Below, in pieces: positions 1 through 64,000 of a stretch of 64,000 nt of DNA. The position numbers and the translations under genes are program-made. The stretch is from assembly GCF_013315695.1 (NCBI RefSeq), contig NZ_CP054353.1. The stretch is one strand, 5' to 3'. The number at the start of each line of letters is the position of its first letter. Position 1 is the first letter of the stretch. The notes below the pieces were generated by a model, which saw only the letters and a program-made list of their open reading frames with translations, was not told where the DNA came from and made no database searches. This stretch comes from Escherichia coli. GTDB lineage: Bacteria > Pseudomonadota > Gammaproteobacteria > Enterobacterales > Enterobacteriaceae.

Positions 1-103
1 TACCGGGCGTCGGGTTACTGGCGGCATCGCCAATGCCCAGGCCTGGTTCTCTTTAACCTATCAGTAATTGTTCAGCAGATAATGTGATAACAGGAACAGG
101 ACA

Positions 104-829
104 GTGAGTAATAAAAACGTCAATGTAAGGAAATCGCAGGAAATAACATTCTGCTTGCTGGCAGGTATCCTGATGTTCATGGCAATGATGGTTGCCGGAC
201 GCGCTGAAGCGGGAGTGGCCTTAGGTGCGACTCGCGTAATTTATCCAGCAGGGCAAAAACAAGTGCAACTTGCCGTGACAAATAATGATGAAAATAGCAC
301 CTATTTGATTCAATCATGGGTAGAAAATGCTGATGGTGTAAAGGATGGCCGTTTTATCGTGACGCCACCTCTGTTTGCGATGAAGGGAAAAAAAGAGAAT
401 ACCTTGCGTATTCTTGATGCAACAAATAACCAATTGCCACAGGATCGGGAAAGTTTATTCTGGATGAATGTTAAAGCGATTCCGTCAATGGATAAATCAA
501 AATTGACTGAGAATACGCTACAGCTCGCAATTATCAGCCGCATTAAACTGTACTATCGTCCGGCTAAATTAGCGTTGCCACCCGATCAGGCCGCAGAAAA
601 ATTAAGATTTCGTCGTAGCGCGAATTCTCTGACGCTGATTAACCCGACACCCTATTACCTGACGGTAACAGAGTTGAATGCCGGAACCCGGGTTCTTGAA
701 AATGCATTGGTGCCTCCAATGGGCGAAAGCGCGGTTAAATTGCCTTCTGATGCAGGAAGCAATATTACTTACCGAACAATAAATGATTATGGCGCACTTA
801 CCCCCAAAATGACGGGCGTAATGGAATAA
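104..829 (+). CDS. fimC: Type 1 fimbrial periplasmic chaperone FimC
   Basis: 241-aa ORF with signal peptide; sequence recognised as E. coli FimC; followed by usher and minor subunit genes in fim order. Confidence 0.93.
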   Translation: MSNKNVNVRKSQEITFCLLAGILMFMAMMVAGRAEAGVALGATRVIYPAGQKQVQLAVTNNDENSTYLIQSWVENADGVKDGRFIVTPPLFAMKGKKENTLRILDATNNQLPQDRESLFWMNVKAIPSMDKSKLTENTLQLAIISRIKLYYRPAKLALPPDQAAEKLRFRRSANSLTLINPTPYYLTVTELNAGTRVLENALVPPMGESAVKLPSDAGSNITYRTINDYGALTPKMTGVME

Positions 830-892
830 CGCAGGGGGATTTTCGCCTGAATAAAAAGAATTGACTGCCGGGTGATTTAAACCGGAGGAATA

Positions 893-3529
893 ATGTCATA
901 TCTGAATTTAAGACTTTACCAGCGAAACACACAGTGCTTGCATATTCGTAAGCATCGTTTGGCTGGTTTTTTTGTCCGGCTCTTTGTTGCCTGTGCTTTT
1001 GCCGCACAGGCACCTTTGTCATCTGCCGAACTCTATTTTAACCCGCGTTTTTTAGCGGATGATCCCCAGGCTGTGGCTGATTTATCGCGTTTTGAGAATG
1101 GGCAAGAATTACCGCCAGGGACGTATCGTGTCGATATCTATTTGAATAATGGTTATATGGCAACGCGTGATGTCTCATTTAATACGGGCGACAGCGAACA
1201 AGGGATTGTTCCCTGCCTGACACGCGCGCAACTTGCCAGTATGGGGCTGAATACGGCTTCTGTCTCCGGTATGAATCTGCTGGCGGATGATGCCTGCGTG
1301 CCATTAACCTCAATGATCCATGACGCTACTGCGCATTTAGATGTTGGTCAGCAGCGACTCAACCTGACGATCCCTCAGGCATTTATGAGTAATCGCGCGC
1401 GTGGTTATATTCCTCCTGAGTTATGGGATCCCGGTATTAATGCCGGATTGCTCAATTATAATTTCAGCGGAAATAGTGTACAGAATCGAATTGGGGGTAA
1501 CAGCCATTATGCATATTTAAACCTACAGAGTGGGTTAAATATTGGTGCGTGGCGTTTATGCGACAATACCACCTGGAGTTATAACAGTAGCGACAGTTCA
1601 TCAGGTAGCAAAAATAAATGGCAGCATATCAATACCTGGCTTGAGCGAGACATAATTCCGTTACGTTCCCGGCTGACGCTGGGTGATGGTTATACTCAGG
1701 GCGATATTTTCGATGGTATTAACTTTCGCGGCGCACAATTGGCCTCAGATGACAATATGTTACCCGATAGCCAAAGAGGATTTGCCCCGGTGATCCACGG
1801 TATTGCTCATGGTACTGCACAGGTCACTATTAAACAAAATGGGTATGACATTTATAATAGTACGGTGCCACCGGGGCCTTTTACCATCAACGATATCTAT
1901 GCCGCAGGTAATAGTGGTGACTTGCAGGTAACGATTAAAGAGGCTGACGGCAGTACGCAGATTTTTACCGTACCCTATTCGTCAGTCCCGCTTTTGCAGC
2001 GTGAAGGGCATACACGTTATTCCATTACGGCAGGAGAATACCGTAGTGGAAATGCGCAGCAGGAAAAACCCCGCTTTTTCCAGAGTACATTACTCCACGG
2101 CCTTCCGGCTGGCTGGACAATATATGGTGGAACGCAACTGGCGGATCGTTATCGTGCGTTTAATTTCGGTATCGGGAAAAATATGGGGGCACTGGGCGCT
2201 CTGTCTGTGGATATGACGCAGGCTAATTCCACACTTCCCGATGACAGTCAGCATGACGGACAATCGGTGCGTTTTCTTTATAACAAATCGCTCAATGAGT
2301 CAGGCACGAATATTCAGTTAGTGGGTTACCGTTATTCGACCAGTGGGTATTTTAATTTCGCTGATACAACATACAGTCGAATGAATGGCTACAACATCGA
2401 AACACAGGATGGAGTTATTCAGGTTAAGCCGAAATTCACCGACTATTACAATCTCGCTTATAACAAACGCGGGAAATTACAACTCACCGTTACTCAGCAA
2501 CTCGGGCGCACATCAACACTGTATTTGAGTGGTAGCCATCAAACTTATTGGGGAACGAGTAATGTCGATGAGCAATTCCAGGCTGGATTAAATACTGCGT
2601 TCGAAGATATTAACTGGACGCTCAGCTATAGCCTGACGAAAAACGCCTGGCAAAAAGGACGGGATCAGATGTTAGCGCTTAACGTCAATATTCCTTTCAG
2701 CCACTGGCTGCGTTCTGACAGTAAATCTCAGTGGCGACATGCCAGTGCCAGCTACAGCATGTCACACGATCTCAACGGTCGGATGACCAATCTGGCCGGT
2801 ATATACGGTACGTTGCTGGAAGACAACGACCTCAGCTATAGCGTGCAAACCGGTTATGCCGGGGGAGGCGATGGAAATAGCGGAAGTACAGGCTACGCCA
2901 CGCTGAATTATCGCGGTGGTTACGGCAATGCCAATATCGGTTACAGCCATAGCGATGATATTAAGCAGCTCTATTACGGAGTCAGCGGTGGGGTACTGGC
3001 TCATGCCAATGGCGTAACGCTGGGGCAGCCGTTAAACGATACGGTGGTGCTTGTTAAAGCGCCTGGCGCAAAAGATGCAAAAGTCGAAAACCAGACAGGA
3101 GTGCGTACCGACTGGCGGGGTTATGCCGTGCTGCCTTATGCCACTGAATATCGGGAAAACAGAGTGGCGCTGGATACCAATACCCTGGCTGATAACGTCG
3201 ATTTAGATAATGCGGTCGCTAACGTTGTTCCCACCCGTGGGGCGATCGTGCGAGCAGAGTTTAAAGCGCGCGTTGGGATAAAACTGCTCATGACGCTAAC
3301 CCACAATAATAAGCCGCTGCTGTTTGGGGCGATGGTGACATCAGAGAGTAGCCAGAGTAGCGGCATTGTTGCGGATAATGGTCAGGTTTACCTCAGCGGA
3401 ATGCCTTTAGCGGGAAAAGTGCAGGTGAAATGGGGAGAAGAGGAAAATGCTCACTGTGTCGCCAATTATCAACTGCCACCAGAGAGTCAGCAGCAGTTAT
3501 TAACCCAGCTATCAGCTGAATGTCGTTAA
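893..3529 (+). CDS. fimD: Type 1 fimbrial outer-membrane usher FimD
   Basis: 878-aa uninterrupted ORF, recognised FimD sequence, position after fimC. Confidence 0.93.
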   Translation: MSYLNLRLYQRNTQCLHIRKHRLAGFFVRLFVACAFAAQAPLSSAELYFNPRFLADDPQAVADLSRFENGQELPPGTYRVDIYLNNGYMATRDVSFNTGDSEQGIVPCLTRAQLASMGLNTASVSGMNLLADDACVPLTSMIHDATAHLDVGQQRLNLTIPQAFMSNRARGYIPPELWDPGINAGLLNYNFSGNSVQNRIGGNSHYAYLNLQSGLNIGAWRLCDNTTWSYNSSDSSSGSKNKWQHINTWLERDIIPLRSRLTLGDGYTQGDIFDGINFRGAQLASDDNMLPDSQRGFAPVIHGIAHGTAQVTIKQNGYDIYNSTVPPGPFTINDIYAAGNSGDLQVTIKEADGSTQIFTVPYSSVPLLQREGHTRYSITAGEYRSGNAQQEKPRFFQSTLLHGLPAGWTIYGGTQLADRYRAFNFGIGKNMGALGALSVDMTQANSTLPDDSQHDGQSVRFLYNKSLNESGTNIQLVGYRYSTSGYFNFADTTYSRMNGYNIETQDGVIQVKPKFTDYYNLAYNKRGKLQLTVTQQLGRTSTLYLSGSHQTYWGTSNVDEQFQAGLNTAFEDINWTLSYSLTKNAWQKGRDQMLALNVNIPFSHWLRSDSKSQWRHASASYSMSHDLNGRMTNLAGIYGTLLEDNDLSYSVQTGYAGGGDGNSGSTGYATLNYRGGYGNANIGYSHSDDIKQLYYGVSGGVLAHANGVTLGQPLNDTVVLVKAPGAKDAKVENQTGVRTDWRGYAVLPYATEYRENRVALDTNTLADNVDLDNAVANVVPTRGAIVRAEFKARVGIKLLMTLTHNNKPLLFGAMVTSESSQSSGIVADNGQVYLSGMPLAGKVQVKWGEEENAHCVANYQLPPESQQQLLTQLSAECR

Positions 3530-3538
3530 GGGGGCGTG

Positions 3539-4069
3539 ATGAGAAACAAACCTTTTTATCTTCTTTGCGCTTTTTTGTGGCTGGCGGTAAGTCACGCTTT
3601 GGCTGCGGATAGCACGATTACTATCCGCGGCTATGTCAGAGATAATGGCTGTAGTGTGGCCGCTGAATCAACCAATTTTACTGTTGATCTGATGGAAAAC
3701 GCGGCGAAGCAATTTAACAACATTGGCGCGACGACTCCTGTCGTTCCATTTCGTATTTTGCTGTCACCCTGTGGTAACGCCGTTTCTGCCGTAAAGGTTG
3801 GGTTTACTGGCGTTGCAGATAGCCACAATGCCAACCTGCTTGCACTTGAAAATACGGTGTCAGCGGCTGCGGGACTGGGAATACAGCTTCTGAATGAGCA
3901 ACAAAATCAGATACCCCTTAATGCCCCATCGTCCGCGATTTCGTGGACGACCCTGACGCCGGGTAAACCAAATACGCTGAATTTTTACGCCCGGCTAATG
4001 GCGACACAGGTGCCTGTCACTGCGGGGCATATCAATGCCACGGCTACCTTCACTCTTGAATATCAGTAA
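3539..4069 (+). CDS. fimF: Type 1 fimbrial minor subunit FimF
   Basis: 176 aa from the ATG at 3539 (the track ORF begins at a GTG one codon upstream); signal peptide; fim operon order. Confidence 0.9.
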
Positions 4070-4081
4070 CTGGAGATGCTC

Positions 4082-4585
4082 ATGAAATGGCGCAAACGTG
4101 GGTATTTATTGGCGGCAATATTGGCGCTCGCAAGTGCGACGATACAGGCAGCCGATGTCACCATCACGGTGAACGGTAAGGTCGTCGCTAAACCGTGCAC
4201 GGTTTCCACCACCAATGCCACGGTTGATCTCGGCGATCTTTATTCTTTCAGTCTTATGTCTGCCGGGGCGGCATCGGCCTGGCATGATGTTGCGCTTGAG
4301 TTGACTAATTGTCCGGTGGGAACGTCGAGGGTCACTGCCAGCTTCAGCGGGGCAGCCGACAGTACCGGATATTATAAAAATCAGGGGGCCGCGCAAAACA
4401 TCCAGTTAGAGCTACAGGATGACAGTGGCAACACATTGAATACTGGCGCAACCAAAACAGTTCAGGTGGATGATTCCTCACAATCAGCGCACTTCCCGTT
4501 ACAGGTCAGAGCATTGACGGTAAATGGCGGAGCCACTCAGGGAACCATTCAGGCAGTGATTAGCATCACCTATACCTACAGCTGA
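4082..4585 (+). CDS. fimG: Type 1 fimbrial minor subunit FimG
   Basis: 167 aa from the MKW start; pilin-like; fim operon order. Confidence 0.9.
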   Translation: MKWRKRGYLLAAILALASATIQAADVTITVNGKVVAKPCTVSTTNATVDLGDLYSFSLMSAGAASAWHDVALELTNCPVGTSRVTASFSGAADSTGYYKNQGAAQNIQLELQDDSGNTLNTGATKTVQVDDSSQSAHFPLQVRALTVNGGATQGTIQAVISITYTYS

Positions 4586-4604
4586 ACCCGAAGAGATGAT
4601 TGTA

Positions 4605-5507
4605 ATGAAACGAGTTATTACCCTGTTTGCTGTACTGCTGATGGGCTGGTCGGTAAATGCCTGGTCATTCGCCTGTAAAACCGCCAATGGTACAGCTATC
4701 CCTATTGGCGGTGGCAGCGCTAATGTTTATGTAAACCTTGCGCCCGCCGTGAATGTGGGGCAAAACCTGGTCGTAGATCTTTCGACGCAAATCTTTTGCC
4801 ATAACGATTATCCGGAAACCATTACAGACTATGTCACACTGCAACGAGGCTCGGCTTATGGCGGCGTGTTATCTAATTTTTCCGGGACCGTAAAATATAG
4901 TGGCAGTAGCTATCCATTTCCTACCACCAGCGAAACGCCGCGCGTTGTTTATAATTCGAGAACGGATAAGCCGTGGCCGGTGGCGCTTTATTTGACGCCT
5001 GTGAGCAGTGCGGGCGGGGTGGCGATTAAAGCTGGCTCATTAATTGCCGTGCTTATTTTGCGACAGACCAACAACTATAACAGCGATGATTTCCAGTTTG
5101 TGTGGAATATTTACGCCAATAATGATGTGGTGGTGCCCACTGGCGGCTGTGATGTTTCTGCTCGTGATGTCACCGTTACTCTGCCGGACTACCCTGGTTC
5201 AGTGCCAATTCCTCTTACCGTTTATTGTGCGAAAAGCCAAAACCTGGGGTATTACCTCTCCGGCACAACCGCAGATGCGGGCAACTCGATTTTCACCAAT
5301 ACCGCGTCGTTTTCACCAGCGCAGGGCGTCGGCGTACAGTTGACGCGCAACGGTACGATTATTCCAGCGAATAACACGGTATCGTTAGGAGCAGTAGGAA
5401 CTTCGGCGGTAAGTCTGGGATTAACGGCAAATTACGCACGTACCGGAGGGCAGGTGACTGCAGGGAATGTGAAATCGATTATTGGCGTGACTTTTGTTTA
5501 TCAATAA
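4605..5507 (+). CDS. fimH: Type 1 fimbrial mannose-binding adhesin FimH
   Basis: 300 aa from MKRVITLF; recognised FimH lectin and pilin domains. Confidence 0.93.
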   Translation: MKRVITLFAVLLMGWSVNAWSFACKTANGTAIPIGGGSANVYVNLAPAVNVGQNLVVDLSTQIFCHNDYPETITDYVTLQRGSAYGGVLSNFSGTVKYSGSSYPFPTTSETPRVVYNSRTDKPWPVALYLTPVSSAGGVAIKAGSLIAVLILRQTNNYNSDDFQFVWNIYANNDVVVPTGGCDVSARDVTVTLPDYPGSVPIPLTVYCAKSQNLGYYLSGTTADAGNSIFTNTASFSPAQGVGVQLTRNGTIIPANNTVSLGAVGTSAVSLGLTANYARTGGQVTAGNVKSIIGVTFVYQ

Positions 5508-5585
5508 AAAAATTACAGCACATTGCTAATGCTGGTACCTGAGGCGCTACGCTATCAGACCTACAAAACCTGCACGTTAGCCCTT

Positions 5586-5624
5586 TGTAGGCCAGATAAG
5601 ACGCGTCAGCGTCGCATCTGGCAT
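5586..5624. repeat. REP (repetitive extragenic palindromic) element
   Basis: tgtaggccagataagacgcgtcagcgtcgcatctggcat matches the REP consensus class; intergenic between fimH and gntP. Confidence 0.6.
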
Positions 5625-5653
5625 AAACAAAGCGTACTTTGCCGACAATCCGA

Positions 5654-5690
5654 ACAGAGCCTGCCATTGGCAGGCTCTGGTGTTCTTTTA
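5654..5690 (+). terminator. Putative rho-independent terminator downstream of the fim operon
   Basis: Perfect palindrome agagcctgcca-ttgg-caggctct followed by a T-rich run (gtgttctttt). Confidence 0.5.
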
Positions 5691-7031
5691 CGCTACCATG
5701 CTAATAATCAGCACAATAATAAGCCCAACCACGGAGTTGACCAGCTCCAGCAGACCCCAGGTTTTCAACGTGTCTTTTACTGACAGGTCAAAGTATCCTT
5801 TGAACAACCAGAAAGAAGCATCGTTAATGTGGGTGAGGGTGTTGGAACCCGCAGCCGTCGCCAGTACCAGCAGCGCCGGATTCACGCCAACCAGCTGACC
5901 AGTTGCTGGATCAAGGATTGCAGCACTGATAATCCCGGCGGCGGTCATCGCCGAAACGACACCCTGACCCGTCGCCAGACGAATTAGCACAGTGATCAGC
6001 CATGCCATGATGTAGGGCGAGATATTGCCGTGGGACATCAACATGCCGATGGTGTCGCCAATGCCGGTGTCGATGATGGTCTGCTTCAGCACGCCACCCG
6101 CACCGATGATCAGAATCACCATTGCAATACTCTTCACCGCGCTTTCAAAAGCGTTCATCACCCACTGCATGTCATGACCACGTGCGGTGCCAAAGAGTAC
6201 GAATGCAACCACCATCGCAATAAACATTGCAATCGGCGAGGAACCGATAAAGTTAACCACTTCCCAGGCAGGGGTATCTTTTACCAGCCAGATATTGGCG
6301 ATGGTGGTAGAGATCATAATGATCGCCGGGATCAGCGGCACCAGAATCGAAACGCCGAAAGAGGGCAGATTATTCATATCTACCGGTTGATCTGCTTTCA
6401 GGAATGATGGCGTTGGGCGCTCAAGATTGCCGAGGAACTTCGGCAGGATCAGACCTGCGCAGATTACACTTGGGATCGTCACCAGTACGCCATAGATATA
6501 AACCATCCCCATATCCGCGCCATAAGCATTCACCAGCGCCACCGGACCCGGCTGCGGTGGGAACAGTGAATGTGCGGTAGTGGCAGCTGCTACTGCCGGG
6601 ATCGCCAGTTTCAGGAACGGAATTTTAGCTTCGGCGGCAATAACAATAACCAGCGGCGCTAACATGATAAAGGCCACTTCATAGAACATCGCCAGACCAA
6701 AAATCAGGCCGATGATAATCACCGACAGCTGTACATAGCGCAGACCGAGACGCGCCAGCAGCGTATGCGCTATCTGGTGAGCCGCGCCGGAGTCGACCAT
6801 CAATTTACCGATGACCGCACCGAACACCACGATGATAGCCAGTTCCCCCAGCGTGTTGCCGAAGCCCGCTTTCATAGTGTGCAGCAGCGACATCAAATCC
6901 ATGCCCGCCAGCATCCCGACGGACAGCGCCGCCACCAACAAAGCCACCATTGAATTGATTTTGAACTTCAAATTCAGTACCAGCATCAGGCCAATGCCGA
7001 ATACCACCCAGAGAATGTTAAGCACATGCAT
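5688..7031 (-). CDS. gntP: High-affinity gluconate/fructuronate transporter GntP
   Basis: 447-aa polytopic membrane ORF recognised as GntP; divergent from uxuA. Confidence 0.9.
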
Positions 7032-7084
7032 AACGTTTTACCTTACCTGGTTGAACCGTTGTTATTTTGGGCGATATGTTATGT

Positions 7085-7100
7085 AAATTGGTCAACCATT
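7085..7100. promoter_or_regulatory. Putative UxuR/ExuR operator half-palindrome in the gntP-uxuA divergent region
   Basis: aaattggtcaaccatt resembles the AAATTGGTATACCAATTT operator class. Confidence 0.4.
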
Positions 7101-7194
7101 GTTGCGATGAATGTCACATCCTCTGATCAATAACCATCGATTACCCTTTGCTGCAATTTGCAGCAACAACCATGAGAGTGAAATTCTTGTGATG

Positions 7195-7208
7195 TGGTTA
7201 ACCAATTT
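7195..7208. promoter_or_regulatory. Putative UxuR/ExuR operator upstream of uxuA
   Basis: tggttaaccaattt contains the perfect palindrome TGGTTAACCA, about 165 bp upstream of the uxuA start. Confidence 0.45.
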
Positions 7209-7370
7209 CAGAATTCGGGTTGACATGTCTTACCAAAAGGTAGAACTTATACGCCATCTCATCCGATGCAACGCCACGGCTGCGGTCTGGTTGTTCATCC
7301 GGATACCTAAACAACTCCAGGGTTCCGCGTCTCTTTGCTGTGGAACCCACTATGTGAAAGAGGAAAAATC

Positions 7371-8555
7371 ATGGAACAGACCTGGCGCTGGTACGGCCCA
7401 AACGATCCGGTTTCTTTAGCTGATGTCCGTCAGGCGGGCGCAACTGGCGTGGTTACCGCGCTGCACCATATCCCGAACGGCGAAGTATGGTCCGTAGAAG
7501 AGATCCTCAAACGCAAGGCGATCGTTGAAGACGCAGGCCTGGTGTGGTCTGTCGTAGAAAGCGTACCAATTCACGAAGATATCAAAACCCACACTGGCAA
7601 CTATGAGCAGTGGATCGCTAACTATCAGCAGACTCTGCGCAACCTGGCGCAGTGCGGCATTCGCACCGTGTGCTACAACTTCATGCCGGTGCTCGACTGG
7701 ACCCGTACTGACCTCGAATACGTGCTGCCAGACGGCTCCAAAGCGCTGCGCTTCGACCAGATCGAATTCGCTGCATTCGAAATGCATATCCTGAAACGTC
7801 CAGGCGCGGAAGCGGATTACACCGAAGAAGAAATTGCTCAGGCTGCTGTTCGCTTCGCCACTATGAGCGACGAAGACAAAGCGCGTCTGACCCGTAACAT
7901 CATTGCTGGTCTTCCGGGCGCGGAAGAAGGCTACACCCTCGACCAGTTCCGTAAACACCTGGAGCTGTACAAAGATATCGACAAAGCGAAGCTGCGCGAA
8001 AACTTTGCCGTCTTCCTGAAAGCGATTATTCCAGTTGCTGAAGAAGTCGGCGTGCGTATGGCTGTTCACCCGGACGATCCGCCGCGCCCGATCCTCGGCC
8101 TGCCGCGCATTGTTTCCACCATTGAAGATATGCAGTGGATGGTTGATACCGTAAACAGCATGGCAAACGGTTTTACCATGTGCACCGGTTCCTACGGCGT
8201 GCGTGCTGACAACGATCTGGTTGATATGATCAAGCAGTTCGGTCCGCGTATTTACTTCACCCATCTGCGCTCCACCATGCGTGAAGATAACCCGAAAACC
8301 TTCCACGAAGCGGCGCACCTGAACGGTGACGTTGATATGTACGAAGTGGTGAAAGCGATTGTTGAAGAAGAACACCGTCGTAAAGCGGAAGGCAAAGAAG
8401 ACCTGATCCCGATGCGTCCGGACCACGGTCATCAGATGCTGGACGACCTGAAGAAGAAAACCAACCCAGGTTACTCCGCAATTGGTCGTCTGAAAGGCCT
8501 GGCCGAAGTTCGCGGTGTCGAACTGGCGATCCAGCGCGCTTTCTTTAGCCGTTAA
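7371..8555 (+). CDS. uxuA: Mannonate dehydratase UxuA
   Basis: 394 aa from [10 protein letters not shown]; recognised UxuA. Confidence 0.93.
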
Positions 8556-8635
8556 TATCCACCGGCATGGCTGCGCGCCGTGCCGGTTCCTTCTTCCTTG
8601 CCGTCACTCTTTGAAGACGGATTCTGGAGTTTACG

Positions 8636-10096
8636 ATGACTACTATTGTTGACAGCAATCTGCCGGTTGCCCGCCCGTCATGGGATCATTCTCGTCTGGA
8701 ATCACGCATTGTGCATCTCGGTTGCGGGGCGTTTCACCGCGCGCACCAGGCGCTGTATACCCATCATCTGCTGGAAAGCACCGACAGCGACTGGGGCATC
8801 TGCGAAGTTAACCTGATGCCAGGCAACGACCGCGTGCTGATCGAAAACCTGAAAAAACAGCAACTGCTGTACACCGTAGCGGAAAAAGGCGCAGAGAGCA
8901 CCGAGCTGAAAATTATCGGTTCGATGAAAGAAGCGCTGCATCCGGAAATCGATGGCTGCGAAGGTATTCTCAACGCGATGGCGCGTCCGCAAACGGCGAT
9001 TGTCTCTCTAACGGTCACGGAAAAAGGCTACTGCGCTGATGCGGCAAGCGGTCAACTGGATCTCAATAACCCACTGATCAAGCACGATCTGGAAAACCCG
9101 ACTGCGCCGAAGTCCGCGATTGGTTACATCGTCGAAGCCTTGCGTCTGCGTCGTGAAAAAGGGTTGAAAGCGTTTACGGTGATGTCCTGCGATAACGTGC
9201 GTGAAAACGGTCATGTGGCGAAGGTCGCGGTACTGGGGCTGGCTCAGGCGCGTGACCCGCAGCTGGCGGCATGGATTGAAGAAAATGTCACCTTCCCGTG
9301 CACCATGGTTGACCGCATCGTTCCGGCGGCGACGCCAGAAACCTTACAGGAAATTGCTGACCAGCTGGGTGTTTACGACCCGTGCGCCATTGCCTGCGAA
9401 CCGTTCCGTCAGTGGGTGATTGAAGATAACTTCGTTAATGGTCGCCCGGACTGGGATAAAGTGGGCGCACAGTTCGTTGCAGACGTTGTGCCGTTCGAAA
9501 TGATGAAGCTGCGTATGCTGAACGGCAGCCACTCTTTTCTGGCGTACCTCGGTTACCTCGGCGGCTATGAAACCATTGCCGACACCATGACTAACCCGGC
9601 TTATCGCAAAGCGGCCTTTGCCCTGATGATGCAGGAACAAGCGCCAACGCTGTCGATGCCGGAAGGTACAGACCTGAACGCCTATGCGACGCTGCTGATC
9701 GAGCGTTTCAGCAACCCGTCTCTGCGTCACCGTACCTGGCAGATTGCGATGGACGGCAGCCAGAAGTTACCGCAGCGTCTGCTGGACCCGGTGCGTCTGC
9801 ACCTGCAAAACGGCGGCAGCTGGCGTCACCTGGCGCTGGGCGTGGCTGGCTGGATGCGTTACACCCAGGGCGTGGATGAGCAGGGTAATGCCATTGACGT
9901 GGTCGACCCGATGCTGGCGGAGTTCCAGAAGATCAACGCGCAGTATCAGGGCGCAGACCGCGTGAAAGCGCTGCTGGGCCTGAGCGGTATTTTTGCCGAT
10001 GATCTGCCGCAGAATGCCGACTTTGTTGGCGCGGTGACGGCGGCATATCAGCAGCTGTGCGAACGCGGTGCGCGCGAGTGTGTGGCTGCGCTGTAA
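8636..10096 (+). CDS. uxuB: D-mannonate oxidoreductase UxuB
   Basis: 486-aa ORF recognised as UxuB; operon with uxuA. Confidence 0.93.
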   Translation: MTTIVDSNLPVARPSWDHSRLESRIVHLGCGAFHRAHQALYTHHLLESTDSDWGICEVNLMPGNDRVLIENLKKQQLLYTVAEKGAESTELKIIGSMKEALHPEIDGCEGILNAMARPQTAIVSLTVTEKGYCADAASGQLDLNNPLIKHDLENPTAPKSAIGYIVEALRLRREKGLKAFTVMSCDNVRENGHVAKVAVLGLAQARDPQLAAWIEENVTFPCTMVDRIVPAATPETLQEIADQLGVYDPCAIACEPFRQWVIEDNFVNGRPDWDKVGAQFVADVVPFEMMKLRMLNGSHSFLAYLGYLGGYETIADTMTNPAYRKAAFALMMQEQAPTLSMPEGTDLNAYATLLIERFSNPSLRHRTWQIAMDGSQKLPQRLLDPVRLHLQNGGSWRHLALGVAGWMRYTQGVDEQGNAIDVVDPMLAEFQKINAQYQGADRVKALLGLSGIFADDLPQNADFVGAVTAAYQQLCERGARECVAAL

Positions 10097-10232
10097 CTAA
10101 CTGATTACCCTACAGACTTACTGGTCAATCAAACTGATATTTGGTTGACCAGTTTTCGTTTTTTTGCCCACCTGTACGTGCCAACTTCCAGTGCTAATGG
10201 TATAGTTTGAGATTAACGGGGGCCGTAAAATT

Positions 10233-10278
10233 GCCCGTTGTAGGCCGGATAAGGCGTTCACGCCGCATCCGGCAAAAA
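10233..10278. repeat. REP element
   Basis: gcccgttgtaggccggataaggcgttcacgccgcatccggca; canonical REP palindrome between uxuB and uxuR. Confidence 0.65.
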
Positions 10279-10310
10279 TTTGATTAACCGCACCTAACGG
10301 ACACAACACC

Positions 10311-11084
10311 ATGAAATCTGCCACCTCTGCGCAAAGACCTTACCAGGAAGTCGGGGCGATGATCCGCGATCTGATCATAAAGACGCCGTACAACCCTGGC
10401 GAACGGCTGCCGCCGGAGCGTGAAATTGCAGAAATGCTTGATGTCACGCGGACGGTGGTACGTGAAGCGCTGATCATGCTGGAGATCAAAGGGCTGGTGG
10501 AAGTGCGTCGGGGTGCCGGTATCTATGTTCTTGATAGCTCAGGCAGCCAGAACACAGACGGTCCGGATGCCAACGTCTGCAATGATGCCGGTCCTTTTGA
10601 GCTGTTACAGGCGCGTCAGTTACTGGAAAGTAACATCGCGGAATTTGCCGCCCTGCAGGCTACCCGCGAAGATATCGTCAAAATGCGTCAGGCATTGCAA
10701 CTGGAAGAGCGTGAACTGGCTTCCAGCGCGCCGGGCAGCAGCGAAAGTGGTGACATGCAATTCCATCTCGCCATTGCCGAAGCGACGCATAACAGCATGC
10801 TGGTGGAGCTGTTCCGTCAGTCCTGGCAGTGGCGGGAAAACAATCCGATGTGGATCCAGTTGCACAGCCATCTGGATGACAGCCTGTATCGCAAAGAGTG
10901 GTTGGGCGATCACAAACAGATCCTCGCCGCGTTAATCAAAAAAGATGCCCGAGCGGCGAAGCTGGCAATGTGGCAGCATCTGGAAAACGTTAAGCAACGT
11001 CTGCTGGAATTCTCGAACGTTGACGATATTTATTTTGACGGCTATCTGTTTGATTCATGGCCGCTGGATAAAGTCGACGCCTGA
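10311..11084 (+). CDS. uxuR: GntR/FadR-family repressor UxuR
   Basis: 257-aa ORF recognised as UxuR. Confidence 0.93.
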   Translation: MKSATSAQRPYQEVGAMIRDLIIKTPYNPGERLPPEREIAEMLDVTRTVVREALIMLEIKGLVEVRRGAGIYVLDSSGSQNTDGPDANVCNDAGPFELLQARQLLESNIAEFAALQATREDIVKMRQALQLEERELASSAPGSSESGDMQFHLAIAEATHNSMLVELFRQSWQWRENNPMWIQLHSHLDDSLYRKEWLGDHKQILAALIKKDARAAKLAMWQHLENVKQRLLEFSNVDDIYFDGYLFDSWPLDKVDA

Positions 11085-11095
11085 CTTATTATAAT

Positions 11096-11130
11096 AAGCG
11101 CAAGGGTAAACGTTCCTTGCGCTTTCTTAA
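11096..11130. terminator. Putative bidirectional rho-independent terminator (uxuR / yjiC convergent)
   Basis: Stem aagcgcaagg / ccttgcgctt with a 9-nt loop, then tctt. Confidence 0.5.
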
Positions 11131-11258
11131 ATTAAGAAGTCGCAATGAGTATTACTTTGTAAATTGCAGGGTATTGTTTAGCTATCTGTATAACCTGAAC
11201 GTGAGTACTCATTCTTCTCAGTGGCTATTTACCAATATAATTCGGTAATGACTCCAAC

Positions 11259-11762
11259 TTATTGATAGTGTTTTATGTTCAGATAATGCCCGATGACTTT
11301 GTCATGCAGCTCCACCGATTTTGAGAACGACAGCGACTTCCGTCCCAGCCGTGCCAGGTGCTGCCTCAGATTCAGGTTATGCCGCTCAATTCGCTGCGTA
11401 TATCGCTTGCTGATTACGTGCAGCTTTCCCTTCAGGCGGGATTCATACAGCGGCCAGCCATCCGTCATCCATATCACCACGTCAAAGGGTGACAGCAGGC
11501 TCATAAGACGCCCCAGCGTCGCCATAGTGCGTTCACCGAATACGTGCGCAACAACCGTCTTCCGGAGCCTGTCATACGCGTAAAACAGCCAGCGCTGGCG
11601 CGATTTAGCCCCGACATAGCCCCACTGTTCGTCCATTTCCGCGCAGACGATGACGTCACTGCCCGGCTGTATGCGCGAGGTTACCGACTGCGGCCTGAGT
11701 TTTTTAAGTGACGTAAAATCGTGTTGAGGCCAACGCCCATAATGCGGGCTGTTGCCCGGCAT
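11259..11762 (-). CDS. insB: IS1 InsB (transposase made as an InsAB fusion by -1 frameshift)
   Basis: 167-aa ORF overlapping insA in the -1 frame. Confidence 0.9.
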
Positions 11763-11956
11763 CCAACGCCATTCATGGCCATATCAATGATTTTCTGGTG
11801 CGTACCGGGTTGAGAAGCGGTGTAAGTGAACTGCAGTTGCCATGTTTTACGGCAGTGAGAGCAGAGATAGCGCTGATGTCCGGCGGTGCTTTTGCCGTTA
11901 CGCACCACTCCGTCAGTAGCTGAACAGGAGGGACAGCTGATAGAAACAGAAGCCAC
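11681..11956 (-). CDS. insA: IS1 InsA
   Basis: 91-aa zinc-finger ORF at the IRL side of IS1. Confidence 0.9.
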
Positions 11957-12011
11957 TGGAGCACCTCAAAAACACCATCATACGCTAAATCAGTAAGTTG
12001 GCAGCATCACC

Positions 12012-12418
12012 ATATAATTCCATTCACCATTTTTTAATTCAAACAGCTCTGGAAGAGATGACGGTTGCAGAGTCATACGTTTGAGTGGTGCATTTTCATC
12101 ACCCGGGATAACTTTATATCCCATTTTTGCATGGATCTCCGCTGTACCGGGATAGGCTTCTATACCAATTATTGGGTCATTACCCAACTCAATATTAGCA
12201 TTAAGTAATGCGGCAAGGGCGAATCCGGAAGAGTTTGCCACCCCTGAGACAGTCATTATCTGATCAATATAGATATCAATCCTTGGCTGCTCATTGGTCC
12301 ATCTTTTTGCCTGAGAAGTTGGAAGAGTTGAAATATATCCTATCGTGGTTCCGGCGTAACCTGGAACATTGCAGCCAGGGCCTAATGTTATTTCATGAAC
12401 TGTATAGTCCTCAACAGG
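12012..12418 (-). pseudogene. yjiC: yjiC 3' fragment (about codons 142-273), cut by IS1 at both ends
   Basis: Open frame on the minus strand across the whole interval; joins in frame with the 5' fragment at 26432-26854 through the shared 9-mer; natural stop would lie at 11225-11227 beyond the IS1; assignment to yjiC is by synteny (between uxuR and iraD) and by the reconstructed length of 276 codons. Confidence 0.75.
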
Positions 12419-12433
12419 GGTAATGACTCCAAC

Positions 12434-12937
12434 TTACTGATAGTGTTTTATGTTCAGATAATGCCCGATGACCTTGTCATGCAGCTCCACCGATTTTGAG
12501 AACGACAGTGACTTCCGTCCCAGCCTTGCCAGATGTTGTCTCAGATTCAGATTATGTCGCTCAATGCGCTGAGTGTAACGCTTGCTGATAACGTGCAGCT
12601 TTCCCTTCAGGCGTGATTCATACAGCGGCCAGCCATCCGTCATCCATACCACGACCTCAAAGGCCGACAGCAGGCTCAGAAGACGCTCCAGTGTGGCCAG
12701 AGTGCGTTCACCGAAGACGTGCGCCACAACCGTCCTCCGTATCCTGTCATACGCGTAAAACAGCCAGCGCTGACGTGATTTAGCACCGACGTAGCCCCAC
12801 TGTTCGTCCATTTCAGCGCAGACAATCACATCACTGCCCGGTTGTATGCGCGAGGTTACCGACTGCGGCCTGAGTTTTTTAAGTGACGTAAAACCGTGTT
12901 GAGGCCAACGCCCATAATGCGTGCACTGGCGCGACAT
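12434..12937 (-). CDS. insB: IS1 InsB (variant)
   Basis: 167-aa ORF. Confidence 0.9.
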
Positions 12938-13131
12938 CCGACGCCATTCATGGCCATATCAATGATTTTCTGGTGCTTACCGGGCTGAGAGGCGGTATAA
13001 GTGAACTGTAGTTGCCATGTTTTACGGCAATGAGAGCAGAGATAGCGCTGATGTCCGGCAGTGCTTTTGCCGTTACGCACCACGCCTTCAGTAGCGGAGC
13101 AGGAAGGACATCTGATGGAAATGGAAGCCAC
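12856..13131 (-). CDS. insA: IS1 InsA (variant)
   Basis: 91-aa ORF, about 90% identical to the standard copy. Confidence 0.9.
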
Positions 13132-13456
13132 GCAAGCACCTTAAAATCACCATCATACACTAAATCAGTAAGTTGGCAGCATTACCAAATTTTAATTACA
13201 CTTAAGGTGTATATTTTCTATGCAAGCCATCAATTAAAGAGGTGTAATGTGCTGATGACTATTTGTAATCGTTATACATTCTGACCTGGAGTCAGAAGGT
13301 ATTTCTCTGTCGGTGTGTTCACAGGCAGTGTGGTTGATTACATGAAATTCAGTACATTTGCAGTCTCGTTGCCCTTCTCGCCTGCCTTTCGTCATTACCG
13401 ACGGTATTGAATTTCGTTTTGCCCGTTGGGGTTCTCCGGACAAGGAGTTGTTTGTT

Positions 13457-14689
13457 ATGCCACGTTTTTTTGCCCGCCATGCCGCCACGCTGTTTTTCCC
13501 GATGGCGTTGATTTTGTATGATTTTGCCGCGTACCTGTCGACGGACCTGATTCAGCCGGGGATCATTAATGTGGTCCGTGATTTTAATGCCGATGTCAGT
13601 CTGGCCCCGGCAGCCGTCAGTCTCTATCTCGCGGGCGGTATGGCGTTACAGTGGCTGCTGGGGCCGCTTTCCGACAGGATTGGCCGCAGGCCGGTGCTGA
13701 TTACCGGGGCGCTAATATTTACCCTTGCCTGCGCTGCGACAATGTTCACAACGTCTATGACACAGTTTCTTATCGCGCGTGCAATTCAGGGCACCAGTAT
13801 CTGTTTTATTGCCACCGTTGGTTATGTCACGGTGCAGGAGGCGTTCGGCCAGACAAAAGGGATCAGGTTGATGGCGATTATCACCTCCATCGTACTGATT
13901 GCGCCGATTATCGGCCCGCTTTCCGGCGCAGCTCTGATGCACTTTGTACACTGGAAAGTCCTTTTTGCCATCATTGCGATTATGGGTTTTATCTCATTTG
14001 TTGGCTTACTGCTGGCGATGCCAGAGACGGTGAAGCGCGGCGCGGTTTCATTTAGCGCCAAAAGCGTCTTGCGCGATTTTCGTAATGTCTTTTGCAATCG
14101 GCTGTTCCTCTTTGGTGCAGCAACCATCTCTTTAAGCTATATCCCAATGATGAGCTGGGTGGCTGTCTCGCCGGTGATCCTGATTGACGCAGGCGGCTTA
14201 ACGACCTCGCAGTTCGCCTGGACACAGGTTCCGGTATTCGGCGCGGTGATTGTCGCGAATGCCATCGTGGCGCGTTTCGTTAAAGATCCGACCGAACCGC
14301 GCTTTATCTGGCGTGCCGTACCCATTCAACTGGTTGGCCTCGCGCTGTTGATTATCGGCAATCTGCTGTCACCGCACGTCTGGCTGTGGTCGGTGCTGGG
14401 CACCAGTCTGTATGCTTTCGGGATTGGTTTGATTATCCCGACCTTATTCCGCTTTACGCTGTTTTCCAATAAATTACCGAAAGGGACCGTCTCCGCATCG
14501 CTGAATATGGTGATCCTGATGGTGATGTCTGTCTCGGTCGAAATCGGCCGCTGGCTGTGGTTTAACGGCGGTCGCTTGCCGTTTCATCTGTTAGCCGTCG
14601 TGGCGGGCCTTATCGTCGTTTTCACCCTGGCGGGATTGCTTAATCGCGTGCGCCAACATCAGGCTGCCGAGCTGGCGGAGGAGCGGTGA
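13457..14689 (+). CDS. mdtM: Multidrug efflux MFS transporter MdtM
   Basis: 410 aa from [13 protein letters not shown]; recognised MdtM; the track ORF extends 33 codons upstream. Confidence 0.9.
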
Positions 14690-14729
14690 TTTTTGCGCGA
14701 TCCTGCCGTCAGGCTCTATTCTTAACATT

Positions 14730-16010
14730 ATGAATAAACTCATTGAACTCAGACGCGCCAAAATGTTGGCGCTCTCTTTACTGCTTATCGCCGCTGCTAC
14801 CTTTGTCGTTACGCTGTTTTTGCCACCCAATTTTTGGGTGAGCGGTGTGAAGGCGATTGCTGAAGCGGCGATGGTCGGCGCGCTGGCAGACTGGTTTGCG
14901 GTGGTGGCGCTGTTTCGCCGCGTGCCGATTCCGATCATTTCTCGTCATACGGCGATTATCCCGCGTAATAAAGACCGGATTGGCGAAAATCTCGGTCAGT
15001 TCGTGCAGGAAAAATTTCTCGATACCCAATCGCTGGTGGCATTGATTCGACGTCACGAACCGGTGTTGTTGATTGGCAACTGGTTTAGTCAGCCAGAAAA
15101 CGCCCGCCGCGTTGGTCAGCATCTGTTGCAGATCATGAGTGGTTTTCTTGAACTGACCGATGATGCGCGTATTCAGCGCCTGCTTAAGCGCGCAGTCCAT
15201 CGGGCGATTGATAAGATCGATCTTTCCGGCACCAGTGCGTTGATGCTGGAGAGTATGACCAAAAACGATCGTCATCAGGTGCTGCTGGATACGCTGATCG
15301 CGCAGTTGATTGCTCTTCTCCAGCGCGATAAATCGCGCAAGTTTATTGCCCAGCAAATTGTTCGCTGGCTGGAGAGCGAGCATCCGCTGAAAGCCAAAAT
15401 TTTGCCTACTGAATGGCTGGGCGAACATAGCGCGGAGTTGGTTTCTGACGCGGTGAATTCTTTGCTTGATGATATCAGCCGCGATCGTGTACATCAGATC
15501 CGCCATGCGTTTGATCGCGCCACTTTTGCCCTGATCGACAAGTTGAAAAACGATCCGGAAATGGCAGCGCGAGCCGATGCCGTAAAAAGTTATCTGAAAG
15601 AAGATGAAGCTTTTAACCGCTATCTCAGTGAATTGTGGGGGGATTTACGGGAATGGCTGAAAGCGGATATCGACAGTGAAGATTCTCGTGTGAAAGAACG
15701 TATCGCGCGGGCGGGTCAATGGTTTGGCGAAACGTTAATTGCCGATGATGCCTTGCGGGCGTCGTTAAATGGTCACCTGGAACAAGCCGCGCACCGCGTC
15801 GCGCCTGAGTTTTCCGCATTCCTGACGCGCCACATCAGCGATACGGTAAAAAGCTGGGATGCGCGGGATATGTCGCGGCAAATAGAGTTAAATATCGGCA
15901 AAGATCTGCAGTTTATCCGTGTCAACGGTACGCTGGTCGGCGGTTGTATTGGGCTAATTTTGTATTTGCTGTCGCAGCTCCCGGCCTTATTCCCCCTCAG
16001 CAATTTTTAG
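14730..16010 (+). CDS. yjiN: DUF445 inner-membrane protein YjiN
   Basis: 426-aa ORF; sequence and synteny. Confidence 0.85.
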
Positions 16011-16125
16011 AAATCCATGAAAAACTAAGTGGCTAACCGCGAGAGAGATCAAATAAACCACACTAAAAGAATGGTAATAATGTGGCCTCTTTTCATTATC
16101 TCCCGTGGTACGGGGAAGGAAAATC

Positions 16126-18054
<1,929 letters not shown>

Positions 18055-18225
18055 AAGAGTATCTGTTTTTATTTCACTCCACGGTCGGCGTCATACAAAC
18101 CCGCAAGGCGTTGCAGGCAGCGGGCATGACTTTTCGCGTCAGCGATATTCCCCGTGATTTACGCGGCGGCTGCGGGTTATGCATTTGGCTGACCTGTCCG
18201 CCTGGCGAGGAAATTCAATGGGTGA

Positions 18226-19233
<1,008 letters not shown>

Positions 19234-19300
19234 CAGGCTGGCATGTTTCACCTTTTTGTTATTAACTTGTTAACAACAAAAATGACAAACAAGGTTAAAC

Positions 19301-20479
19301 ATGCCTTCGCCCTCGCATCCCGTAGAACGCTTTTCTTTCAGCACCGCGCTTTTCGGGATGCTGGTTCTGACCTTAGGTATGGGTTTAGGCCGCTTCCTTT
19401 ATACGCCTATGTTGCCCGTCATGATGGCGGAAGGATCGTTTTCATTTAGCCAGCTCTCGTGGATTGCCAGCGGCAACTATGCGGGGTATCTGGCTGGCAG
19501 TCTGCTATTTTCGTTTGGCGCATTTCACCAGCCATCGCGCCTGCGCCCATTTCTGTTGGCTTCTGCCCTAGCGAGCGGGTTGTTGATCCTCGCAATGGCA
19601 TGGTTGCTGCCATTTATTCTGGTGTTATTGATTCGCGTCCTGGCGGGTGTCGCCAGCGCCGGTATGCTGATTTTTGGTTCGACGCTGATTATGCAGCACA
19701 CGCGCCATCCTTTTGTGCTGGCAGCTTTGTTTTCTGGCGTTGGCATTGGCATCGCACTGGGCAATGAATATGTTCTGGCAGGCCTGCATTTTGACCTCTC
19801 CTCGCAAACGTTATGGCAAGGCGCCGGGGCGCTTTCTGGCATGATGCTGATTGCACTTACGCTTTTAATGCCCTCGAAAAAACACGCCATCACACCAATG
19901 CCATTGGCAAAAACGGAGCAACAGATAATGAGCTGGTGGTTACTGGCTATTCTGTACGGCCTGGCGGGATTTGGTTATATCATCGTCGCGACTTACCTGC
20001 CGCTCATGGCGAAAGATGCAGGCTCACCATTGTTAACCGCCCATCTCTGGACGTTAGTCGGCTTATCAATTGTGCCTGGTTGCTTTGGCTGGCTATGGGC
20101 AGCAAAACGTTGGGGGGCTTTGCCCTGCCTGACGGCGAATTTGCTGGTGCAGGCTATCTGTGTGCTGCTTACTCTCGCCAGCGACTCGCCTCTCTTGCTT
20201 ATCATCAGCAGTCTTGGTTTTGGCGGTACCTTTATGGGCACGACATCTCTGGTGATGACTATCGCCCGCCAACTGAGCGTACCGGGAAATCTCAATCTTT
20301 TAGGCTTTGTGACGCTCATTTACGGCATTGGACAAATCCTCGGCCCGGCGCTGACCAGTATGCTCGGCAATGGAACATCGGCGCTTGCCGGCGCCACTCT
20401 CTGCGGCGCGGCGGCGTTGTTTATTGCTGCGCTTATCAGCACAGTACAATTATTTAAGCTGCAAGTGGTCACTTCATGA
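19301..20479 (+). CDS. yjiJ: MFS-type transporter YjiJ
   Basis: 392-aa polytopic ORF; synteny. Confidence 0.85.
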
Positions 20480-20491
20480 GGAGTGTTTCCC

Positions 20492-21046
20492 TTACCACTC
20501 AAGAAATTCGACCGCAACCGTTGATGTCAGCCAGACCCCGTTTTCCGCTTGCCAGAAAGGGAGGCCTCGTTTCGCCATTTCCTGTGCTTTGACGGTTAAA
20601 ATAACCGGCGATCCGTGTCTTGCTCCCACTTTGCGTGCCGTTGCTTCATCAGCAGAGAGATGTACGTAGTGACGCTCACCTGCAATCAGCCCCTGTTTTT
20701 TTATCTCGTCAAGGAAACGGCTTGCCGTACCGTGGTAGAGAAACTGTGGCGGTGTTTTTTCGGCAAAGGAAATAGCGACCTGCGAAGTCGAATGCCCCTG
20801 AACCGCGCGGATGCACCTACCATCACTGGAATAACTAAAACGCTTTTTATCGCTGGTGGCAACCACGGTATCCAGCAATGCACGGGTTAACCGCTTGCCC
20901 GCTTTTTGGGCACAAAGTATGAGCTTATCGATATCCGCCCATCCTTCACGGTCCAGTACGATACCAATCGCCTCCGGTTTGTGTCGGAGGACAAAACTTA
21001 AAAACTTGCTCGTATCCGCCAGCTCTTTTTCGTTGTACTTTGCCAT
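20492..21046 (-). CDS. kptA: RNA 2'-phosphotransferase KptA (Tpt1 family)
   Basis: 184-aa ORF recognised as KptA. Confidence 0.88.
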
Positions 21047-21295
21047 CGCGTTTTCGTCCCTGGATTATCTGTTTTTTATTTACTATGTCATTGTCACTGG
21101 GTTTATGAATTTTCTGCAACTCAATCCTGCGTAGAACCTTTTCCACACAGCGTAATTTTACCGCTATGCAAAAAACGCATAGTCAGAAACATACTTGCAT
21201 TTTCCCCATACCCACATGGCTGATAAGGTTTTTCAGCTCCAGGAATTTTCCTGGCTCAAGCAACACACAAACACAAAAAAACAATGGGGATTGTT

Positions 21296-21979
21296 ATGAC
21301 ACAACAAGGGGATGCTGTAGCCGGGGAGCTGGCGACAGAAAAAGTGGGCATTAAAGGGTATCTGGCTTTTTTTCTCACCATAATCTTTTTTTCCGGTGTT
21401 TTTTCCGGGACAGACAGTTGGTGGCGCGTTTTTGATTTTTCCGTTCTGAACGGATCGTTTGGGCAACTGCCTGGTGCGAACGGAGCCACCACCTCGTTTC
21501 GCGGCGCGGGTGGCGCGGGGGCTAAAGATGGCTTTCTCTTTGCGCTGGAGCTGGCACCGTCAGTCATTCTCTCTCTGGGGATTATTTCAATTACCGATGG
21601 TCTTGGCGGATTACGCGCCGCGCAGCAGTTAATGACGCCAGTGCTAAAACCGTTGTTGGGCATTCCAGGGATCTGCTCGCTGGCGCTGATCGCTAACCTG
21701 CAAAACACCGATGCCGCCGCAGGTATGACCAAAGAGCTGGCGCAGGAAGGTGAAATTACCGAACGCGATAAAGTGATTTTCGCCGCATATCAAACCAGCG
21801 GTAGCGCCATTATCACCAACTACTTCTCTTCCGGCGTCGCGGTGTTTGCCTTTCTGGGCACGTCCGTAATCGTACCTTTAGCAGTCATCCTGGTGTTTAA
21901 ATTTGTCGGAGCCAACATTTTGCGCGTCTGGCTTAACTTCGAAGAACGTCGCAACCCAACGCAAGGAGCGCAAGCATGA
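21296..21979 (+). CDS. yjiH: Inner-membrane protein YjiH
   Basis: 227 aa from MTQQGDAV; overlaps the yjiG start. Confidence 0.85.
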   Translation: MTQQGDAVAGELATEKVGIKGYLAFFLTIIFFSGVFSGTDSWWRVFDFSVLNGSFGQLPGANGATTSFRGAGGAGAKDGFLFALELAPSVILSLGIISITDGLGGLRAAQQLMTPVLKPLLGIPGICSLALIANLQNTDAAAGMTKELAQEGEITERDKVIFAAYQTSGSAIITNYFSSGVAVFAFLGTSVIVPLAVILVFKFVGANILRVWLNFEERRNPTQGAQA

Positions 21980-22437
21980 CAACTCAGGTCCGCAAAAACG
22001 TCATGGATATGTTTATCGATGGTGCGCGCCGTGGCTTTACTATCGCCACGACCAACCTGCTGCCAAACGTGGTGATGGCGTTTGTCATCATTCAGGCGCT
22101 GAAAATTACCGGCCTGCTCGACTGGGTGGGGCATATCTGTGAACCCGTAATGGCGCTGTGGGGATTACCCGGTGAAGCGGCAACCGTCCTTTTAGCCGCA
22201 TTAATGAGTATGGGTGGCGCAGTCGGTGTTGCCGCCAGTCTGGCAACCGCTGGCGCATTAACCGGTCACGATGTCACCGTTTTACTGCCCGCGATGTATT
22301 TAATGGGCAACCCGGTGCAAAATGTCGGTCGCTGCCTGGGGACAGCCGAAGTGAATGCCAAATATTACCCGCATATCATTACGGTCTGCGTGATTAACGC
22401 ATTGCTGTCGATCTGGGTTATGCAGCTTATTGTTTAA
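21976..22437 (+). CDS. yjiG: Inner-membrane protein YjiG
   Basis: 153-aa ORF; synteny. Confidence 0.85.
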   Translation: MTTQVRKNVMDMFIDGARRGFTIATTNLLPNVVMAFVIIQALKITGLLDWVGHICEPVMALWGLPGEAATVLLAALMSMGGAVGVAASLATAGALTGHDVTVLLPAMYLMGNPVQNVGRCLGTAEVNAKYYPHIITVCVINALLSIWVMQLIV

Positions 22438-22449
22438 CAAGGAGTTACC

Positions 22450-23622
22450 ATGATTGATTATACCGCAGCCGGTTTTACCCTGCTGCAGGGAGCGCATTTG
22501 TATGCGCCGGAAGATCGGGGAATTTGCGATGTCCTCGTCGCTAACGGCAAAATTATCGCCGTTGCCAGTAATATCCCTTCTGACATTGTACCGGACTGCA
22601 CGGTTGTCGATCTCAGCGGGCAGATCCTCTGCCCAGGTTTTATTGATCAACACGTCCATTTGATTGGCGGTGGCGGCGAAGCAGGTCCCACGACGCGCAC
22701 GCCGGAAGTGGCGTTAAGTCGTCTGACGGAAGCAGGCGTCACGTCAGTGGTTGGTCTGCTGGGCACCGACTCTATCTCTCGCCACCCGGAATCCCTGCTC
22801 GCCAAGACCCGTGCGCTCAATGAAGAAGGCATCAGCGCCTGGATGCTGACCGGCGCTTATCATGTCCCTTCCCGCACTATTACGGGTTCCGTGGAAAAAG
22901 ACGTGGCGATTATCGATCGCGTGATTGGCGTGAAATGCGCCATCTCTGATCACCGTTCTGCCGCACCGGACGTTTATCACCTGGCTAATATGGCGGCGGA
23001 ATCCCGCGTTGGCGGTTTGCTCGGCGGTAAACCTGGCGTCACCGTGTTCCACATGGGCGACAGCAAAAAGGCGTTACAGCCTGTCTATGACCTGCTGGAA
23101 AACTGCGATGTGCCGATTAGCAAGTTGCTGCCGACCCACGTTAACCGCAACGTTCCGTTGTTTGAGCAGGCGCTGGAGTTCGCGCGCAAAGGCGGCACCA
23201 TCGATATCACCAGCAGCATTGACGAACCAGTCGCCCCTGCCGAAGGTATTGCCCGCGCCGTTCAGGCGGGTATTCCGCTGGCACGCGTCACCCTCAGCTC
23301 CGACGGCAACGGTAGCCAGCCGTTCTTCGATGACGAAGGGAATTTAACCCATATCGGTGTTGCCGGTTTTGAAACGTTGCTGGAAACCGTGCAGGTGCTG
23401 GTCAAAGATTATGATTTCAGTATCAGCGATGCCCTGCGCCCGCTCACCAGTAGCGTAGCCGGTTTCCTTAACCTGAGCGGGAAAGGCGAAATTCTGCCAG
23501 GCAATGACGCAGACTTACTGGTCATGACGCCAGAATTACGTATTGAGCAGGTATACGCTCGCGGCAAGCTGATGGTCAAAGACGGCAAAGCCTGCGTGAA
23601 AGGAACGTTTGAAACGGCATAA
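22450..23622 (+). CDS. iadA: Isoaspartyl dipeptidase IadA
   Basis: 390-aa ORF with an amidohydrolase-type metal-binding motif (HVHLIGGGG); recognised IadA. Confidence 0.9.
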   Translation: MIDYTAAGFTLLQGAHLYAPEDRGICDVLVANGKIIAVASNIPSDIVPDCTVVDLSGQILCPGFIDQHVHLIGGGGEAGPTTRTPEVALSRLTEAGVTSVVGLLGTDSISRHPESLLAKTRALNEEGISAWMLTGAYHVPSRTITGSVEKDVAIIDRVIGVKCAISDHRSAAPDVYHLANMAAESRVGGLLGGKPGVTVFHMGDSKKALQPVYDLLENCDVPISKLLPTHVNRNVPLFEQALEFARKGGTIDITSSIDEPVAPAEGIARAVQAGIPLARVTLSSDGNGSQPFFDDEGNLTHIGVAGFETLLETVQVLVKDYDFSISDALRPLTSSVAGFLNLSGKGEILPGNDADLLVMTPELRIEQVYARGKLMVKDGKACVKGTFETA

Positions 23623-23686
23623 ACGGTTGTCAGCCGCCCGAATGGACGTAGAATGCCCGCAAGGGCGGCTGACAGAGTAAAACGTA

Positions 23687-24598
23687 ATGGATGACTGTGG
23701 TGCGGTTTTGCATAATATTGAAACTAAATGGCTTTATGATTTTCTGACCCTGGAAAAATGCCGCAATTTTTCCCAGGCAGCAGTCAGTCGCAACGTCTCG
23801 CAACCGGCATTCAGCCGCCGCATCCGTGCGCTGGAACAGGCGATTGGCGTTGAATTGTTTAACCGCCAGGTGACGCCGCTGCAACTCTCGGAACAAGGTA
23901 AAATATTCCATTCGCAGATCCGCCATCTGTTGCAACAGTTAGAGAGCAACCTTGCAGAACTCCGTGGTGGCAGCGATTACGCGCAACGCAAAATTAAAAT
24001 AGCCGCTGCACACTCTCTTTCCCTCGGGCTGTTACCGTCCATTATCAGCCAGATGCCGCCGCTCTTTACCTGGGCAATTGAAGCTATTGATGTCGATGAA
24101 GCGGTCGATAAACTGCGTGAAGGGCAAAGTGACTGTATTTTTTCCTTTCACGACGAAGATTTGCTGGAAGCGCCGTTTGACCACATTCGCTTATTTGAAT
24201 CTCAATTGTTCCCCGTTTGCGCCAGTGACGAACACGGAGAAGCACTTTTTAACCTCGCGCAGCCACACTTTCCGTTACTGAATTACAGCCGCAACTCCTA
24301 CATGGGGCGATTGATTAATCGCACCCTGACGCGCCACAGTGAGTTAAGTTTCAGCACCTTTTTTGTCTCTTCGATGAGCGAGCTTTTAAAGCAGGTTGCC
24401 CTCGACGGCTGTGGGATTGCCTGGCTACCGGAATACGCCATCCAACAAGAAATTCGCAGCGGGCAGCTCGTTGTACTGAATCGGGACGAACTGGTGATCC
24501 CGATTCAGGCCTATGCATACCGGATGAATACCCGCATGAATCCAGTTGCCGAACGCTTCTGGCGTGAACTGCGCGAGCTGGAGATTGTGCTTAGCTGA
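23687..24598 (+). CDS. hypT: LysR-family hypochlorite-responsive regulator HypT (YjiE)
   Basis: 303-aa LysR-type ORF with N-terminal HTH; synteny. Confidence 0.88.
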
Positions 24599-24983
24599 CA
24601 TTCTCCAGCGTCGCACTGCGCCAACCGCCATTATCCCAGACCAGATCAAACGTTAGCGATTCATCGTCGTGATACAGCATTATCTCAAGGCTGATCGCCA
24701 GAGTGTGGCAGTACGCTTCTTTCAAATTAACCTGCAACGCCGCAATCCGTGGCTCATGAAATAACAGTGCAGAACGCAGCTGACGGCAATACCAGCTCTG
24801 GAGATGTTTGTCGCTCGGGTTATGCACTTGCCACTCGGGCATGCCTGAAACAAGTAATGACGGTAATGCCGAATGAGGAGAATTAAAAAGAGTGAGGAGA
24901 TCGCTGCATACTGATTTACGCAGCGGTGACGTTTTATTGCCTGAAATTTCAGGTAAAACAGCCTGAAGTGATTGGCGCATCAT
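24591..24983 (-). CDS. iraD: Anti-adaptor protein IraD (RpoS stabiliser)
   Basis: 130 aa from MMRQSLQAV; recognised IraD. Confidence 0.88.
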
Positions 24984-25455
24984 TTTGCGCACTCCTGACG
25001 TTTAGCAACATATGCGGCTTGCCCTGAACACCGGGCACCACTGTATTGATGCTCATTTTCCATAGCCATTCCCTTTTGTTCATTACATCCATGTCAGTCT
25101 GAGACAGGCCTGAATCCTGTCAGCAAAGTATAAAACCTTACTTGCCTATGAATATCTACTGACTTTTCAGGAAAAAAGTCATGATTTGATAAAAATCATC
25201 AAACTCAAAAAAAAACCGCTAGTATATTCTGAATATTCCGAATAGTTACGTAGATGAAAATACTTGTCACCACCGCTACTTAATTCCGGTGGGAAATTAT
25301 TTATTTCCGCATAATCAGCCATGTATTATTTAAAACAATTAGTTTGTAAATAATATAAATTGATAACATATCAAATACATCAAAAATACCATTCACAGGC
25401 ATTATTAATATAGACATCAATATAGCAACATCAAATTCCAGGTAATGACTCCAAC

Positions 25456-25959
25456 TTATTGATAGTGTTTTATGTTCAGATAATGCCCGATGACTTTGTC
25501 ATGCAGCTCCACCGATTTTGAGAACGACAGCGACTTCCGTCCCAGCCGTGCCAGGTGCTGCCTCAGATTCAGGTTATGCCGCTCAATTCGCTGCGTATAT
25601 CGCTTGCTGATTACGTGCAGCTTTCCCTTCAGGCGGGATTCATACAGCGGCCAGCCATCCGTCATCCATATCACCACGTCAAAGGGTGACAGCAGGCTCA
25701 TAAGACGCCCCAGCGTCGCCATAGTGCGTTCACCGAATACGTGCGCAACAACCGTCTTCCGGAGCCTGTCATACGCGTAAAACAGCCAGCGCTGGCGCGA
25801 TTTAGCCCCGACATAGCCCCACTGTTCGTCCATTTCCGCGCAGACGATGACGTCACTGCCCGGCTGTATGCGCGAGGTTACCGACTGCGGCCTGAGTTTT
25901 TTAAGTGACGTAAAATCGTGTTGAGGCCAACGCCCATAATGCGGGCTGTTGCCCGGCAT
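25456..25959 (-). CDS. insB: IS1 InsB
   Basis: 167-aa ORF. Confidence 0.9.
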
Positions 25960-26153
25960 CCAACGCCATTCATGGCCATATCAATGATTTTCTGGTGCGT
26001 ACCGGGTTGAGAAGCGGTGTAAGTGAACTGCAGTTGCCATGTTTTACGGCAGTGAGAGCAGAGATAGCGCTGATGTCCGGCGGTGCTTTTGCCGTTACGC
26101 ACCACCCCGTCAGTAGCTGAACAGGAGGGACAGCTGATAGAAACAGAAGCCAC
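25878..26153 (-). CDS. insA: IS1 InsA
   Basis: 91-aa ORF. Confidence 0.9.
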
Positions 26154-26431
26154 TGGAGCACCTCAAAAACACCATCATACACTAAATCAGTAAGTTGGCA
26201 GCATCACCCAAATTCCAATTAGTAATAAGATATGCTTTTAAATTGCATGCAAATAATTTTAAATGAGCGTTTTTTGATACTTTAGAGTGTTTCCCACCAT
26301 TTAATATCACTGTGTAGAGTTGATATCACTACAACAGAAACATGCATGTCATTTGTTTACTTCTCTTTTTACTACAGAAAAATTTATCTATTTTTCTAAG
26401 CATCAGTGAAATACTCATAAAGGTAACTATT

Positions 26432-26854
26432 ATGTCTATGCCATTAAGCAATGCCCTTCAGAGTCAAATTATTACAGATAATCACTTCCTTCATCATCCA
26501 AAAGTCGACAGTGAGTTAACACGTAAACATGAACGTGGACGCATGGATACGGAAAATATCTATCTTCCGCCTCTTGCTCGTGGCAATAACCATAATTACG
26601 ATGGAAAAAGCGTTGTCGAAATTAGAAAACTTGATATTAGTAAAGAGTCCTGGCCATTTAATTATGTGACAGAAACATGCAGAGAATTCAATGGTATTAC
26701 AACAACAGGACGTATGCTCTATCGAAACTTGAAAATCACCTCAGCTTTAGACGAAATATATGGTGGTATATGTAAAAAGGCGCATGCTGCCACAGAGTTA
26801 GCAGAAGGATTACGGCTAAATTTATTTATGAAAAGCCCTTTCGATCCTGTTGAG
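26432..26854 (+). pseudogene. yjiC: yjiC 5' fragment (codons 1-141), truncated by IS1; separated from its 3' half by the inversion
   Basis: ORF starting MSMPLSNALQ with an upstream aaaggt RBS-like motif; reading frame runs directly into the IS1 inverted repeat at 26855; last three codons (cct gtt gag) are the 9-bp target sequence. Confidence 0.75.
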
Positions 26855-26909
26855 GGTAATGCTGCCAACTTACTGATTTAGTGTATGATGGTGATTTTAA
26901 GGTGCTTGC

Positions 26910-27185
26910 GTGGCTTCCATTTCCATCAGATGTCCTTCCTGCTCCGCTACTGAAGGCGTGGTGCGTAACGGCAAAAGCACTGCCGGACATCAGCGCTATC
27001 TCTGCTCTCATTGCCGTAAAACATGGCAACTACAGTTCACTTATACCGCCTCTCAGCCCGGTAAGCACCAGAAAATCATTGATATGGCCATGAATGGCGT
27101 CGGATGTCGCGCCAGTGCACGCATTATGGGCGTTGGCCTCAACACGGTTTTACGTCACTTAAAAAACTCAGGCCGCAGTCGGTAA
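26910..27185 (+). CDS. insA: IS1 InsA (variant)
   Basis: 91-aa ORF. Confidence 0.9.
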
Positions 27186-27607
27186 CCTCGCGCATACAAC
27201 CGGGCAGTGATGTGATTGTCTGCGCTGAAATGGACGAACAGTGGGGCTACGTCGGTGCTAAATCACGTCAGCGCTGGCTGTTTTACGCGTATGACAGGAT
27301 ACGGAGGACGGTTGTGGCGCACGTCTTCGGTGAACGCACTCTGGCCACACTGGAGCGTCTTCTGAGCCTGCTGTCGGCCTTTGAGGTCGTGGTATGGATG
27401 ACGGATGGCTGGCCGCTGTATGAATCACGCCTGAAGGGAAAGCTGCACGTTATCAGCAAGCGTTACACTCAGCGCATTGAGCGACATAATCTGAATCTGA
27501 GACAACATCTGGCAAGGCTGGGACGGAAGTCACTGTCGTTCTCAAAATCGGTGGAGCTGCATGACAAGGTCATCGGGCATTATCTGAACATAAAACACTA
27601 TCAGTAA
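27104..27607 (+). CDS. insB: IS1 InsB (variant)
   Basis: 167-aa ORF; TTAAAAAAC frameshift motif at 27149-27157. Confidence 0.9.
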
Positions 27608-27805
27608 GTTGGAGTCATTACCCGACAGCGAGGTGTTTAGTGTGCCATGTCAGGCGAGAAATTCTATTGGATGAATCAAGTCCAACTTACTCATTGTCAA
27701 TTTCATGGTTGATTATTCGAAACGTGATGCTATTTCCAACATCAACGCTATAATTGCAGAATAATTGTAGATACATTTTTGTATATACAATTAGGGATGG
27801 CAATT

Positions 27806-28082
27806 ATGCCAATGGAGTTTGAATGGGATGAAAACAAGGCCAAAAGTAATCGGGTGAAACATGGCATCCGCTTTGAAGATGCGGTGTTATTGTTTGATGA
27901 TCCACAACATTTGTCACAGCAAGAACGCATAGAAAACGGTGAGTATCGCTGGCAGACATTACGGCATCGTGGTTATTCTGGTTGCGCATACCATCCGTTT
28001 CGAAAGCGGAAATGAAATTATTCGAATCATCAGTGCACGAAAAGCAGATCGTAAAGAGAGGAATCGCTATGAGCATGGTTAA
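27806..28082 (+). pseudogene. BrnT-like (DUF497) ribonuclease toxin gene, apparently frameshifted
   Basis: N-terminal MPMEFEWDENKAKSNRVKHGIRFEDAVLLFDDPQ in one frame ends after QTL; the conserved C-terminal IRIISARKA motif continues in another frame from about 27963 to the stop at 28080-28082; agggatgg upstream of the ATG. Confidence 0.7.
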
Positions 28083-28371
28083 ACATAAACGAGGGACCTC
28101 CTCTACACTCGATGTGCAGCATGAGGCCGAACTGAAGGCGCTGGCGAATAAATCCGACGAAGATATTGATTACAGTGATATCCCACCTTCCAGCGATGAG
28201 CAATGGTCTAACGCCGAACGCGGTAAGTTTTATCGGCCATTGAAAACTCAGGCTTCGGTGCGTATTGATGCTGATGTGATGGAATGGTTGAAGCGACCAG
28301 GTAAAGGCTATCAAACTCGCCTGAACGCAATTTTACGTGAAGCGATGCTGCGCGATCAGAACAAAAAATAA
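28069..28371 (+). CDS. BrnA-like antitoxin (ribbon-helix-helix family)
   Basis: About 100 aa from MSMVKHKRG; C-terminal GKGYQTRLNAILREAM typical of BrnA; start overlaps the toxin stop by 14 bp. Confidence 0.7.
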   Translation: MSMVKHKRGTSSTLDVQHEAELKALANKSDEDIDYSDIPPSSDEQWSNAERGKFYRPLKTQASVRIDADVMEWLKRPGKGYQTRLNAILREAMLRDQNKK

Positions 28372-28374
28372 TTC

Positions 28375-28400
28375 AGGCCGCCACATGGCGGCCATCATCC
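28375..28400. terminator. Putative bidirectional terminator hairpin between brnA-like gene and yjiA
   Basis: Palindrome ggccgccacatggcggcc between convergent stops. Confidence 0.4.
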
Positions 28401-28404
28401 AAAA

Positions 28405-29361
28405 TTACTTCCTCAACCCCGCAAACGCTGCCCGAATCTCTTCCTCCGGCAACTGAATCCCGATAAACACCATCGTGCTATGCGGTTTTTCATCGCCCCA
28501 CGGGCGGTCCCAGTCGGCGCTGTAGAGGCGTTGGACGCCCTGGAATAGCAGGCGGTTAGGTTCGCCGTCAATCCATAGCATCCCTTTGTAACGCAGTAGT
28601 TTATCCGCCGACTCCAGCAGCAGGTTTTCCATCACCCGGGAAACTTCGCTGATATCTACCGGGTAATCCAGTTCCACCACAATCGACGAAATATCGTTTT
28701 GTTTGTCCGTGATAAAGTGGAAACGCGGTTTGGTGCTGACGACGTTTTCTTCCAGCATAAAACCGTTGGTGTTGAACAGAAGGCCCAGGTCGATATCGCC
28801 GTGGGTAACGGTGTAGACCGGTGCGCGGGCGTTGATGCGCGCCAGGCGTTCACGCAGTTTCTCTGCTTCGCCTGCGACGTCGGTTTTCGTCAGCAGAATA
28901 CGGTCGGCGTAGCCAACCTGGGACTGGGCGATGGTGAACTGGTTCATCTGCTCATCGGCATGTACCGCATCCACCAGCGCAATCACGCCGTCCAGCAGGT
29001 AGCGCTGGCATAAAATCTCATGGGAGAAAAAGGTCTGAATAATCGGGCCGGGATCGGCCATGCCGGTGCATTCAATGACCAGACGGTCGAACTGAATATT
29101 GCCCTTGTCGAGATTATCCAGCAGGTCGAGTAGTGCGTCTTCCAGCTCGTTGGAGCGCGAACAGCAGATGCAGCCGTTGGTCAGCGTTTTGATCTGCGTG
29201 GCGCGGTCGCCAATCAGTTGATCATCAACGGAGACTTCGCCGAATTCGTTTTCAATCACGGCAATCTTGTAGCCGTGTTGTTCGTTAAGAATATGGCGCA
29301 GCAGGGTGGTTTTGCCCGCGCCTAAAAAACCGGTGAGTAGGGTAACTGCAATCGGGTTCAT
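28405..29361 (-). CDS. yjiA: CobW/COG0523-family GTPase YjiA
   Basis: 318 aa from MNPIAVTLLTGFLGAGKTTLL (P-loop); recognised YjiA. Confidence 0.9.
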   Translation of the reverse strand: MNPIAVTLLTGFLGAGKTTLLRHILNEQHGYKIAVIENEFGEVSVDDQLIGDRATQIKTLTNGCICCSRSNELEDALLDLLDNLDKGNIQFDRLVIECTGMADPGPIIQTFFSHEILCQRYLLDGVIALVDAVHADEQMNQFTIAQSQVGYADRILLTKTDVAGEAEKLRERLARINARAPVYTVTHGDIDLGLLFNTNGFMLEENVVSTKPRFHFITDKQNDISSIVVELDYPVDISEVSRVMENLLLESADKLLRYKGMLWIDGEPNRLLFQGVQRLYSADWDRPWGDEKPHSTMVFIGIQLPEEEIRAAFAGLRK

Positions 29362-29371
29362 GCTCTCTCCA

Positions 29372-29575
29372 TTAACAACAGCGCATACCGCCTTTACCAT
29401 CGCCGCCGTAGCGTGCGTTCTGGCGTTCGCGGAAGAATTCTTCATAGCTCATGTACGGCTTGTCGGGATGGTTGGTCTTCATATGCTCGACGTAGTTGTC
29501 GTAGTCTGGAATGCCAATCAACATCTTCGCCGCCTGGCCGAGATATTTTTTTGCCTGTCCTAAGTTACCAAACAT
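29372..29575 (-). CDS. yjiX: DUF466 small protein YjiX
   Basis: 67-aa ORF immediately downstream of btsT; recognised sequence. Confidence 0.85.
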
Positions 29576-29624
29576 AGTTCACTCTGATAAGAACAAAGCC
29601 CCGCCGAAGCGGGGCTAAACACGG

Positions 29625-31775
29625 TTAGTGGTGCGAAGAGATCTTCACGCCGCCTTCCGGGATTGGAACGTACGGTGTTTCTTTGTCAGTACGTTTGTCG
29701 CTGTTACGCACCGCAAGCCAGGTTTTGAAACCGTAGAAGATGATGCTGTACACCACAATCAGGAACAGAATACTCAGACCTGCGTTGGTGTAGTTGTTCA
29801 CAACGATGTGGTTCATGTTGGCAATCTGCTGCGTCGTCAGGTCAGTACCGTTAGCAATCTTCTCTTTGTACTGGCTTGCCATGTAGAAGAAGCCTTCCAT
29901 CTGCGGGTTGGTGCTGAACAGTTTCAGGCCCAGCGCCCAGGTGGTGCAGATAAGCAGCCATACAGCCGGAACAACAGTTACCCAGATGTATTGGGTGCGC
30001 TTCATCTTAATCAGCACAACGGTGCCCAGTACCAGCGCTACGGCTGCCAGCATCTGGTTGGAAATACCGAACAGCGGCCACAGGCTCTTAACGCCGCCCA
30101 GCGGATCGACCACGCCCTGATACAGCAGGTAGCCCCACAGACCCACACAGCCCGCAGTACCGATGATACCGGCAACCAGAGAGTCGGTTTTTTTCAGGAA
30201 CGGGATGAAGTTACCCAGCAGGTCTTGCAGCATAAAGCGGCCAGAACGGGTACCCGCATCCAGCGCGGTCAGGATGAACAGTGCTTCGAACAGAATACCG
30301 AAGTGATACCAGAAGCCCATGTCAGCCATCGGCAGCACTTTGTGGAACACGTGAGCGATACCTACCGCCAGCGTCGGCGCACCACCTGCACGGTTCAGGA
30401 CAGAAGGCTCACCAATGTCTTTCGCGGTTTGCAGGATCTGCTCTGGCGAAATCACGAAGCCCCAAGAGCTGACGGTCGCTGCCGCGTGTGCGGTAACGTC
30501 TTTCAGCTGCGCCATGATGATCGGCGCGTTCTCGCCCCCCATTTCATGCAGGTTAGGCATGGTGATGCCAAGGCCAGCAGGCGGGGTGTTCATCGCGAAG
30601 TAAAGACCCGGTTCGATGATGGACGCAGCAACCAGCGCCATAATCGCCACGAAGGACTCCATCAGCATTGCGCCGTAGCCGATGAAACGCGCGTCGGTTT
30701 CATTAGCCAGCAGTTTTGGCGTCGTACCGGAAGAGATCAGCGCGTGGAAGCCAGATACCGCACCACAGGCGATGGTGATGAACAGGAACGGGAACAGAGC
30801 GCCTTTCCACAGCGGGCCAGTACCGTCAATGTACTGGGTCATGGCAGGCATTTTCAGTTCCGGGTTCAGCACCACGATACCCAGCGCCAGGCCGACGATA
30901 ACGCCGATTTTCAGGAAGGTTGCCAGATAGTCGCGCGGTGCGAGGATCAGCCACACTGGCAGCAGTGCGGAAACAAACGCATAGCCAATCAGCGCGAAGG
31001 TAATGGTGGTGTCTTTAAAGGTCAGTGCCGGACCCCAGTACGGATCGTGAGCAATCACGCCACCGAAGTAGATAGAGGCAACCAGCAGCACGATACCAAT
31101 GACAGAGACTTCACCCACACGCCCCGGACGAATAAAGCGCATGTAGATACCCATAAACAGCGCAATCGGTACGGTTGAGCAAACGGTGAAGACACCCCAC
31201 GGACTTTCGGCCAGGGCTTTAACCACAATCAGCGCCAGGACGGCGAGGATGATGATCATGATTAAGAAACAGCCAAACAGCGCGATAGTCCCCGGTACTG
31301 GTCCCATCTCTTCTTTGATCATCTCACCAAGAGATGCGCCATTACGGCGAGAGGAGATAAACAGCACCATAAAGTCCTGAACCGCACCGGCCAGCACGAC
31401 CCCCGCCAGCAGCCACAGCGTGCCAGGCAGGTAGCCCATCTGCGCGGCGAGAACCGGACCCACCAGCGGACCAGCACCGGCGATAGCGGCGAAGTGGTGA
31501 CCAAACAACACGTAACGGTTGGTCGGAACGTAGTTCAGACCGTCGTTGTTAATAACCGCAGGCGTCGCGCGCGTGGGGTCGAGTTTCATCACCTTCTGGG
31601 CGATGTACAGACTGTAGTAGCGATACGCCACCAGATACACCGACACAGAGGCGACCACGATCCACAGGGCGCTGACGTGCTCCCCCCGACGTAATGCAAC
31701 TACCGCGAGGCAGAATGCACCGATGATTCCGAGAATCACCCAGGGTATGTGCTTGAATATCTTTTTAGTATCCAT
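29625..31775 (-). CDS. btsT: Pyruvate/H+ symporter BtsT (YjiY, CstA family)
   Basis: 716 aa from MDTKKIFKHIPW; recognised sequence. Confidence 0.92.
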   Translation of the reverse strand: MDTKKIFKHIPWVILGIIGAFCLAVVALRRGEHVSALWIVVASVSVYLVAYRYYSLYIAQKVMKLDPTRATPAVINNDGLNYVPTNRYVLFGHHFAAIAGAGPLVGPVLAAQMGYLPGTLWLLAGVVLAGAVQDFMVLFISSRRNGASLGEMIKEEMGPVPGTIALFGCFLIMIIILAVLALIVVKALAESPWGVFTVCSTVPIALFMGIYMRFIRPGRVGEVSVIGIVLLVASIYFGGVIAHDPYWGPALTFKDTTITFALIGYAFVSALLPVWLILAPRDYLATFLKIGVIVGLALGIVVLNPELKMPAMTQYIDGTGPLWKGALFPFLFITIACGAVSGFHALISSGTTPKLLANETDARFIGYGAMLMESFVAIMALVAASIIEPGLYFAMNTPPAGLGITMPNLHEMGGENAPIIMAQLKDVTAHAAATVSSWGFVISPEQILQTAKDIGEPSVLNRAGGAPTLAVGIAHVFHKVLPMADMGFWYHFGILFEALFILTALDAGTRSGRFMLQDLLGNFIPFLKKTDSLVAGIIGTAGCVGLWGYLLYQGVVDPLGGVKSLWPLFGISNQMLAAVALVLGTVVLIKMKRTQYIWVTVVPAVWLLICTTWALGLKLFSTNPQMEGFFYMASQYKEKIANGTDLTTQQIANMNHIVVNNYTNAGLSILFLIVVYSIIFYGFKTWLAVRNSDKRTDKETPYVPIPEGGVKISSHH

Positions 31776-31987
31776 AGTAAAACCTGGCATGTATTGATTA
31801 ATAGTTGGCCGAAGCCGTTCTAGGTTTGCGTTGCGTTTGAGGAGGTAAATTGACCGCTATCCTGTAGTGATGTTGCCAGAGTTACGCGCGCGTAAAGTAA
31901 GGTAAATAACTGAGTGGTTATTTTAGGGATGTAAGCGGTCAGTTTTGCGGTTGAGCGGCAAAGGCGTCGTTTAAGTGACGATAAATA

Positions 31988-32003
31988 TGTGATTCATATC
32001 ACA
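31988..32003. promoter_or_regulatory. Putative CRP binding site in the btsT-tsr intergenic region
   Basis: tgtgattcatatcaca is a perfect TGTGA-N6-TCACA palindrome. Confidence 0.5.
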
Positions 32004-32151
32004 TATTTATATTGTGAGTAATTTATGTAAATAATGGCTTTTTAAATTCAGAGTGTGAATAAAATTACTCGGCGTAATCTCCGCGGGATATTCATAAAGT
32101 TTTTCCTTTCCTGGCCGAAAATCTTGCATCGGTCCACAGGAAAGAGAAACC

Positions 32152-33813
32152 ATGTTAAAACGTATCAAAATTGTGACCAGCTTACTGCTGGTTTTGGCCG
32201 TTTTTGGCCTTTTACAACTGACATCAGGCGGTCTGTTCTTTAATGCCTTAAAGAATGACAAAGAAAATTTCACTGTTTTACAAACCATTCGCCAGCAGCA
32301 ATCCACGCTGAATGGCAGCTGGGTCGCGTTGTTGCAGACGCGTAACACCCTCAACCGCGCGGGTATCCGCTACATGATGGATCAGAATAATATTGGTAGC
32401 GGTTCAACCGTTGCTGAGCTGATGGAGAGTGCCAGTATTTCGCTGAAACAGGCGGAAAAAAACTGGGCGGATTACGAAGCGTTGCCGCGTGACCCGCGTC
32501 AGAGCACCGCCGCAGCGGCAGAGATCAAACGTAATTACGATATTTATCACAATGCGCTGGCGGAGCTGATCCAACTGTTAGGTGCAGGCAAAATCAACGA
32601 GTTCTTTGATCAGCCGACCCAGGGATATCAGGACGGTTTCGAGAAGCAGTATGTGGCTTACATGGAGCAAAACGATCGGCTCTATGATATCGCCGTCAGC
32701 GATAATAATGCCTCCTACAGCCAGGCGATGTGGATTCTGGTGGGCGTGATGATCGTCGTACTGGCGGTCATCTTCGCCGTCTGGTTCGGTATTAAAGCCT
32801 CGCTGGTAGCGCCAATGAATCGCCTGATTGACAGCATTCGTCATATTGCAGGCGGCGATCTGGTGAAACCGATTGAGGTGGATGGCTCTAATGAGATGGG
32901 GCAACTGGCAGAGAGTTTGCGCCATATGCAGGGAGAGCTGATGCGTACCGTCGGTGATGTGCGCAACGGGGCCAATGCCATTTATAGCGGTGCCAGCGAA
33001 ATCGCCACCGGCAATAACGATCTCTCTTCGCGCACCGAGCAACAGGCCGCTTCGCTGGAAGAGACGGCAGCCAGCATGGAGCAACTGACCGCAACGGTGA
33101 AACAGAACGCCGAGAATGCGCGCCAGGCCAGCCACCTGGCGTTAAGTGCTTCTGAAACGGCGCAACGTGGCGGCAAAGTGGTGGATAACGTAGTACAGAC
33201 TATGCGCGATATCTCCACCAGCTCGCAGAAAATCGCCGATATTATCAGCGTAATTGACGGCATTGCCTTCCAGACCAATATTCTGGCTTTGAACGCGGCG
33301 GTTGAAGCAGCGCGTGCGGGTGAGCAAGGGCGCGGTTTTGCGGTGGTTGCGGGAGAAGTGCGTAATCTGGCCCAGCGTAGCGCCCAGGCGGCTCGTGAAA
33401 TTAAAAGCCTGATTGAAGACTCGGTGGGGAAAGTGGATGTTGGCTCTACGCTGGTCGAAAGCGCCGGGGAAACAATGGCGGAGATTGTCAGTGCTGTGAC
33501 CCGCGTGACGGACATTATGGGCGAAATAGCTTCTGCTTCTGATGAGCAGAGCCGTGGTATCGATCAGGTTGGCTTAGCGGTCGCTGAGATGGACCGGGTA
33601 ACTCAACAGAACGCTGCGCTGGTGGAAGAATCTGCCGCCGCCGCCGCGCTGGAAGAGCAGGCCAGTCGCCTGACCGAAGCTGTGGCAGTGTTCCGGATTC
33701 AGCAACAGCAGCAACATCAGCGTGAAACATCGGCTGTGGTAAAAACCGTGACGCCAGCTGCGCCGCGTAAAATGGCCGTAGCAGATAGCGGGGAGAACTG
33801 GGAAACGTTTTAA
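32152..33813 (+). CDS. tsr: Serine chemoreceptor Tsr (methyl-accepting chemotaxis protein I)
   Basis: 553-aa ORF with HAMP and MCP signalling domains, C-terminal NWETF pentapeptide; recognised Tsr. Confidence 0.93.
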
Positions 33814-33821
33814 TCGCCATA

Positions 33822-33855
33822 AAAATGCCCGATAAGCAAAATGTTATCGGGCATA
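33822..33855. terminator. Putative bidirectional rho-independent terminator (tsr / lgoT convergent)
   Basis: Hairpin gcccgataa-gcaaaatg-ttatcgggc flanked by A/T runs. Confidence 0.55.
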
Positions 33856-33861
33856 GGGAGA

Positions 33862-35223
33862 TTAATCTTTCCGTGGGGCGTTGATCGGCTGACGAACCAG
33901 GAAGATGTACGTCAGTGCACCCGCCGCAGTGACGCAACCGCAGATGATTAGTGCCAGACGGAATGAATGGGTGGTATCAACAATAAAACCAGTAATGATC
34001 GGCGCGAAAGAGGCGCAGATGAAGCTGGCAAAGTTCTGGATACTGCCCACCGACGCCGTCATGCGAGAAGCAACTGCGACGTGGATCAAGCCCCAGCAGG
34101 ATGTTCCGGCAAAGTGAATACAAAACAGTGCCATGCCAATCAGCAGAACCGCTGTCATGGATGTTGTCGCTTGCGGTACGACCAGCGTAAAGGCGGCAGA
34201 ACAGAACATCCCGGCAATAATGCAGATCTTACGGCTTTTAATCGGAGCCATTCCCCCTTTGACCAGCCAGTCGGTAACGTAACCGTTGACCAGCATCCCG
34301 GCAGCCCCAAACAGGAAAGGGATAGCCGCCATCAATCCTGTGCTTTTTAAATCTAGGTTATAGGCTGTTTGCAGGTAACCAGGAAGCCAGGCCAGATACA
34401 GCCACGCAGTGTAGTTGATGCCACTGAATCCGAGCATCATTCCCCACATTGTGCGGTTACGGAACAGGCTGCGCCATTCGGCAAAACTGAGCGGATCTCG
34501 GCGGGCATTGACGCTACCTGCATTGAGATAAGCTTGTTCAACGGCAGTCAGTTCTACGTGCTCGCGGTTGCGATAGAGCATATACCAGCCGATGGCGAGA
34601 AAAATCCCCAGTACACCAATGGTAATAAACATCCCGCGCCAGCCCATCACCAGCATCATCGCCGCCAGAATCGGTGGGCTTACGGCAACGCCAATGGTAG
34701 AAGCTGCGTTGAAAAAGCCCATCGGGCGTCCGCGCTCTTTGATGTTGAACCAGTCGTTAATGACTTTTACACCGCATGGGTTCATCGGCGCTTCACCAAT
34801 CCCCATACCAATACGCACCAACACGAACTGCGTAAAGCTGTGCACCATGCCAGACATGGCCTGGAACAGTGACCAGAAGAACATCCCCAGTCCCAGCATC
34901 AGGCGTGGGCCTTTACGATCCAATAGTGGGCCGCAAGGAAGTTGCGCAATCCCGTAAGCGAGTGAAAACACGGAGAGCAAAGCGCCGATTTCGGTGGCAC
35001 TTAATCCCAATTCTTCACGAATCGTTAAATTTACTACCGACAGCGAACTGCGGTCGAGATAATTGATTACCGCCGCAAAAAATAATAACAACATGGCGGT
35101 GGCTTGAATGCGTTTAATTCGGGTACTGCGTTGAACTAATCCATCTGGTGGCACGGGAATATCTGCCGACGAAGATGGAGTAAATGAAGAACGCGGATCG
35201 ATGGTGATATTTTCTTTTTCCAC
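33862..35223 (-). CDS. lgoT: L-galactonate:H+ symporter LgoT (YjjL), MFS
   Basis: 453-aa MFS ORF recognised as YjjL. Confidence 0.88.
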   Translation of the reverse strand: MEKENITIDPRSSFTPSSSADIPVPPDGLVQRSTRIKRIQATAMLLLFFAAVINYLDRSSLSVVNLTIREELGLSATEIGALLSVFSLAYGIAQLPCGPLLDRKGPRLMLGLGMFFWSLFQAMSGMVHSFTQFVLVRIGMGIGEAPMNPCGVKVINDWFNIKERGRPMGFFNAASTIGVAVSPPILAAMMLVMGWRGMFITIGVLGIFLAIGWYMLYRNREHVELTAVEQAYLNAGSVNARRDPLSFAEWRSLFRNRTMWGMMLGFSGINYTAWLYLAWLPGYLQTAYNLDLKSTGLMAAIPFLFGAAGMLVNGYVTDWLVKGGMAPIKSRKICIIAGMFCSAAFTLVVPQATTSMTAVLLIGMALFCIHFAGTSCWGLIHVAVASRMTASVGSIQNFASFICASFAPIITGFIVDTTHSFRLALIICGCVTAAGALTYIFLVRQPINAPRKD

Positions 35224-35325
35224 GCCGGACTCCTATATTTATAATTTTAATTGTTTACGTAATTGTGCATTACGCAAGGTTGACATTAACGGCAGGTTAA
35301 AGTTTTAGGACTTTACTACCGCTCA

Positions 35326-36520
<1,195 letters not shown>

Positions 36521-36649
36521 CTTGTGAGTCCATTAAAACCCGATTTAAAACATTTTTATGCGTGTGTTTTCACAAAACAGATTTTCCGTTCCGCTGCCAT
36601 TTTTCATTTTCATTGATATCTAAGGCAACAAAAAATGGAGAGCCGAATC

Positions 36650-37672
36650 ATGTCTACGATGAATGTTTTAATTTGCCAGCAGCCGAAAGAATTAGTCTGG
36701 AAACAACGCGAGATACCTATTCCGGGTGACAATGAAGCATTAATAAAAATTAAGTCTGTCGGGATTTGCGGTACCGATATTCATGCCTGGGGTGGACATC
36801 AACCATTTTTTAGTTATCCACGGGTTTTAGGCCATGAAATATGTGGGGAGATTGTTGGGCTGGGTAAAAATATTGCTGATCTTAAAAATGGTCAGCAAGT
36901 TGCTGTGATCCCTTATGTTGCCTGTCAGCAATGCCCAGCGTGTAAAAGCGGTCGTACCAATTGCTGTGAAAAAATTTCAGTCATCGGCGTGCATCAGGAT
37001 GGCGGTTTTAGTGAGTATTTGAGCGTGCCGGTGGCGAACATTTTGCCCGCAGACGGTATTGACCCGCAGGCGGCCGCATTGATTGAACCTTTCGCTATTA
37101 GCGCTCATGCGGTGCGTCGCGCAGCCATTGCTCCCGGCGAGCAGGTGCTGGTGGTCGGGGCGGGGCCAATCGGTCTGGGCGCGGCGGCAATCGCTAAAGC
37201 CGATGGCGCACAGGTGGTGGTGGCGGATACCAGTCCGGCGCGCCGTGAACATGTGGCAACGCGTCTGGAGTTGCCCGTGCTGGACCCGTCAGCCGAAGAT
37301 TTTGACGCGCAGCTGCGGGCGCAGTTTGGTGGTTCGCTGGCGCAGAAAGTGATCGACGCGACAGGTAATCAACATGCGATGAATAACACCGTGAATCTGA
37401 TTCGTCACGGCGGCACGGTGGTATTTGTCGGCCTGTTTAAAGGTGAGTTGCAGTTCTCCGATCCGGAATTCCATAAAAAAGAAACGACGATGATGGGCAG
37501 CCGCAACGCCACGCCGGAAGATTTCGCTAAAGTCGGTCGACTGATGGCGGAAGGGAAAATCACTGCTGACATGATGTTAACCCATCGCTATCCGTTCGCC
37601 ACGCTGGCAGAAACCTACGAGCGCGATGTGATTAACAATCGTGATTTGATTAAGGGTGTAATTACTTTCTGA
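36650..37672 (+). CDS. lgoD: L-galactonate-5-dehydrogenase LgoD (YjjN), zinc-containing alcohol dehydrogenase family
   Basis: 340 aa from MSTMNVLI; GHE..G zinc-binding region and GxGxxG Rossmann motif. Confidence 0.88.
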   Translation: MSTMNVLICQQPKELVWKQREIPIPGDNEALIKIKSVGICGTDIHAWGGHQPFFSYPRVLGHEICGEIVGLGKNIADLKNGQQVAVIPYVACQQCPACKSGRTNCCEKISVIGVHQDGGFSEYLSVPVANILPADGIDPQAAALIEPFAISAHAVRRAAIAPGEQVLVVGAGPIGLGAAAIAKADGAQVVVADTSPARREHVATRLELPVLDPSAEDFDAQLRAQFGGSLAQKVIDATGNQHAMNNTVNLIRHGGTVVFVGLFKGELQFSDPEFHKKETTMMGSRNATPEDFAKVGRLMAEGKITADMMLTHRYPFATLAETYERDVINNRDLIKGVITF

Positions 37673-37808
37673 TAAGGCGAGATTATTAAAGTTGCCATGC
37701 AGCGTCCGGGGAAGTGTTGGGCGCTGTTTTTTTGTTTCTTAATAATGTGTTGTAAGCCGTAGAAGGTGTGTAGGTCGCACCTTATGCGACCTACACATCA
37801 GTCAGGAA

Positions 37809-49360: not shown

Positions 49361-50038
49361 ATGAAGTGGGACTGGATTTTCTTTGATGCCGATGAAACGC
49401 TGTTTACCTTTGACTCATTCACCGGCCTGCAGCGGATGTTTCTTGATTACAGCGTCACCTTTACCGCTGAAGATTTTCAGGACTATCAGGCCGTTAACAA
49501 GCCACTGTGGGTGGATTATCAAAACGGCGCGATCACTTCATTACAGCTTCAGCACGGGCGGTTTGAGAGCTGGGCCGAACGGCTGAACGTCGAACCGGGT
49601 AAACTCAACGAGGCCTTTATTAATGCGATGGCGGAAATCTGTACGCCGTTGCCGGGGGCGGTTTCCCTGCTTAACGCCATTCGTGGCAACGCCAAAATCG
49701 GCATCATCACCAACGGCTTTAGCGCCTTGCAACAGGTACGTCTGGAACGCACGGGCCTGCGTGATTACTTCGATTTGCTGGTGATTTCCGAAGAAGTTGG
49801 CGTTGCCAAACCGAATAAGAAAATTTTCGATTATGCGCTGGAACAGGCGGGCAATCCTGACCGTTCACGCGTGCTGATGGTTGGTGACACTGCCGAGTCC
49901 GATATTCTCGGTGGCATCAACGCCGGGCTTGCGACCTGCTGGCTGAATGCGCACAATCGCGAGCAACCAGAAGGCATCGCGCCCACCTGGACCGTTTCTT
50001 CGTTGCACGAACTGGAGCAGCTCCTGTGTAAACACTGA
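49361..50038 (+). CDS. yjjG: HAD-family pyrimidine 5'-nucleotidase YjjG
   Basis: 225-aa ORF with N-terminal HAD motif FFDADETL. Confidence 0.9.
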
Positions 50039-50128
50039 TTGCCTCCCCCCCGTTGATGGGTAAAATAGCCGCAATTTTTCGTTTTCAACAAGCGCGGCGC
50101 GATGCCGCTTACTCAAGAAGAAAGAATT

Positions 50129-51718
50129 ATGACGTTGTCTCCTTATTTGCAAGAGGTGGCGAAGCGCCGCACTTTTGCCATTATTTCTCACCCGGACGCC
50201 GGTAAGACTACCATCACCGAGAAGGTGCTGCTGTTCGGACAGGCCATTCAGACCGCCGGTACAGTAAAAGGCCGTGGCTCTAACCAGCACGCTAAGTCGG
50301 ACTGGATGGAGATGGAAAAGCAGCGTGGGATCTCCATCACTACGTCTGTGATGCAGTTTCCGTATCACGACTGCCTGGTTAACTTGCTCGATACCCCGGG
50401 GCACGAAGACTTCTCGGAAGATACCTATCGTACCCTGACGGCGGTGGACTGCTGCCTGATGGTTATCGACGCCGCAAAAGGTGTAGAAGATCGTACCCGT
50501 AAGCTGATGGAAGTTACCCGTCTGCGCGATACGCCGATCCTCACCTTTATGAACAAACTTGACCGTGATATCCGCGACCCGATGGAACTGCTCGATGAAG
50601 TTGAGAACGAGCTGAAAATCGGCTGCGCACCGATCACCTGGCCGATTGGCTGCGGCAAGCTGTTTAAAGGCGTTTACCACCTTTATAAAGATGAAACCTA
50701 TCTCTATCAGAGCGGTAAAGGCCACACCATTCAGGAAGTCCGCATTGTTAAAGGGCTGAATAACCCGGATCTCGACGCTGCGGTTGGTGAAGATCTGGCA
50801 CAGCAGCTGCGTGACGAACTGGAGCTGGTGAAAGGCGCGTCTAATGAGTTCGACAAAGAGCTGTTCCTTGCGGGCGAAATCACCCCGGTATTCTTTGGTA
50901 CTGCGCTGGGTAACTTCGGCGTCGATCATATGCTGGATGGCCTGGTGGAGTGGGCGCCTGCGCCGATGCCGCGTCAGACCGATACCCGTACCGTAGAAGC
51001 GAGCGAAGATAAATTTACCGGCTTCGTATTTAAAATTCAGGCCAACATGGACCCGAAACATCGCGACCGCGTGGCGTTTATGCGCGTGGTATCCGGTAAA
51101 TATGAAAAAGGCATGAAGCTGCGCCAGGTGCGCACCGCGAAAGATGTAGTGATCTCCGACGCGCTGACCTTTATGGCAGGCGACCGTTCGCACGTTGAAG
51201 AAGCGTATCCGGGCGATATCCTCGGTCTGCACAATCACGGCACCATTCAGATCGGCGATACCTTTACCCAGGGTGAGATGATGAAGTTCACCGGTATTCC
51301 GAACTTCGCGCCAGAACTGTTCCGTCGTATCCGCCTGAAAGATCCGCTGAAGCAAAAACAGCTGCTCAAAGGGCTGGTACAGCTTTCCGAAGAGGGGGCG
51401 GTGCAGGTGTTCCGTCCGATCTCCAACAACGATCTGATCGTTGGCGCGGTTGGTGTGCTGCAGTTTGATGTGGTGGTAGCGCGCCTGAAGAGCGAATACA
51501 ACGTTGAAGCAGTGTATGAGTCAGTCAACGTTGCCACCGCCCGCTGGGTAGAATGTGCGGACGCGAAGAAATTCGAAGAGTTCAAGCGTAAGAACGAAAG
51601 CCAACTGGCGCTTGATGGCGGAGATAACCTCGCTTACATCGCTACCAGCATGGTCAATCTGCGCCTGGCGCAGGAACGTTATCCGGACGTTCAGTTCCAC
51701 CAGACCCGCGAGCATTAA
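50129..51718 (+). CDS. prfC: Peptide chain release factor 3 (RF3)
   Basis: 529 aa from [10 protein letters not shown]; GTPase G1 [12 protein letters not shown]; recognised. Confidence 0.95.
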
Positions 51719-51727
51719 TTCTAGCCT

Positions 51728-51760
51728 CCAGGGCGCGGTAGCCGCTGCGCCCTGTCAATT
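51728..51760 (+). terminator. Putative terminator downstream of prfC
   Basis: GC-rich hairpin cagggcgcgg-tagcc-gctgcgccctg; weak T tract. Confidence 0.35.
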
Positions 51761-52110
51761 TCCCTTCCTTATTAGCCGCTTACGGAATGTTCTTAAAACA
51801 TTCACTTTTGCTTATGTTTTAGCTGATATCCCGAGCGGTTTCAAAATTGTGATCTATATTTAACAAAGTAATGACATTTATGACGGCGTTAAATACCGTT
51901 CAATGCGTAGATATCAGTATCTAAAGCCGTCGATTGTCATTCTACCGATATTAATAACTGATTCAGAGGCTGTAATGGTCGTTATTCATCACCCATCGCT
52001 TTTGTGATGGCGACCATTGACTTCTGTAGAGGGTGAAGTCTCTCCCTATTCAGCAATGCAACCTCGTGTTGCCAGGCTCAAATTACGAGCAAACATACAG
52101 GAATAAATCG

Positions 52111-52716
52111 ATGACTATGACAAGACTGAAGATTTCGAAAACTCTGCTGGCTGTAATGTTGACCTCTGCCGTCGCGACCGGCTCTGCCTACGCAGAAAAC
52201 AACGCGCAGACTACCAATGAAAGCGCAGGGCAAAAAGTCGATAGCTCTATGAATAAAGTCGGTAATTTCATGGATGACAGTGCCATCACCGCGAAAGTGA
52301 AGGCAGCCCTGGTGGACCATGACAACATCAAGAGCACCGATATCTCTGTCAAAACCGATCAAAAAGTCGTGACCCTGAGCGGTTTCGTTGAAAGCCAGGC
52401 TCAGGCCGAAGAGGCGGTGAAAGTGGCGAAAGGTGTTGAGGGCGTGACCTCTGTCAGCGACAAACTGCACGTTCGCGACGCTAAAGAAGGCTCTGTGAAG
52501 GGCTACGCGGGTGACACCGCCACCACCAGTGAAATCAAAGCCAAACTGCTGGCGGACGATATCGTCCCTTCCCGTCATGTGAAAGTTGAAACCACCGATG
52601 GCGTGGTCCAGCTCTCCGGTACCGTAGATTCTCAGGCACAGAGCGACCGTGCTGAAAGTATCGCCAAAGCGGTAGATGGTGTGAAAAGCGTTAAAAATGA
52701 TCTGAAAACTAAGTAA
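52111..52716 (+). CDS. osmY: Osmotically inducible periplasmic protein OsmY (tandem BON domains)
   Basis: 201 aa from [15 protein letters not shown]; recognised OsmY. Confidence 0.93.
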
Positions 52717-52842
52717 TTCGTCGTAATTCGACCTCCCGAACTTTGTCGGGAGGCGCGATGTGCACCACACTAAAAATATCGCATTGAGTGATTTTCACGC
52801 TCATATCAAGCGGTGACATTAACTATGGTAAAGGAGACGCTT

Positions 52843-53004
52843 ATGTTTCGTTGGGGCATCATATTTCTGGTTATCGCGTTAATCGCCGCCGCACTTGGGT
52901 TTGGTGGTCTGGCCGGTACTGCTGCAGGCGCAGCTAAAATTGTCTTTGTCGTCGGGATTATTCTGTTCCTGGTGAGTTTGTTCATGGGCCGAAAACGACC
53001 CTAG
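52843..53004 (+). CDS. ytjA: Small membrane protein YtjA (DUF1328)
   Basis: 53 aa from [10 protein letters not shown]; aaggag RBS-like motif 5 nt upstream of the ATG. Confidence 0.8.
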
Positions 53005-53033
53005 ATTTCAGACCATTAAGAAAATTTTATCCA

Positions 53034-53066
53034 AAGCCAGTCCAGCGGACTGGCTTTTGCGGTTTT
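53034..53066 (+). terminator. Rho-independent terminator after ytjA
   Basis: Hairpin aagccagtcc-agcg-ggactggctt followed by ttgcggtttt. Confidence 0.6.
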
Positions 53067-53128
53067 AGCGAATAATAAATTGCGTTACTTTGTCATTCTT
53101 TCACAACAAAAACAGGAAGGCAGAGGTG

Positions 53129-54199
53129 GGGCAGCGAATACCTGTAACGCTTGGTAATATTGCGCCGTTGTCGCTAAGGCCGTTCCAGCCTGGACGGATT
53201 GCTCTGGTGTGCGAAGGCGGCGGACAACGTGGAATTTTCACGGCTGGCGTGCTGGATGAGTTTATGCGCGCGCAGTTTAATCCTTTCGATCTTTATCTCG
53301 GCACATCTGCCGGGGCGCAGAACCTCTCGGCGTATATCTGCAATCAGCCCGGTTACGCGCGCAAAGTCATCATGCGTTACACCACAAAACGCGAATTTTT
53401 CGATCCATTGCGCTTTGTCCGTGGAGGAAATCTTATCGATCTCGACTGGCTGGTGGAGGCCACCGCAAGCCAGATGCCGTTGCAAATGGACACCGCAGCG
53501 CGGTTATTTGACAGCGGCAAATCGTTTTATATGTGCGCCTGTCGTCAGGATGACTATGCGCCGAATTACTTTTTGCCAACTAAACAAAACTGGCTGGATG
53601 TGATTCGCGCCTCCAGTGCGATACCTGGCTTTTATCGTAGCGGAGTGTCGCTGGAAGGTATTAACTACCTGGATGGTGGGATCAGTGATGCGATCCCGGT
53701 TAAAGAGGCGGCAAGGCAGGGAGCAAAAACGTTGGTCGTCATCCGCACTGTGCCGTCACAAATGTACTACACGCCACAGTGGTTCAAACGCATGGAACGC
53801 TGGCTGGGTGACAGTAGCCTGCAGCCGCTGGTCAATCTGGTGCAGCATCATGAAACCAGCTATCGTGAGATTCAGCAATTTATTGAGAAACCACCGGGCC
53901 AGCTGCGGATATTCGAAATTTATCCGCCGAAGCCATTGCATAGTATCGCGCTCGGCAGTCGGATTCCGGCGCTGCGTGAAGACTATAAACTTGGGCGTTT
54001 ATGTGGGCGTTATTTTCTGGCAACGGTCGGTAAATTATTGACTGAAAAAGCGCCGCTGAGCCGCCATCTGGTGCCGGTGGTGACGCCGGAGTCGATCGTT
54101 ATTCCGCCTGCGCCAGTCGCCAACGATACGCTGGTTGCCGAAGTGAGCGACGCTCCGCAGGCGAACGACCCGACATTTAACAATGAGGATCTGGCTTGA
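53129..54199 (+). CDS. yjjU: Patatin-like phospholipase YjjU
   Basis: Probable GTG start preceded by aggaag; GGGxRG and GTSAG patatin motifs. Confidence 0.85.
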   Translation, partial: GQRIPVTLGNIAPLSLRPFQPGRIALVCEGGGQRGIFTAGVLDEFMRAQFNPFDLYLGTSAGAQNLSAYICNQPGYARKVIMRYTTKREFFDPLRFVRGGNLIDLDWLVEATASQMPLQMDTAARLFDSGKSFYMCACRQDDYAPNYFLPTKQNWLDVIRASSAIPGFYRSGVSLEGINYLDGGISDAIPVKEAARQGAKTLVVIRTVPSQMYYTPQWFKRMERWLGDSSLQPLVNLVQHHETSYREIQQFIEKPPGQLRIFEIYPPKPLHSIALGSRIPALREDYKLGRLCGRYFLATVGKLLTEKAPLSRHLVPVVTPESIVIPPAPVANDTLVAEVSDAPQANDPTFNNEDLA

Positions 54200-54975
54200 T
54201 TTGCCGTTTTATCGACACCCACTGCCATTTTGATTTCCCGCCGTTTAGTGGCGATGAAGAGGCCAGCCTGCAACGCGCGGCACAAGCGGGCGTAGGCAAG
54301 ATCATTGTTCCGGCGACAGAGGCGGAAAATTTTGCCCGCGTGCAGGCGTTAGCGGAAAAATATCAACCGCTGTATGCCGCATTGGGCTTGCATCCTGGTA
54401 TGTTGGAAAAACATAGCGATGTGTCTCTTGATCAGCTACAGCAGGCGCTGGAAAGGCATCCGGCGAAGGTGGTGGCGGTGGGGGAAATCGGTCTGGATCT
54501 CTTTGGCGACGATCCGCAATTTGAGAGGCAGCAGTGGTTACTCGACGAACAACTGAAACTGGCGAAACGCTACGATCTGCCGGTGATCCTGCATTCACGA
54601 CGCACGCACGACAAACTGGCGATGCATCTTAAACGCCACGATTTACCGTGCACTGGCGTGGTTCATGGTTTTTCCGGCAGCCTGCAACAGGCCGAACGGT
54701 TTGTGCAACTGGGCTACAAAATTGGCGTAGGCGGGACTATCACCTATCCACGCGCCAGTAAAACCCGCGATGTCATCGCAAAATTACCGCTGGCATCGTT
54801 GTTGCTGGAAACCGACGCACCAGATATGCCGCTCAATGGTTTTCAGGGGCAGCCTAATCGCCCTGAACAGGCCGCCCGTGTGTTTGCCGTGCTTTGCGAG
54901 TTACGACCGGAACCGGCGGATGAGATTGCCGAAGTGTTGCTTAATAACACCTATACGTTGTTTAACGTGCCGTAG
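54196..54975 (+). CDS. yjjV: TatD-family metal-dependent hydrolase YjjV
   Basis: 259-aa ORF beginning at a TTG overlapping the yjjU stop; DTHCH motif. Confidence 0.85.
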   Translation: MICRFIDTHCHFDFPPFSGDEEASLQRAAQAGVGKIIVPATEAENFARVQALAEKYQPLYAALGLHPGMLEKHSDVSLDQLQQALERHPAKVVAVGEIGLDLFGDDPQFERQQWLLDEQLKLAKRYDLPVILHSRRTHDKLAMHLKRHDLPCTGVVHGFSGSLQQAERFVQLGYKIGVGGTITYPRASKTRDVIAKLPLASLLLETDAPDMPLNGFQGQPNRPEQAARVFAVLCELRPEPADEIAEVLLNNTYTLFNVP

Positions 54976-55090
54976 GCCGGACAAGGCGTTTACGCCGCAT
55001 CCGGCCGTTGGCGCACAATGCCTGATGCGACGCTTGACGCGTCTTATCATGCCTACAGGTCTGTGCCGATCCGTAGGCCACATCCGGCAT
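54976..55090. repeat. REP/BIME cluster (at least two REP units)
   Basis: ggccggacaaggcgtttacgccgcatccggcc and gcctgatgcgacgcttgacgcgtcttatcatgcctac. Confidence 0.65.
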
Positions 55091-55091
55091 G

Positions 55092-55955
55092 TCACAAATA
55101 TAGCGCCGGAAATATTAACCGGCTCACCCCGCGCTCCCGTAACGCATCAGCCAGTTGTTCCACATCCTCCGGCGTGGCGCTCGGCCAGCTTTGCGCCTCG
55201 CCATACACGCCGTGGGCATGAAACGCGTTCAGGCGTACCGGAACATCGCCAAGTCCCTTGATTAACGCCGCCAGTTCTTCGATATGTTGCAAATAATCCA
55301 CCTGGCCAGGGATTACCAGCAAACGCAGTTCCGCCAGCTTACCGCGCTCTGCCAGCAAACAGATGCTGCGCTTGATCTGCTGATTATCGCGTCCGGTTAA
55401 TTGCTGATGACATTCGCTCCCCCACGCTTTGAGATCGAGCATTGCGCCGTCACACACCGGGAGCAATTTTTCCCAGCCGGTTTCGCTCAACATGCCGTTA
55501 CTGTCCACGAGGCAGGTGAGATGGCACAGTTGCGGATCGTTTTTGATGGCAGTAAACAGCGCCACCACAAACGGCAACTGGGTCGTGGCTTCGCCGCCGC
55601 TTACCGTTATCCCTTCAATAAACAGAACCGCTTTGCGGACATGGTTAAGCACCTCGTCCACGCTCATGGATTGCGCCATTGGCGTAGCATGTTGCGGACA
55701 CATCTTCAGGCAGGTATCACATTGCTCGCAGGCAGCCGCGCTCCACGCCACTTTGCCGTCGACAATCTGCAACGCCTGATGCGGACACTGCGGCACGCAC
55801 TCTCCGCAATCATTACAGCGCCCCATCGTCCACGGATTGTGACAGTTTTTGCAGCGCAGATTGCAGCCCTGCAAAAACAGAGCCAGACGACTGCCTGGCC
55901 CGTCAACGCAGGAGAAGGGGATAATCTTACTGACTAAAGCGCATCTGCTGTTCAT
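55092..55955 (-). CDS. yjjW: Glycyl-radical enzyme activating (radical SAM) protein YjjW
   Basis: 287-aa ORF with N-terminal CxxxCxxC (CKNCHNPW) and additional ferredoxin-like cysteine clusters. Confidence 0.88.
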
Positions 55956-57477
55956 GGCTTATCACGCGCGGCTGGCGTTCCAGAATACGAGTGTTGCGTG
56001 CGGCTTCTTCTCCCAGCCAGGTAGTGTTGGTGCGTGAACCTTCGGCGCGATATTTTTCTAAATCCGACAAACGCACCATATAACCGGTAACGCGAACCAG
56101 ATCGTTACCGCTGACATTGGCGGTAAATTCACGCATTCCGGCTTTAAAGGCACCGAGGCAAAGCTGTACCAGCGCCTGCGGATTACGTTTGATGGTTTCG
56201 TCGAGCGTCAGAATGTCGCTGATGCCGGAATAATAATAAGCATGATGCGGGGCGACAGTTTGCAGATGGGTAATCGGATCTGGCTCATCGCCATATGGTA
56301 AACGCGCGCCCGGCGTGGTGCCGATATCGGAACTTATCCCCGACTGTGCGTGTAACATGGCGCGTTTTTGCCAGCCATATTTCACGGGGGTATTGGCGAC
56401 AAACTCCGCCAGTTGCGCGCTAATGCGATAACCCACTTCATTTGCGGCGGCCTCTTTACCGTAGCGTGCGGCAATCCCTTCTTTTTCACACAGCAAGTTA
56501 ACCGCTTCCGCCAGCCCATACATGCCAAACATCGGCACAAAACGTTCAGGGTTAATCAGCCCTTCTTTCACCAGGAAGCTATTCTCAAAGAAGTGTGATT
56601 GTTGATAGAGGAATTCACACCGCGCATCGATGATGGCGATCTGCTGTTGGCAGTAGTGCGGTAGAGTGCGCGTAAAGAAGTCCTCCAGCGATTCACTGCG
56701 CTCGGCAATGGCTTTCAGGTTTAGGCGTACCAGCGTGCTGCCACCACCCGCCAGCGGCAGTGAGTTGTAACAGCTCACAATCCCGTAGCCCCCTTTTGTG
56801 AAAATTTTATCATGCACCGGACCGTTGGCGATGTGCGGTTTGCTACATTCACAGATGTTTTTCGCCACTTCCAGCAGCAGGTCATCAGGGGTGATATCAG
56901 GATCGTAGATAAAGGTCAGGTTCGGTGAAACCTGCTTCAGCTCTGCGTCTGCACGTAATATCGCACGGGTAATGGGCGAATCAGACGGGCCGATATTGGC
57001 ATGCATAAAGGCGTCTGGCAGGGTTCTGTCGAGGTAACGCCAGAAACGTTTTATTCGAATATCGATCTCGTCTTGTGTTAGAATTCTAACATACGGTTGC
57101 AACAACGCATCCAGTTGCCCCAGGTAGACCGGCATCGATGTGACCGAAGGAACGTGGTGGTAAAGAATGGTCAGCAGAGAGAGTGCGTCATCAAGATCTT
57201 TTGCGCCTTCCAGCTCCAGCCATTCGGAACCGTTGGCCAAAAAACGGGCGTAATCGGGTAAGACATAGCGCGGTTTGTACGGCGCATGACCTTCAAACAT
57301 ATCGCAGATTACCCCCTCATCCAGCGCGCGGCGGGCTTCGGCAGGCAGCTGTGGGTAAGGCAGATTATTTTCTGCTTCCAGTGCCAGAAAATGGCGCTTC
57401 TGCTCCGGGCTAAGTACCGGGCTGGTGACAATTTGCTGGCAACGTTGTTGCAGTGCATTTTCATGAGAAGTGGGCAT
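55927..57477 (-). CDS. yjjI: Glycyl-radical-enzyme-like protein YjjI (DUF3029)
   Basis: 516-aa ORF; recognised YjjI; overlaps the yjjW start. Confidence 0.85.
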
Positions 57478-57734
57478 CTTCTTTTCCTTTTATGCCGAAG
57501 GTGATGCGCCATTGTAAGAAGTTTCGTGATGTTCACTTTGATCCTGATACGTTTGCCACCACTGACGCATTCATTTGAAAGTGAATTATTTGAACCAGAT
57601 CGCATTACAGTGATGCAAACTTGTAAGTAGATTTCCTTAATTGTGATGTACATCGAAGTGTGTTGCGGAGTAGATGTTAGAATACTAACAAACTCGCAAG
57701 GTGAATTTTATTGGCGACAAGCCAGGAGAATGAA

Positions 57735-58514
57735 ATGACTGATCTGAAAGCAAGCAGCCTGCGTGCACTGAAATTGATGGACCTGACCACCCTGAATGAC
57801 GACGACACCGACGAGAAAGTGATCGCCCTGTGTCATCAGGCCAAAACTCCGGTCGGCAATACCGCCGCTATCTGTATCTATCCTCGCTTTATCCCAATTG
57901 CTCGCAAAACGCTGAAAGAGCAGGGCACCCCGGAAATCCGTATCGCTACGGTAACTAACTTCCCACACGGTAACGATGACATCGAAATCGCGCTGGCAGA
58001 AACCCGTGCGGCAATCGCCTACGGTGCCGATGAAGTTGACGTAGTGTTCCCGTACCGTGCGCTGATGGCAGGTAACGAGCAGGTTGGTTTTGACCTGGTG
58101 AAAGCCTGTAAAGAGGCTTGCGATGCGGCGAACGTACTGCTGAAAGTGATTATTGAAACCGGCGAACTGAAAGACGAAGCGCTGATCCGTAAAGCGTCTG
58201 AAATCTCCATCAAAGCGGGTGCTGACTTCATCAAAACCTCTACCGGTAAAGTGGCTGTGAATGCGACGCCGGAAAGCGCGCGCATCATGATGGAAGTGAT
58301 CCGCGATATGGGCGTAGAAAAAACCGTTGGTTTCAAACCGGCGGGCGGCGTGCGTACTGCGGAAGATGCGCAGAAATATCTCGCCATTGCAGATGAACTG
58401 TTCGGTGCTGACTGGGCTGATGTGCGTCACTACCGCTTTGGTGCTTCCAGCTTGCTGGCAAGCCTGCTGAAAGCTCTGGGCCACGGCGACGGTAAGAGCG
58501 CCAGCAGCTACTAA
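57735..58514 (+). CDS. deoC: Deoxyribose-phosphate aldolase DeoC
   Basis: 259 aa from [12 protein letters not shown]; recognised DeoC. Confidence 0.95.
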
Positions 58515-58591
58515 GGCTTGATTTGCCGGATGATGCAGCGATGCTCATCCGGTTCCCCGATTACCTCGTCTCTTTTCCACGGGAGGTTACC

Positions 58592-59914
58592 TTGTTTCTC
58601 GCACAAGAAATTATTCGTAAAAAACGTGATGGTCATGCGCTGAGTGATGATGAAATTCGTTTCTTTATCAATGGCATTCGCGACAACACTATCTCCGAAG
58701 GGCAGATTGCCGCCCTCGCGATGACCATTTTCTTCCACGATATGACAATGCCTGAGCGTGTCTCGCTGACCATGGCGATGCGAGATTCAGGAACCGTTCT
58801 CGACTGGAAAAGCCTGCATCTGAATGGCCCGATTGTTGATAAACACTCGACCGGCGGTGTCGGCGATGTGACTTCGCTGATGTTGGGGCCGATGGTCGCT
58901 GCCTGTGGCGGCTATATTCCGATGATCTCCGGTCGCGGCCTCGGTCATACTGGCGGTACGCTCGACAAACTGGAATCCATCCCTGGCTTCGACATTTTCC
59001 CGGATGACAACCGTTTCCGCGAAATTATTAAAGACGTCGGCGTGGCGATTATCGGCCAGACCAGCTCACTGGCTCCGGCGGATAAACGTTTCTACGCGAC
59101 CCGCGATATTACCGCAACCGTGGATTCAATCCCGCTGATCACCGCCTCTATTCTGGCGAAGAAACTGGCGGAAGGTCTGGACGCGCTGGTGATGGACGTG
59201 AAAGTGGGTAGCGGCGCGTTTATGCCGACCTACGAACTCTCTGAAGCCCTTGCCGAAGCGATTGTTGGCGTGGCTAACGGCGCTGGCGTGCGCACCACCG
59301 CGCTGCTCACCGATATGAATCAGGTACTGGCCTCCAGTGCAGGTAACGCGGTTGAAGTTCGTGAAGCGGTGCAGTTCCTGACGGGTGAATATCGTAACCC
59401 GCGTCTGTTTGATGTCACGATGGCACTGTGCGTGGAGATGCTGATCTCCGGCAAACTGGCGAAAGATGACGCCGAAGCGCGCGCGAAATTACAGGCGGTG
59501 CTGGACAACGGTAAAGCGGCAGAAGTCTTTGGTCGTATGGTAGCGGCACAAAAAGGCCCGACCGACTTCGTTGAGAACTACGCGAAGTATCTGCCGACAG
59601 CGATGCTGACGAAAGCAGTCTATGCTGATACCGAAGGGTTTGTCAGTGAAATGGATACCCGCGCGCTGGGGATGGCAGTGGTTGCAATGGGCGGCGGACG
59701 CCGTCAGGCATCTGACACCATCGATTACAGCGTCGGCTTTACTGATATGGCGCGTCTGGGCGACCAGGTAGACGGTCAGCGTCCGCTGGCAGTTATCCAC
59801 GCGAAAGACGAAAACAGCTGGCAGGAAGCGGCGAAAGCGGTGAAAGCGGCAATTAAACTTGCCGATAAAGCACCGGAAAGCACACCAACTGTCTATCGCC
59901 GTATCAGCGAATAA
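58592..59914 (+). CDS. deoA: Thymidine phosphorylase DeoA
   Basis: 440 aa from a TTG start preceded by gggagg; recognised DeoA. Confidence 0.93.
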
Positions 59915-59944
59915 CGGTATACTGATCTGATCATTTAAATTTGA

Positions 59945-61189
<1,245 letters not shown>

Positions 61190-61245
61190 TGGATTTGGGC
61201 GGAGCAGTGACTCCGCCTTTAATATGTCACAAAAAGGATAAAATG

Positions 61246-61965
61246 ATGGCTACTCCACACATTAATGCAGAAATGGGCGATTTTGCTGACGTAGTTTTGA
61301 TGCCAGGTGACCCGCTGCGTGCGAAGTATATTGCTGAAACTTTCCTTGAAGATGCCCGTGAAGTGAACAACGTTCGCGGTATGCTGGGCTTCACTGGTAC
61401 TTACAAAGGCCGCAAAATTTCCGTAATGGGCCACGGTATGGGTATCCCGTCCTGCTCCATCTACACCAAAGAACTGATCACTGATTTCGGCGTGAAGAAA
61501 ATTATCCGCGTTGGTTCCTGTGGCGCTGTTCTGCCGCACGTAAAACTGCGCGACGTCGTTATCGGTATGGGTGCCTGCACCGATTCCAAAGTTAACCGCA
61601 TCCGTTTTAAAGACCATGACTTTGCCGCTATCGCTGACTTCGACATGGTGCGTAACGCGGTAGACGCGGCAAAAGCACTGGGCGTTGATGCTCGTGTTGG
61701 TAACCTGTTCTCCGCTGACCTGTTCTACTCTCCGGACGGCGAAATGTTCGACGTGATGGAAAAATACGGCATCCTCGGCGTGGAAATGGAAGCGGCTGGT
61801 ATCTACGGCGTCGCTGCAGAATTTGGCGCGAAAGCCCTGACCATCTGCACCGTGTCTGACCACATCCGCACTCACGAGCAGACCACTGCCGCTGAGCGTC
61901 AGACCACCTTCAACGACATGATCAAAATCGCGCTGGAATCCGTTCTGCTGGGCGATAAAGAGTAA
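61246..61965 (+). CDS. deoD: Purine nucleoside phosphorylase DeoD
   Basis: 239 aa from [26 protein letters not shown]; recognised DeoD. Confidence 0.95.
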
Positions 61966-61997
61966 TTGTGTTTTGCTGAAAGGCGATTGTCGTGTGA

Positions 61998-62028
61998 AGC
62001 CGGAGTGGGAGACTGCTCCGGCTTTTTA
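61998..62028 (+). terminator. Rho-independent terminator of the deo operon
   Basis: Hairpin agccggag-tgggagactg-ctccggct followed by ttttatt. Confidence 0.7.
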
Positions 62029-62131
62029 TTATCTATTCATTTCTCTCTCCAGCTTGAATATTTTCGCTATACTTTTCAGTGAAATGTGTTAATAAATCTA
62101 TTCAAGTATCTATTCACGAATCTATTCATTA

Positions 62132-64000: not shown

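Follow-up and report, generated by a model that had tools for sequence, protein, structure and literature searches.

An IS1-associated break and 13.7-kb inversion at yjiC in a natural Escherichia coli strain

IS1-mediated intramolecular rearrangement, which gives either an adjacent deletion or a duplicative inversion, was reportedly studied by Turlan and Chandler (EMBO J, 1995). The locus described here resembles such a product in that a pair of identical IS1 copies in opposite orientations encloses an inverted segment, the 9-bp targets are themselves inverted, and the flanks of the donor element are split between the two copies. It differs from their system in being a natural chromosomal case, in involving an IS1F-type element, and in that the one-step route is here something we infer. 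The gene affected is yjiC, an E. coli gene of unknown function that encodes a DUF2686 protein. In K-12 the product (YjiC, b4325) has 276 aa, the gene separates uxuR from ytiC, ytiD, idlP, and iraD, and the locus is free of IS1, with rpnD and yjiR beyond mdtM. K-12 does carry an IS1F next to fecI, in which an internal stop cuts InsAB′ to 162 aa and InsA has a His-to-Pro change; this copy barely transposes (PMC12428005).

We analyzed a window of 64,000 nucleotides from E. coli contig NZ_CP054353.1 (assembly GCF_013315695.1). Its yjiC shares with the K-12 gene its length in codons, its start and stop, and its ancestral neighbors, but is present as three pieces on two strands from which the full protein cannot be made, and IS1 and brnTA lie beyond mdtM in place of rpnD and yjiR. 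In this strain, yjiC is a dead gene.

Three pieces of one gene

The first fragment of yjiC (positions 26432 to 26854, plus strand) holds codons 1 to 141 (native nt 1 to 423) as 423 nt of open frame and is 100% identical to the annotated yjiC of many E. coli genomes; it reads on into an IS1 copy, IS1-d, where a stop follows after eight foreign residues (GNAANLLI). The second fragment (12012 to 12418, minus strand) is open in only one frame and covers codon 139 through the second base of codon 274 (native nt 415 to 821), and its counterpart in strains AF3 and MSB1_4I is labeled in RefSeq as a partial DUF2686 pseudogene. The third (11225 to 11243, minus strand; native nt 813 to 831) encodes the residues N Y I G K and the stop, lies on the far side of another IS1 copy, IS1-a, and includes the second copy of the perfect direct duplication ATATAATTC that this insertion produced.

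The first two fragments overlap in the 9-mer CCTGTTGAG (yjiC nt 415 to 423). One copy (26846 to 26854, plus strand) abuts the left inverted repeat (IRL) of IS1-d at 26855, and the other (12410 to 12418, reading CTCAACAGG on the plus strand and CCTGTTGAG on the minus strand) abuts the right inverted repeat (IRR) of a third copy, IS1-b, at 12419; the junction strings at the locus are GATCCTGTTGAGGGTAATGCTGCC and GGAGTCATTACCCCTGTTGAGGAC. Identity of a pair of 9-mers has a chance probability of 4^-9, about 4e-6, and with both 9-mer pairs directly abutting the ends of IS1, coincidence is not a sensible explanation.

Joining 26432 to 26854 (plus strand) with the reverse complements of 12012 to 12409 and 11225 to 11234 gave 831 nt, that is, 276 codons and a TAG stop, with the C-terminus ...EWNYIGK. 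This is the gene that the initial annotation had expected upon removal of the IS copies and reversal of the inversion, and its account of the parts was borne out as well: an open N-terminal piece of 141 codons, an open C-terminal piece that joins it in frame across the shared 9-mer, and a short tail beyond a 768-bp IS1. Rebuilt residues 1 to 276 cover the whole of the Pfam model DUF2686 (PF10887; model positions 1 to 285 of 285, E = 8.5e-155, 514 bits). Alignment with the K-12 gene is gapless (831 nt against 831 nt), with 39 nucleotide differences (95.3% nucleotide identity) and 17 of the 276 residues differing (93.8% amino acid identity). Closer relatives differ even less: the intact yjiC of HS30-1 encodes a protein two residues away from the rebuilt one, and across 821 nt, a lone synonymous base separates the AVS0575 allele from the rebuilt gene. 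Genomes carry a median of one yjiC match, and once the inversion is reversed, the gene regains its slot between iraD/ytiC and uxuR.

With YjiC as the query, an NCBIfam search returned no family and a PDB sequence search returned only chance-level matches (E of at least 0.09). A single-sequence AlphaFold2 model of YjiC had a mean pLDDT of 29.7 and was discarded, and a promoter scan upstream of yjiC found sites that were not more numerous than in shuffled sequence.

Four IS1 copies and an inverted block

The gene was indeed broken by two insertions, as first noted, but the interval holds four IS1 copies rather than two, each of them 768 bp long with ends GGTAATG.../...CATTACC. Two are simple insertions of IS1A type. 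IS1-a (11244 to 12011, minus strand) is flanked by direct 9-bp copies of ATATAATTC at 11235 to 11243 and 12012 to 12020; IS1-c (25441 to 26208, minus strand) is flanked by direct copies of CAAATTCCA at 25432 to 25440 and 26209 to 26217, and sits in the ytiC-yjiC intergenic region (25% G+C), at a distance of 223 bp from the yjiC ATG and 15 bp from the ytiC ATG, upstream of both. The other two, IS1-b (12419 to 13186, minus strand) and IS1-d (26855 to 27622, plus strand), are of IS1F type, mutually inverted, and identical at 768 of 768 positions. Only 2 positions distinguish IS1-a from IS1-c, whereas about 70 distinguish them from either IS1F-type copy.

IS1-a, IS1-c, and IS1-d each encode a 91-aa InsA, have an A6C −1 frameshift site (AAAAAAC, position 307), and contain a fused InsAB′ frame of 232 aa; IS1-b is identical to IS1-d. 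Both IS1F-type copies match K-12 IS1F at 763 of 768 positions, with 5 nt differing, and in contrast to that truncated copy they encode the full 232 aa. A subtype-specific 120-nt probe found IS1F-type sequence in 4,515 genomes.

Between IS1-b and IS1-d lies a segment of 13,668 bp (13187 to 26854) that is reversed with respect to the ancestral order, as established by blastn against AVS0575, HS30-1, and EC6622; its orientation is likewise reversed relative to K-12. With gene names taken from the AF3 annotation, the block starts upstream of mdtM and runs through yjiN, yjiM, yjiL, ytiA, yjiK, yjiJ, kptA, yjiH, yjiG, iadA, hypT, iraD, idlP, ytiD, and ytiC to end with yjiC codons 1 to 141, and its native part without IS1-c is about 12.9 kb. 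In HS30-1 and EC6622 a resident IS1 occupies the space between brnT and mdtM, with TTAAAATTT on one side and CGACAGCGA on the other. The window has one of these flanks at each IS1F-type copy: the ancestral sequence from the mdtM side (AAATTTTAA on the plus strand) still adjoins the IRL of IS1-b, and the ancestral brnT-side flank CGACAGCGA still adjoins the IRR of IS1-d. Both copies have the target 9-mer, but in opposite orientations, once within the reversed block and once beyond it. The mid-gene IS1 is not an unrelated arrival but a second copy of an IS1F-type element that was resident 13.2 kb from it.

EC6622 shows the exact state before this event, with IS1-a present and yjiC otherwise whole, and its frameshifted brnT and its transposase protein (WP_223409538.1) are the same as those of the window. 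A duplicative inversion carried out in silico on the EC6622 locus reproduced the window in one ungapped alignment of 22,778 bp at 99.81% identity, whereas the unrearranged locus aligned in three blocks, the middle one reversed. At IS1 position 190, IS1-b and IS1-d have the same base and the EC6622 resident copy differs. We regard it as almost certain that a genuine yjiC was broken and inverted by IS1 activity.

Strain distribution and order of events

We surveyed 5,426 complete genomes. IS1-a occurs at the same site in about 187 further complete E. coli genomes, among which AVS0575 and EC6622 have the same ATATAATTC duplication. On its own, this insertion replaces the last three residues, IGK, with MVMLPTY, and RefSeq calls the resulting 280-aa product intact. 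The interrupted alleles of AVS0575 and EC6622 (WP_000062572.1 and WP_001565430.1, 280 aa) are near-identical in coding sequence to the gene in the window, but these strains, unlike ours, have neither the inversion nor an IS1F-type copy in mid-gene. The inverted layout was found in two of the 5,426 genomes, AF3 and MSB1_4I, in which each of the two pieces is already a partial DUF2686 pseudogene in RefSeq; the known carriers of the mid-gene break thus number three, and all have the inverted form. In IS1-b, AF3 has a private change of 1 nt and MSB1_4I a private 14-bp deletion, neither of which has been homogenized against IS1-d. IS1-c is absent from both strains, and no uninterrupted match across its insertion was found among the complete genomes.

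The two breaks in yjiC differ in age, and IS1-a is the older. The initial annotation had called the disruption recent as a whole; this holds for the mid-gene break, which we consider recent because only two of the surveyed genomes have it and because a single synonymous difference separates the gene from the AVS0575 allele, but it does not hold for the 3′ insertion, which is shared so widely.

The comparison across strains orders the events, and we propose the following course for them. The first was the simple insertion of an IS1A-type element at codon 274, which duplicated ATATAATTC and left the 280-aa frame that many strains have kept. In a recent and inactivating second step, the intact IS1F-type element resident between brnT and mdtM, 13.2 kb off, would have attacked CCTGTTGAG in yjiC by replicative transposition within its own chromosome. 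Such an intramolecular attack would, at one stroke, set down a second IS copy in inverted orientation and invert the interval between donor and target, and it would leave the 9-bp target copies inverted, one within and one beyond the reversed block, as seen here. Latest of all, another IS1A-type copy, IS1-c, entered upstream of the N-terminal fragment.

Route of the inversion and its significance

For the second step, we lean toward one duplicative inversion over a route in which insertion came first and recombination second. The intact InsA, the A6C site, and the 232-aa InsAB′ frame of the IS1F-type copy predict a capacity for transposition. In a study of intrachromosomal IS1 transposition, the donor copy was retained in all mutants examined (PMC12428005), which supports one step. 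The donor could also have been another identical IS1F-type copy elsewhere in the genome, and the near-immobility of K-12 IS1F counts against the one-step route, although the internal stop of the K-12 copy is absent from the one here.

The alternative, to which we give somewhat less than an even chance, takes two stages: a simple IS1F-type insertion in yjiC that left CCTGTTGAG as a direct 9-bp repeat and was oriented opposite to the mdtM-side resident copy, followed by RecA-dependent homologous recombination between the inverted 768-bp copies that flips the 13.7-kb segment. Its end structure is identical to that of the one-step product, and the routes are inseparable by sequence alone. Turning the segment back yields yjiC-N, CCTGTTGAG, IS1, CCTGTTGAG, and yjiC-C, which is a normal simple insertion; IS1-a and IS1-c are plain insertions of this kind with direct duplications, and simple insertions are the commoner product of IS1 in the older literature, which favors this route. 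Identical inverted repeats of 768 bp are, moreover, a good substrate for recombination. Against it, two events are needed, both fixed before the three carriers split, and the private, unhomogenized changes in IS1-b suggest that exchange with IS1-d is infrequent.

The two-stage route also calls for an un-inverted intermediate (yjiC-N, IS1, yjiC-C), for which we used a synthetic query of 1,598 nt in a search that joins nearby pieces. It returned 217 places with at least 80% coverage, mostly IS1-a beside an otherwise whole yjiC, and its best matches were composites of three to four pieces at no more than 96.7% identity; none of the 5,426 complete genomes gave an uninterrupted high-identity match, which is weak evidence because only three carriers are known. 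The top-ranking strain, DAX4, was rejected as an intermediate. It has an IS1-associated deletion at the same locus, with the order yjiA-IS1-yjiC and no target duplication, and is the deletion counterpart of the inversion described here.

That the assembly misplaced the 13.7-kb block, the true state being a simple IS1 insertion in yjiC, is very improbable. The 100% identity of IS1-b and IS1-d would allow such an error, and the four junctions (mdtM with IRL, IRR with brnT, yjiC-N with IRL, and IRR with yjiC-C) are the same in either orientation of the block, but AF3 (from the United Kingdom) and MSB1_4I (from Australia) were assembled independently and show the orientation of the window; an error of this kind would, in any case, leave both break points in yjiC where they are. 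The notion that the pieces are not one gene, but coincident frames and 9-mers or paralogues, has no point in its favor and is refuted by the full-length family match, the gapless K-12 alignment, the near-identity to the AVS0575 allele, the usual single match per genome, and the restored synteny.

The loss of yjiC is an ordinary and already annotated kind of gene decay and represents textbook IS1 biology. Its importance is small beyond correct annotation, which is aided by the recognition that two DUF2686 fragments and a 19-nt tail without RefSeq annotation are one gene, and beyond the fact that the 13.7-kb block from mdtM to iraD is inverted in this lineage. The ytiC-yjiC-uxuR interval has taken three IS1 hits in about 1.3 kb of native sequence, with further independent endpoints in other strains. 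The joint reading, in which an intact IS1F-type element carried out a one-step duplicative inversion in a natural isolate and this AT-rich interval is a recurrent IS1 landing zone, seems to us evenly balanced. The insertions supply three nested markers for this IS1-rich lineage, with IS1-a found clade-wide, the IS1F-type copy and inversion in three strains, and IS1-c in this strain only. The locus offers a clean case from nature of an inversion associated with IS1, the state before the event being preserved in a sister strain. It also shows that movement in the wild has occurred for IS1F-type elements whose transposase gene is intact, in contrast to their near-immobile K-12 representative.

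IS1 copies and the rebuilt yjiC gene

Both ends of the interval were read as sequence and long repeats were mapped across the window, giving four IS1 copies of 768 bp each: IS1-a (11244-12011, minus strand), IS1-b (12419-13186, minus), IS1-c (25441-26208, minus), and IS1-d (26855-27622, plus). IS1-b and IS1-d, both IS1F type, are identical at 768/768 positions and mutually inverted; IS1-a and IS1-c differ from each other at 2 positions and from the IS1-b/IS1-d sequence at ∼70. Direct duplications lie on both sides of IS1-a (ATATAATTC) and of IS1-c (CAAATTCCA). The left flank of IS1-d is CCTGTTGAG, and that of IS1-b is its reverse complement, CTCAACAGG.

The initial annotation described yjiC as split by IS1 insertions into pieces that rebuild to a 276-codon ORF, and its figures are all correct. 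Joining 26432-26854 with the reverse complements of 12012-12409 and 11225-11234 gives 831 nt and 276 open codons, ending with the native ...EWNYIGK followed by TAG. The rebuilt gene aligns without gaps to K-12 b4325 (39 nucleotide and 17 amino acid differences), and its protein gives a full-length match to Pfam DUF2686 (E = 8.5e-155). It differs from the intact HS30-1 yjiC by 10 nucleotides and 2 amino acids and from the AVS0575 gene by one synonymous difference over the 821 nt preceding the IS1-a junction. For the N-terminal 423-nt piece, the annotated yjiC of many strains shows 100% identity, and 4,886 of the 5,426 complete E. coli genomes have a match. The reading of yjiC as an IS1-broken gene with an inversion is supported, with refinements concerning the age of the 3′ break and a resident IS1. 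Neither a solved homologue nor an NCBIfam family was found for YjiC, and a single-sequence structure model was unusable. One study places the gene among the AZT-induced, LexA-independent genes and labels it "biofilm" (PMC11228462).

IS1-a, with the same duplication, is also present in AVS0575 and EC6622, and a junction-query search placed it in ∼187 complete genomes, not counting two full matches (189 records covering at least 80% of the query). In AVS0575/EC6622-like strains it changes the last three YjiC residues from IGK to MVMLPTY, and RefSeq annotates the 280-amino-acid product as an intact DUF2686 protein. Because IS1-a is so widely shared and its product is annotated as intact, the 3′ break is older, common to a clade, and not obviously inactivating.

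The mid-gene break and the inversion

K-12, HS30-1, AVS0575, and EC6622 share the gene order mdtM, yjiN ... hypT, iraD, ytiD, ytiC, yjiC, uxuR. Relative to these strains, the window has the segment from mdtM through codon 141 of yjiC (13187-26854) flipped, while the orientation of uxuR and of the 3′ two-thirds of yjiC is maintained. In HS30-1 and EC6622 a resident IS1 lies between brnT and mdtM, arranged as TTAAAATTT / IS1 / CGACAGCGA; it matches IS1-b/IS1-d at 766/768 positions in HS30-1 and differs at one position in EC6622 (position 190, where IS1-b and IS1-d agree). In the window these flanks are divided, the mdtM side lying on IS1-b and the brnT side on IS1-d. The locus exactly as it stood before the event is seen in EC6622: its yjiC is whole apart from IS1-a, and it shares with the window the frameshifted brnT and the accession of the IS1 transposase protein. 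We simulated a duplicative inversion in silico on EC6622, with the resident IS1 as donor and CCTGTTGAG (yjiC nt 415-423) as target. With IS1-c and one of its two duplication copies taken out of the window, the product aligned as a single ungapped 22,778-bp block at 99.81%, whereas the unrearranged EC6622 locus gave three blocks, the middle one reversed.

IS1-b and IS1-d have 5 differences from K-12 IS1F, in which an internal stop shortens InsAB′ to 162 amino acids; they encode a 91-amino-acid InsA, an A6C frameshift site, and a full 232-amino-acid InsAB′. K-12 IS1F hardly transposes, and in intrachromosomal IS1 transposition the donor copy was kept in every mutant examined (PMC12428005); neither finding conflicts with movement of an intact IS1F-type element in this strain. 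Of the records searched, 4,389 contained IS1F-type sequence at ≥99% identity.

One or two steps

The full arrangement is found in two complete genomes, AF3 (NZ_OZ547117.1; blood culture, UK) and MSB1_4I (NZ_LR898874.1; rectal swab, Australia). It combines two identical inverted IS copies, an inverted segment between them, and inverted 9-bp target copies, one inside the segment and one outside. The resident IS1F-type copy may have attacked CCTGTTGAG in yjiC by inversion-type intramolecular replicative transposition, and this single step would yield the second inverted IS copy, the inverted segment, and the inverted target copies together. We consider it reasonably probable that the mid-gene break and inversion arose in this way, with parsimony favoring one step. 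A less probable but quite credible course would be a simple insertion and then homologous recombination of the two inverted IS1 copies, which predicts exactly the same end layout, so that sequence does not tell the two routes apart. Two points favor this second course: IS1 more commonly makes simple insertions, and IS1-a and IS1-c, in the same interval, are simple insertions. No un-inverted intermediate was found among the 5,426 complete genomes and 3/3 carriers are in the inverted form, both of which favor the one-step origin. IS1-b also retains private changes (1 nt in AF3, a 14-bp deletion in MSB1_4I) that have not been homogenized against IS1-d, which suggests that exchange between the two copies is not frequent and likewise favors one step. 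The four junctions would be the same in either assembly orientation, but an orientation artefact is unlikely because the orientation of the window recurs in two complete genomes that were assembled independently.

Order of events and IS1 around yjiC in other strains

Between the window and AF3 there are 6 mismatches in 25.4 kb, plus IS1-c, which is absent from both AF3 and MSB1_4I; no uninterrupted match spanning this copy turned up in any complete genome. Based on distribution across strains, IS1-a came first and is clade-wide, the IS1F-type copy and inversion came second (three strains), and IS1-c came third, in this strain only. IS1-c, an IS1A-type copy, sits in the ytiC-yjiC spacer (25.2% G+C, versus 40.0% for rebuilt yjiC and 51.4% for the window), and its duplication occupies 25432-25440 and 26209-26217. 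It lies upstream of both genes, 15 bp from the ytiC start and 223 bp from that of yjiC, and may cut the ytiC/ytiD/idlP-iraD leader region off from signals lying upstream.

The toxin gene brnT adjoins IS1-d (∼27806-28082, placed from AF3 annotation 27139-27415); it is annotated as frameshifted, with brnA intact, in AF3, MSB1_4I, HS30-1, and EC6622 and is intact in AVS0575. Four tandem tRNA-Leu(CAG) genes (46740-47184, minus), two of them in identical 121-nt units, look like a copy number variant relative to the K-12 leuQPV locus, which has three. A 2,178-bp stretch with parts of tsr and lgoT (33147-35324) is present in the window and AF3 but not in MSB1_4I, whose tsr is cut short at the junction with ISKpn26, an IS5-like element lying just to the right (roughly 35390-36380); this loss is an IS-adjacent deletion.

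DAX4, which is missing the whole brnTA-to-iraD block, has an IS1 without a target duplication 15 bp before the yjiC ATG (locus record 3001-3768), and BE311 has an IS1A 125 bp upstream of yjiC with duplication CACCGTGTA (locus record 2900-3667). IS1 lies between iraD and idlP in 2406_w1 and within uxuR in DETEC-E480, both with yjiC annotated as frameshifted.

In this strain yjiC is a pseudogene of an ordinary, IS1-driven kind, accompanied by an inversion; it is already annotated as such in the sibling genomes AF3 and MSB1_4I, where RefSeq labels both larger pieces "DUF2686 family protein, incomplete." Independent IS1 endpoints near yjiC occur in other E. coli strains, and some yjiC alleles are frameshifted; these observations make yjiC look dispensable and mark its region as a frequent target of IS1.

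Follow-up and report, generated by a model that had tools for sequence, protein, structure and literature searches.

Four copies of the insertion sequence IS1 lie close together in a 64-kb stretch of an Escherichia coli chromosome (the window; locus order fim-uxu-yji-brnTA-yjiA-tsr). A preliminary description took them as a sign of a locally active hotspot in an accessory stretch, with two of the copies marking the breakpoints of an inversion. We examined how these copies came to be where they are, and whether they belong together in time.

Two IS1 types in four copies

The four copies, named A to D in Table 1, are each 768 bp long and lie exactly at the coordinates originally reported. No fifth copy is present in the whole 64-kb window; for a 76-nt IS1 end pattern, the number of matches expected by chance is 0. 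All four show the characteristics of the family: they measure about 768 bp, end in imperfect inverted repeats some 23 bp long (GGTRATG...CCAACTTAYTGAT), and carry insA and then an insB' that overlaps it in the -1 frame, from which the InsAB' transposase is made via an A6C motif. The left end (IRL) reads directly as GGTGATGCTGCCAACTTACTGAT or GGTAATGCTGCCAACTTACTGAT and the right end (IRR) as GGTAATGACTCCAACTTAYTGAT. In each copy InsA has 91 aa, the InsB frame has 167 aa and the slippery motif AAAAAAC is found at position 307, and RefSeq calls the counterparts of these copies in strain AF3 IS1 transposases with programmed frameshift. The target duplications are also those of the family (8-9 bp), with direct 9-bp repeats at A and C and one 9-bp repeat that is split and inverted between B and D.

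Table 1. Features of the IS1-bearing region (positions in the window).
Feature	Coordinates	Strand	Remarks
IS1 copy A, IS1A-type	11244..12011	-	768 bp; 3 nt from K-12 IS1A; target site duplication
yjiC (DUF2686) C-terminal fragment	12012..12418	-	between copies A and B; annotated in AF3 as partial DUF2686 protein
IS1 copy B, IS1F-type	12419..13186	-	left inversion breakpoint; IRL end retains the ancestral mdtM-side flank
Segment inverted relative to K-12 and pre-inversion strains	13187..26854		gene order compared with K-12, LSN03-016011/A and E. coli 042
IS1 copy C, IS1A-type	25441..26208	-	1 nt from K-12 IS1A; target site duplication; yjiC-ytiC intergenic region
yjiC N-terminal fragment, codons 1-141	26432..26854	+	ends at the 9-bp cctgttgag; annotated in AF3 as partial DUF2686 protein
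IS1 copy D, IS1F-type	26855..27622	+	right inversion breakpoint; IRR end retains the ancestral brnT-side flank
brnT (frameshifted) and brnA toxin-antitoxin	27806..28371	+	coordinates carried over from the AF3 annotation

The division into two types of two copies each holds. A and C are of the IS1A type (K-12 IS1A, NC_000913 19796-20563; distances in Table 1), while B and D are 5 nt from K-12 IS1F (NC_000913 4518472-4519239) and differ from A and C at 69-70 of 768 positions, an identity of about 91%. The proteins of the two types diverge less than the approximately 10% first estimated, with 6 of 91 residues differing in InsA (6.6%) and 14 of 167 in InsB (8.4%). A and C were thought to differ by a single base; we found two, which are IS1 positions 28 and 103 when numbering starts at the insA-proximal end. 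Of these, one lies upstream of insA and the other is synonymous in insA, so that InsA and InsB are indeed identical between A and C.

A and C are simple insertions, as had been recognized, each flanked by a perfect direct 9-bp duplication: atataattc for A (11235-11243 and 12012-12020) and caaattcca for C (25432-25440 and 26209-26217). Copy A sits three codons ahead of the yjiC stop codon and replaces the YjiC C-terminus IGK by MVMLPTY. Copy C lies 15-23 bp upstream of the ytiC start codon, within the inverted segment.

A segment inverted between the two IS1F-type copies

Copy B is the exact reverse complement of copy D (0 of 768 positions differ); insB is intact in both, and its product begins as the preliminary description gave it. 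Neither copy has a 9-bp duplication of its own. The outer flank of B, ctcaacagg (12410-12418), is the reverse complement of the inner flank of D, cctgttgag (26846-26854), as expected of inversion breakpoints.

This reading was borne out by undoing the events in silico: we removed A and C with one copy each of their duplications, removed B and D, and re-inverted the segment between them. The resulting 14,523-bp sequence aligns to K-12 as a single colinear HSP with 97.3% identity and 3 gaps. The two yjiC fragments, joined, give a 276-aa open reading frame colinear with K-12 YjiC, whereas in the window the translation of the N-terminal fragment continues into copy D. The 13.7-kb inverted block holds mdtM, yjiN, yjiM, yjiL, ytiA, yjiK, yjiJ, kptA, yjiH, yjiG, iadA, hypT, iraD, ytiD, ytiC and the N-terminal fragment of yjiC; yjiC is the only gene lost by the rearrangement and the flipped genes are intact. 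We saw no clear reversal of GC skew over the segment and judged skew uninformative at this scale.

The ancestral order is found in strain LSN03-016011/A, which reads tsr-btsT-yjiX-yjiA-brnA-brnT-[one IS1F-type copy]-mdtM...iraD-yjiC(intact)-[copy A]-uxuR, and E. coli 042 has the same arrangement. The flanks of the IS1F-type copy in LSN03-016011/A are the inner flank of B and the outer flank of D. The window thus carries the same element twice, in inverted orientation, around a segment reversed relative to the ancestral order, with the target sequence once per new junction, inverted, and the old flanks at the other ends. The region is not an accessory stretch, as had been supposed, but the conserved uxuR-yjiC-iraD...yjiN-mdtM block, adjoining the variable immigration control region (PMC12707154). 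In comparison with K-12, brnTA and the resident IS1 take the position of the hsd-mcr-mrr immigration control region. A literature search for this specific inversion returned no description of it.

Identical inverted IS1 copies around 13.7 kb could also be taken for a composite transposon, with B, D and the DNA between them inserted as one unit. We regard this as extremely improbable: the outer flanks, ctcaacagg and cgacagcga, form no direct duplication, the cargo is not foreign DNA but genes that natively adjoin uxuR and yjiA, with their order reversed, and pre-inversion genomes hold the same genes with a single IS1. We therefore rejected this candidate.

It is likewise very improbable that collapsed or chimeric repeats in the assembly have created all or part of the four-copy arrangement. 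The window shows 4 differences from AF3 over 20,224 aligned bases, and 3 of these fall inside IS1 copies, which short-read polishing over repeats could explain. However, the A, B and D junctions are the same in two independent assemblies, AF3 (UK) and MSB1_4I (Australia), the expected 9-bp duplications are present at every junction, removal of the elements restores K-12 colinearity and an intact yjiC reading frame, and AF3 has a clean empty site for copy C.

Ages of the copies and local targets

Next we compared the junctions of the four copies across 5,426 complete genomes. The A junction occurs in 263 of them, the inner junction of B with the region upstream of mdtM in 447 and the outer junction of D with the DNA upstream of brnT in 1,112, while the inner junction of D with yjiC occurs in AF3 and MSB1_4I only; queries of this kind, which join a flank to IS sequence, cannot separate the isoforms because a 35-nt run common to both seeds megablast. 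AF3 and MSB1_4I are near-identical genomes and the closest to this strain. At the site of copy C, AF3 has a single caaattcca, MSB1_4I carries only A, B and D in the region, and no genome of the collection that spans the region carries C. Copy A and the resident IS1F-type copy are accordingly old and widely inherited, the latter being found upstream of brnT in about a fifth of E. coli; of the B/D pair only the inversion-linked duplicate is recent, and copy C is the newest insertion, unique to this strain. These ages speak against a local burst.

The genome is nevertheless rich in IS1, as had been predicted, with at least 40 copies each in AF3 and MSB1_4I compared with a median of 11 per genome. 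Nearly all copies in these closest genomes are of the IS1A type, for which the figure of at least 40 is a lower bound. IS1F-type copies, counted with a 161-nt divergent query and a strict E-value cut-off, number 3 in AF3 (B, D and one adjacent to fec, which is defective), with a median of 2 per genome. Given this low count, the sole new IS1F-type copy of the lineage is the inversion-linked one.

That B and D are fully identical in the window is not a trace of recent duplication. At IS1 position 190 in AF3 and MSB1_4I, D has T and B has the C of the LSN03 resident copy; since the pairs in these sister genomes differ, the identity in the window is a derived state, reached by gene conversion or assembly polishing. 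More generally, 100% identity of two IS copies is no proof that they duplicated very recently, because such a pair can, as here, have differed by one base earlier. A count of IS copies per window similarly overstates local activity when the junctions are not dated against other genomes; in the present case, two of the four are long-standing and widely inherited.

Of the local hotspot originally proposed, a narrower one stands. The AT-rich yjiC is a recurrent IS1 target with a 22-bp hotspot, IS1A-type insertions at this locus being found also in strains 98193 and EC190486, and the resident IS1F-type copy has given rise to at least three inversions. By eye, the hotspot in yjiC showed no convincing likeness to either the ends of IS1 or an IHF site.

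Route to the inversion and related systems

We consider it fairly probable that four IS1 events, far apart in age, shaped the region in a multi-IS1 E. coli lineage, with the inversion produced by one-step replicative transposition. The structure, the ancestral order and the relative ages are shown by the comparisons above, and the single step is inferred from them. On this account, an old IS1A-type insertion at the yjiC 3′ end (copy A) has been inherited by many strains, and an IS1F-type copy, also old and widely inherited, lies between mdtM and brnT. In a recent ancestor that this strain shares with AF3 and MSB1_4I, the resident IS1F-type copy would have transposed replicatively into yjiC, 13.7 kb away, both IS ends attacking the 9-bp target ctcaacagg. 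This would have created at once a second, inverted copy, the inversion from mdtM to the 5′ half of yjiC, and one inverted copy of the target at each new junction. Most recently, and in this strain only, copy C inserted ahead of ytiC and generated a direct duplication of the usual 9 bp. IS1 is known to move replicatively within the chromosome (PMC12428005), and a pair of IS copies with matching target sequences in inverted orientation is the accepted mark of one-step intramolecular replicative transposition (PMC4471558). The same paper, with reference to Turlan and Chandler 1995, gives this as the proposed route for IS1-family elements. Because a one-step event predicts identical copies, the difference at position 190 in AF3 and MSB1_4I requires one later change.

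The same structure could result from two steps, in which an IS1F-type copy derived from the resident one first inserted into yjiC in inverted orientation with a direct 9-bp duplication, and RecA-dependent recombination then flipped the 13.7 kb and split the duplication. The final structure and flanks would be those observed, so the sequence fits both routes. Identical 768-bp inverted repeats are good substrates for recombination, simple IS1 insertions do occur here, and the position 190 difference between B and D could stem from a donor that was not the resident copy. The fec-adjacent copy of AF3 was rejected as such a donor, because its A542, T677 and T703 would then be present in B and are absent.

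Against this route, none of the 5,426 genomes holds the intermediate, an IS1F-type copy in yjiC with no inversion, and IS1F-type copies otherwise number about 2 per genome. Furthermore, we found separate inversions from the same resident copy in two other strains, with breakpoints in yjiH in EC22 (inverted 9-bp target gagaagtag) and in yjiJ in strain 720632 (inverted 9-bp target gtggattgc), and in each of these strains the two IS1F-type copies are identical. At least three inversions, 6-14 kb in size and independent of one another, have thus started from the resident copy; their other breakpoints lie in yjiJ, yjiH and yjiC. In all three lineages the new copy of the resident element lies within 6-14 kb, is inverted, and the segment is flipped, so that the two-step route would need two coincident steps every time. 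We therefore hold insertion followed by recombination to be doubtful, if far from negligible, and a one-step origin of the inversion to be likely.

The resident copy lies at the edge of the immigration control region, and its own flanks show no target duplication. The K-12 alignment stops about 270 bp upstream of mdtM, and in EC22 the mdtM-side flank is of another sequence. Earlier deletions mediated by IS1 within the immigration control region would be compatible with the missing duplication. The contiguous arrangement on the mdtM side is lost in about 10% of the genomes with the resident copy. In two of the three inversion cases the element encodes no working transposase, and the abundant IS1A-type copies would therefore have had to mobilise it in trans. 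Tentatively, and with somewhat less than even confidence, we suggest that the resident IS1F-type copy is a recurrent local generator of inversions. It would then be a natural case of a “dead” isoform that stays in play as a substrate for rearrangement beside a defence island, with the 22-bp hotspot in AT-rich yjiC. Recurrent inversions from one often-defective copy may offer a small natural data set on trans-mobilisation and intramolecular chromosomal transposition.

Isoforms of IS1, E. coli lineages rich in IS1 and inversions bounded by IS elements have all been well documented before, and the importance of this locus beyond a strain-level genome description is small. The three independent inversions from one resident copy and the 22-bp IS1 hotspot in yjiC are mildly interesting observations in themselves.

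Copies A and C resemble K-12 IS1A and IS1E in their insA/insB' frames, in the A6C motif at position 307 and in their 9-bp target duplications. Relative to K-12 IS1A, copy C has G for T at position 444, making InsB residue 65 Arg instead of Ser, and copy A has two further lineage markers, C28 and A103. In K-12 nearly all IS1 transposition is due to this IS1A/IS1E “consensus” type (PMC12428005), which fits the IS1A type of both the newest insertion (copy C) and the copies that brought the number to 40 or more. B and D differ from IS1A at about 70 positions, in agreement with the 73 mismatches reported between K-12 IS1F (type IV, beside the fec operon) and the consensus IS1 (PMC12428005). K-12 IS1F is essentially immobile in K-12 (PMC12428005) and its insB is interrupted by a stop codon (position 542), unlike B and D with their intact insB, which are placed in yjiC and at the mdtM-brnT boundary rather than beside fec.

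The immigration control region is a defence island delimited by yjiA and yjiN (PMC12707154). The window has both anchors, but its island lacks hsd, mcr and mrr genes and contains mdtM, one IS1 and brnTA only. The resident IS1 in the island is one of the inversion breakpoints, and the inversion reverses the yjiN anchor and shifts it about 13 kb from yjiA. Anchor-based surveys would consequently mis-measure the island in strains with a reversed yjiN anchor.

The closest parallel to the rearrangement described here is found in the inversions made by IS26 (He et al. 2015, PMC4471558), in which two inverted IS copies likewise bound a flipped segment, the target is present once per new junction in inverted orientation, and a related replicon keeps the single-copy state that preceded the event. 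The IS26 cases concern resistance plasmids and an 8-bp target, whereas the present one concerns IS1, a 9-bp target and core genes of the chromosome, with a one-step route that is inferred.

Four IS1 copies of two types

Repeat finding and direct comparison located four IS1 copies in the window, A to D, where the preliminary description had placed them, and no fifth copy in the 64 kb; the number of chance matches expected for the 76-nt IS1 end pattern is 0. We found that reverse-complementing D gives B without a single difference, and that 69-70 positions separate A and C from B and D (about 91% identity). Measured against the annotated elements of K-12 MG1655, C lies 1 nt and A 3 nt from IS1A, and for B and D the distance is 5 nt to IS1F and about 70 nt to IS1A. 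These distances confirm two isoforms with two copies each, a split that agrees with the K-12 classification, in which there are four IS1 types and IS1F lies 73 mismatches from the consensus (PMC12428005).

The single base said to separate A from C proved to be two, at IS1 positions 28 and 103 from the insA-proximal end; because position 28 precedes insA and the change at 103 is synonymous, InsA and InsB are the same in both copies, as had been claimed. The start of InsB in B and D is also as described, and the protein divergence between the types, put at about 10%, was overstated (6 of 91 residues in InsA and 14 of 167 in InsB). In all four copies the insA and insB frames are open and the A6C frameshift motif is present at position 307. 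The insB of K-12 IS1F is interrupted by a stop codon at position 542; B and D lack it and are therefore potentially autonomous.

Positions of IS1 copies and associated features
Feature	Genome	Position	insA strand	Length	Target or breakpoint
IS1 copy A	window	11244-12011	minus	768 bp	atataattc
IS1 copy B	window	12419-13186	minus	768 bp	
IS1 copy C	window	25441-26208	minus	768 bp	caaattcca
IS1 copy D	window	26855-27622	plus	768 bp	
Remnant of immigration control region	window	13187-13456 and 27623-28371			
tRNA-Leu(CAG) array	window	46740-47184			
Copy B with deletion	MSB1_4I	4420-5173			
IS1A-type copy in yjiC	98193	4002-4769			gagcccttt
IS1A-type copy in yjiC	EC190486	4045-4812			gccctttcg
Inversion-bounding IS1 copies	EC22 (NZ_CM169479.1)	11669-12436 and 21051-21818			yjiH, gagaagtag
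Inversion-bounding IS1 copies	720632 (NZ_CP025842.1)	4760-5526 and 11797-12563			yjiJ, gtggattgc
fec-adjacent IS1F copy	720632	25301-26436			

An inversion between B and D

The window is a stretch of E. coli chromosome whose genes run fim, gntP, uxuAB, uxuR, the yji block, brnTA, yjiA, yjiX, btsT, tsr and onward. The K-12 order is uxuR-yjiC-ytiCD-iraD-hypT-iadA-yjiGH-kptA-yjiJKL-yjiM-yjiN-mdtM, followed by the hsd-mcr-mrr immigration control region and then yjiA (PMC12707154). Compared with this order, the segment between B and D, mdtM through the 5′ half of yjiC, runs reversed, and the immigration control region has shrunk to one IS1 and brnTA. The stretch had been called accessory, a label that does not fit because it holds mainly conserved genes adjoining a known variable island. 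From that island hsdRMS, mcrBC and mrr are missing; between yjiN and yjiA there remain only mdtM, one IS1 and the toxin-antitoxin pair brnT/brnA, with brnT annotated as frameshifted in the nearest genomes. No target duplication flanks the IS1F-type copy resident between mdtM and brnT, a sign that an older IS1-linked deletion or replacement may have taken place.

A and C are each flanked by a direct 9-bp duplication (that of C falling within 25432-26217) and are thus simple insertions, as proposed. A lies three codons ahead of the yjiC stop, and C lies between yjiC and ytiC, 15-23 bp upstream of the ytiC start. The latter position is inside the long upstream region of ytiC-ytiD-idlP-iraD, and C may alter expression of iraD, which encodes an RpoS anti-adaptor. 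B and D have no target duplication of their own. The outer flank of B, ctcaacagg, is the reverse complement of the inner flank of D, the target being yjiC codon 141, and the inner flank of B (upstream of mdtM) does not match the outer flank of D (upstream of brnT). We then reversed these events in silico by removing A and C together with one of the two duplication copies of each, removing B and D, reversing the inner segment and dropping one copy of the 9-mer. The reconstructed 14,523 bp align with K-12 in a single HSP (97.3% identity, three gaps) and restore a YjiC of 276 aa that is colinear with its K-12 counterpart. This colinearity and the inverted 9-bp flanks bear out B and D as the inversion breakpoints.

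The pre-inversion arrangement is found in LSN03-016011/A, where just one IS1F-type copy separates brnT from mdtM, its flanks being exactly the outer flank of D and the inner flank of B. That strain retains an intact yjiC, and its copy A matches the window's in both site and duplication. The order mdtM-IS1-brnTA-yjiA recurs in E. coli 042.

Because B and D each keep one old flank of the resident copy, and the 9-bp target stands in inverted orientation at both new junctions, the inversion most likely originated by intramolecular replicative transposition, in which the resident copy would have moved into yjiC in one step. Alternatively, a second copy may have inserted there and homologous recombination then inverted the segment, which yields the same sequence as end product. 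However, no un-inverted intermediate with an IS1F-type copy in yjiC was seen among 5,426 complete genomes, the number of IS1F-type copies otherwise stays at about two per genome, and the same resident copy gave rise independently to two more inversions that bear the same flank signature. For these reasons we lean towards the single transposition step, with insertion followed by recombination as the less probable course.

The fec-adjacent IS1F-type copy was rejected as donor of such a second copy, its markers at positions 542, 677 and 703 being absent from B, and so was a composite transposon, since no duplication lies outside B and D and the genes between them are native. Assembly error is very unlikely because two independent assemblies agree and the junctions are clean. 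Our literature search found no published description of this mdtM-yjiC inversion.

Ages of the copies and IS1 load of the lineage

The two nearest genomes, AF3 (UK, blood) and MSB1_4I (Australia, rectal swab), have A, B, D and the inversion in common and both lack C; the empty site in AF3 contains caaattcca once. We searched 5,426 complete E. coli genomes for each junction and found that of A with yjiC in 263 (including H10407, SE15 and ATCC 8739), the junction of IS1 with the brnT-side flank in 1,112, that with the window's mdtM-side flank in 447, and contiguous brnT-IS1-mdtM in 1,003. The IS1F-type/yjiC junction of the inversion occurs in two (AF3 and MSB1_4I), and that of C in none. As these counts differ, so do the ages of the copies: two of the four are old features inherited by many strains, the third is specific to the lineage and the fourth to the strain. 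In MSB1_4I, a 14-bp deletion (IS1 positions 542-555), absent from AF3 and the window, inactivates copy B, one of the two that bound the inversion, in a strain-specific event.

An alignment of the window with AF3 over 20,224 bases shows only four differences, of which three fall within IS1 copies (positions 262 and 677 of A and 190 of B; window 11335, 11750 and 12997), and each of these three changes brings its copy closer to a sister copy. This pattern indicates either that the IS1 copies have undergone gene conversion or that polishing of repeats introduced artefacts. At position 190, AF3 and MSB1_4I have C in B, as in the resident copy of LSN03-016011/A, and T in D; the window has T in both. 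Because the two relatives keep this difference, the 100% identity of B and D in the window is a derived state under either cause.

The expectation of an IS1-rich genome is borne out by AF3 and MSB1_4I, each with at least 40 IS1 matches with either isoform as query, against a median of 11 in genomes with any IS1; about 390 of 20,395 records reach at least 40. A type-specific query found three IS1F-type copies in each (in AF3 B, D and a defective one beside fec), and IS1A-type matches number at least 40, so the lineage is IS1-rich through expansion of the IS1A type, of which C is the latest product. IS1A-type is also the active IS1 type in K-12 (PMC12428005).

Elsewhere in the window stand four tandem tRNA-Leu(CAG) genes. 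Because the first two 121-nt units are 100% identical, and E. coli 042 has three genes at the corresponding locus, the array looks like a recent tandem duplication of one unit.

A narrow hotspot and recurrent inversions

The idea of a locally active hotspot does not hold for the four copies together, as they differ in age and two are old, but a narrower hotspot is real. The uxuR-ytiC interval has 36.8% G+C, compared with 51% in the window, and the window strain underwent three independent IS1 events within about 1.1 kb of ancestral uxuR-ytiC DNA. In the unrelated genomes 98193 and EC190486, the targets in yjiC lie 13-15 bp from the window's cctgttgag. Hence yjiC (window 26825-26854) has received three independent insertions in 22 bp, one IS1F-type and two IS1A-type, all in the same orientation, and is a tight IS1 hotspot beside an A/T tract.

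The inversions in EC22 and 720632 are independent, and both have as their anchor the resident IS1F-type copy that lies upstream of brnT. Within each strain both copies are identical and have insB-inactivating mutations; being defective, they must have been moved in trans, by the transposase of other IS1 copies. In 720632, the fec-adjacent IS1F copy abuts a truncated fimH, which implies an IS1-adjacent deletion of fec-to-fimH DNA.

The only mildly novel aspect of this region is that inversions recur from a resident IS1F-type copy, often defective, that lies on the margin of a defence island. The IS1A- and IS1F-type isoforms, 9-bp duplications, IS-bounded inversion and IS1-rich lineage all belong to known categories. 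Inversions by IS26 are diagnosed by the same flank signature as that of B and D, replicative transposition is the presumed mode of IS1-family elements (PMC4471558; PMC12428005), and the inversion in the window is an instance of a textbook mechanism.

Follow-up and report, generated by a model that had tools for sequence, protein, structure and literature searches.

Structure of the locus

The window, as the whole analysed stretch of 64,000 nucleotides of Escherichia coli DNA is called here (contig NZ_CP054353.1 of assembly GCF_013315695.1), carries four IS1 elements in the region studied, of which copies B and D are of the IS1F type and bound an inverted block of genes, and copies A and C are of the IS1A type (Table 1). 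In a first-pass annotation made from the sequence, two inverted and protein-identical IS1 copies had been placed at what proved to be the right coordinates, but both IS1A-type elements were overlooked. The genes listed there for the block are indeed present, but ytiA, idlP, ytiD and ytiC lie inside it as well, and the 13,668 bp reported for the block apply to its present size only. As copy C is missing from both sister genomes, AF3 and MSB1_4I, and hence came later, the segment originally inverted measured 12,891 bp.

Table 1: Features of the inverted region, with positions in the window.
Feature	Position	Strand	Remarks
IS1 copy A, IS1A-type	11244-12011	minus	Simple insertion in the last yjiC codons, direct repeat atataattc (11235-11243 and 12012-12020); outside the inversion event
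yjiC 3' fragment, codons 139-280	11990-12418	minus	Stop codon within IS1 copy A
Outer 9-bp target copy, ctcaacagg	12410-12418		Abuts IRR end of copy B
IS1 copy B, IS1F-type	12419-13186	minus	IRR/yjiC junction new; IRL/mdtM-upstream junction that of the ancestral donor
Inverted block	13187-26854		Also contains IS1 copy C and yjiC 5' fragment
Block genes		plus	mdtM (13457-14689), yjiN, yjiM, yjiL, ytiA, yjiK, yjiJ, yjiH, yjiG, iadA, hypT
Block genes		minus	kptA, iraD, idlP, ytiD, ytiC
IS1 copy C, IS1A-type	25441-26208	minus	Later simple insertion, 23 bp upstream of the start of ytiC; direct repeat caaattcca (25432-25440 and 26209-26217)
yjiC 5' fragment, codons 1-141	26432-26854	plus	
Inner 9-bp target copy, cctgttgag	26846-26854		Abuts IRL end of copy D
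IS1 copy D, IS1F-type	26855-27622	plus	Donor position; IRR/brnT junction (cgacagcga) ancestral; IRL/yjiC junction new
brnT (frameshifted) and brnA	27806-28371	plus	Outer donor flank; replace the K-12 hsd/mcr/mrr region and adjoin yjiA
yjiA	28405-29361	minus	

Mapping of the end motifs gave a length of 768 bp for each of copies B and D, and the inverted-repeat arms (12418-13186 and 26855-27623) are 100% complementary and 13,668 nt apart. Since the two copies differ at no position, they are identical in nucleotides and not in protein alone. Both show 5 mismatches in 768 positions to IS1F of MG1655, but 69-70 when compared with copies A and C, which are of the IS1A type; the imperfect terminal inverted repeats of B and D, about 23 bp long (GGTAATG...), have ends identical to those of K-12 IS1F. 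InsA comprises 91 aa, an A6C slippery site lies at nt 307, and in neither copy is the -1-frame insAB' fusion interrupted before its end.

The flanks, read directly, agree with the first-pass annotation: a direct repeat is found neither at copy B (left ctcaacagg, right aaattttaa) nor at copy D (left cctgttgag, right cgacagcga), and the left 9-mers are exact reverse complements of each other, the chance of which is about 4^-9 for a given pair. In IS orientation, copy D reads CCTGTTGAG, IRL...IRR, CGACAGCGA, and copy B reads TAAAATTT, IRL...IRR, CCTGTTGAG, so that an old and a new junction are combined in each copy. The target duplication is thus present as an inverted pair, of which one member lies within the inverted segment and the other beyond it.

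Comparison with K-12 and reconstitution of yjiC

Alignment to K-12 MG1655 runs on the plus strand for window positions 8000-11243, 12009-12418 and 28405 onward, and on the minus strand for 13186-25440 and 26209-26855, and in a dot plot the diagonal is inverted precisely from copy B to copy D. The K-12 gene order and strands on which the first-pass annotation based its mirror image agree with the MG1655 annotation. GC skew amounts to +0.015 in the block and +0.03 in its flanks, the block being too short for this measure and the signal noisy.

The repeated 9-mer corresponds to yjiC codons 139-141 (P-V-E). When the two yjiC halves are joined with one 9-mer removed, they encode a protein of 280 aa, identical at 280/280 positions to the intact YjiC of strain EC22, as expected from the earlier reading that the halves rejoin in frame. 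In the window, yjiC, a gene of unknown function, is inactivated by the inversion.

Two inverted IS1 copies around a block of genes have the anatomy of a composite transposon, but that the block and both copies were inserted as a unit is practically out of the question: the outer flanks form no direct repeat (ctcaacagg vs cgacagcga), the cargo consists of native DNA of the chromosome in its original location, with 97.4% identity to K-12, and of the split yjiC one half lies inside and one outside the supposed unit. The flanks, together with the ancestral arrangement in strain EC6622 described below, refute this explanation. An invertase switch was likewise rejected on the grounds of flanks and native gene content.

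The donor element and the ancestral state

Of 5,426 complete E. coli genomes, 441 have mdtM, a single IS1 and brnT in succession, with the genes arranged as in K-12. In 60/60 of the matches listed, the span is about 1,768-1,779 bp, and an IS is therefore present between mdtM and brnT. The IRR-brnT junction of this donor is common to 1,112 genomes and the junction on the mdtM side to 450, about nine of which (450 vs 441) have no adjacent brnT; AF3 and MSB1_4I are among the latter. By these comparisons, the right-hand copy D is an old donor common to many genomes, and it borders the missing hsd/mcr/mrr region.

Strain EC6622 has the same IS1 transposase protein and the same frameshifted brnT as the window, combined with an intact yjiC. 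Un-inverted in silico, the window and EC6622 form a single ungapped alignment of 21,604 bp with 99.79% identity, and EC6622 represents the exact pre-inversion state. IS1 copy A is common to EC6622, EC22, AF3 and MSB1_4I. The IS1F iso-form, the age and spread of the donor at the hsd/mcr/mrr edge and the inversions which the same donor has produced elsewhere had not been part of the first-pass annotation.

Inversions in related genomes

AF3 (UK, blood) and MSB1_4I (Australia, rectal swab), independently sequenced as complete genomes, show the same order and the same junctions as the window. Identical inverted repeats beyond short-read length are a classic source of misassembly, and the true order could in principle be that of K-12, with the unique flanks mis-joined across the 768-bp repeats. 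This is, however, very improbable, as two independent genomes from different countries agree in order and junctions, the window is a third genome distinguished by its extra IS1, and a mis-join would still require an IS1F in yjiC, which is seen in no un-inverted genome. Relatives sharing the order without IS1 at the breakpoints were not found, and the IS1F-bounded inversion of the mdtM-iraD block is confirmed as real.

Short junction queries recovered the yjiC::IS1F junction in one piece from AF3 and MSB1_4I only, both inverted, and none of the 5,426 sampled genomes was un-inverted with an IS1F in yjiC. Two further inversions stem from the same donor. In EC22 the target is yjiH (CTACTTCTC) and the segment comprises 8.6 kb; in FAM21845 the target lies beside opgB (8-bp GGAACGTG), on the opposite side of the donor. 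In both, the target duplication is split, as it is between copies B and D, and it measures 9 bp in the window, 9 bp in EC22 and 8 bp in FAM21845. Each of the two other new junctions occurs in its own genome only, each of these being inverted, and no un-inverted intermediate at the yjiH or the opgB site was detected among the 5,426 genomes. All five genomes with a new junction from this donor (5/5, three independent events) are consequently inverted. In each genome both IS1F copies share the SNPs of their own lineage, which indicates that the new copy was made from the local donor.

Several candidates were discarded. The 217 matches to a reconstructed yjiC3'-IS1-yjiC5' query consisted of pieces joined in any order, with an IS1A copy beside an intact yjiC. 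The IS1 near yjiC in 2406_w1_hybrid and DETEC-E480 belongs to another variant (32 mismatches) and stems from unrelated simple insertions, the hsd region being kept in these strains. No paper was found in the literature on this inversion or on the IS1F/brnT junction.

At nt 190 of the element, ancestral donors have C; in AF3 and MSB1_4I, copy B has C and copy D has T, and in the window both have T. This pattern suggests that copies B and D have at some time exchanged sequence through homologous recombination, and is compatible with either of the routes considered below.

Mechanism of the inversion

Structure, ancestral state and independence of the assemblies being matters of observation, the question is how the one arrangement turned into the other. 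The first-pass annotation had named intramolecular replicative transposition with inversion or, equivalently, recombination between inverted copies, and this is supported by the presence of the ancestral donor in 441 genomes and by the fit of the in-silico reversal to EC6622. The end structures of transposition in one step and of insertion followed by a RecA-dependent crossover are formally identical and inseparable by sequence alone; the evidence which bears on the choice is the occurrence of intermediates.

A one-step intramolecular replicative transposition is probably the best explanation. In the ancestor, uxuR - yjiC - iraD ... mdtM would have stood in K-12 order, with a single IS1F-type element between mdtM and brnT-brnA-yjiA. 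Both ends of the resident IS1F would have attacked the 9-bp target CCTGTTGAG in yjiC, about 12.9 kb off along the same chromosome, with the strands so arranged that an inversion and not a deletion results. Replication through the strand-transfer intermediate would then have produced a second IS and a second 9-bp target and turned round the DNA from donor to target. The predicted product is two inverted identical IS1F, each with one donor flank and one yjiC flank, a split yjiC and a reversed segment from mdtM to ytiC. Matched inverted target repeats on different IS copies are the accepted mark of an inversion by intramolecular replicative transposition (PMC4471558). For IS1 within the E. coli chromosome, all insertion mutants examined had retained the donor copy, which was read by the authors as replicative transposition; the reported near inactivity of K-12's own IS1F in laboratory assays, however, counts against the one-step route (PMC12428005).

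Under a two-step route, a copy of the resident IS1F would have been inserted into yjiC in inverted orientation with a direct 9-bp duplication, and a RecA-dependent crossover between the 768-bp copies would afterwards have flipped the block and split the duplication. The predicted product equals the observed structure, perfect inverted repeats of 768 bp at a distance of 13 kb lend themselves well to recombination, and simple IS1 insertions with direct repeats are the commoner outcome in this window (copies A and C). Furthermore, the nt-190 pattern suggests gene conversion between the window copies and hence that recombination acts on them, and insertion of a distinct copy, with the crossover 3' of nt 190, could account for the C/T difference that AF3 and MSB1_4I show between B and D. 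The intermediate that this route predicts was nevertheless encountered at the yjiC, yjiH and opgB sites in 0/5,426 genomes, although a sample of this kind may miss it. All five new-junction genomes are inverted, whereas frequent reversible flipping should leave a mixture, and rare flipping a predominance of un-inverted genomes. Insertion followed by recombination is thus considered the less likely route, and the lack of the insertion intermediate in 5,426 genomes suggests indirectly that the inversion would have been formed in one step, independently of RecA.

Consequences for the region

The genes from mdtM to ytiC, among them those for the efflux pump MdtM, IraD and HypT, are reversed relative to replication; judging from the K-12 replication map, most block genes would have switched from head-on to co-directional. 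The junction upstream of mdtM is the same as before the inversion. Lying between inverted IS1 copies, the 13-kb block could be inverted once more or be mobilised as a composite unit.

Beyond the single event, it is tentatively proposed that one old, fixed IS1F bordering the missing hsd/mcr/mrr region may act as a recurrent generator of local inversions in natural E. coli, with three or more independent inversions, each of 8-13 kb, to either side of it. In two of these, an in-frame TGA is present in the transposase gene of both copies, as in K-12 IS1F, so that a 'dead-looking' IS1F would have been mobilised in nature, and if this is true, it moved either in trans by an IS1A-type transposase or via read-through of the TGA. 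A mechanism of this kind is well known, the rearrangement is of a textbook type and nothing is mechanistically new; what the locus offers is a clean natural IS-driven inversion for which ancestor, donor, target and product are all visible in public genomes, and a fixed IS copy shown to reshape its own neighbourhood repeatedly.

Comparison with known systems

The K-12 element IS1F (MG1655 4518472-4519239) is closest in sequence, with 768 bp, 763/768 identical positions and the same terminal repeats. It differs at nt 542, inside insB, which is part of a TGA in K-12 and in the EC22 and FAM21845 copies but of a TGG in the window copies, where the InsAB' frame is intact, and in its site, the fec locus as opposed to the mdtM/brnT boundary. 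Turlan and Chandler are said to have described IS1-mediated deletions and inversions in 1995. In experimental evolution of E. coli, inverted IS copies are known to give rise to inversions by homologous recombination, which have the same end product and the same inverted-IS boundaries as the present case. Such events, however, require that two copies are already in place, both with a direct repeat of their own, whereas here one of the copies occurs in inverted genomes only.

The 'in trans' inversions of IS26 and Tn4401 on plasmids of clinical origin (He et al. 2015, PMC4471558) concern a plasmid, IS26 and 8 bp, as compared with a chromosome, an IS1F-type element and a 9-bp target in the window, where moreover the ancestral donor itself has no direct repeat. 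Both share two inverted copies of one IS, matched inverted target repeats on different copies, an inversion of the intervening DNA and a single-copy ancestor that can be inferred, which for the window has actually been found.

Results

Inverted block and IS1 copies

The block between two IS1 elements, copies B and D (window positions 13187-26854), which carries mdtM through the yjiC 5' fragment, is inverted relative to E. coli K-12 and close relatives. In the annotation of MG1655 the order is uxuR(+), yjiC(-), ytiC/ytiD/idlP/iraD(+), hypT, iadA, yjiG, yjiH(-), kptA(+), yjiJ, yjiK, ytiA, yjiL, yjiM, yjiN, mdtM(-), then hsd/mcr/mrr and finally yjiA(-). The dot plot against this genome proposed in the first-pass annotation was run as a BLAST comparison and gave the inverted diagonal between B and D: window 8000-11243 and 12009-12418 matched the plus strand, 13186-25440 and 26209-26855 the minus strand, and everything from 28405 onward the plus strand again. 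The yjiC pieces overlap by 9-10 bp in this comparison, which is the target duplication, and their halves rejoin in frame as had been claimed; with one 9-mer dropped, the translation matches the uninterrupted YjiC of EC22 at 280/280 residues.

Repeat mapping reproduced all coordinates of the first-pass annotation, including its two IS1 copies, but the region holds four such elements, not two, here named A to D from left to right.

IS1 elements and yjiC fragments of the region (window positions)
Feature	Position	Strand	Description
IS1 copy A	11244-12011	minus	IS1A-type, simple insertion, 9-bp direct repeat atataattc (11235-12020 including repeats)
IS1 copy B	12419-13186	minus	IS1F iso-form, no direct repeat
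IS1 copy C	25441-26208	minus	IS1A-type, simple insertion, 9-bp direct repeat caaattcca (25432-26217 including repeats)
IS1 copy D	26855-27622	plus	IS1F iso-form, no direct repeat
yjiC 5' half	26432-26854	plus	BLAST and translation
yjiC 3' half	12418-11990	minus	BLAST and translation

Copies B and D are identical at 768/768 positions and differ from the IS1F of MG1655 at 5/768, with the same terminal repeats, and were thus assigned to the IS1F iso-form; they have an intact InsA, the A6C frameshift site and an open InsAB' frame. Copies A and C show two mismatches to each other and 69-70 to B and D. The earlier description of B and D as 13,668 bp apart and devoid of direct repeats was accurate, as was that of the 9-mers to their left as exact reverse complements (ctcaacagg and cctgttgag); to the right, B is followed by aaattttaa and D by cgacagcga.

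Copy A lies in the final yjiC codons, so that the protein ends in ...NYMVMLPTY rather than ...NYIGK. An IS1 beside an intact yjiC was found in one place in 217 genomes, an upper estimate for the copy A arrangement, as most of the listed rows show it but a few do not. Copy C is situated 23 bp upstream of the ytiC start, inside the long upstream region of iraD, the control of which might be affected.

Donor element and pre-inversion state

Copies B and D each possess one yjiC junction and one junction outside yjiC. In element orientation, copy D is preceded at IRL by CCTGTTGAG and followed at IRR by CGACAGCGA, the latter being brnT, and copy B is preceded by TAAAATTT, the mdtM upstream region, and followed by CCTGTTGAG. 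In many other genomes these two non-yjiC junctions flank one and the same element. A query of 1,000 bp, in which the mdtM-side flank was fused directly to the brnT-side flank, matched at a single location in 441 of 5,426 complete genomes, and in 60/60 matches listed it fell into two pieces spanning ~1,768-1,779 bp, so that an IS1 lies between them. The IRR-brnT junction alone occurred in 1,112 of the 5,426 genomes and the K-12-like IRL-mdtM junction in 450. Because its junctions recur across so many genomes, this donor is an old, widely inherited insertion. It occupies the position of the restriction gene cluster (hsd/mcr/mrr) of K-12. The lack of a direct repeat around it hints at an old IS1-associated adjacent deletion or replacement. 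At window 27623-28404 the K-12 cluster is absent and the mdtM-yjiA interval consists only of IS1F and the toxin-antitoxin pair brnT/brnA, with brnT frameshifted. In EC22 and FAM21845 the inner flank consists instead of a dienelactone hydrolase fragment.

The pre-inversion state exists in strain EC6622, with the order uxuR, IS1A (copy A), intact yjiC, ytiC to mdtM in K-12 orientation, IS1F, brnT, brnA and yjiA; its IS1F transposase has the same accession as in the window lineage, and brnT is frameshifted. When the inversion was undone in silico by dropping copy B with one 9-mer and copy C with its repeat and reverse-complementing the block, the restored sequence aligned to EC6622 as a single ungapped block of 21,604 bp (99.79%).

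Only three genomes matched window 8000-31000 over 80% or more of its length on a single strand. AF3, from a UK blood culture, and MSB1_4I, from an Australian rectal swab, carry exactly the same inversion with both IS1F copies, which makes an assembly artefact, in which flanks were mis-joined at IS1 repeats, highly improbable. Both are 99.9-100% identical to the window and lack copy C, which is therefore a recent strain-specific insertion; accordingly, the window represents a third member of their clone, and the originally inverted segment measured 12,891 bp.

Elsewhere in the window, four tandem tRNA-Leu(CAG) genes (46740-47184) form a leuVPQ-type array of varying copy number, with two genes in AF3 and three in FAM21845, K-12 also having three. 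Between lgoT and lgoD, the position of the regulator gene lgoR in EC6622, the window, like AF3, has an IS5-like ISKpn26 (~35200-36600); the regulator was apparently replaced or deleted.

Further inversions from the same donor

The same donor gave rise to two further inversions. The EC22 event placed a second IS1F in yjiH, reversed 8.6 kb (mdtM-yjiH') and split the 9-mer CTACTTCTC likewise; that of FAM21845 placed one next to opgB, reversed the segment from brnT to lgoD, which extends to the donor's other side, and split the 8-bp repeat GGAACGTG. Each new junction is confined to its own, inverted genome. Since both IS1F copies within each genome carry the private SNPs of that lineage, the new copy derived from the local donor.

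At nt 542 in insB, TGG is replaced by TGA in both copies of EC22 (locus piece L002, 11669-12436 and 21051-21818) and of FAM21845 (L006, 10566-11333 and 21385-22152), turning Trp into a stop in InsB. The K-12 IS1F (L012, 1473-2240) has the same in-frame TGA, whereas in the window lineage the frame is intact there. The K-12 element was reported to be essentially inactive in laboratory assays (PMC12428005). TGA-bearing copies were nevertheless duplicated, which would imply either that IS1A- or IS1B-type copies assisted in trans or that the stop codon was read through. C stands at nt 190 in the ancestral donors of EC6622 and LSN03-016011/A; AF3 and MSB1_4I show it in copy B but T in copy D, and both window copies have T. 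The pattern suggests that one inverted copy was converted by the other or that the assembly smoothed the repeat. Copy B of MSB1_4I has a 14-bp deletion at nt 542-555.

The AT-rich yjiC (35-42% GC) was struck by insertion sequences repeatedly: IS1 sits at different yjiC positions in seven further genomes, and in ET729 (L005, 19136-31114) it is split by two inverted copies of ISEc68 (IS5 family), with the gntP-uxuR segment inverted.

Discussion

The first-pass interpretation, replicative transposition of IS1 into yjiC or recombination of inverted copies, is supported, and of these a single step is the probable route: the structure matches what intramolecular replicative transposition yields when it leads to inversion. 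Matched inverted target repeats on different IS copies are taken as the signature of such an event (PMC4471558), and a recent study interpreted transposition as replicative because the donor copy was kept in every IS1 insertion mutant it examined within the E. coli chromosome (PMC12428005). Simple insertion into yjiC followed by a crossover between the inverted copies would leave the same end structure. One step is favoured by the descent of each new copy from the local donor, and only AF3 and MSB1_4I, both of them inverted, have the yjiC::IS1F junction in one piece; a junction search of 5,426 complete genomes found no un-inverted two-copy intermediate at yjiC. That three independent events should be found only inverted is unlikely, though not impossible, under this sequence of steps, which we consider doubtful, and is what the one-step route predicts.

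The inversion split yjiC (DUF2686), whose final three codons had already been taken by copy A, and turned genes round so that 11 are now on the plus and five on the minus strand. The immediate upstream context of mdtM is unchanged, because its IS junction is ancestral. On the K-12 map, where the origin lies near 3.93 Mb and the locus near 4.56 Mb on the clockwise replichore, most genes of the block, formerly head-on to replication, would now be co-directional with it; GC skew over the block was noisy. With an inverted IS1 copy at either end, the block could flip back by recombination and, in principle, transpose as a composite. Events of this kind are already known; new are the locus, the IS1F iso-form as actor and the recurrence from one fixed donor.

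Follow-up and report, generated by a model that had tools for sequence, protein, structure and literature searches.

An IS1 insertion at the upstream edge of the distal iraD promoter of Escherichia coli, within an apparent IS1 target hot spot

In an Escherichia coli genome, a complete IS1 has inserted immediately upstream of P1, the distal promoter of iraD, and every mapped iraD control element is retained. The insertion is best described as a real, recent and probably largely hot-spot-driven polymorphism, an instance of an already known kind of event. The favoured reading, to which a probability of roughly 0.55 is assigned, is that the IS1 at the edge of P1 is near-neutral or mildly modulating, with any effect confined to P1 output. 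IraD, an anti-adaptor, stabilises RpoS when DNA has been damaged and when cells enter stationary phase, and P1 is induced by ppGpp and replication stress as well as in late log phase. The analysis covered a stretch of 64,000 nucleotides of contig NZ_CP054353.1 (hereafter the window), in which the spacer between iraD and yjiC occupies exactly positions 24984..26431 and the yjiC ATG lies at 26432. Feature coordinates are collected in Table 1.

The inserted element, its recent arrival and its neighbours

The original prediction had described a standard IS1 with a perfect 9-bp duplication, about 450 bp upstream of the iraD start codon in an AT-rich divergent region. This description was borne out in full: the element is 768 bp long and carries insA and insB', it is flanked by two copies of CAAATTCCA at -449 to -457 from the iraD ATG, local AT content is 72-80%, and the empty site is that of K-12 and of the sister genome L022 (GCA_000407985.1). 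The terminal inverted repeats (23 nt each) are imperfect, being 78% complementary. Pfam families PF03811, PF12759 and PF03400 all score above their cut-offs, and the A6C frameshift motif AAAAAAC is present at 25902..25896, with insA followed by insB' in the -1 frame. All tested traits of the IS1 family were thus found, namely a length of about 768 bp with 23-bp repeats, insA and insB' with the A6C site, and a 9-bp duplication. The copy in BE311, which RefSeq annotates as an IS1A-family transposase, is 100% identical to the IS1 at P1. The element is intact and is predicted to be transposition-competent. Since IRL lies on the yjiC side and IRR on the iraD side, insA and insB' are transcribed in the same direction as iraD. 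A consensus scan found a single strong promoter-like site within the element, CTGCCA-16-TATGAT in IRL, which faces into insA.

Apart from the duplication, the 64-kb window has a single further occurrence of CAAATTCCA, which is on the opposite strand, and at the empty site the sequence is single-copy both in K-12 and in L022. In silico removal of IS1 together with one copy of CAAATTCCA regenerates the exact K-12 sequence at the junction and yields 100% identity with L022 over 5,672 bp; the repeat is therefore a true target-site duplication. These properties bear on whether an IS1 copy was simply misplaced by the assembler. Such an error would be favoured by the IS1 load of the lineage, in which each genome has at least 40 IS1 matches, and by the four copies within the window itself. 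However, misassembly does not make target-site duplications, the sequence duplicated here is single-copy in both reference genomes, both junctions are clean, and the element differs at two positions from its nearest neighbour copy. An assembly artefact is thus extremely improbable.

Relatives of the lineage were recognised by a unique YjiC'-IS1 fusion protein. The site is empty in six sampled genomes of the lineage, L022 included, and in the complete genome AF3. The exact IS1 junction of the window had no match in complete E. coli genomes, and an exact 38-mer spanning the left junction had none in a collection of species-representative genomes. Because L022 is identical over the 5,672 bp apart from IS1 and one repeat copy, the insertion at P1 is recent and strain-specific.

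The region interrupted by IS1 had also been predicted to be a regulatory region common to iraD and yjiC. As a location this is exact, the insertion lying in the spacer between the two genes, but the yjiC aspect is moot: the gene is already a pseudogene in the lineage, so its regulation is irrelevant here. A second IS1 breaks yjiC after codon 141, and the product is a 149-aa fusion ORF. This fusion ORF occurs in many public assemblies, which shows the pseudogene to be old in the lineage; the yjiC'::IS1-brnTA arrangement is likewise widespread in public assemblies and is therefore older than the insertion at P1.

The second IS1 (26855..27622) is identical to an inverted copy at 12419..13186. Together, these two copies bound a 13.7-kb segment (13187..26854) that extends from downstream of mdtM to yjiC', includes iraD with the IS1 at P1, and is inverted relative to K-12. 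One-step intramolecular transposition was ruled out as the origin of the inversion, as the sequences that flank the two IS1 copies on the outside are not inverted duplicates. The inversion more probably arose by recombination between IS1 copies already present, or through a more complex history. The yjiC target duplication (CCTGTTGAG / CTCAACAGG) is found at the left flank of both bounding copies.

Several further IS1-associated features were observed in the neighbourhood. Between the second IS1 and yjiA lies a brnT/brnA toxin-antitoxin pair (27623..28404), at the place where K-12 has the rpnD...mcrBC-hsdRMS-mrr restriction cluster; the annotation of the sister genome AF3 gives brnT as frameshifted. 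In LHM10-1 and CP52E, the same IS1-brnT junction sequence is fused to iraD position -150, which indicates a probable further IS1-mediated rearrangement. A copy at 11244..12011, in the last codons of yjiC and flanked by the duplication ATATAATTC, is the nearest in the window to the IS1 at P1, with two mismatches. In 215 complete E. coli genomes, an IS1 is located between uxuR and yjiC.

Position of the insertion relative to the iraD promoters

According to the Lovett laboratory, iraD transcription starts at -417 (from P1) and at -137 (from P2), the spacer of 672 bp has a putative DnaA box at -81, and P1 accounts for the late-log rise of iraD expression (bioRxiv 10.1101/2021.05.20.444958). Park et al. 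used P1 transcriptional fusions spanning -547..-413 and P1-P2 fusions starting from -498, with start sites 280 nt apart (PMC5574718); these end-points are consistent with the published start sites. The P1 and P2 positions used here are those of later publications from the same laboratories or related ones. A start at -417 corresponds to window position 25400. In a consensus scan, TTGATG-16-TATATT was the best core promoter at P1 in the window and K-12 alike, and it ends 7 nt before the mapped start.

The IRR of IS1 begins at P1 -41, 6 bp upstream of the -35 hexamer. As the duplication (P1 -40..-32) carries the first 3 nt of that hexamer and regenerates them, the -35 element is preserved on the iraD side. 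The insertion does not disrupt P1, in that the -35 hexamer, the -10 hexamer and the start site remain contiguous, with the junction at -41. The native DNA upstream of P1 -40, which is AT-rich and runs to yjiC, has been displaced by 777 bp and the right end of IS1 stands in its place. Downstream, the CsrA sites and the CsrA-controlled coupling of idlP and iraD are unchanged. The annotated start codon of ytiC (-419..-417; window 25400..25402; K-12 locus L001 5575) overlaps the mapped P1 start (-417), and the 38-aa versions of ytiC in RefSeq begin still further upstream of that start; ytiC would thus have a leaderless mRNA, unless the start site or the start codon has been wrongly assigned.

Table 1. 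Features of the iraD-yjiC region in the window, and natural IS1 junctions around P1 mapped against K-12. Orientation of the junctions is relative to the IS1 of the window; P1 positions are relative to its published start.
Feature	Window position	Position from iraD ATG	Strand or orientation	Remarks
iraD (130 aa)	24591..24983		-	intact; Pfam GPW_gp25; A of ATG at 24983
idlP (ORF27) leader peptide	24980..25063		-	intact; translationally coupled to iraD
Putative DnaA box TTTTCCATA	25056..25064	-81	+	intact
iraD P2 published start site	25120	-137	-	untouched
ytiD (ORF47)	25179..25322		-	intact
ytiC (33-aa K-12 version)	25301..25402		-	intact; first ORF of the P1 transcript
iraD P1 core promoter	25400..25434		-	intact; -35 TTGATG 25434..25429; -10 TATATT 25412..25407; start 25400
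Target-site duplication CAAATTCCA, iraD-side copy	25432..25440		.	P1 -32..-40
IS1, complete (IS1A type, 768 bp)	25441..26208		-	sequence comparison, repeats, Pfam
IS1 IRR (right terminal inverted repeat), iraD side	25441..25463		.	now fills P1 -41..-63 (position arithmetic)
insB' frame (167-aa ORF)	25456..25959		-	Pfam DDE_Tnp_IS1, E=2e-78
insA (91 aa)	25878..26153		-	Pfam Zn_ribbon_InsA + HTH_Tnp_IS1
IS1 IRL (left terminal inverted repeat), yjiC side	26186..26208		.	inverted-repeat search
Target-site duplication CAAATTCCA, yjiC-side copy	26209..26217		.	perfect 9-bp repeat
yjiC' pseudogene	26432..26881		+	native codons to 26854, then frame enters second IS1; DUF2686 profile positions 1-150 of 285
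Second IS1, cuts yjiC	26855..27622		+	91% identical to IS1 at P1
IS1 junction, 730V1		-396	same	adjacent deletion
IS1 junction, FDAARGOS_1288 and seven others		-410..-418	same	P1 start site
IS1 junction, Esc20 and CNR20180903		-421..-429	same	P1 -10
IS1 junction, AR_0369		-432	same	yjiC deleted
IS1 junction, window		-449..-457	same	
IS1 junction, F5656C1		-450..-458	same	
IS1 junction, 2014EL-1346-6		-450..-457	same	different IS1 isoform, 8-bp duplication
IS1 junction, BKQ37E		-428..-436	opposite	
IS1 junction, p10A and p10B		-435..-443	opposite	
IS1 junction, 20KM2222		-460..-468	opposite	
IS1 junction, JX21CE8		-461..-469	opposite	
IS1 junction, cM2a		-466..-474	opposite	

The original prediction had set an effect on iraD against the possibility that the insertion lies upstream of all mapped promoter and regulatory elements. 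This is where it lies, upstream of both core promoters, the -81 DnaA box, the CsrA sites and idlP; it is also nearer to the iraD control sequences than that prediction had known. The suggestion that upstream control sequences had been truncated or replaced holds to the extent that the DNA upstream of P1 -40 is now IS1, but no mapped element is truncated. A supply of outward promoter activity by IS1 had likewise been proposed and found no support. A consensus promoter scan across the IS1-iraD junction reported nothing, and a lenient script run across the IRR junction returned a best hexamer pair matching at 8/12 positions, with a -35 of only 3/6. With no pair above 8/12 and a poor -35, a hybrid or outward promoter at the IRR junction was ruled out. 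Since the native P1 -35 is retained, such a promoter is neither needed nor evident.

Clustering of IS1 insertions around P1

That IS1 has repeatedly hit iraD P1 in natural isolates was unexpected and adds interest to the allele in the window. A set of 5,426 complete E. coli genomes was searched with the allele and with short probes consisting of IS1 ends only, in both orientations. A full-spacer query in the opposite orientation was swamped by the 215 genomes with an IS1 between uxuR and yjiC, and the short IS1-end query was used instead. Junctions were mapped against K-12 and positions counted from the iraD ATG. With the window included, about 12 distinct IS1 junctions fall within 79 bp (-396 to -474), in both orientations and from several IS1 isoforms, this being a raw count without phylogenetic correction (loci L002, L007, L008, L010, L011 and L013-L019, given as equivalents of window 25396..25474). 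F5656C1 and 2014EL-1346-6 may represent one event. The 79-bp stretch around P1 thus appears, from the mapped junctions, to be an IS1 insertion hot spot with about 12 seemingly independent events. In the surrounding 1.9 kb or so, about 12 more IS1 insertions were found, at -548, -262, -150, -71, -4, +32, +118 and -695, with a few in yjiC. Those inside iraD or at its start codon (+118, +32 and -4; loci L004, L005 and L020) are natural iraD-null alleles in some isolates.

The frequency and the carriers of such insertions were also assessed. An intact P1 region is missing in 26 of the 4,897 genomes matched by an IS-free 201-bp probe, and nearly all mapped cases of a disrupted P1 region are due to IS1. 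The IS1 load of genomes with a hot-spot insertion is 10-40 places and mostly exceeds the median of 11. About half of the recurrent insertions destroy the core promoter (-410 at the start site, -421 at the -10 hexamer, -428 and -435), and five besides that of the window, between -450 and -466, spare it. The full-text literature on IS1 with iraD and on the iraD-yjiC intergenic region, as far as it was covered, which was incompletely, contained no report of IS insertions at this locus.

What attracts IS1 to this stretch can be addressed in part. The iraD-yjiC spacer is listed as an H-NS-bound 'promoter island' (PMC3661553). Its AT content is 72-90%, and the AT-rich maximum extends over -340..-520. 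The most AT-rich tract (-341..-400) has received few IS1 insertions; as insertions do not peak there, AT content alone is an incomplete explanation of the clustering. A site for IHF was rejected as the cause of the hot spot: allowing at most one mismatch, WATCAANNNNTTR matches only at -208..-196, with none near P1.

The favoured explanation is a recent move of IS1 into a stretch, bordering P1 on its upstream side, that is naturally prone to IS1 insertion. In this IS1-rich lineage, target preference was probably the main driver, and selection on iraD was not. Target preference is suggested by the neighbouring insertions, which occur in both orientations and at core-sparing as well as core-destroying sites; this mixture argues against one directional selective effect. 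The recurrence could also be due to selection. The clustering at P1 would then reflect more than target preference and be a selected recurrent route for tuning the IraD input to RpoS stability, an IS-based counterpart of rpoS polymorphism, in which promoter-sparing alleles would rewire the P1 response and promoter-destroying alleles would remove it. We consider this selected route quite unlikely.

Expected effects on P1 output and comparison with known systems

P2-driven basal and damage-induced expression of IraD is expected to be unaffected. Any phenotype would be a quantitative change in P1 output, felt through RpoS stabilisation as cells pass into stationary phase or following replication stress; neither the sign nor the size of this change is readable from the sequence. 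Two readings assign it a direction.

In the first, activation of the bgl/flhDC type, IS1 would break an H-NS filament or bridge, or insAB would be read through, so that P1 is derepressed, IraD rises and RpoS is stabilised. Here the core of P1 is kept with its junction at -41, the spacer is among the listed H-NS-bound regions, insAB is co-oriented with iraD, and a scan of the iraD strand found no terminator-like site between the insB' stop codon and P1. Battesti et al. are said to have reported in 2012 that iraD expression is inhibited by H-NS, which would also count for activation. The five other core-sparing natural insertions fit as well, but an equal number of natural insertions destroy P1, so recurrence does not point to activation. 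Moreover, the IRL promoter of IS1 is weak and subject to repression by InsA, of which an IS1-rich genome has plenty, and the element exerts polarity in either orientation; these properties count against activation, as does the lack of any outward promoter found at the junction. An activating effect is thus regarded as unlikely.

The second reading, attenuation, is doubtful as well. It supposes that native upstream DNA needed by P1 has been lost (alpha-CTD contacts, an unmapped activator or a cooperative, DnaA/SspA-dependent architecture), or that the IRR is occupied by InsA or IHF, with less P1 firing as the outcome. The late-log and replication-stress rise of IraD and RpoS would then be blunted, a mild counterpart of the rpoS-attenuating polymorphisms that are frequent in E. 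coli. The IRR does occupy the zone in which alpha-CTD and class I activators act (P1 -41..-63), and the AT content of P1 -41..-60 falls from 16/20 to 12/20, but the native sequence at -41..-60 is not a recognisable UP element. Similarly, binding of DnaA to the 672-bp iraD region is cooperative (bioRxiv 10.1101/2021.05.20.444958), yet no regulator site has been mapped upstream of P1, and functional P1 fusions need at most 81 bp of upstream DNA (PMC5574718). Several sister insertions abolish P1, which would fit with lower P1 activity being tolerated or selected for.

On AZT induction, ytiC rises 260-fold, more than any other E. coli gene, and the divergent yjiC 11-fold; no transcript reported in E. 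coli is more strongly induced by replication stress than that from P1 (PMC11228462). P1 is thus one of the most strongly regulated E. coli promoters, and, because the factors behind its induction are only partly known, the insertion may have taken away an unmapped upstream site lying between P1 -41 and yjiC. With IS1 6 bp from the -35 hexamer, the window holds a natural allele that parts the core promoter from all upstream DNA, and this allele could reveal whether DNA upstream of -40 matters for P1 control. The dozen IS1 hits in 79 bp also form a small natural allelic series, core-sparing on the one hand and destroying the -10 hexamer or start site on the other, that is usable to gauge the contribution of P1 to RpoS levels in wild isolates. 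Should IS1 have no effect here, the insertion is just another IS polymorphism in an IS1-rich lineage.

Compared with the IS1A and IS1B isoforms of K-12 and its relatives, the element is alike in length, repeats, genes, A6C site, 9-bp duplication and AT-rich target. No structural difference was found, and its location alone is particular. The insertion also resembles the hybrid promoters created by IS1 elsewhere in that an IS1 end stands directly upstream of a -10-like hexamer in the flank; it differs from them in that the IS1 end gives only a 3/6 -35 and the native P1 -35 is retained.

A closer parallel is offered by the IS1 and IS5 insertions at flhDC and bgl, which share an AT-rich, H-NS-bound region upstream of an intact core promoter, clustered sites and both orientations. 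The first hallmark of such H-NS relief is present at iraD, where IS1 has struck regulatory DNA that is AT-rich and H-NS-bound and lies upstream of a core promoter left intact. At flhDC and bgl, phenotypic activation by IS insertion and its selection have been demonstrated, whereas at iraD activation is a candidate effect and about half of the recurrent P1 insertions destroy the promoter. Unlike those loci, iraD also keeps a second, untouched promoter, P2. Finally, there is a parallel with the polymorphism of rpoS and RpoS levels in E. coli, in that the insertion lies at the gene for IraD, an anti-adaptor dedicated to RpoS stability; any action of the insertion would be on one of the two iraD promoters and not on rpoS itself.

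Follow-up and report, generated by a model that had tools for sequence, protein, structure and literature searches.

An 11-bp deletion in brnT, predicted to leave a toxin pseudogene beside an intact brnA antitoxin gene on the Escherichia coli chromosome

The window, as the whole stretch of DNA analysed here is called, comprises 64,000 nucleotides of an E. coli chromosome, in which the brnT and brnA genes are sited between a variable restriction-gene region and yjiA. The gene order at this point is IS1 (26855–27623, + strand, with InsA and InsB open-reading frames), which lies directly 5′ of the brnTA promoter region, then brnT and brnA, followed on the opposite strand by yjiA, yjiX, and btsT. 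The brnT gene (27806–28082) is split over two reading frames. The frame as translated (27806–28015, + strand) starts at the ATG at 27806 with MPMEFEWDENKAKSNRVKHGIRFEDAVLLFDDPQHLSQQERIENGEYRWQTL and continues for another 17 out-of-frame residues before the TGA at 28013–28015, giving 51 native and 18 out-of-frame residues (LRHRGYSGCAYHPFRKRK) in all. The conserved C-terminus, GIVVILVAHTIRFESGNEIIRIISARKADRKERNRYEHG, is found in the next frame, which ends at the TAA at 28080–28082 and is shut upstream by a TAG at 27930–27932, and this remainder of the gene (27960–28082, + strand, residues 56–95 of the intact protein) is out of frame up to the original TAA and no longer translated as toxin. A tblastn search with intact BrnT returned the same split, with residues 1–52 in frame 2 (27806–27961) and residues 56–95 in frame 3 (27960–28079) at 100% identity, and produced no second BrnT-like sequence in the whole 64-kb window. 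The antitoxin gene, brnA (28069–28371, + strand), is intact, running from the ATG at 28069 to the TAA at 28369–28371 and encoding 100 amino acids, and its start overlaps the ancestral-frame stop of brnT (28080–28082) by 14 bp, a layout that is the same in intact alleles. The reading frames, the tblastn split, and alignment with homologues thus bear out the original prediction on all of these points: the two ends of the toxin in different frames, the TAG that closes the C-terminal frame, and a complete antitoxin gene with a 14-bp overlap.

The lesion was defined by alignment with the intact alleles of strains Ecol_448 and ATCC 25922. The single frameshift-causing difference is an 11-bp gap, which this alignment placed between 27958 and 27959 (+ strand) and which corresponds to the 11 bases ATCGGCCTGGT, codons 52–55 (I-G-L-V) of the 95-residue protein. 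An indel had been predicted within 27933–27962, and the site stood; the size, given as an insertion of one nucleotide or a deletion of two, did not, an 11-bp deletion having the same effect on the frame as the loss of two. The locus spans 701 bases in the window versus 712 in most E. coli genomes with the locus, and apart from the gap it is identical to the intact allele of Ecol_448 (98.5%, or 701/712), indicating that, on sequence comparison, the deletion is a recent event. The deleted bases are non-repetitive and contain no homopolymer run, and inspection of the flanks by eye revealed no microhomology or repeats that would explain the deletion by slippage. The length of the indel, measured against the intact orthologues, is not divisible by three, and the same indel recurs in independent genomes, as expected of a frameshift pseudogene.

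The spread of the deletion allele (Δ11) was assessed with a 68-base query across the junction, compared against 5,426 complete E. coli genomes. The exact junction, at 100% identity, was present in 23 of them, and a gapped 86% match with an 11-base gap was obtained in 1,756 others, for which undeleted at this site is not proof of an intact toxin. The carriers were recovered from pig, cattle, human, frog, and water sources in China, New Zealand, Australia, Poland, and the UK. In all eight carriers examined, an IS1 family transposase is annotated equally far upstream of brnT and the BrnA protein is WP_000063156.1; seven of the eight have one YjiA protein in common. These common features fit a single Δ11 mutation, passed down within one E. 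coli lineage, rather than an artefact. IS1 also adjoins the intact brnT allele of Ecol_448. A homopolymer or base-calling error had been offered as a second reading of the frameshift, and small-gene frameshifts are indeed a frequent assembly error; support for the allele in this particular assembly comes entirely from the other genomes carrying the same junction. However, an intact gene disguised by sequencing or assembly is very improbable when the difference consists of 11 non-repetitive bases with no homopolymer run, when an identical junction occurs in 23 independently produced complete genomes, and when the flanking markers are common to the eight carriers examined. The comparison across genomes instead argues that Δ11 is a real mutation. 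The RefSeq annotation pipeline, PGAP, labels the gene “BrnT family toxin, frameshifted” in all eight examined carriers and, in identical genomes, annotates 27806–28082 as one frameshifted pseudogene; the allele is already flagged in RefSeq, and it is an ordinary, known kind of gene decay.

With the 11 bases restored, the toxin matches Pfam BrnT_toxin (PF04365, formerly named DUF497) over the full model, positions 1–77, with E=4.7e-24. The product as encoded matches only positions 1–47 of the 77, and no complete BrnT domain is present in one frame, indicating that brnT here is a pseudogene of the BrnT family and not a working member. The repaired toxin also matches PDB 7vd7_A across residues 2–95 (E=4e-52) and, weakly, Brucella BrnT (3U97, E=1.6e-4), and by such scores the resemblance of the locus to BrnT/BrnA is far beyond chance. 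Among the best 120 homologues listed, from Salmonella, Citrobacter, Enterobacter, Klebsiella, and Kosakonia, nearly all are 95 amino acids long, which argues that a short BrnT is not the normal form; the suggestion that the short N-terminal product might be normal is further countered by the 1,756 E. coli genomes undeleted at the site. Searches of NCBIfam gave no match for the truncated toxin product, the C-terminal-frame open-reading frame, or BrnA, and PADLOC matched neither protein to a defence system.

The consequence of the frameshift was examined on an AlphaFold2 model of intact BrnT (pLDDT 76.5). In this model, β1 (residues 4–7), α1 (residues 9–19), β2 (residues 27–30), and α2 (residues 38–41) precede β3 (residues 46–55), inside which the deletion falls, while β4 (residues 58–68), β5 (residues 74–83), and the C-terminal helix α3 (residues 86–94) all lie downstream of it. 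The predicted product loses half of β3 together with β4, β5, and the C-terminal helix, which deprives it of most of the β-sheet, the scaffold of BrnT according to a review (PMC5086665). Five residues of Brucella BrnT, D6, E7, K9, R41, and E78, are needed for RNase activity (PMC5086665); in a 35%-identity alignment, the equivalents D8, E9, K11, and R48 are encoded in frame and E88, the equivalent of E78, follows the frameshift. Because the RNase fold would be missing its C-terminal helix and most of its sheet, the truncated protein is, judging from the modelled structure, almost certainly inactive and would be unable to act as a toxin.

An active toxin might still be made from the locus if ribosomal frameshifting joined the two frames, or if two fragments, the N-terminal product of 69 amino acids and a C-terminal product of 47 amino acids from a GTG at 27939, assembled with each other. 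Both halves are free of other mutations, an open-reading frame starting at that GTG (27939–28082) spans the C-terminal part, and the equivalents of four catalytic residues lie within the N-terminal fragment. However, four residues of β3 are physically missing, so frameshifting cannot restore the protein, and no ribosome-binding site can be read ahead of the GTG at 27939. Intact 95-residue proteins are the rule in the family, no split BrnT occurs among the homologues listed, and we regard continued production of an active toxin, by either route, as exceedingly unlikely compared with loss of the toxin by the frameshift.

The Brucella abortus BrnT/BrnA type II toxin–antitoxin system (PDB 3U97) was reportedly described by Heaton et al. 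in 2012. The E. coli pair resembles it in having the same Pfam families (PF04365 and PF14384), a toxin-first bicistronic order with overlapping genes, and an antitoxin with a C-terminal ribbon-helix-helix domain, and putative equivalents of D6, E7, K9, R41, and E78 are all present in the ancestral E. coli sequence. It differs in that the toxins are only 35% identical and in that the E. coli toxin is here a frameshifted pseudogene, so that the pair would no longer be working. An enterobacterial complex, 7VD7, deposited as “toxin” and “antitoxin”, matches residues 2–95 of the toxin and the toxin-binding segment of the antitoxin (residues 14–57); unlike the locus in the window, the solved complex has a full-length toxin, which by eye is nearly identical to Salmonella enterica cluster P0009. 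A literature text search found no paper describing 7VD7, and a literature search for brnTA in E. coli returned nothing on this locus.

The retained antitoxin was characterized in the same way. BrnA matches Pfam BrnA_antitoxin (PF14384) over the full model length at residues 37–93 (E=3.1e-17), and residues 14–57 match the antitoxin chain 7vd7_B (E=1.4e-16); on these matches, the N-terminal part would bind the toxin and the C-terminal ribbon-helix-helix would be the DNA-binding domain. The protein is identical to WP_000063156.1 of intact operons, and the brnA sequence was identical in all seven Δ11 loci compared with the window. A ribosome-binding site, GAGAGGA (28056–28062, + strand), can be read from the sequence 6 nt before the brnA ATG. 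Translation of brnT now stops 53 nt before brnA, and BrnA might be synthesised at a lower rate now that the 14-bp translational overlap is lost. The possibility that the brnA site is hidden by RNA structure and needs upstream translation was ruled out, since the RNA around it folds no more strongly than shuffled sequences do (z=+0.75). The site is, by this folding comparison, probably accessible without upstream translation, and brnA translation is therefore probably independent of ribosomes arriving from brnT.

Candidate signals are also present upstream of brnT. A candidate −10 box for the brnTA promoter, TATAAT (27749–27754, + strand), was read from the sequence and has no good −35 partner, and a consensus scan found no full promoter on the + strand, which makes the −10 assignment weak. 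Between this box and the brnT ribosome-binding site lies an inverted repeat, TAATTGTAGATACA/TGTATATACAATTA (27762–27793), with 14-nt arms that are 93% complementary and 4 nt apart and with a perfect palindrome, TTGTATATACAA, in the second arm. The repeat is kept in all alleles that retain the promoter and is a plausible candidate operator for the ribbon-helix-helix antitoxin. The promoter region (27750–27771) also carries an 11-nt tandem repeat (ATAATTGCAGA, ATAATTGTAGA), unrelated to the 11-bp deletion; some genomes with a 158-bp deletion in brnT have also lost one tandem copy, probably by replication slippage. At the other end of the locus, brnA and yjiA converge on a GC-rich hairpin (28376–28393) with a fold of −16.5 kcal/mol (z=−5.1). 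On the − strand its 7 GC pairs precede a T-run, and it resembles a − strand terminator for yjiA. What is found at the locus is an orphan antitoxin, an intact 100-residue brnA with no working toxin beside it or elsewhere within the 64-kb window.

The neighbourhood 5′ of brnT appears to have been rearranged by insertion sequences. The IS1 at 26855–27623 (+ strand) is 100% identical to an inverted copy at 12418–13186 (− strand), and the pair brackets about 13.7 kb, from mdtM to ytiD, and splits yjiC into two halves. The outer and inner flanks of the pair are reverse complements (CCTCAACAGG, CCTGTTGAGG), which is the signature of an inversion via intramolecular replicative IS1 transposition, and the bracketed segment of about 13.7 kb is oppositely oriented in two other Δ11 strains, CE0021a and B771. 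Some strains, ATCC 25922 among them, have a restriction cluster 5′ of brnT, made up of a type I restriction-modification system and a gene for a restriction endonuclease. In the window (27600–27640 and upstream) this cluster is absent and IS1 links brnT directly to yjiC or mdtM sequence, an arrangement suggestive of loss of the variable restriction-gene region through an adjacent deletion mediated by IS1. Two more copies, of the IS1A type (11244–12011 and 25441–26208), are about 91% identical to the inverted pair, and each has a 9-bp target duplication (ATATAATTC, CAAATTCCA). The copy at 25441–26208 is not present in the otherwise near-identical strain AF3 and is therefore a very recent insertion. 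In the equivalent region of a related strain, LHM10-1, fimI (frameshifted) and bglJ (internal stop) are annotated as pseudogenes, and fragments of integrase, phospholipase D-like, and phosphorothioation-dependent restriction genes lie beside tRNA-Leu. The window and LHM10-1 are 96–99% identical and non-collinear, and the pseudogenes of LHM10-1 may differ in the window.

Of the 5,426 complete E. coli genomes, 2,112 contain the locus, and Δ11 is one of three deletions that affect brnT. A deletion of about 158 bp, which removes roughly codons 35–87, gave a junction query match in 222 genomes, and the five copies inspected all have CACAAC joined to GAACGG. In 116 genomes, a deletion of about 290 bp beside a Fic/GmrSD island has taken the promoter and the 5′ three quarters of brnT. 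In this last allele, brnA has neither its own promoter nor operator and lies, with its open-reading frame intact, 138 bp downstream of a same-strand Fic family gene, which suggests that it is expressed via read-through from the neighbouring island. In total, about 17% of loci (roughly 360/2,112) are without the toxin through three independent deletions, each of which left brnA whole; these numbers are approximate, the four allele counts summing to 2,117 versus 2,112 loci.

Orphan antitoxins are abundant in all E. coli sequence types, and anti-addiction or regulatory roles have been proposed for them (mBio 2023, PMC10790755). The loci of that survey resemble the present one in having an intact antitoxin beside a missing or dead toxin; they differ in that BrnT/BrnA is mentioned zero times there, and the three brnT deletion alleles were identified and counted in the present analysis. 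The mechanism is the known toxin-first decay of a chromosomal type II module, leaving an orphan antitoxin.

The state of brnA after toxin loss was compared among 15 sampled orphans. All 15 are intact 303-bp open-reading frames, in 7 haplotypes, with 12 synonymous and 5 non-synonymous segregating sites and a pairwise pN/pS of about 0.03–0.37. The amino-acid changes all fall in the N-terminal half, and the DNA-binding half is invariant. This pattern is consistent with selection keeping the antitoxin, in a set of 15 sequences in which recombination or older polymorphism could mimic it. On such a reading, loss of the toxin would itself be favoured, and the orphan would be kept as an anti-addiction antidote against incoming BrnT, borne by plasmids or islands, or as a transcriptional regulator, which extends the explanation by toxin decay and does not contradict it. 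In favour of it are the three independent deletions that leave brnA whole, the intactness of all 15 orphans and their segregating-site counts, the invariant DNA-binding half, and the occurrence of BrnT homologues on small enterobacterial plasmids at about 70–72% identity, among them 5.4-kb plasmids of Klebsiella and Citrobacter at about 72%. However, the constraint on the order of loss by itself predicts toxin-first decay, only 15 sequences were sampled, and the polymorphism may be older than the deletions or may have recombined in from intact loci. Incoming toxins are also scarce: only 24 plasmids fall in the 60–80% identity band, four plasmid records reach at least 94% identity (sizes 22 kb to 834 kb), and phages yield one record, apparently a Salmonella chromosomal contig. 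With plasmid homologues so few and phage homologues almost absent, the anti-addiction role has little direct support; it would further need cross-neutralisation at 70% identity, and the allele in 116 genomes has no native promoter. Selection on the orphan is accordingly a tentative proposal that we think is probably not correct, and the fuller version of it, in which brnT has been lost recurrently under selection (three deletions, roughly 360/2,112) while brnA is under purifying selection as an antidote or stand-alone repressor, is slightly more doubtful still. If it were true, Δ11 would be its youngest example. Recurrent loss of brnT with brnA kept is, in itself, a modest side observation.

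The explanation that we prefer, and in which we have high confidence, is that the locus is a chromosomal E. coli BrnT/BrnA type II module in which an 11-bp deletion made brnT a pseudogene and brnA was retained, the reading of an inactivated toxin with a retained antitoxin that the original prediction had also put forward. The deletion in codons 52–55 would have arisen recently and then been inherited within one lineage, so that translation would now yield the 51 native residues and an 18-residue nonsense tail, a product predicted to be without the integrity of the RNase fold and thus without toxin action. Since brnA appears to keep the promoter region, the candidate operator, and its own ribosome-binding site, production of BrnA probably continues, with the protein serving as a repressor and an orphan antitoxin. 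This would follow the usual order of decay in toxin–antitoxin modules, in which the toxin may be lost freely and the antitoxin is not losable while the toxin works.

For annotation, the locus would read as a brnT pseudogene with an orphan brnA, and neither as a working toxin–antitoxin system nor as a sequencing error. Orphan antitoxins are an established idea, to which the locus contributes a further example rather than a new principle. The brnTA loci of E. coli form a small natural series, in which an intact form stands beside three forms that lost the toxin independently and at different times, and the series allows the fate of an antitoxin after the loss of its toxin to be studied.

Follow-up and report, generated by a model that had tools for sequence, protein, structure and literature searches.

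The btsT-tsr intergenic spacer

The window, by which we mean the whole 64-kb stretch of Escherichia coli DNA that was analysed, was examined around positions 31776-32151. According to the ORF coordinates and the annotation of matching E. coli genomes, this segment is exactly the intergenic interval between btsT (formerly yjiY) and tsr. An earlier note on this DNA, made from the sequence alone, had taken the region for the btsT-tsr divergent spacer, which is borne out by the positions of the two ATG codons (Table 1) and by the genome matches. The three sequence strings singled out in that note were found where it had placed them, TGTGATTCATATCACA at 31988-32003, gaccgctat at 31852-31860 and aagcggtcag at 31933-31942.

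Positions 31500-32400 were matched in 5,390 of 5,426 complete E. coli genomes, with the flanking genes annotated as btsT and tsr. Compared with MG1655, the 240 bp of spacer nearest to btsT showed no difference, and the tsr side had two substitutions and a single 1-bp indel, no more. As the btsT-proximal 240 bp are identical to MG1655, data obtained with K-12 are directly applicable to the window.

Elsewhere in the window, four copies of IS1-family elements were located (11243-12015, 12418-13190, 25437-26221 and 26855-27623). Compared with E. coli strain 720632, the DNA between these copies is rearranged or inverted, and about 1.2 kb of the window (35325-36520) is without a counterpart there.

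Table 1. Features of the btsT-tsr spacer in window coordinates; promoter positions are relative to the btsT transcription start.
Feature	Position	Strand	Remarks
btsT start codon, ATG	31775	minus	pyruvate/proton symporter
btsT 5' UTR, 88 nt	31776-31863	minus	from the published start site; includes gaccgctat
btsT transcription start, A	31863	minus	88 nt 5' of the ATG; Reg-Seq supplement
Putative extended -10, TGgCAACAT	31870-31878	minus	-15 to -7; from alignment conservation and fit to the start site
'yjiY YehT bs' SPR oligonucleotide stretch	31907-31964	minus	0 mismatches; covers R1, R2 and R3
R3, BtsR/YehT repeat, ACCACTCA	31911-31918	minus	exact motif; centre -51.5 (-55 to -48); spacer from R2 13 bp
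R2, BtsR/YehT repeat, ACCGCTTA	31932-31939	minus	exact motif; centre -72.5; inside the published oligonucleotide
R1, candidate third BtsR-like repeat, GCCGCTCA	31952-31959	minus	1 mismatch to ACCRCTYA; centre -92.5; spacer to R2 12 bp
Extended perfect palindrome with A/T-rich flanks	31981-32010		arms of 13 nt (31981-31993, 31998-32010), centre of 4 nt
cAMP-CRP site core, TGTGATTCATATCACA	31988-32003		centre 31995.5, -132.5; unique match, SELEX, conservation
tsr sigma-28 (FliA) promoter, TAAAGTTT-N11-GCCGAAAA	32095-32121	plus	1 mismatch, 0.02 expected
tsr start codon, ATG	32152	plus

Transcription start site and core promoter of btsT

The start site was taken from Supplementary file 1 of the Reg-Seq study (PMC7567609), in which the sole experimentally validated yjiY TSS is at 4591367 on the reverse strand, citing Kraxenberger 2012. 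With the ATG of MG1655 btsT at 4591279, the start lies 88 nt upstream, corresponding to window position 31863. A figure source file from that study gives 4591397 for yjiY, a discrepancy of 30 bp. We preferred 4591367, because the conserved TGnCAnnAT then falls at -15 to -7; a start at 4591397 would place the proximal BtsR repeat within the core promoter. The conserved element, TGgCAACAT in the window, probably represents the extended -10 of btsT. In 58 of 75 loci (see below), TGNCANNAT was perfect at a distance of 38-40 bp from the start of the proximal repeat R3.

A scan with the sigma-70 consensus did not detect the btsT promoter, which is no surprise in a promoter that depends on activators and has a poor -35. 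It returned only two weak hits, both in the AT-rich stretch 32006-32059; as they did not exceed the shuffled expectation, they were rejected as promoters. The pair TTTACC-16-TAACTC was rejected as -35 and -10, since its -10 is unconserved, whereas TGnCAnnAT is conserved and fits the start. Reading the conserved TGGCA as a sigma-54 element was discarded upon inspection, TTGC being absent at -12.

For yjiY, the Reg-Seq supplement (PMC7567609) also names the regulators 'BtsR CRP', with the remark 'CRP outside of area'. The gene appears in the supplement entries only, and the main text contains no yjiY footprint. Papers on iModulons, on Salmonella and on the evolution of two-component systems held no site-level information on the btsT promoter.

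The CRP palindrome

CRP sites were scored by mismatch counts against shuffled sequence and by the published PhyloScan ranking. Apart from TGTGATTCATATCACA, the 64 kb contain no perfect TGTGA-N6-TCACA; the shuffles gave an expectation of 0.04. By direct reading, the core fits the consensus at 10/10 positions of TGTGA/TCACA, at 12/12 positions of TGTGAT/ATCACA, and at 17/22 positions of the 22-mer AAATGTGATCTAGATCACATTT. The extension of the palindrome beyond the core is specific to the K-12-type allele of the spacer, the core being flanked differently in the other E. coli alleles described below.

The earlier note was correct in calling this a perfect CRP site. In addition to being unique in the window, the 16-mer has been published as a SELEX target: the genomic SELEX supplement of Shimada et al. 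(2011) lists 'yjiY< >tsr TGTGATTCATATCACA' among the cAMP-CRP targets (in vitro SELEX-chip). PhyloScan (2007) placed yjiY fourth to seventh genome-wide among its predicted CRP sites. At the level of expression, yjiY transcription has been described as controlled by cAMP/CRP and YehT (BtsR), with CsrA regulating translation; the activity of PbtsT-lux was abolished in a crp deletion, and btsT expression requires both CRP and BtsR. The palindrome is the published CRP site; it is real, strongly conserved and already known.

Relative to the published btsT start, its centre at -132.5 is unusually far upstream and outside the class I and class II positions; precedents for such a distance are known only from promoters with a second activator. 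By our own arithmetic, it is off the classical class I register (-61.5, -72.5, -82.5, -92.5). The Reg-Seq constructs are said to span -115 to +45, and the remark 'CRP outside of area' fits a site at -132.5, beyond that range.

The runner-up among the CRP-like sites of the window was TGCGATGAATGTCACA at 7103-7118, with one mismatch, in the divergent spacer between uxuA and gntP. It is the CRP box given for gntP<>uxuAB in the SELEX table of Shimada et al. (2011).

BtsR repeats upstream of the btsT promoter

The motif of BtsR (YehT) is reportedly ACC[G/A]CT[C/T]A, its copies being separated by a spacer of 13 bp. This wording is indirectly supported by the comparative alignment and by the published 'yjiY YehT bs' oligonucleotide of the Jung laboratory, the sequence of which is given in PMC4847170. 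Single ACCRCTYA octamers occurred 12 times in the window against 6.5 expected, which is not clearly above chance. The array of three octamers with 12- and 13-bp spacers (31911-31959, minus strand, one mismatch) was unique in the window, with 0 expected. R1, R2 and R3 all have the same orientation and are located just upstream of the btsT core promoter.

The earlier note had suspected response-regulator direct repeats in this region and had paired two ACCGCT-type strings. The one near 31935 is a genuine repeat, R2, whereas the one at 31852-31860 is the wrong partner (see below); the true partner of R2 is R3. Conservation of the BtsR motif in gamma-proteobacteria has already been published, in a paper that is silent on CRP.

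Conservation of the module across Enterobacterales

A scan of species-representative genomes for the BtsT N-terminus yielded 80 Enterobacterales loci. The comparative set comprised 78 sequences, namely 77 loci and the window, each with at least 260 nt upstream. In 75 of the 78, the composite loci, three repeats were combined with a CRP-like site that had 0-2 mismatches in its core. The CRP centre lay 36.5 bp from the start of R1 in 66 loci, 35.5 bp in 8 and 37.5 bp in one. From start to start, R1 and R2 are separated by 20 bp (67 loci) or 21 bp (8 loci), and R2 and R3 by 20 bp (42 loci) or 21 bp (33 loci). Such spacing amounts to about two turns of the helix. At this fixed 20/21-bp spacing, the R1 position carried 0-1 mismatches in 73 of the 75 composite loci. 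Judging from the sequence, R1 is probably a BtsR-binding site.

In an alignment of 70 sequences, the CRP half-sites, the three octamers and the -10 were conserved at 90-99% (R2 at about 99%), and the intervening sequence at 10-60%. The module spans several families of the Enterobacterales, from Escherichia to Proteus, Erwinia and Lonsdalea.

In Pantoea coffeiphila (locus L067), four consecutive perfect ACCGCTYA octamers with 20-bp spacing were found 5' of btsT (-182, -162, -142 and -122 from the ATG). With four repeats there instead of three, the length of the repeat array differs between lineages.

Alleles of the spacer in E. coli

Three alleles of the spacer's upstream half occur among the 5,426 complete E. 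coli genomes. The K-12-type allele, to which the window belongs, has the 376-bp spacer and was found in 2,632 genomes (~49%). In the hpa-linked allele (2,231 genomes, ~41%), btsT and tsr are separated by the 4-hydroxyphenylacetate cluster. The third allele (363 genomes, ~7%) carries an unannotated 180-aa ORF and includes O157:H7; the 180-aa protein had no match to a Pfam family.

The three alleles part exactly at the first base of R1 (window 31959). The interval from R1 to the CRP core is 29 bp in all of them, differing in sequence and equal in length, and all three hold a perfect TGTGA-N6-TCACA, with different N6 and flanks. R1 is degenerate in the K-12-type allele (GCCGCTCA) and perfect in the other two (ACCGCTCA), as it is in most other lineages. 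In strains with the hpa cluster, the CRP site remains beside btsT, and tsr keeps just about 60 bp of shared upstream sequence, including the sigma-28 promoter (locus L085).

Assignment of the CRP site to btsT

Sigma-28 (FliA) promoters of the flagellar and chemotaxis class 3 have the consensus TAAAGTTT-N11-GCCGATAA. The promoter upstream of tsr agrees with it at 15 of 16 positions and was kept in 21 of the 22 loci in which tsr adjoins btsT. A SELEX peak of the RpoF holoenzyme has been reported within the yjiY/tsr spacer.

The earlier note had not said which of the two genes the CRP site serves. It could be shared with the divergent tsr promoter, or be mainly for it, with CRP activating tsr directly: the site is located between divergent genes, its distance to the end of the tsr sigma-28 -10, about 126 bp downstream, roughly mirrors that to the start of btsT, and the SELEX paper notes that a divergent pair may have both of its genes as targets. 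The comparative data speak against this. Across the 22 tsr-adjacent genomes, the CRP centre lay 87.5 to 131.5 bp from the sigma-28 -10, a variation of 44 bp, whereas its distance to R1 stays constant within 1 bp. Just 22 of 72 loci have tsr as the upstream neighbour of btsT, and the module persists regardless, the CRP site being kept in the 50 loci with another upstream neighbour. Moreover, the hpa cluster separates tsr from the CRP site in roughly two fifths of the complete E. coli genomes, leaving tsr with the sigma-28 promoter and only about 60 bp of shared sequence upstream. From the fixed distance to R1, the variable distance to tsr, the loci with other neighbours and the hpa strains, the CRP site was assigned to btsT, and a role in tsr transcription appears very improbable. 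On these comparisons, the CRP site is to be regarded as an element of btsT, and tsr is predicted to run from its own self-contained sigma-28 promoter, without using the CRP site.

We therefore regard 31988-32003 as the cAMP-CRP operator of btsT and as the most upstream element of a fixed activation module on the minus strand, with a probability of about 0.88.

Proposed mode of CRP action

The compact module is arranged in the order CRP (-132.5), R1 (-92.5), R2 (-72.5), R3 (-51.5), a weak -35 with the putative extended -10, the start at 31863, the 88-nt UTR and btsT. External pyruvate is sensed by BtsS, leading to activation of BtsR, the proximal activator of btsT; the input from carbon limitation is supplied by cAMP-CRP. 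Because CRP lies beyond the BtsR array, we infer that it most likely serves as a class III-type co-activator. By bending the DNA, it could stabilise or position the BtsR array, or, alternatively, upstream DNA could be brought to the C-terminal domain of the RNA polymerase alpha subunit. That CRP is strictly coupled to R1 and not to tsr speaks for an interaction with the BtsR-DNA complex.

The effect of CRP on btsT is probably direct, through 31988-32003. An indirect dependence would work via btsSR expression, cAMP physiology or pyruvate excretion, with the palindrome binding CRP in vitro but leaving the promoter unaffected. According to one secondary source, BtsSR is activated by cAMP-CRP, which would permit such a route, and -132.5 is an atypical position for CRP. 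We nevertheless consider an indirect dependence very improbable: the site is kept at 35.5-37.5 bp from R1 across several families of the Enterobacterales while its flanks decay, and three E. coli alleles that otherwise diverge still have the perfect core, a conservation that argues strongly against it.

The motif at 31852-31860 and the btsT 5' UTR

The string gaccgctat corresponds to +4 to +12 of the btsT transcript, where the mRNA reads AUAGCGGUC. The two ACCGCT strings of the earlier note form an inverted pair, not a direct one, with 12-nt arms that are complementary at 11 of 12 positions and 75 nt apart. We considered whether the motif at 31852-31860 (plus strand, ACCGCTAT) could be one more BtsR site, inverted and placed early in the transcribed region, acting as a brake or as a looping partner of R2, with which it shares TGACCGCT in addition to the inverted repeat; the motif is also kept within Escherichia (loci L002-L004). 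However, it lies in the opposite orientation to the BtsR array, unfit for a LytTR direct-repeat array, has two mismatches to ACC[G/A]CT[C/T]A, both at 3' positions, and lacks a partner at 20-21 bp. Across the 70 aligned species, its GCGG core shows 10-40% conservation, the majority sequence at this place being ATAACA-TCAA, and single octamer matches often arise by chance alone. On this evidence the motif does not belong to the array, and we give a BtsR site at this position hardly any credence.

Folding of the btsT 5' UTR was no better than that of shuffled sequence (z = +0.96), and a search of Rfam gave no credible match for it; an RNA element in the UTR was rejected on these two grounds.

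Two further observations concern the leader. A pyrimidine tract, UACCUCCUCAAAC, lies at 31833-31845 (mRNA +19 to +31) and shows 60-80% identity across the 70 species; its opposite strand reads as a strong Shine-Dalgarno-like GAGGAGG. No stable pairing was predicted for the tract. Furthermore, an insertion of about 123-125 bp was found in the btsT 5' UTR between about -14 and -33 from the ATG (about 775-905 in locus L082, also in L003, L004, L012 and L045). Its hosts are hpa-linked E. coli, E. albertii, a strain of an Escherichia clade and Citrobacter portucalensis. The insertion contains TGTAAGCTCCCGGGGATTCAC and CGTTCACCCCTGTCACTTACT, which we take to match the ERIC1R and ERIC2 primers; it would then presumably be a leader-transcribed ERIC/IRU repeat.

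Relation to known systems and significance

Promoters with class III co-activation include acs P2 (CRP at -122.5), malK/malE with MalT, and proP P2 with Fis. Like these, the btsT promoter has CRP more than 100 bp upstream, another activator between CRP and RNA polymerase, and a need for both inputs. Unlike these examples, its partner is a LytTR response regulator and it has a single CRP site, at -132.5. The promoter of the paralogous cstA resembles that of btsT in serving a CstA-family pyruvate transporter, in depending on CRP and in CsrA acting on translation. The cstA CRP site is unusually distant, about 80 nt upstream of the start. Unlike btsT, cstA is without BtsR control and is repressed by Fis. 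The tsr promoter is like other sigma-28 class 3 promoters, and is a neighbour of the CRP/BtsR module, not part of it.

The CRP site shows no difference of substance from that of K-12 yjiY (Shimada et al., 2011; Kraxenberger et al., 2012), with the same 16-mer, the same gene pair and the same CRP dependence; it is the same element in another strain of E. coli. The known BtsR/YehT operator of yjiY is matched by R2 and R3, which are exact, have the 13-bp spacer and lie upstream of the promoter. It is departed from in that most Enterobacterales have three repeats, not two, the upstream copy of the K-12-type allele having one mismatch.

The literature already covers the CRP site, the BtsR repeats and the logic of regulation, and confirming the CRP site adds little. 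What is added is the assignment of this site to btsT and the corrected pairing of the repeats. Further, modest additions are evidence from genome comparison for a conserved third BtsR-type repeat and for a distance between CRP and the repeats that is fixed within 1 bp, and the three versions of the promoter's upstream half seen in E. coli.

Taken further, the btsT region may be a rigid module of four sites, CRP and three BtsR sites in place of the two described, with a geometry frozen within 1 bp across the Enterobacterales, in which CRP works through the BtsR array and not directly on RNA polymerase, and of which the K-12-type allele (~49%) has a weakened R1 (GCCGCTCA) and another sequence from R1 to the CRP site. 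We put this forward tentatively, as a combination that has the odds somewhat against it. If it holds, the standard laboratory promoter would answer pyruvate and cAMP differently from the hpa-linked and O157-type alleles.

BtsT is a pyruvate/H+ symporter of high affinity, and its promoter joins external pyruvate, via BtsS/BtsR, with carbon status, via cAMP-CRP. The third repeat, the fixed geometry and the three alleles could guide work on co-activation by a LytTR regulator and CRP.

Follow-up and report, generated by a model that had tools for sequence, protein, structure and literature searches.

Pyruvate formate-lyase (PFL, or PflB, paired with PflA) is a 760-residue glycyl radical enzyme whose chemistry requires two adjacent cysteines, Cys418 and Cys419, and whose glycine motif reads RVSGY (Gly734). 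The class III ribonucleotide reductase NrdD has a second catalytic cysteine (C175 in E. coli, C79 in T4), a distinctive Asn (N405 and N311, respectively), a C-terminal zinc site made of four cysteines, and an ATP cone. The glycyl radical 1,2-eliminases, which include the glycerol and propanediol dehydratases, CutC, HypD, IslA and the PflD/YbiW sugar-phosphate dehydratases, are defined by a Cys-x-Glu general-base motif on the Cys loop. The YjjI and YjjW families have also been catalogued (TIGR04040, TIGR04041 and PF11230), in entries that carry neither a substrate nor a pathway. The genes described here, found in a window of 64,000 nucleotides of E. coli DNA (contig NZ_CP054353.1), are founding members of these families, and their scores lie far above the cutoffs. 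The available data suggest that they specify a radical enzyme that takes part, without oxygen, in the breakdown of nucleosides or pentoses, a reading whose probability is put at roughly 0.55.

The yjjI-yjjW pair and its predicted active-site residues

The window has exactly two minus-strand ORFs at this locus, yjjI and yjjW, which lie in different frames (Table 1). YjjI matches PF11230 with E = 2e-220 (732.5 bits) and TIGR04040 with 787.8 bits over residues 11-504 (cutoff 498.3); YjjW matches TIGR04041 with 398.9 bits (cutoff 250.2) and PF04055 with E = 8e-15. The 2.6-kb stretch holding both genes is present and intact, at 95% identity or more, in 5422-5423 of 5426 complete E. coli genomes. 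Given these matches and the presence of the stretch in 5423 of the 5426 genomes, the two genes are not chance ORFs and belong to the E. coli core genome. The 29-nt overlap between them suggests translational coupling; in distant homologs, the two genes again overlap, by 4-26 nt, or are a short gap apart. Thus, an earlier note on this DNA, which had named both genes and called them intact and overlapping, agrees with the ORFs, the overlap and the family matches. Its reading of the pair as a glycyl radical enzyme and its activase repeats existing database annotation: RefSeq labels the stretch “YjjI family glycine radical enzyme” and “YjjW family glycine radical enzyme activase.” The note's further remark that the function is unassigned also stands: both NCBIfam models carry the type “hypoth_equivalog,” MG1655 annotation calls the product “DUF3029 domain-containing protein YjjI,” and full-text literature searches found no substrate assignment for either protein.

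Table 1. Features of the yjjI-yjjW locus; positions are those of the window.
Feature	Positions	Strand	Details	Basis
yjjI CDS, YjjI-family glycyl radical enzyme	55927-57477	-	516 aa, ATG start, TAA stop	
yjjW CDS, radical SAM activating enzyme	55092-55955	-	287 aa, ATG start	ORF, TIGR04041, PF04055, Fer4 families
Overlap of yjjI 3' end and yjjW 5' end	55927-55955	-	29 nt	ORF coordinates
RVTGY codons, glycine loop of YjjI	56080-56094	-	Residues 462-466; Gly465 is the predicted radical site	Translation, alignment
YGIVSCYN codons, cysteine loop of YjjI	56764-56787	-	Residues 231-238; Cys236 is the predicted thiyl-radical residue	Translation, alignment
CNLRCKNC codons of YjjW	55842-55865	-	Residues 31-38; CX3CX2C radical SAM [4Fe-4S] motif	Translation
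Two ferredoxin-type CX2CX2CX3C motifs of YjjW	55698-55817	-	Residues 47-57 and 76-86; predicted auxiliary clusters	Translation
Purine-rich ribosome-binding region	57481-57490	-	AAAGGAAAAG, 5' of the yjjI ATG	Read from sequence
Predicted -10 hexamer of the yjjI promoter	57511-57516	-	TACAAT, 21 nt 3' of the FNR site	Cross-genus alignment
Predicted FNR site	57538-57551	-	CGTATCAGGATCAA, centered ~41 bp 5' of the predicted transcription start	Cross-genus alignment

YjjI is tied to known enzymes only by profile and fold searches; a PDB sequence search with YjjI alone returned nothing meaningful. The C-terminal glycyl radical motif that the earlier note had proposed to look for is present: R462 and G465 of the RVTGY motif, which is of the RVxG[FWY] type, are invariant across 26 diverse members of the family, and the motif aligns with the RVSGY of PFL in the profile alignment. 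C236 is the sole invariant cysteine in the same 26 sequences and falls on PFL C419 in the profile alignment, with S235 on C418, and fold searches find the ten-stranded α/β barrel common to PFL and NrdD; the AlphaFold model has a pLDDT of 91.7. The active-site assignments themselves are predictions from alignment. Together, the glycine motif, the fold and the invariant Cys-loop cysteine support the assignment of YjjI as a glycyl-radical-type enzyme. More than 50 residues are invariant among 13 members that share 37-71% identity with E. coli YjjI; many of the invariant residues are Arg, Lys or His, which suggests an anionic or very polar ligand. Invariant residues that may line the pocket are R70, H159, N186, K213, N218, R251, H376, Q378 and R392.

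YjjW has the sequence motifs expected of the activase. The radical SAM motif and the additional cysteine clusters named in the earlier note are both there, the clusters as two ferredoxin-type motifs within a region (residues 44-90) that matches Fer4_9, Fer4_7 and Fer4; a DGPGSR motif (the DGPGxR type) at residue 19 and a GGE motif at residue 120 accompany them. YjjW resembles PFL-type activases that have a ferredoxin insert rather than NrdG; outside its own family it matches the hydroxyproline dehydratase activase and TIGR02494 best. Activases of the 1,2-eliminases carry an insert with two ferredoxin motifs, as does YjjW. In YjjI, by contrast, the eliminase Cys-x-Glu is replaced by C236-Y237-N238, in which N238 is nearly invariant; the eliminases belong to PF02901 and YjjI to PF11230, and no microcompartment genes lie near yjjI-yjjW. 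An activase gene directly follows yjjI in every lineage with enough sequence (32 of 41 lineages overall). Most of the other nine loci are truncated contigs; in a few high-GC loci (L001, L138, L146) the ORF caller took an antisense ORF (c20) instead, and the deposited gene calls for L001 show a radical SAM gene.

Predicted promoter and anaerobic control

Published work has reported FNR ChIP and FNR-dependent expression of yjjI-yjjW (PMC3688515), has listed yjjI and yjjW among FNR-activated genes (PMC2634741) and has described anaerobic induction of both genes in Yersinia intermedia (PMC3792023). The promoter anatomy proposed here agrees with these reports. A full FNR consensus, TTGAT-N4-ATCAA with up to two mismatches, is absent at the yjjI promoter, and a generic promoter and terminator scan was uninformative; the putative site, in which only the ATCAA half fits the consensus, emerged only from the cross-genus alignment. 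There, the block GGATCAAA is kept in 10 enterobacterial genera and is followed at fixed spacing by TACAAT or TACACT, the likely -10 hexamer. By our own coordinate conversion, the published FNR ChIP peak lies about 26 bp from the predicted site. The one intergenic match to the FNR consensus, at 57643-57656, is the deoP2 CRP site.

Gene neighborhoods of the pair

Neighboring genes were clustered at 96 loci, which represent 41 YjjI lineages at 70% identity. Of two alignments, A1 proved too divergent to be used in a genome scan, and scanning with A2 gave Gammaproteobacteria only; the distant contexts come from exact-protein look-ups and one metagenome scan. Across the 41 lineages, no families recur beside the pair other than YjjW and proteins of nucleoside uptake and catabolism. 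The latter comprise (i) transport proteins, namely a binding protein of the Bmp/PnrA type with its ABC ATPase and two permeases, and (ii) enzymes, namely PNP_UDP_1 phosphorylases, an IU nucleoside hydrolase, DeoC, DeoB, cytidine deaminase, adenosine deaminase, uridine kinase and a PfkB kinase. The “ABC ATPase” cluster by itself was not scored as nucleoside-specific because it includes unrelated transporters, e.g., at locus L095. A MraY-like transferase, endonuclease III, an M20 peptidase, an AlkD-like protein and an antisense ORF were considered as partners and rejected: each is confined to one or two related lineages or is an artifact.

Flanking sequence of 5 kb or more is available for 30 lineages, which are not fully independent of one another, and 10 of these have nucleoside genes near the pair; P-values for this enrichment assume a background rate of 5-10%. 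In seven of the ten, the nucleoside genes are co-directional with the pair and lie within five genes of it. The association takes at least five gene orders and spans Proteobacteria and Firmicutes. In Lachnospiraceae/Eubacteriales, the genes run udp-bmp-yjjI-yjjW-ABC-perm-perm-deoC-add-deoB-PNP and are a few tens of bases apart; in Lachnospiraceae, the pair splits a nucleoside ABC transporter operon, with the binding-protein gene on one side and the ATPase gene on the other. In Gilliamella, the order is deoB-deoD-...-cdd-deoA-yjjI-yjjW; in E. coli, deoCABD is divergent from yjjI-yjjW, and transcription from deoP1 runs antisense to yjjI; and two loci, L093 and L097, show other arrangements of nucleoside genes around the pair. 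The Enterobacterales/Orbales linkage may partly reflect inherited synteny. YjjI relatives number in the thousands in metagenome data from gut Lachnospiraceae. YjjI was already placed, by context, in a deoxyribonucleoside-degradation module (Hu et al., 2009).

About two thirds of the lineages with adequate flanks have no nucleoside genes near the pair; Proteus, Providencia, Aliivibrio, Photobacterium, Ferrimonas, an Ilumatobacteraceae actinobacterium and an archaeon are among those without them. That the two genes travel on their own in most lineages is one reason to consider that YjjI is an active glycyl radical enzyme with a substrate unrelated to nucleosides. The pair would then be a self-contained module acting on a common small anionic metabolite, perhaps linked to nitrate/nitrite respiration, and it would lie near nucleoside genes because of common anaerobic or catabolite control, or because of inherited gene order. 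Expression data lean the same way: the pair is biclustered with narG and other genes regulated by FNR and NarL in E. coli and Salmonella, falls within a respiration-gene group in an expression study, and has been given a proposed role in nitrogen metabolism by a co-expression study. Yet no other family recurs beside the pair in any lineage, and a nucleoside link that survives so many gene orders across two phyla, in one case with the pair lodged inside a transporter operon, argues against this reading; a substrate outside nucleoside metabolism is possible, if rather doubtful.

Alternative functions and proposed mechanism

If the best structural matches of YjjI are anaerobic ribonucleotide reductases, why would it not be a reductase? 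A divergent class III-type enzyme could remove the 2'-hydroxyl from a ribonucleotide, ribonucleoside or ribose phosphate with formate or a thiol as donor, feeding DeoC or DNA precursor pools; deoC and deoB do share operons with the pair, and many homologs have weak precomputed matches to PF13597 (NRDD). The two proteins share, however, just 13-17% sequence identity, and what makes NrdD a reductase is missing from YjjI. In an hhalign comparison with a probability of 65%, which is unreliable at the Cys loop and was used only to look for absent NrdD-specific residues, C175 falls in a gap beside R70-Y71 and N404-N405 align with S247-T248, so that Ser/Thr occupies the Asn405 position. There is no ATP cone and no zinc-binding cysteine set, C440 being the sole cysteine past residue 330, and no NCBIfam or Pfam model of NrdD matches E. 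coli YjjI at E ≤ 0.01. Furthermore, nrdD mutants of E. coli are not known to grow under strict anaerobiosis, and YjjI would thus be no replacement for NrdD. A reductase of this kind is unlikely.

Still less probable is a small PFL-like enzyme that would split a 2-oxo acid into formate and an acyl product. In its favor, the glycine motif and Cys loop align with those of PflB (hhalign E = 3e-5), R251 retains the Arg of the Arg435 position, F157 sits on Trp333, and EcoGene lists the Haemophilus ortholog HI0521 as a pflB homolog. PFL and YjjI are both FNR-activated. But the Cys418-Cys419 pair that PFL chemistry requires is Ser235-Cys236 in YjjI, with Ser235 invariant in 13 sequences; YjjI is a third shorter than PFL, no PFL family model scores on it, and acyl-CoA or phosphotransacetylase partners were not found among the neighbors. 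As for decay into a non-catalytic remnant, phenotype reports are lacking and a few E. coli records hold shortened YjjI versions of 402-476 residues; against this stand the near-universal intactness of the stretch in complete genomes, the many invariant residues, the activase that always accompanies YjjI, FNR regulation and abundance in gut Firmicutes, which together make a remnant extremely improbable.

The favored role in nucleoside or pentose catabolism can be laid out as a sequence of steps. The two genes would form a translationally coupled operon, transcribed only without oxygen from a promoter whose putative FNR site lies ~41 bp upstream of the start. By analogy with the glycyl radical enzyme mechanism, YjjW would bind SAM at one [4Fe-4S] cluster, carry two auxiliary clusters of the ferredoxin type, and reductively cleave S-adenosylmethionine; Gly465 of YjjI would thereby lose a hydrogen atom to YjjW and become a stable glycyl radical that is sensitive to oxygen. 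At every turnover, this radical would be handed on to Cys236, on the tip of the finger loop within the ten-stranded barrel, and the thiyl radical so formed would then abstract hydrogen from the substrate. To judge from the neighborhoods, this substrate may be a nucleoside, or else the sugar that its breakdown sets free, as pentose or as pentose phosphate. The final step, the weakest in the argument, would act on the sugar by radical elimination or rearrangement with no net redox change rather than by reduction. Redox-neutral chemistry is likelier than reduction because only one cysteine of YjjI is invariant and the residues that serve NrdD as a reductase are missing; the reaction type judged most likely is a redox-neutral elimination from a polyol or sugar.

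To our knowledge, every newly assigned glycyl radical enzyme so far has revealed a distinct anaerobic reaction, and YjjI is among the last in E. coli to lack a substrate. It might, as a tentative suggestion with the odds somewhat against it, be the founder of an unrecognized reaction class, in which an NrdD-like scaffold carries out non-reductive radical chemistry on a nucleoside or its pentose as an accessory step of anaerobic nucleoside breakdown in Enterobacterales and abundant gut Lachnospiraceae. On this suggestion, the enzyme might eliminate a 2'-substituent, as water or, with 2'-O-methyl nucleosides, as methanol, or it might cause loss of the base. If so, it would have escaped surveys that looked for gut glycyl radical enzymes through the PFL domain. 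The neighborhoods turn an open-ended substrate search into a short list of nucleoside-derived compounds and, if the nucleoside link holds, YjjI would add an oxygen-sensitive step to the deo/nup pathway, which is regarded as fully understood.

Identity of the YjjI/YjjW pair

The two intact, overlapping genes described in the earlier note are borne out in every detail by the ORF listing: yjjI and yjjW, both on the minus strand (Table), share 29 nt in different frames and are flanked by yjjV (TatD-family hydrolase, convergent) and deoC-deoA-deoB (divergent). The note's reading of the products as a glycyl radical enzyme and its radical SAM activase is also correct, in agreement with family models and motifs, and the radical-bearing glycine motif near the YjjI C-terminus, which it had proposed as a test, is present in the translation (RVTGY, residues 462-466). 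YjjI scores 788 bits against TIGR04040 (cutoff 498) and hits PF11230 at E = 2e-220; both models are classed as families of unknown function. The identity of the pair is already known: the RefSeq names are "YjjI family glycine radical enzyme" and "YjjW family glycine radical enzyme activase", while the MG1655 record calls YjjI a "DUF3029 domain-containing protein"; the finding repeats existing database annotation and is therefore not new.

An alignment of 26 YjjI members, with identity down to 30%, leaves just nine invariant columns, among them R462, G465, and C236, the sole invariant cysteine. A PDB search with the single YjjI sequence found nothing; a family profile search reaches pyruvate formate-lyase (PFL), YbiW, HPAD, and NrdD, aligning YGIVS-C236-YN to PFL YAIAC418-C419-VS and RVTGY to RVSGY (Gly734). 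Aligned by hhalign (E = 3e-5), E. coli PflB falls in the identical register, which places R251 onto PFL Arg435 and F157 onto Trp333. AlphaFold2, run on the family alignment, gives a confident model (pLDDT 91.7, pTM 0.91). By these sequence and modeling comparisons, YjjI has every sequence and fold feature of the superfamily examined, with Gly465 as the predicted radical site.

YjjW matches TIGR04041 (399 bits; cutoff 250) and carries CX3CX2C (residues 31-38), DGPGSR, and GGE motifs, plus two ferredoxin-type CX2CX2CX3C motifs (residues 47-57 and 76-86). Among characterized proteins it is closest to the activases of hydroxyproline dehydratase, sulfopropanediol dehydratase, CutC, and PFL rather than to NrdG. 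In the actinobacterial and archaeal lineages, and in some metagenomic ones, the YjjI-paired activase is just 240-250 aa long. Those at loci L001, L086, and L164 match no ferredoxin-type Pfam family, so not every family member shares the two auxiliary-cluster motifs of E. coli YjjW.

The 2.6-kb pair region is found at ≥95% identity in 5423 of 5426 complete E. coli genomes and is absent from three. A few assemblies have shortened YjjI products (protein records P0011, P0078, and P0112; 476, 452, and 402 aa); together with the three genomes lacking the region, these suggest occasional loss, or annotation or assembly differences. GC-rich REP-type palindromic repeats occupy the 116-bp gap between yjjV and yjjW; the gap is 419 bp in MG1655, so the repeat array varies between strains.

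At least 591 of 100,044 species genomes encode a YjjI relative. The closest among the matches listed are from Enterobacterales, Orbaceae (Gilliamella), Vibrionaceae, and a Xenophilus sp. AP218F record; more distant ones come from Ferrimonas, an Ilumatobacteraceae actinobacterium, and a contig that bears archaeal translation genes. A search started from a metagenomic relative returned 3760 proteins at E ≤ 1e-30, of which the few named are Lachnospiraceae, Eubacteriales, or Suipraeoptans, and metagenomic relatives include clusters of >1000 sequences. Gut-type Lachnospiraceae/Eubacteriales metagenome data are rich in relatives (L141, L148, L152, and related loci; P0302-P0421), many with weak precomputed matches to both NRDD and PFL-like Pfam families. 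At 50% identity, only a few dozen full-length representatives are left: the family is compact but abundant.

Features of the yjjI-yjjW locus and of related loci
Feature	Position	Strand	Basis
yjjV, TatD-family gene	54196-54975		
REP-type repeats	54976-55091		
yjjW ORF, 287 codons	55092-55955	-	ORF listing; other frame than yjjI
yjjI ORF, 516 codons	55927-57477	-	ORF listing
DeoR operator, weak (4 mismatches)	56797-56812		
DeoR operator, perfect, TGTTAGAATTCTAACA	57076-57091		
Predicted -10 hexamer TACAAT	57511-57516	-	cross-genus conserved block
Predicted FNR site CGTATCAGGATCAA	57538-57551	-	cross-genus conserved block
CRP-type site TGCGATCTGGTTCAAA	57589-57604		
CRP-type site TGTGATGTACATCGAA	57642-57657		
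DeoR operator, one mismatch	57675-57690		
Short activase	L001:9557-10309		gene neighbourhoods
Short activase	L086:8621-9364		gene neighbourhoods
Short activase	L164:9483-10199		gene neighbourhoods
Gene in the yjjV neighbor cluster	L172:2380-3165		
Crp/Fnr-family regulator gene	L148:5936-6667		

Gene neighborhoods and the case for nucleosides

If the pair is a known enzyme type, what does YjjI act on? ORFs were called at 96 loci from 41 YjjI lineages (single linkage, 70% identity), and all neighbors were clustered without prior labels, with identities confirmed with Pfam and NCBIfam. YjjW is the most recurrent neighbor (32 of 41 lineages); the next families are all nucleoside-related: an ABC ATPase (12 lineages), BPD_transp_2 permeases (9), and a Bmp/PnrA-type binding protein (7). 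PNP_UDP_1 phosphorylases, IU nucleoside hydrolase, PfkB kinase, DeoC, phosphopentomutase, cytidine and adenosine deaminases, and uridine kinase also recur. Nucleoside-specific families lie near the pair in 10 of the 30 lineages with ≥5 kb of flank (binomial P = 1e-6 to 5e-4, the 5-10% background rate being an assumed estimate), and in seven of these ten they include co-directional genes no more than five genes away. Nucleoside genes make up 6-10% of those within 6 kb of yjjI and 2% at 6-8 kb.

The arrangements are varied. Lachnospiraceae-type contigs place the pair between transporter binding-protein and ATPase genes, in the order udp-bmp-yjjI-yjjW-ABC-perm-perm-deoC-add-deoB-PNP, with variants (L141, L172, L128, L148, L159); the pair lies upstream of bmp at L139, after the permeases at L164, L122, and L101, and among genes for a DeoD-type phosphorylase, a RihA-like hydrolase, and a Bmp transporter at L093, and is faced by nucleoside hydrolase and permease genes at L097. 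Gilliamella has a fully co-directional deoB-deoD-transporter-add-cpdB-cdd-deoA-(ushA-like)-yjjI-yjjW array; in Enterobacteriaceae, Hafnia, and Edwardsiella, deoCABD is divergent from the pair. yjjV adjoins the pair in E. coli, and a gene of the same neighbor cluster lies in the L172 nucleoside operon contig; this could be a further link to DNA/nucleotide breakdown, or coincidence.

Context had earlier led Hu et al. (2009) to assign YjjI to a deoxyribonucleoside-degradation module. A role in nitrogen metabolism has been proposed instead, a co-expression study having put YjjI there, and the unrelated neighbors of the pair in Proteus, Providencia, Aliivibrio, Photobacterium, Ferrimonas, the actinobacterium, and the archaeon count against a nucleoside link. 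From gene context, the substrate is, with moderate confidence, a nucleoside or a sugar released from one.

Regulatory signals upstream of and within yjjI

Expression of the pair is, on published evidence, anaerobic and FNR-dependent: yjjI carries an FNR peak in ChIP data and depends on FNR for its expression (PMC3688515), both genes are listed as FNR-activated (PMC2634741), and both are induced anaerobically in Yersinia intermedia (PMC3792023). In an alignment of the 120 nt 5' of yjjI from 14 genera, two blocks are conserved in ten: GGATCAAA, then TACAAT/TACACT 21-22 nt downstream. Such a distance is compatible with an FNR-dependent promoter whose site is centered near -41 of a putative start. 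If the two MG1655 sequence versions are offset by 1,977 bp, as we assume from their lengths, the FNR peak coordinate (4,615,181) converts to near window position 57570, ~93 bp upstream of the yjjI start codon; a scan of the window sequence found no full FNR consensus near it. At L148, a Crp/Fnr-family regulator gene just upstream of bmp may give anaerobic or nucleoside control of that nucleoside/yjjI operon.

A perfect DeoR operator palindrome falls within yjjI, overlapping the codons for residues 129-134 (YVRILT) on the other strand. The yjjI-deoC spacer has a second copy with one mismatch, at a distance of 599 bp, and a third, weak copy is found 279 bp deeper in yjjI. The three match the classical deo O1, O2, and OE layout, which would place the deoP1 promoter within yjjI; deoP1 transcripts are thus predicted to run antisense through its first ~400 nt. 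The in-gene operator is kept wherever deoC adjoins yjjI and is absent where deoC is not a neighbor. The 257-bp spacer also has two CRP-type sites, of which TGTGATGTACATCGAA is one base off TGTGATGTATATCGAA, reported from CRP ChIP-seq for yjjI/deoC in ETEC. The predicted yjjI start is ~92 bp downstream of TGCGATCTGGTTCAAA, and the inferred deoP2 start ~93 bp downstream; a site about equidistant from both could allow the divergent promoters to share a CRP/CytR complex.

Candidate chemistry

By family membership, YjjW would make a radical at Gly465, and Cys236 would pass it to the substrate. YjjI is not an NrdD, a PFL, or a standard eliminase. Aligned to E. coli NrdD, it has a gap next to R70-Y71 at the position of C175 (the second catalytic cysteine) and Ser247-Thr248 at Asn404-405; it also lacks a C-terminal cysteine cluster and an ATP cone. 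It has Ser-Cys vs. Cys-Cys in PFL, and Cys-Tyr-Asn vs. Cys-x-Glu in standard eliminases. Because these defining residues are missing, YjjI is a separate branch. Its invariant polar residues (E62, R70, Y71, D75, Y76, D123, D150, R151, H159, N186, K213, N218, R251, R286, E305, H376, Q378, D384, and R392) suggest a very polar or anionic ligand.

The missing reductase residues hint, with low confidence, at a redox-neutral elimination or rearrangement after hydrogen abstraction, which is the simplest reading when only one cysteine is invariant and no internal reductant can be seen. Candidate reactions, in no order, would be 2',3'-diol dehydration, loss of a 2'-O-methyl as methanol, base elimination from a 2'-radical, and chemistry on 5'-deoxy sugars. 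Passages of a 2025 paper (PMC12709175) present 2'-O-methyl nucleoside catabolism as largely unexplored and the demethylases they describe as all oxygen-dependent. The remaining interest of the pair is its substrate, and the neighborhood analysis reduces that question to a short, testable list.
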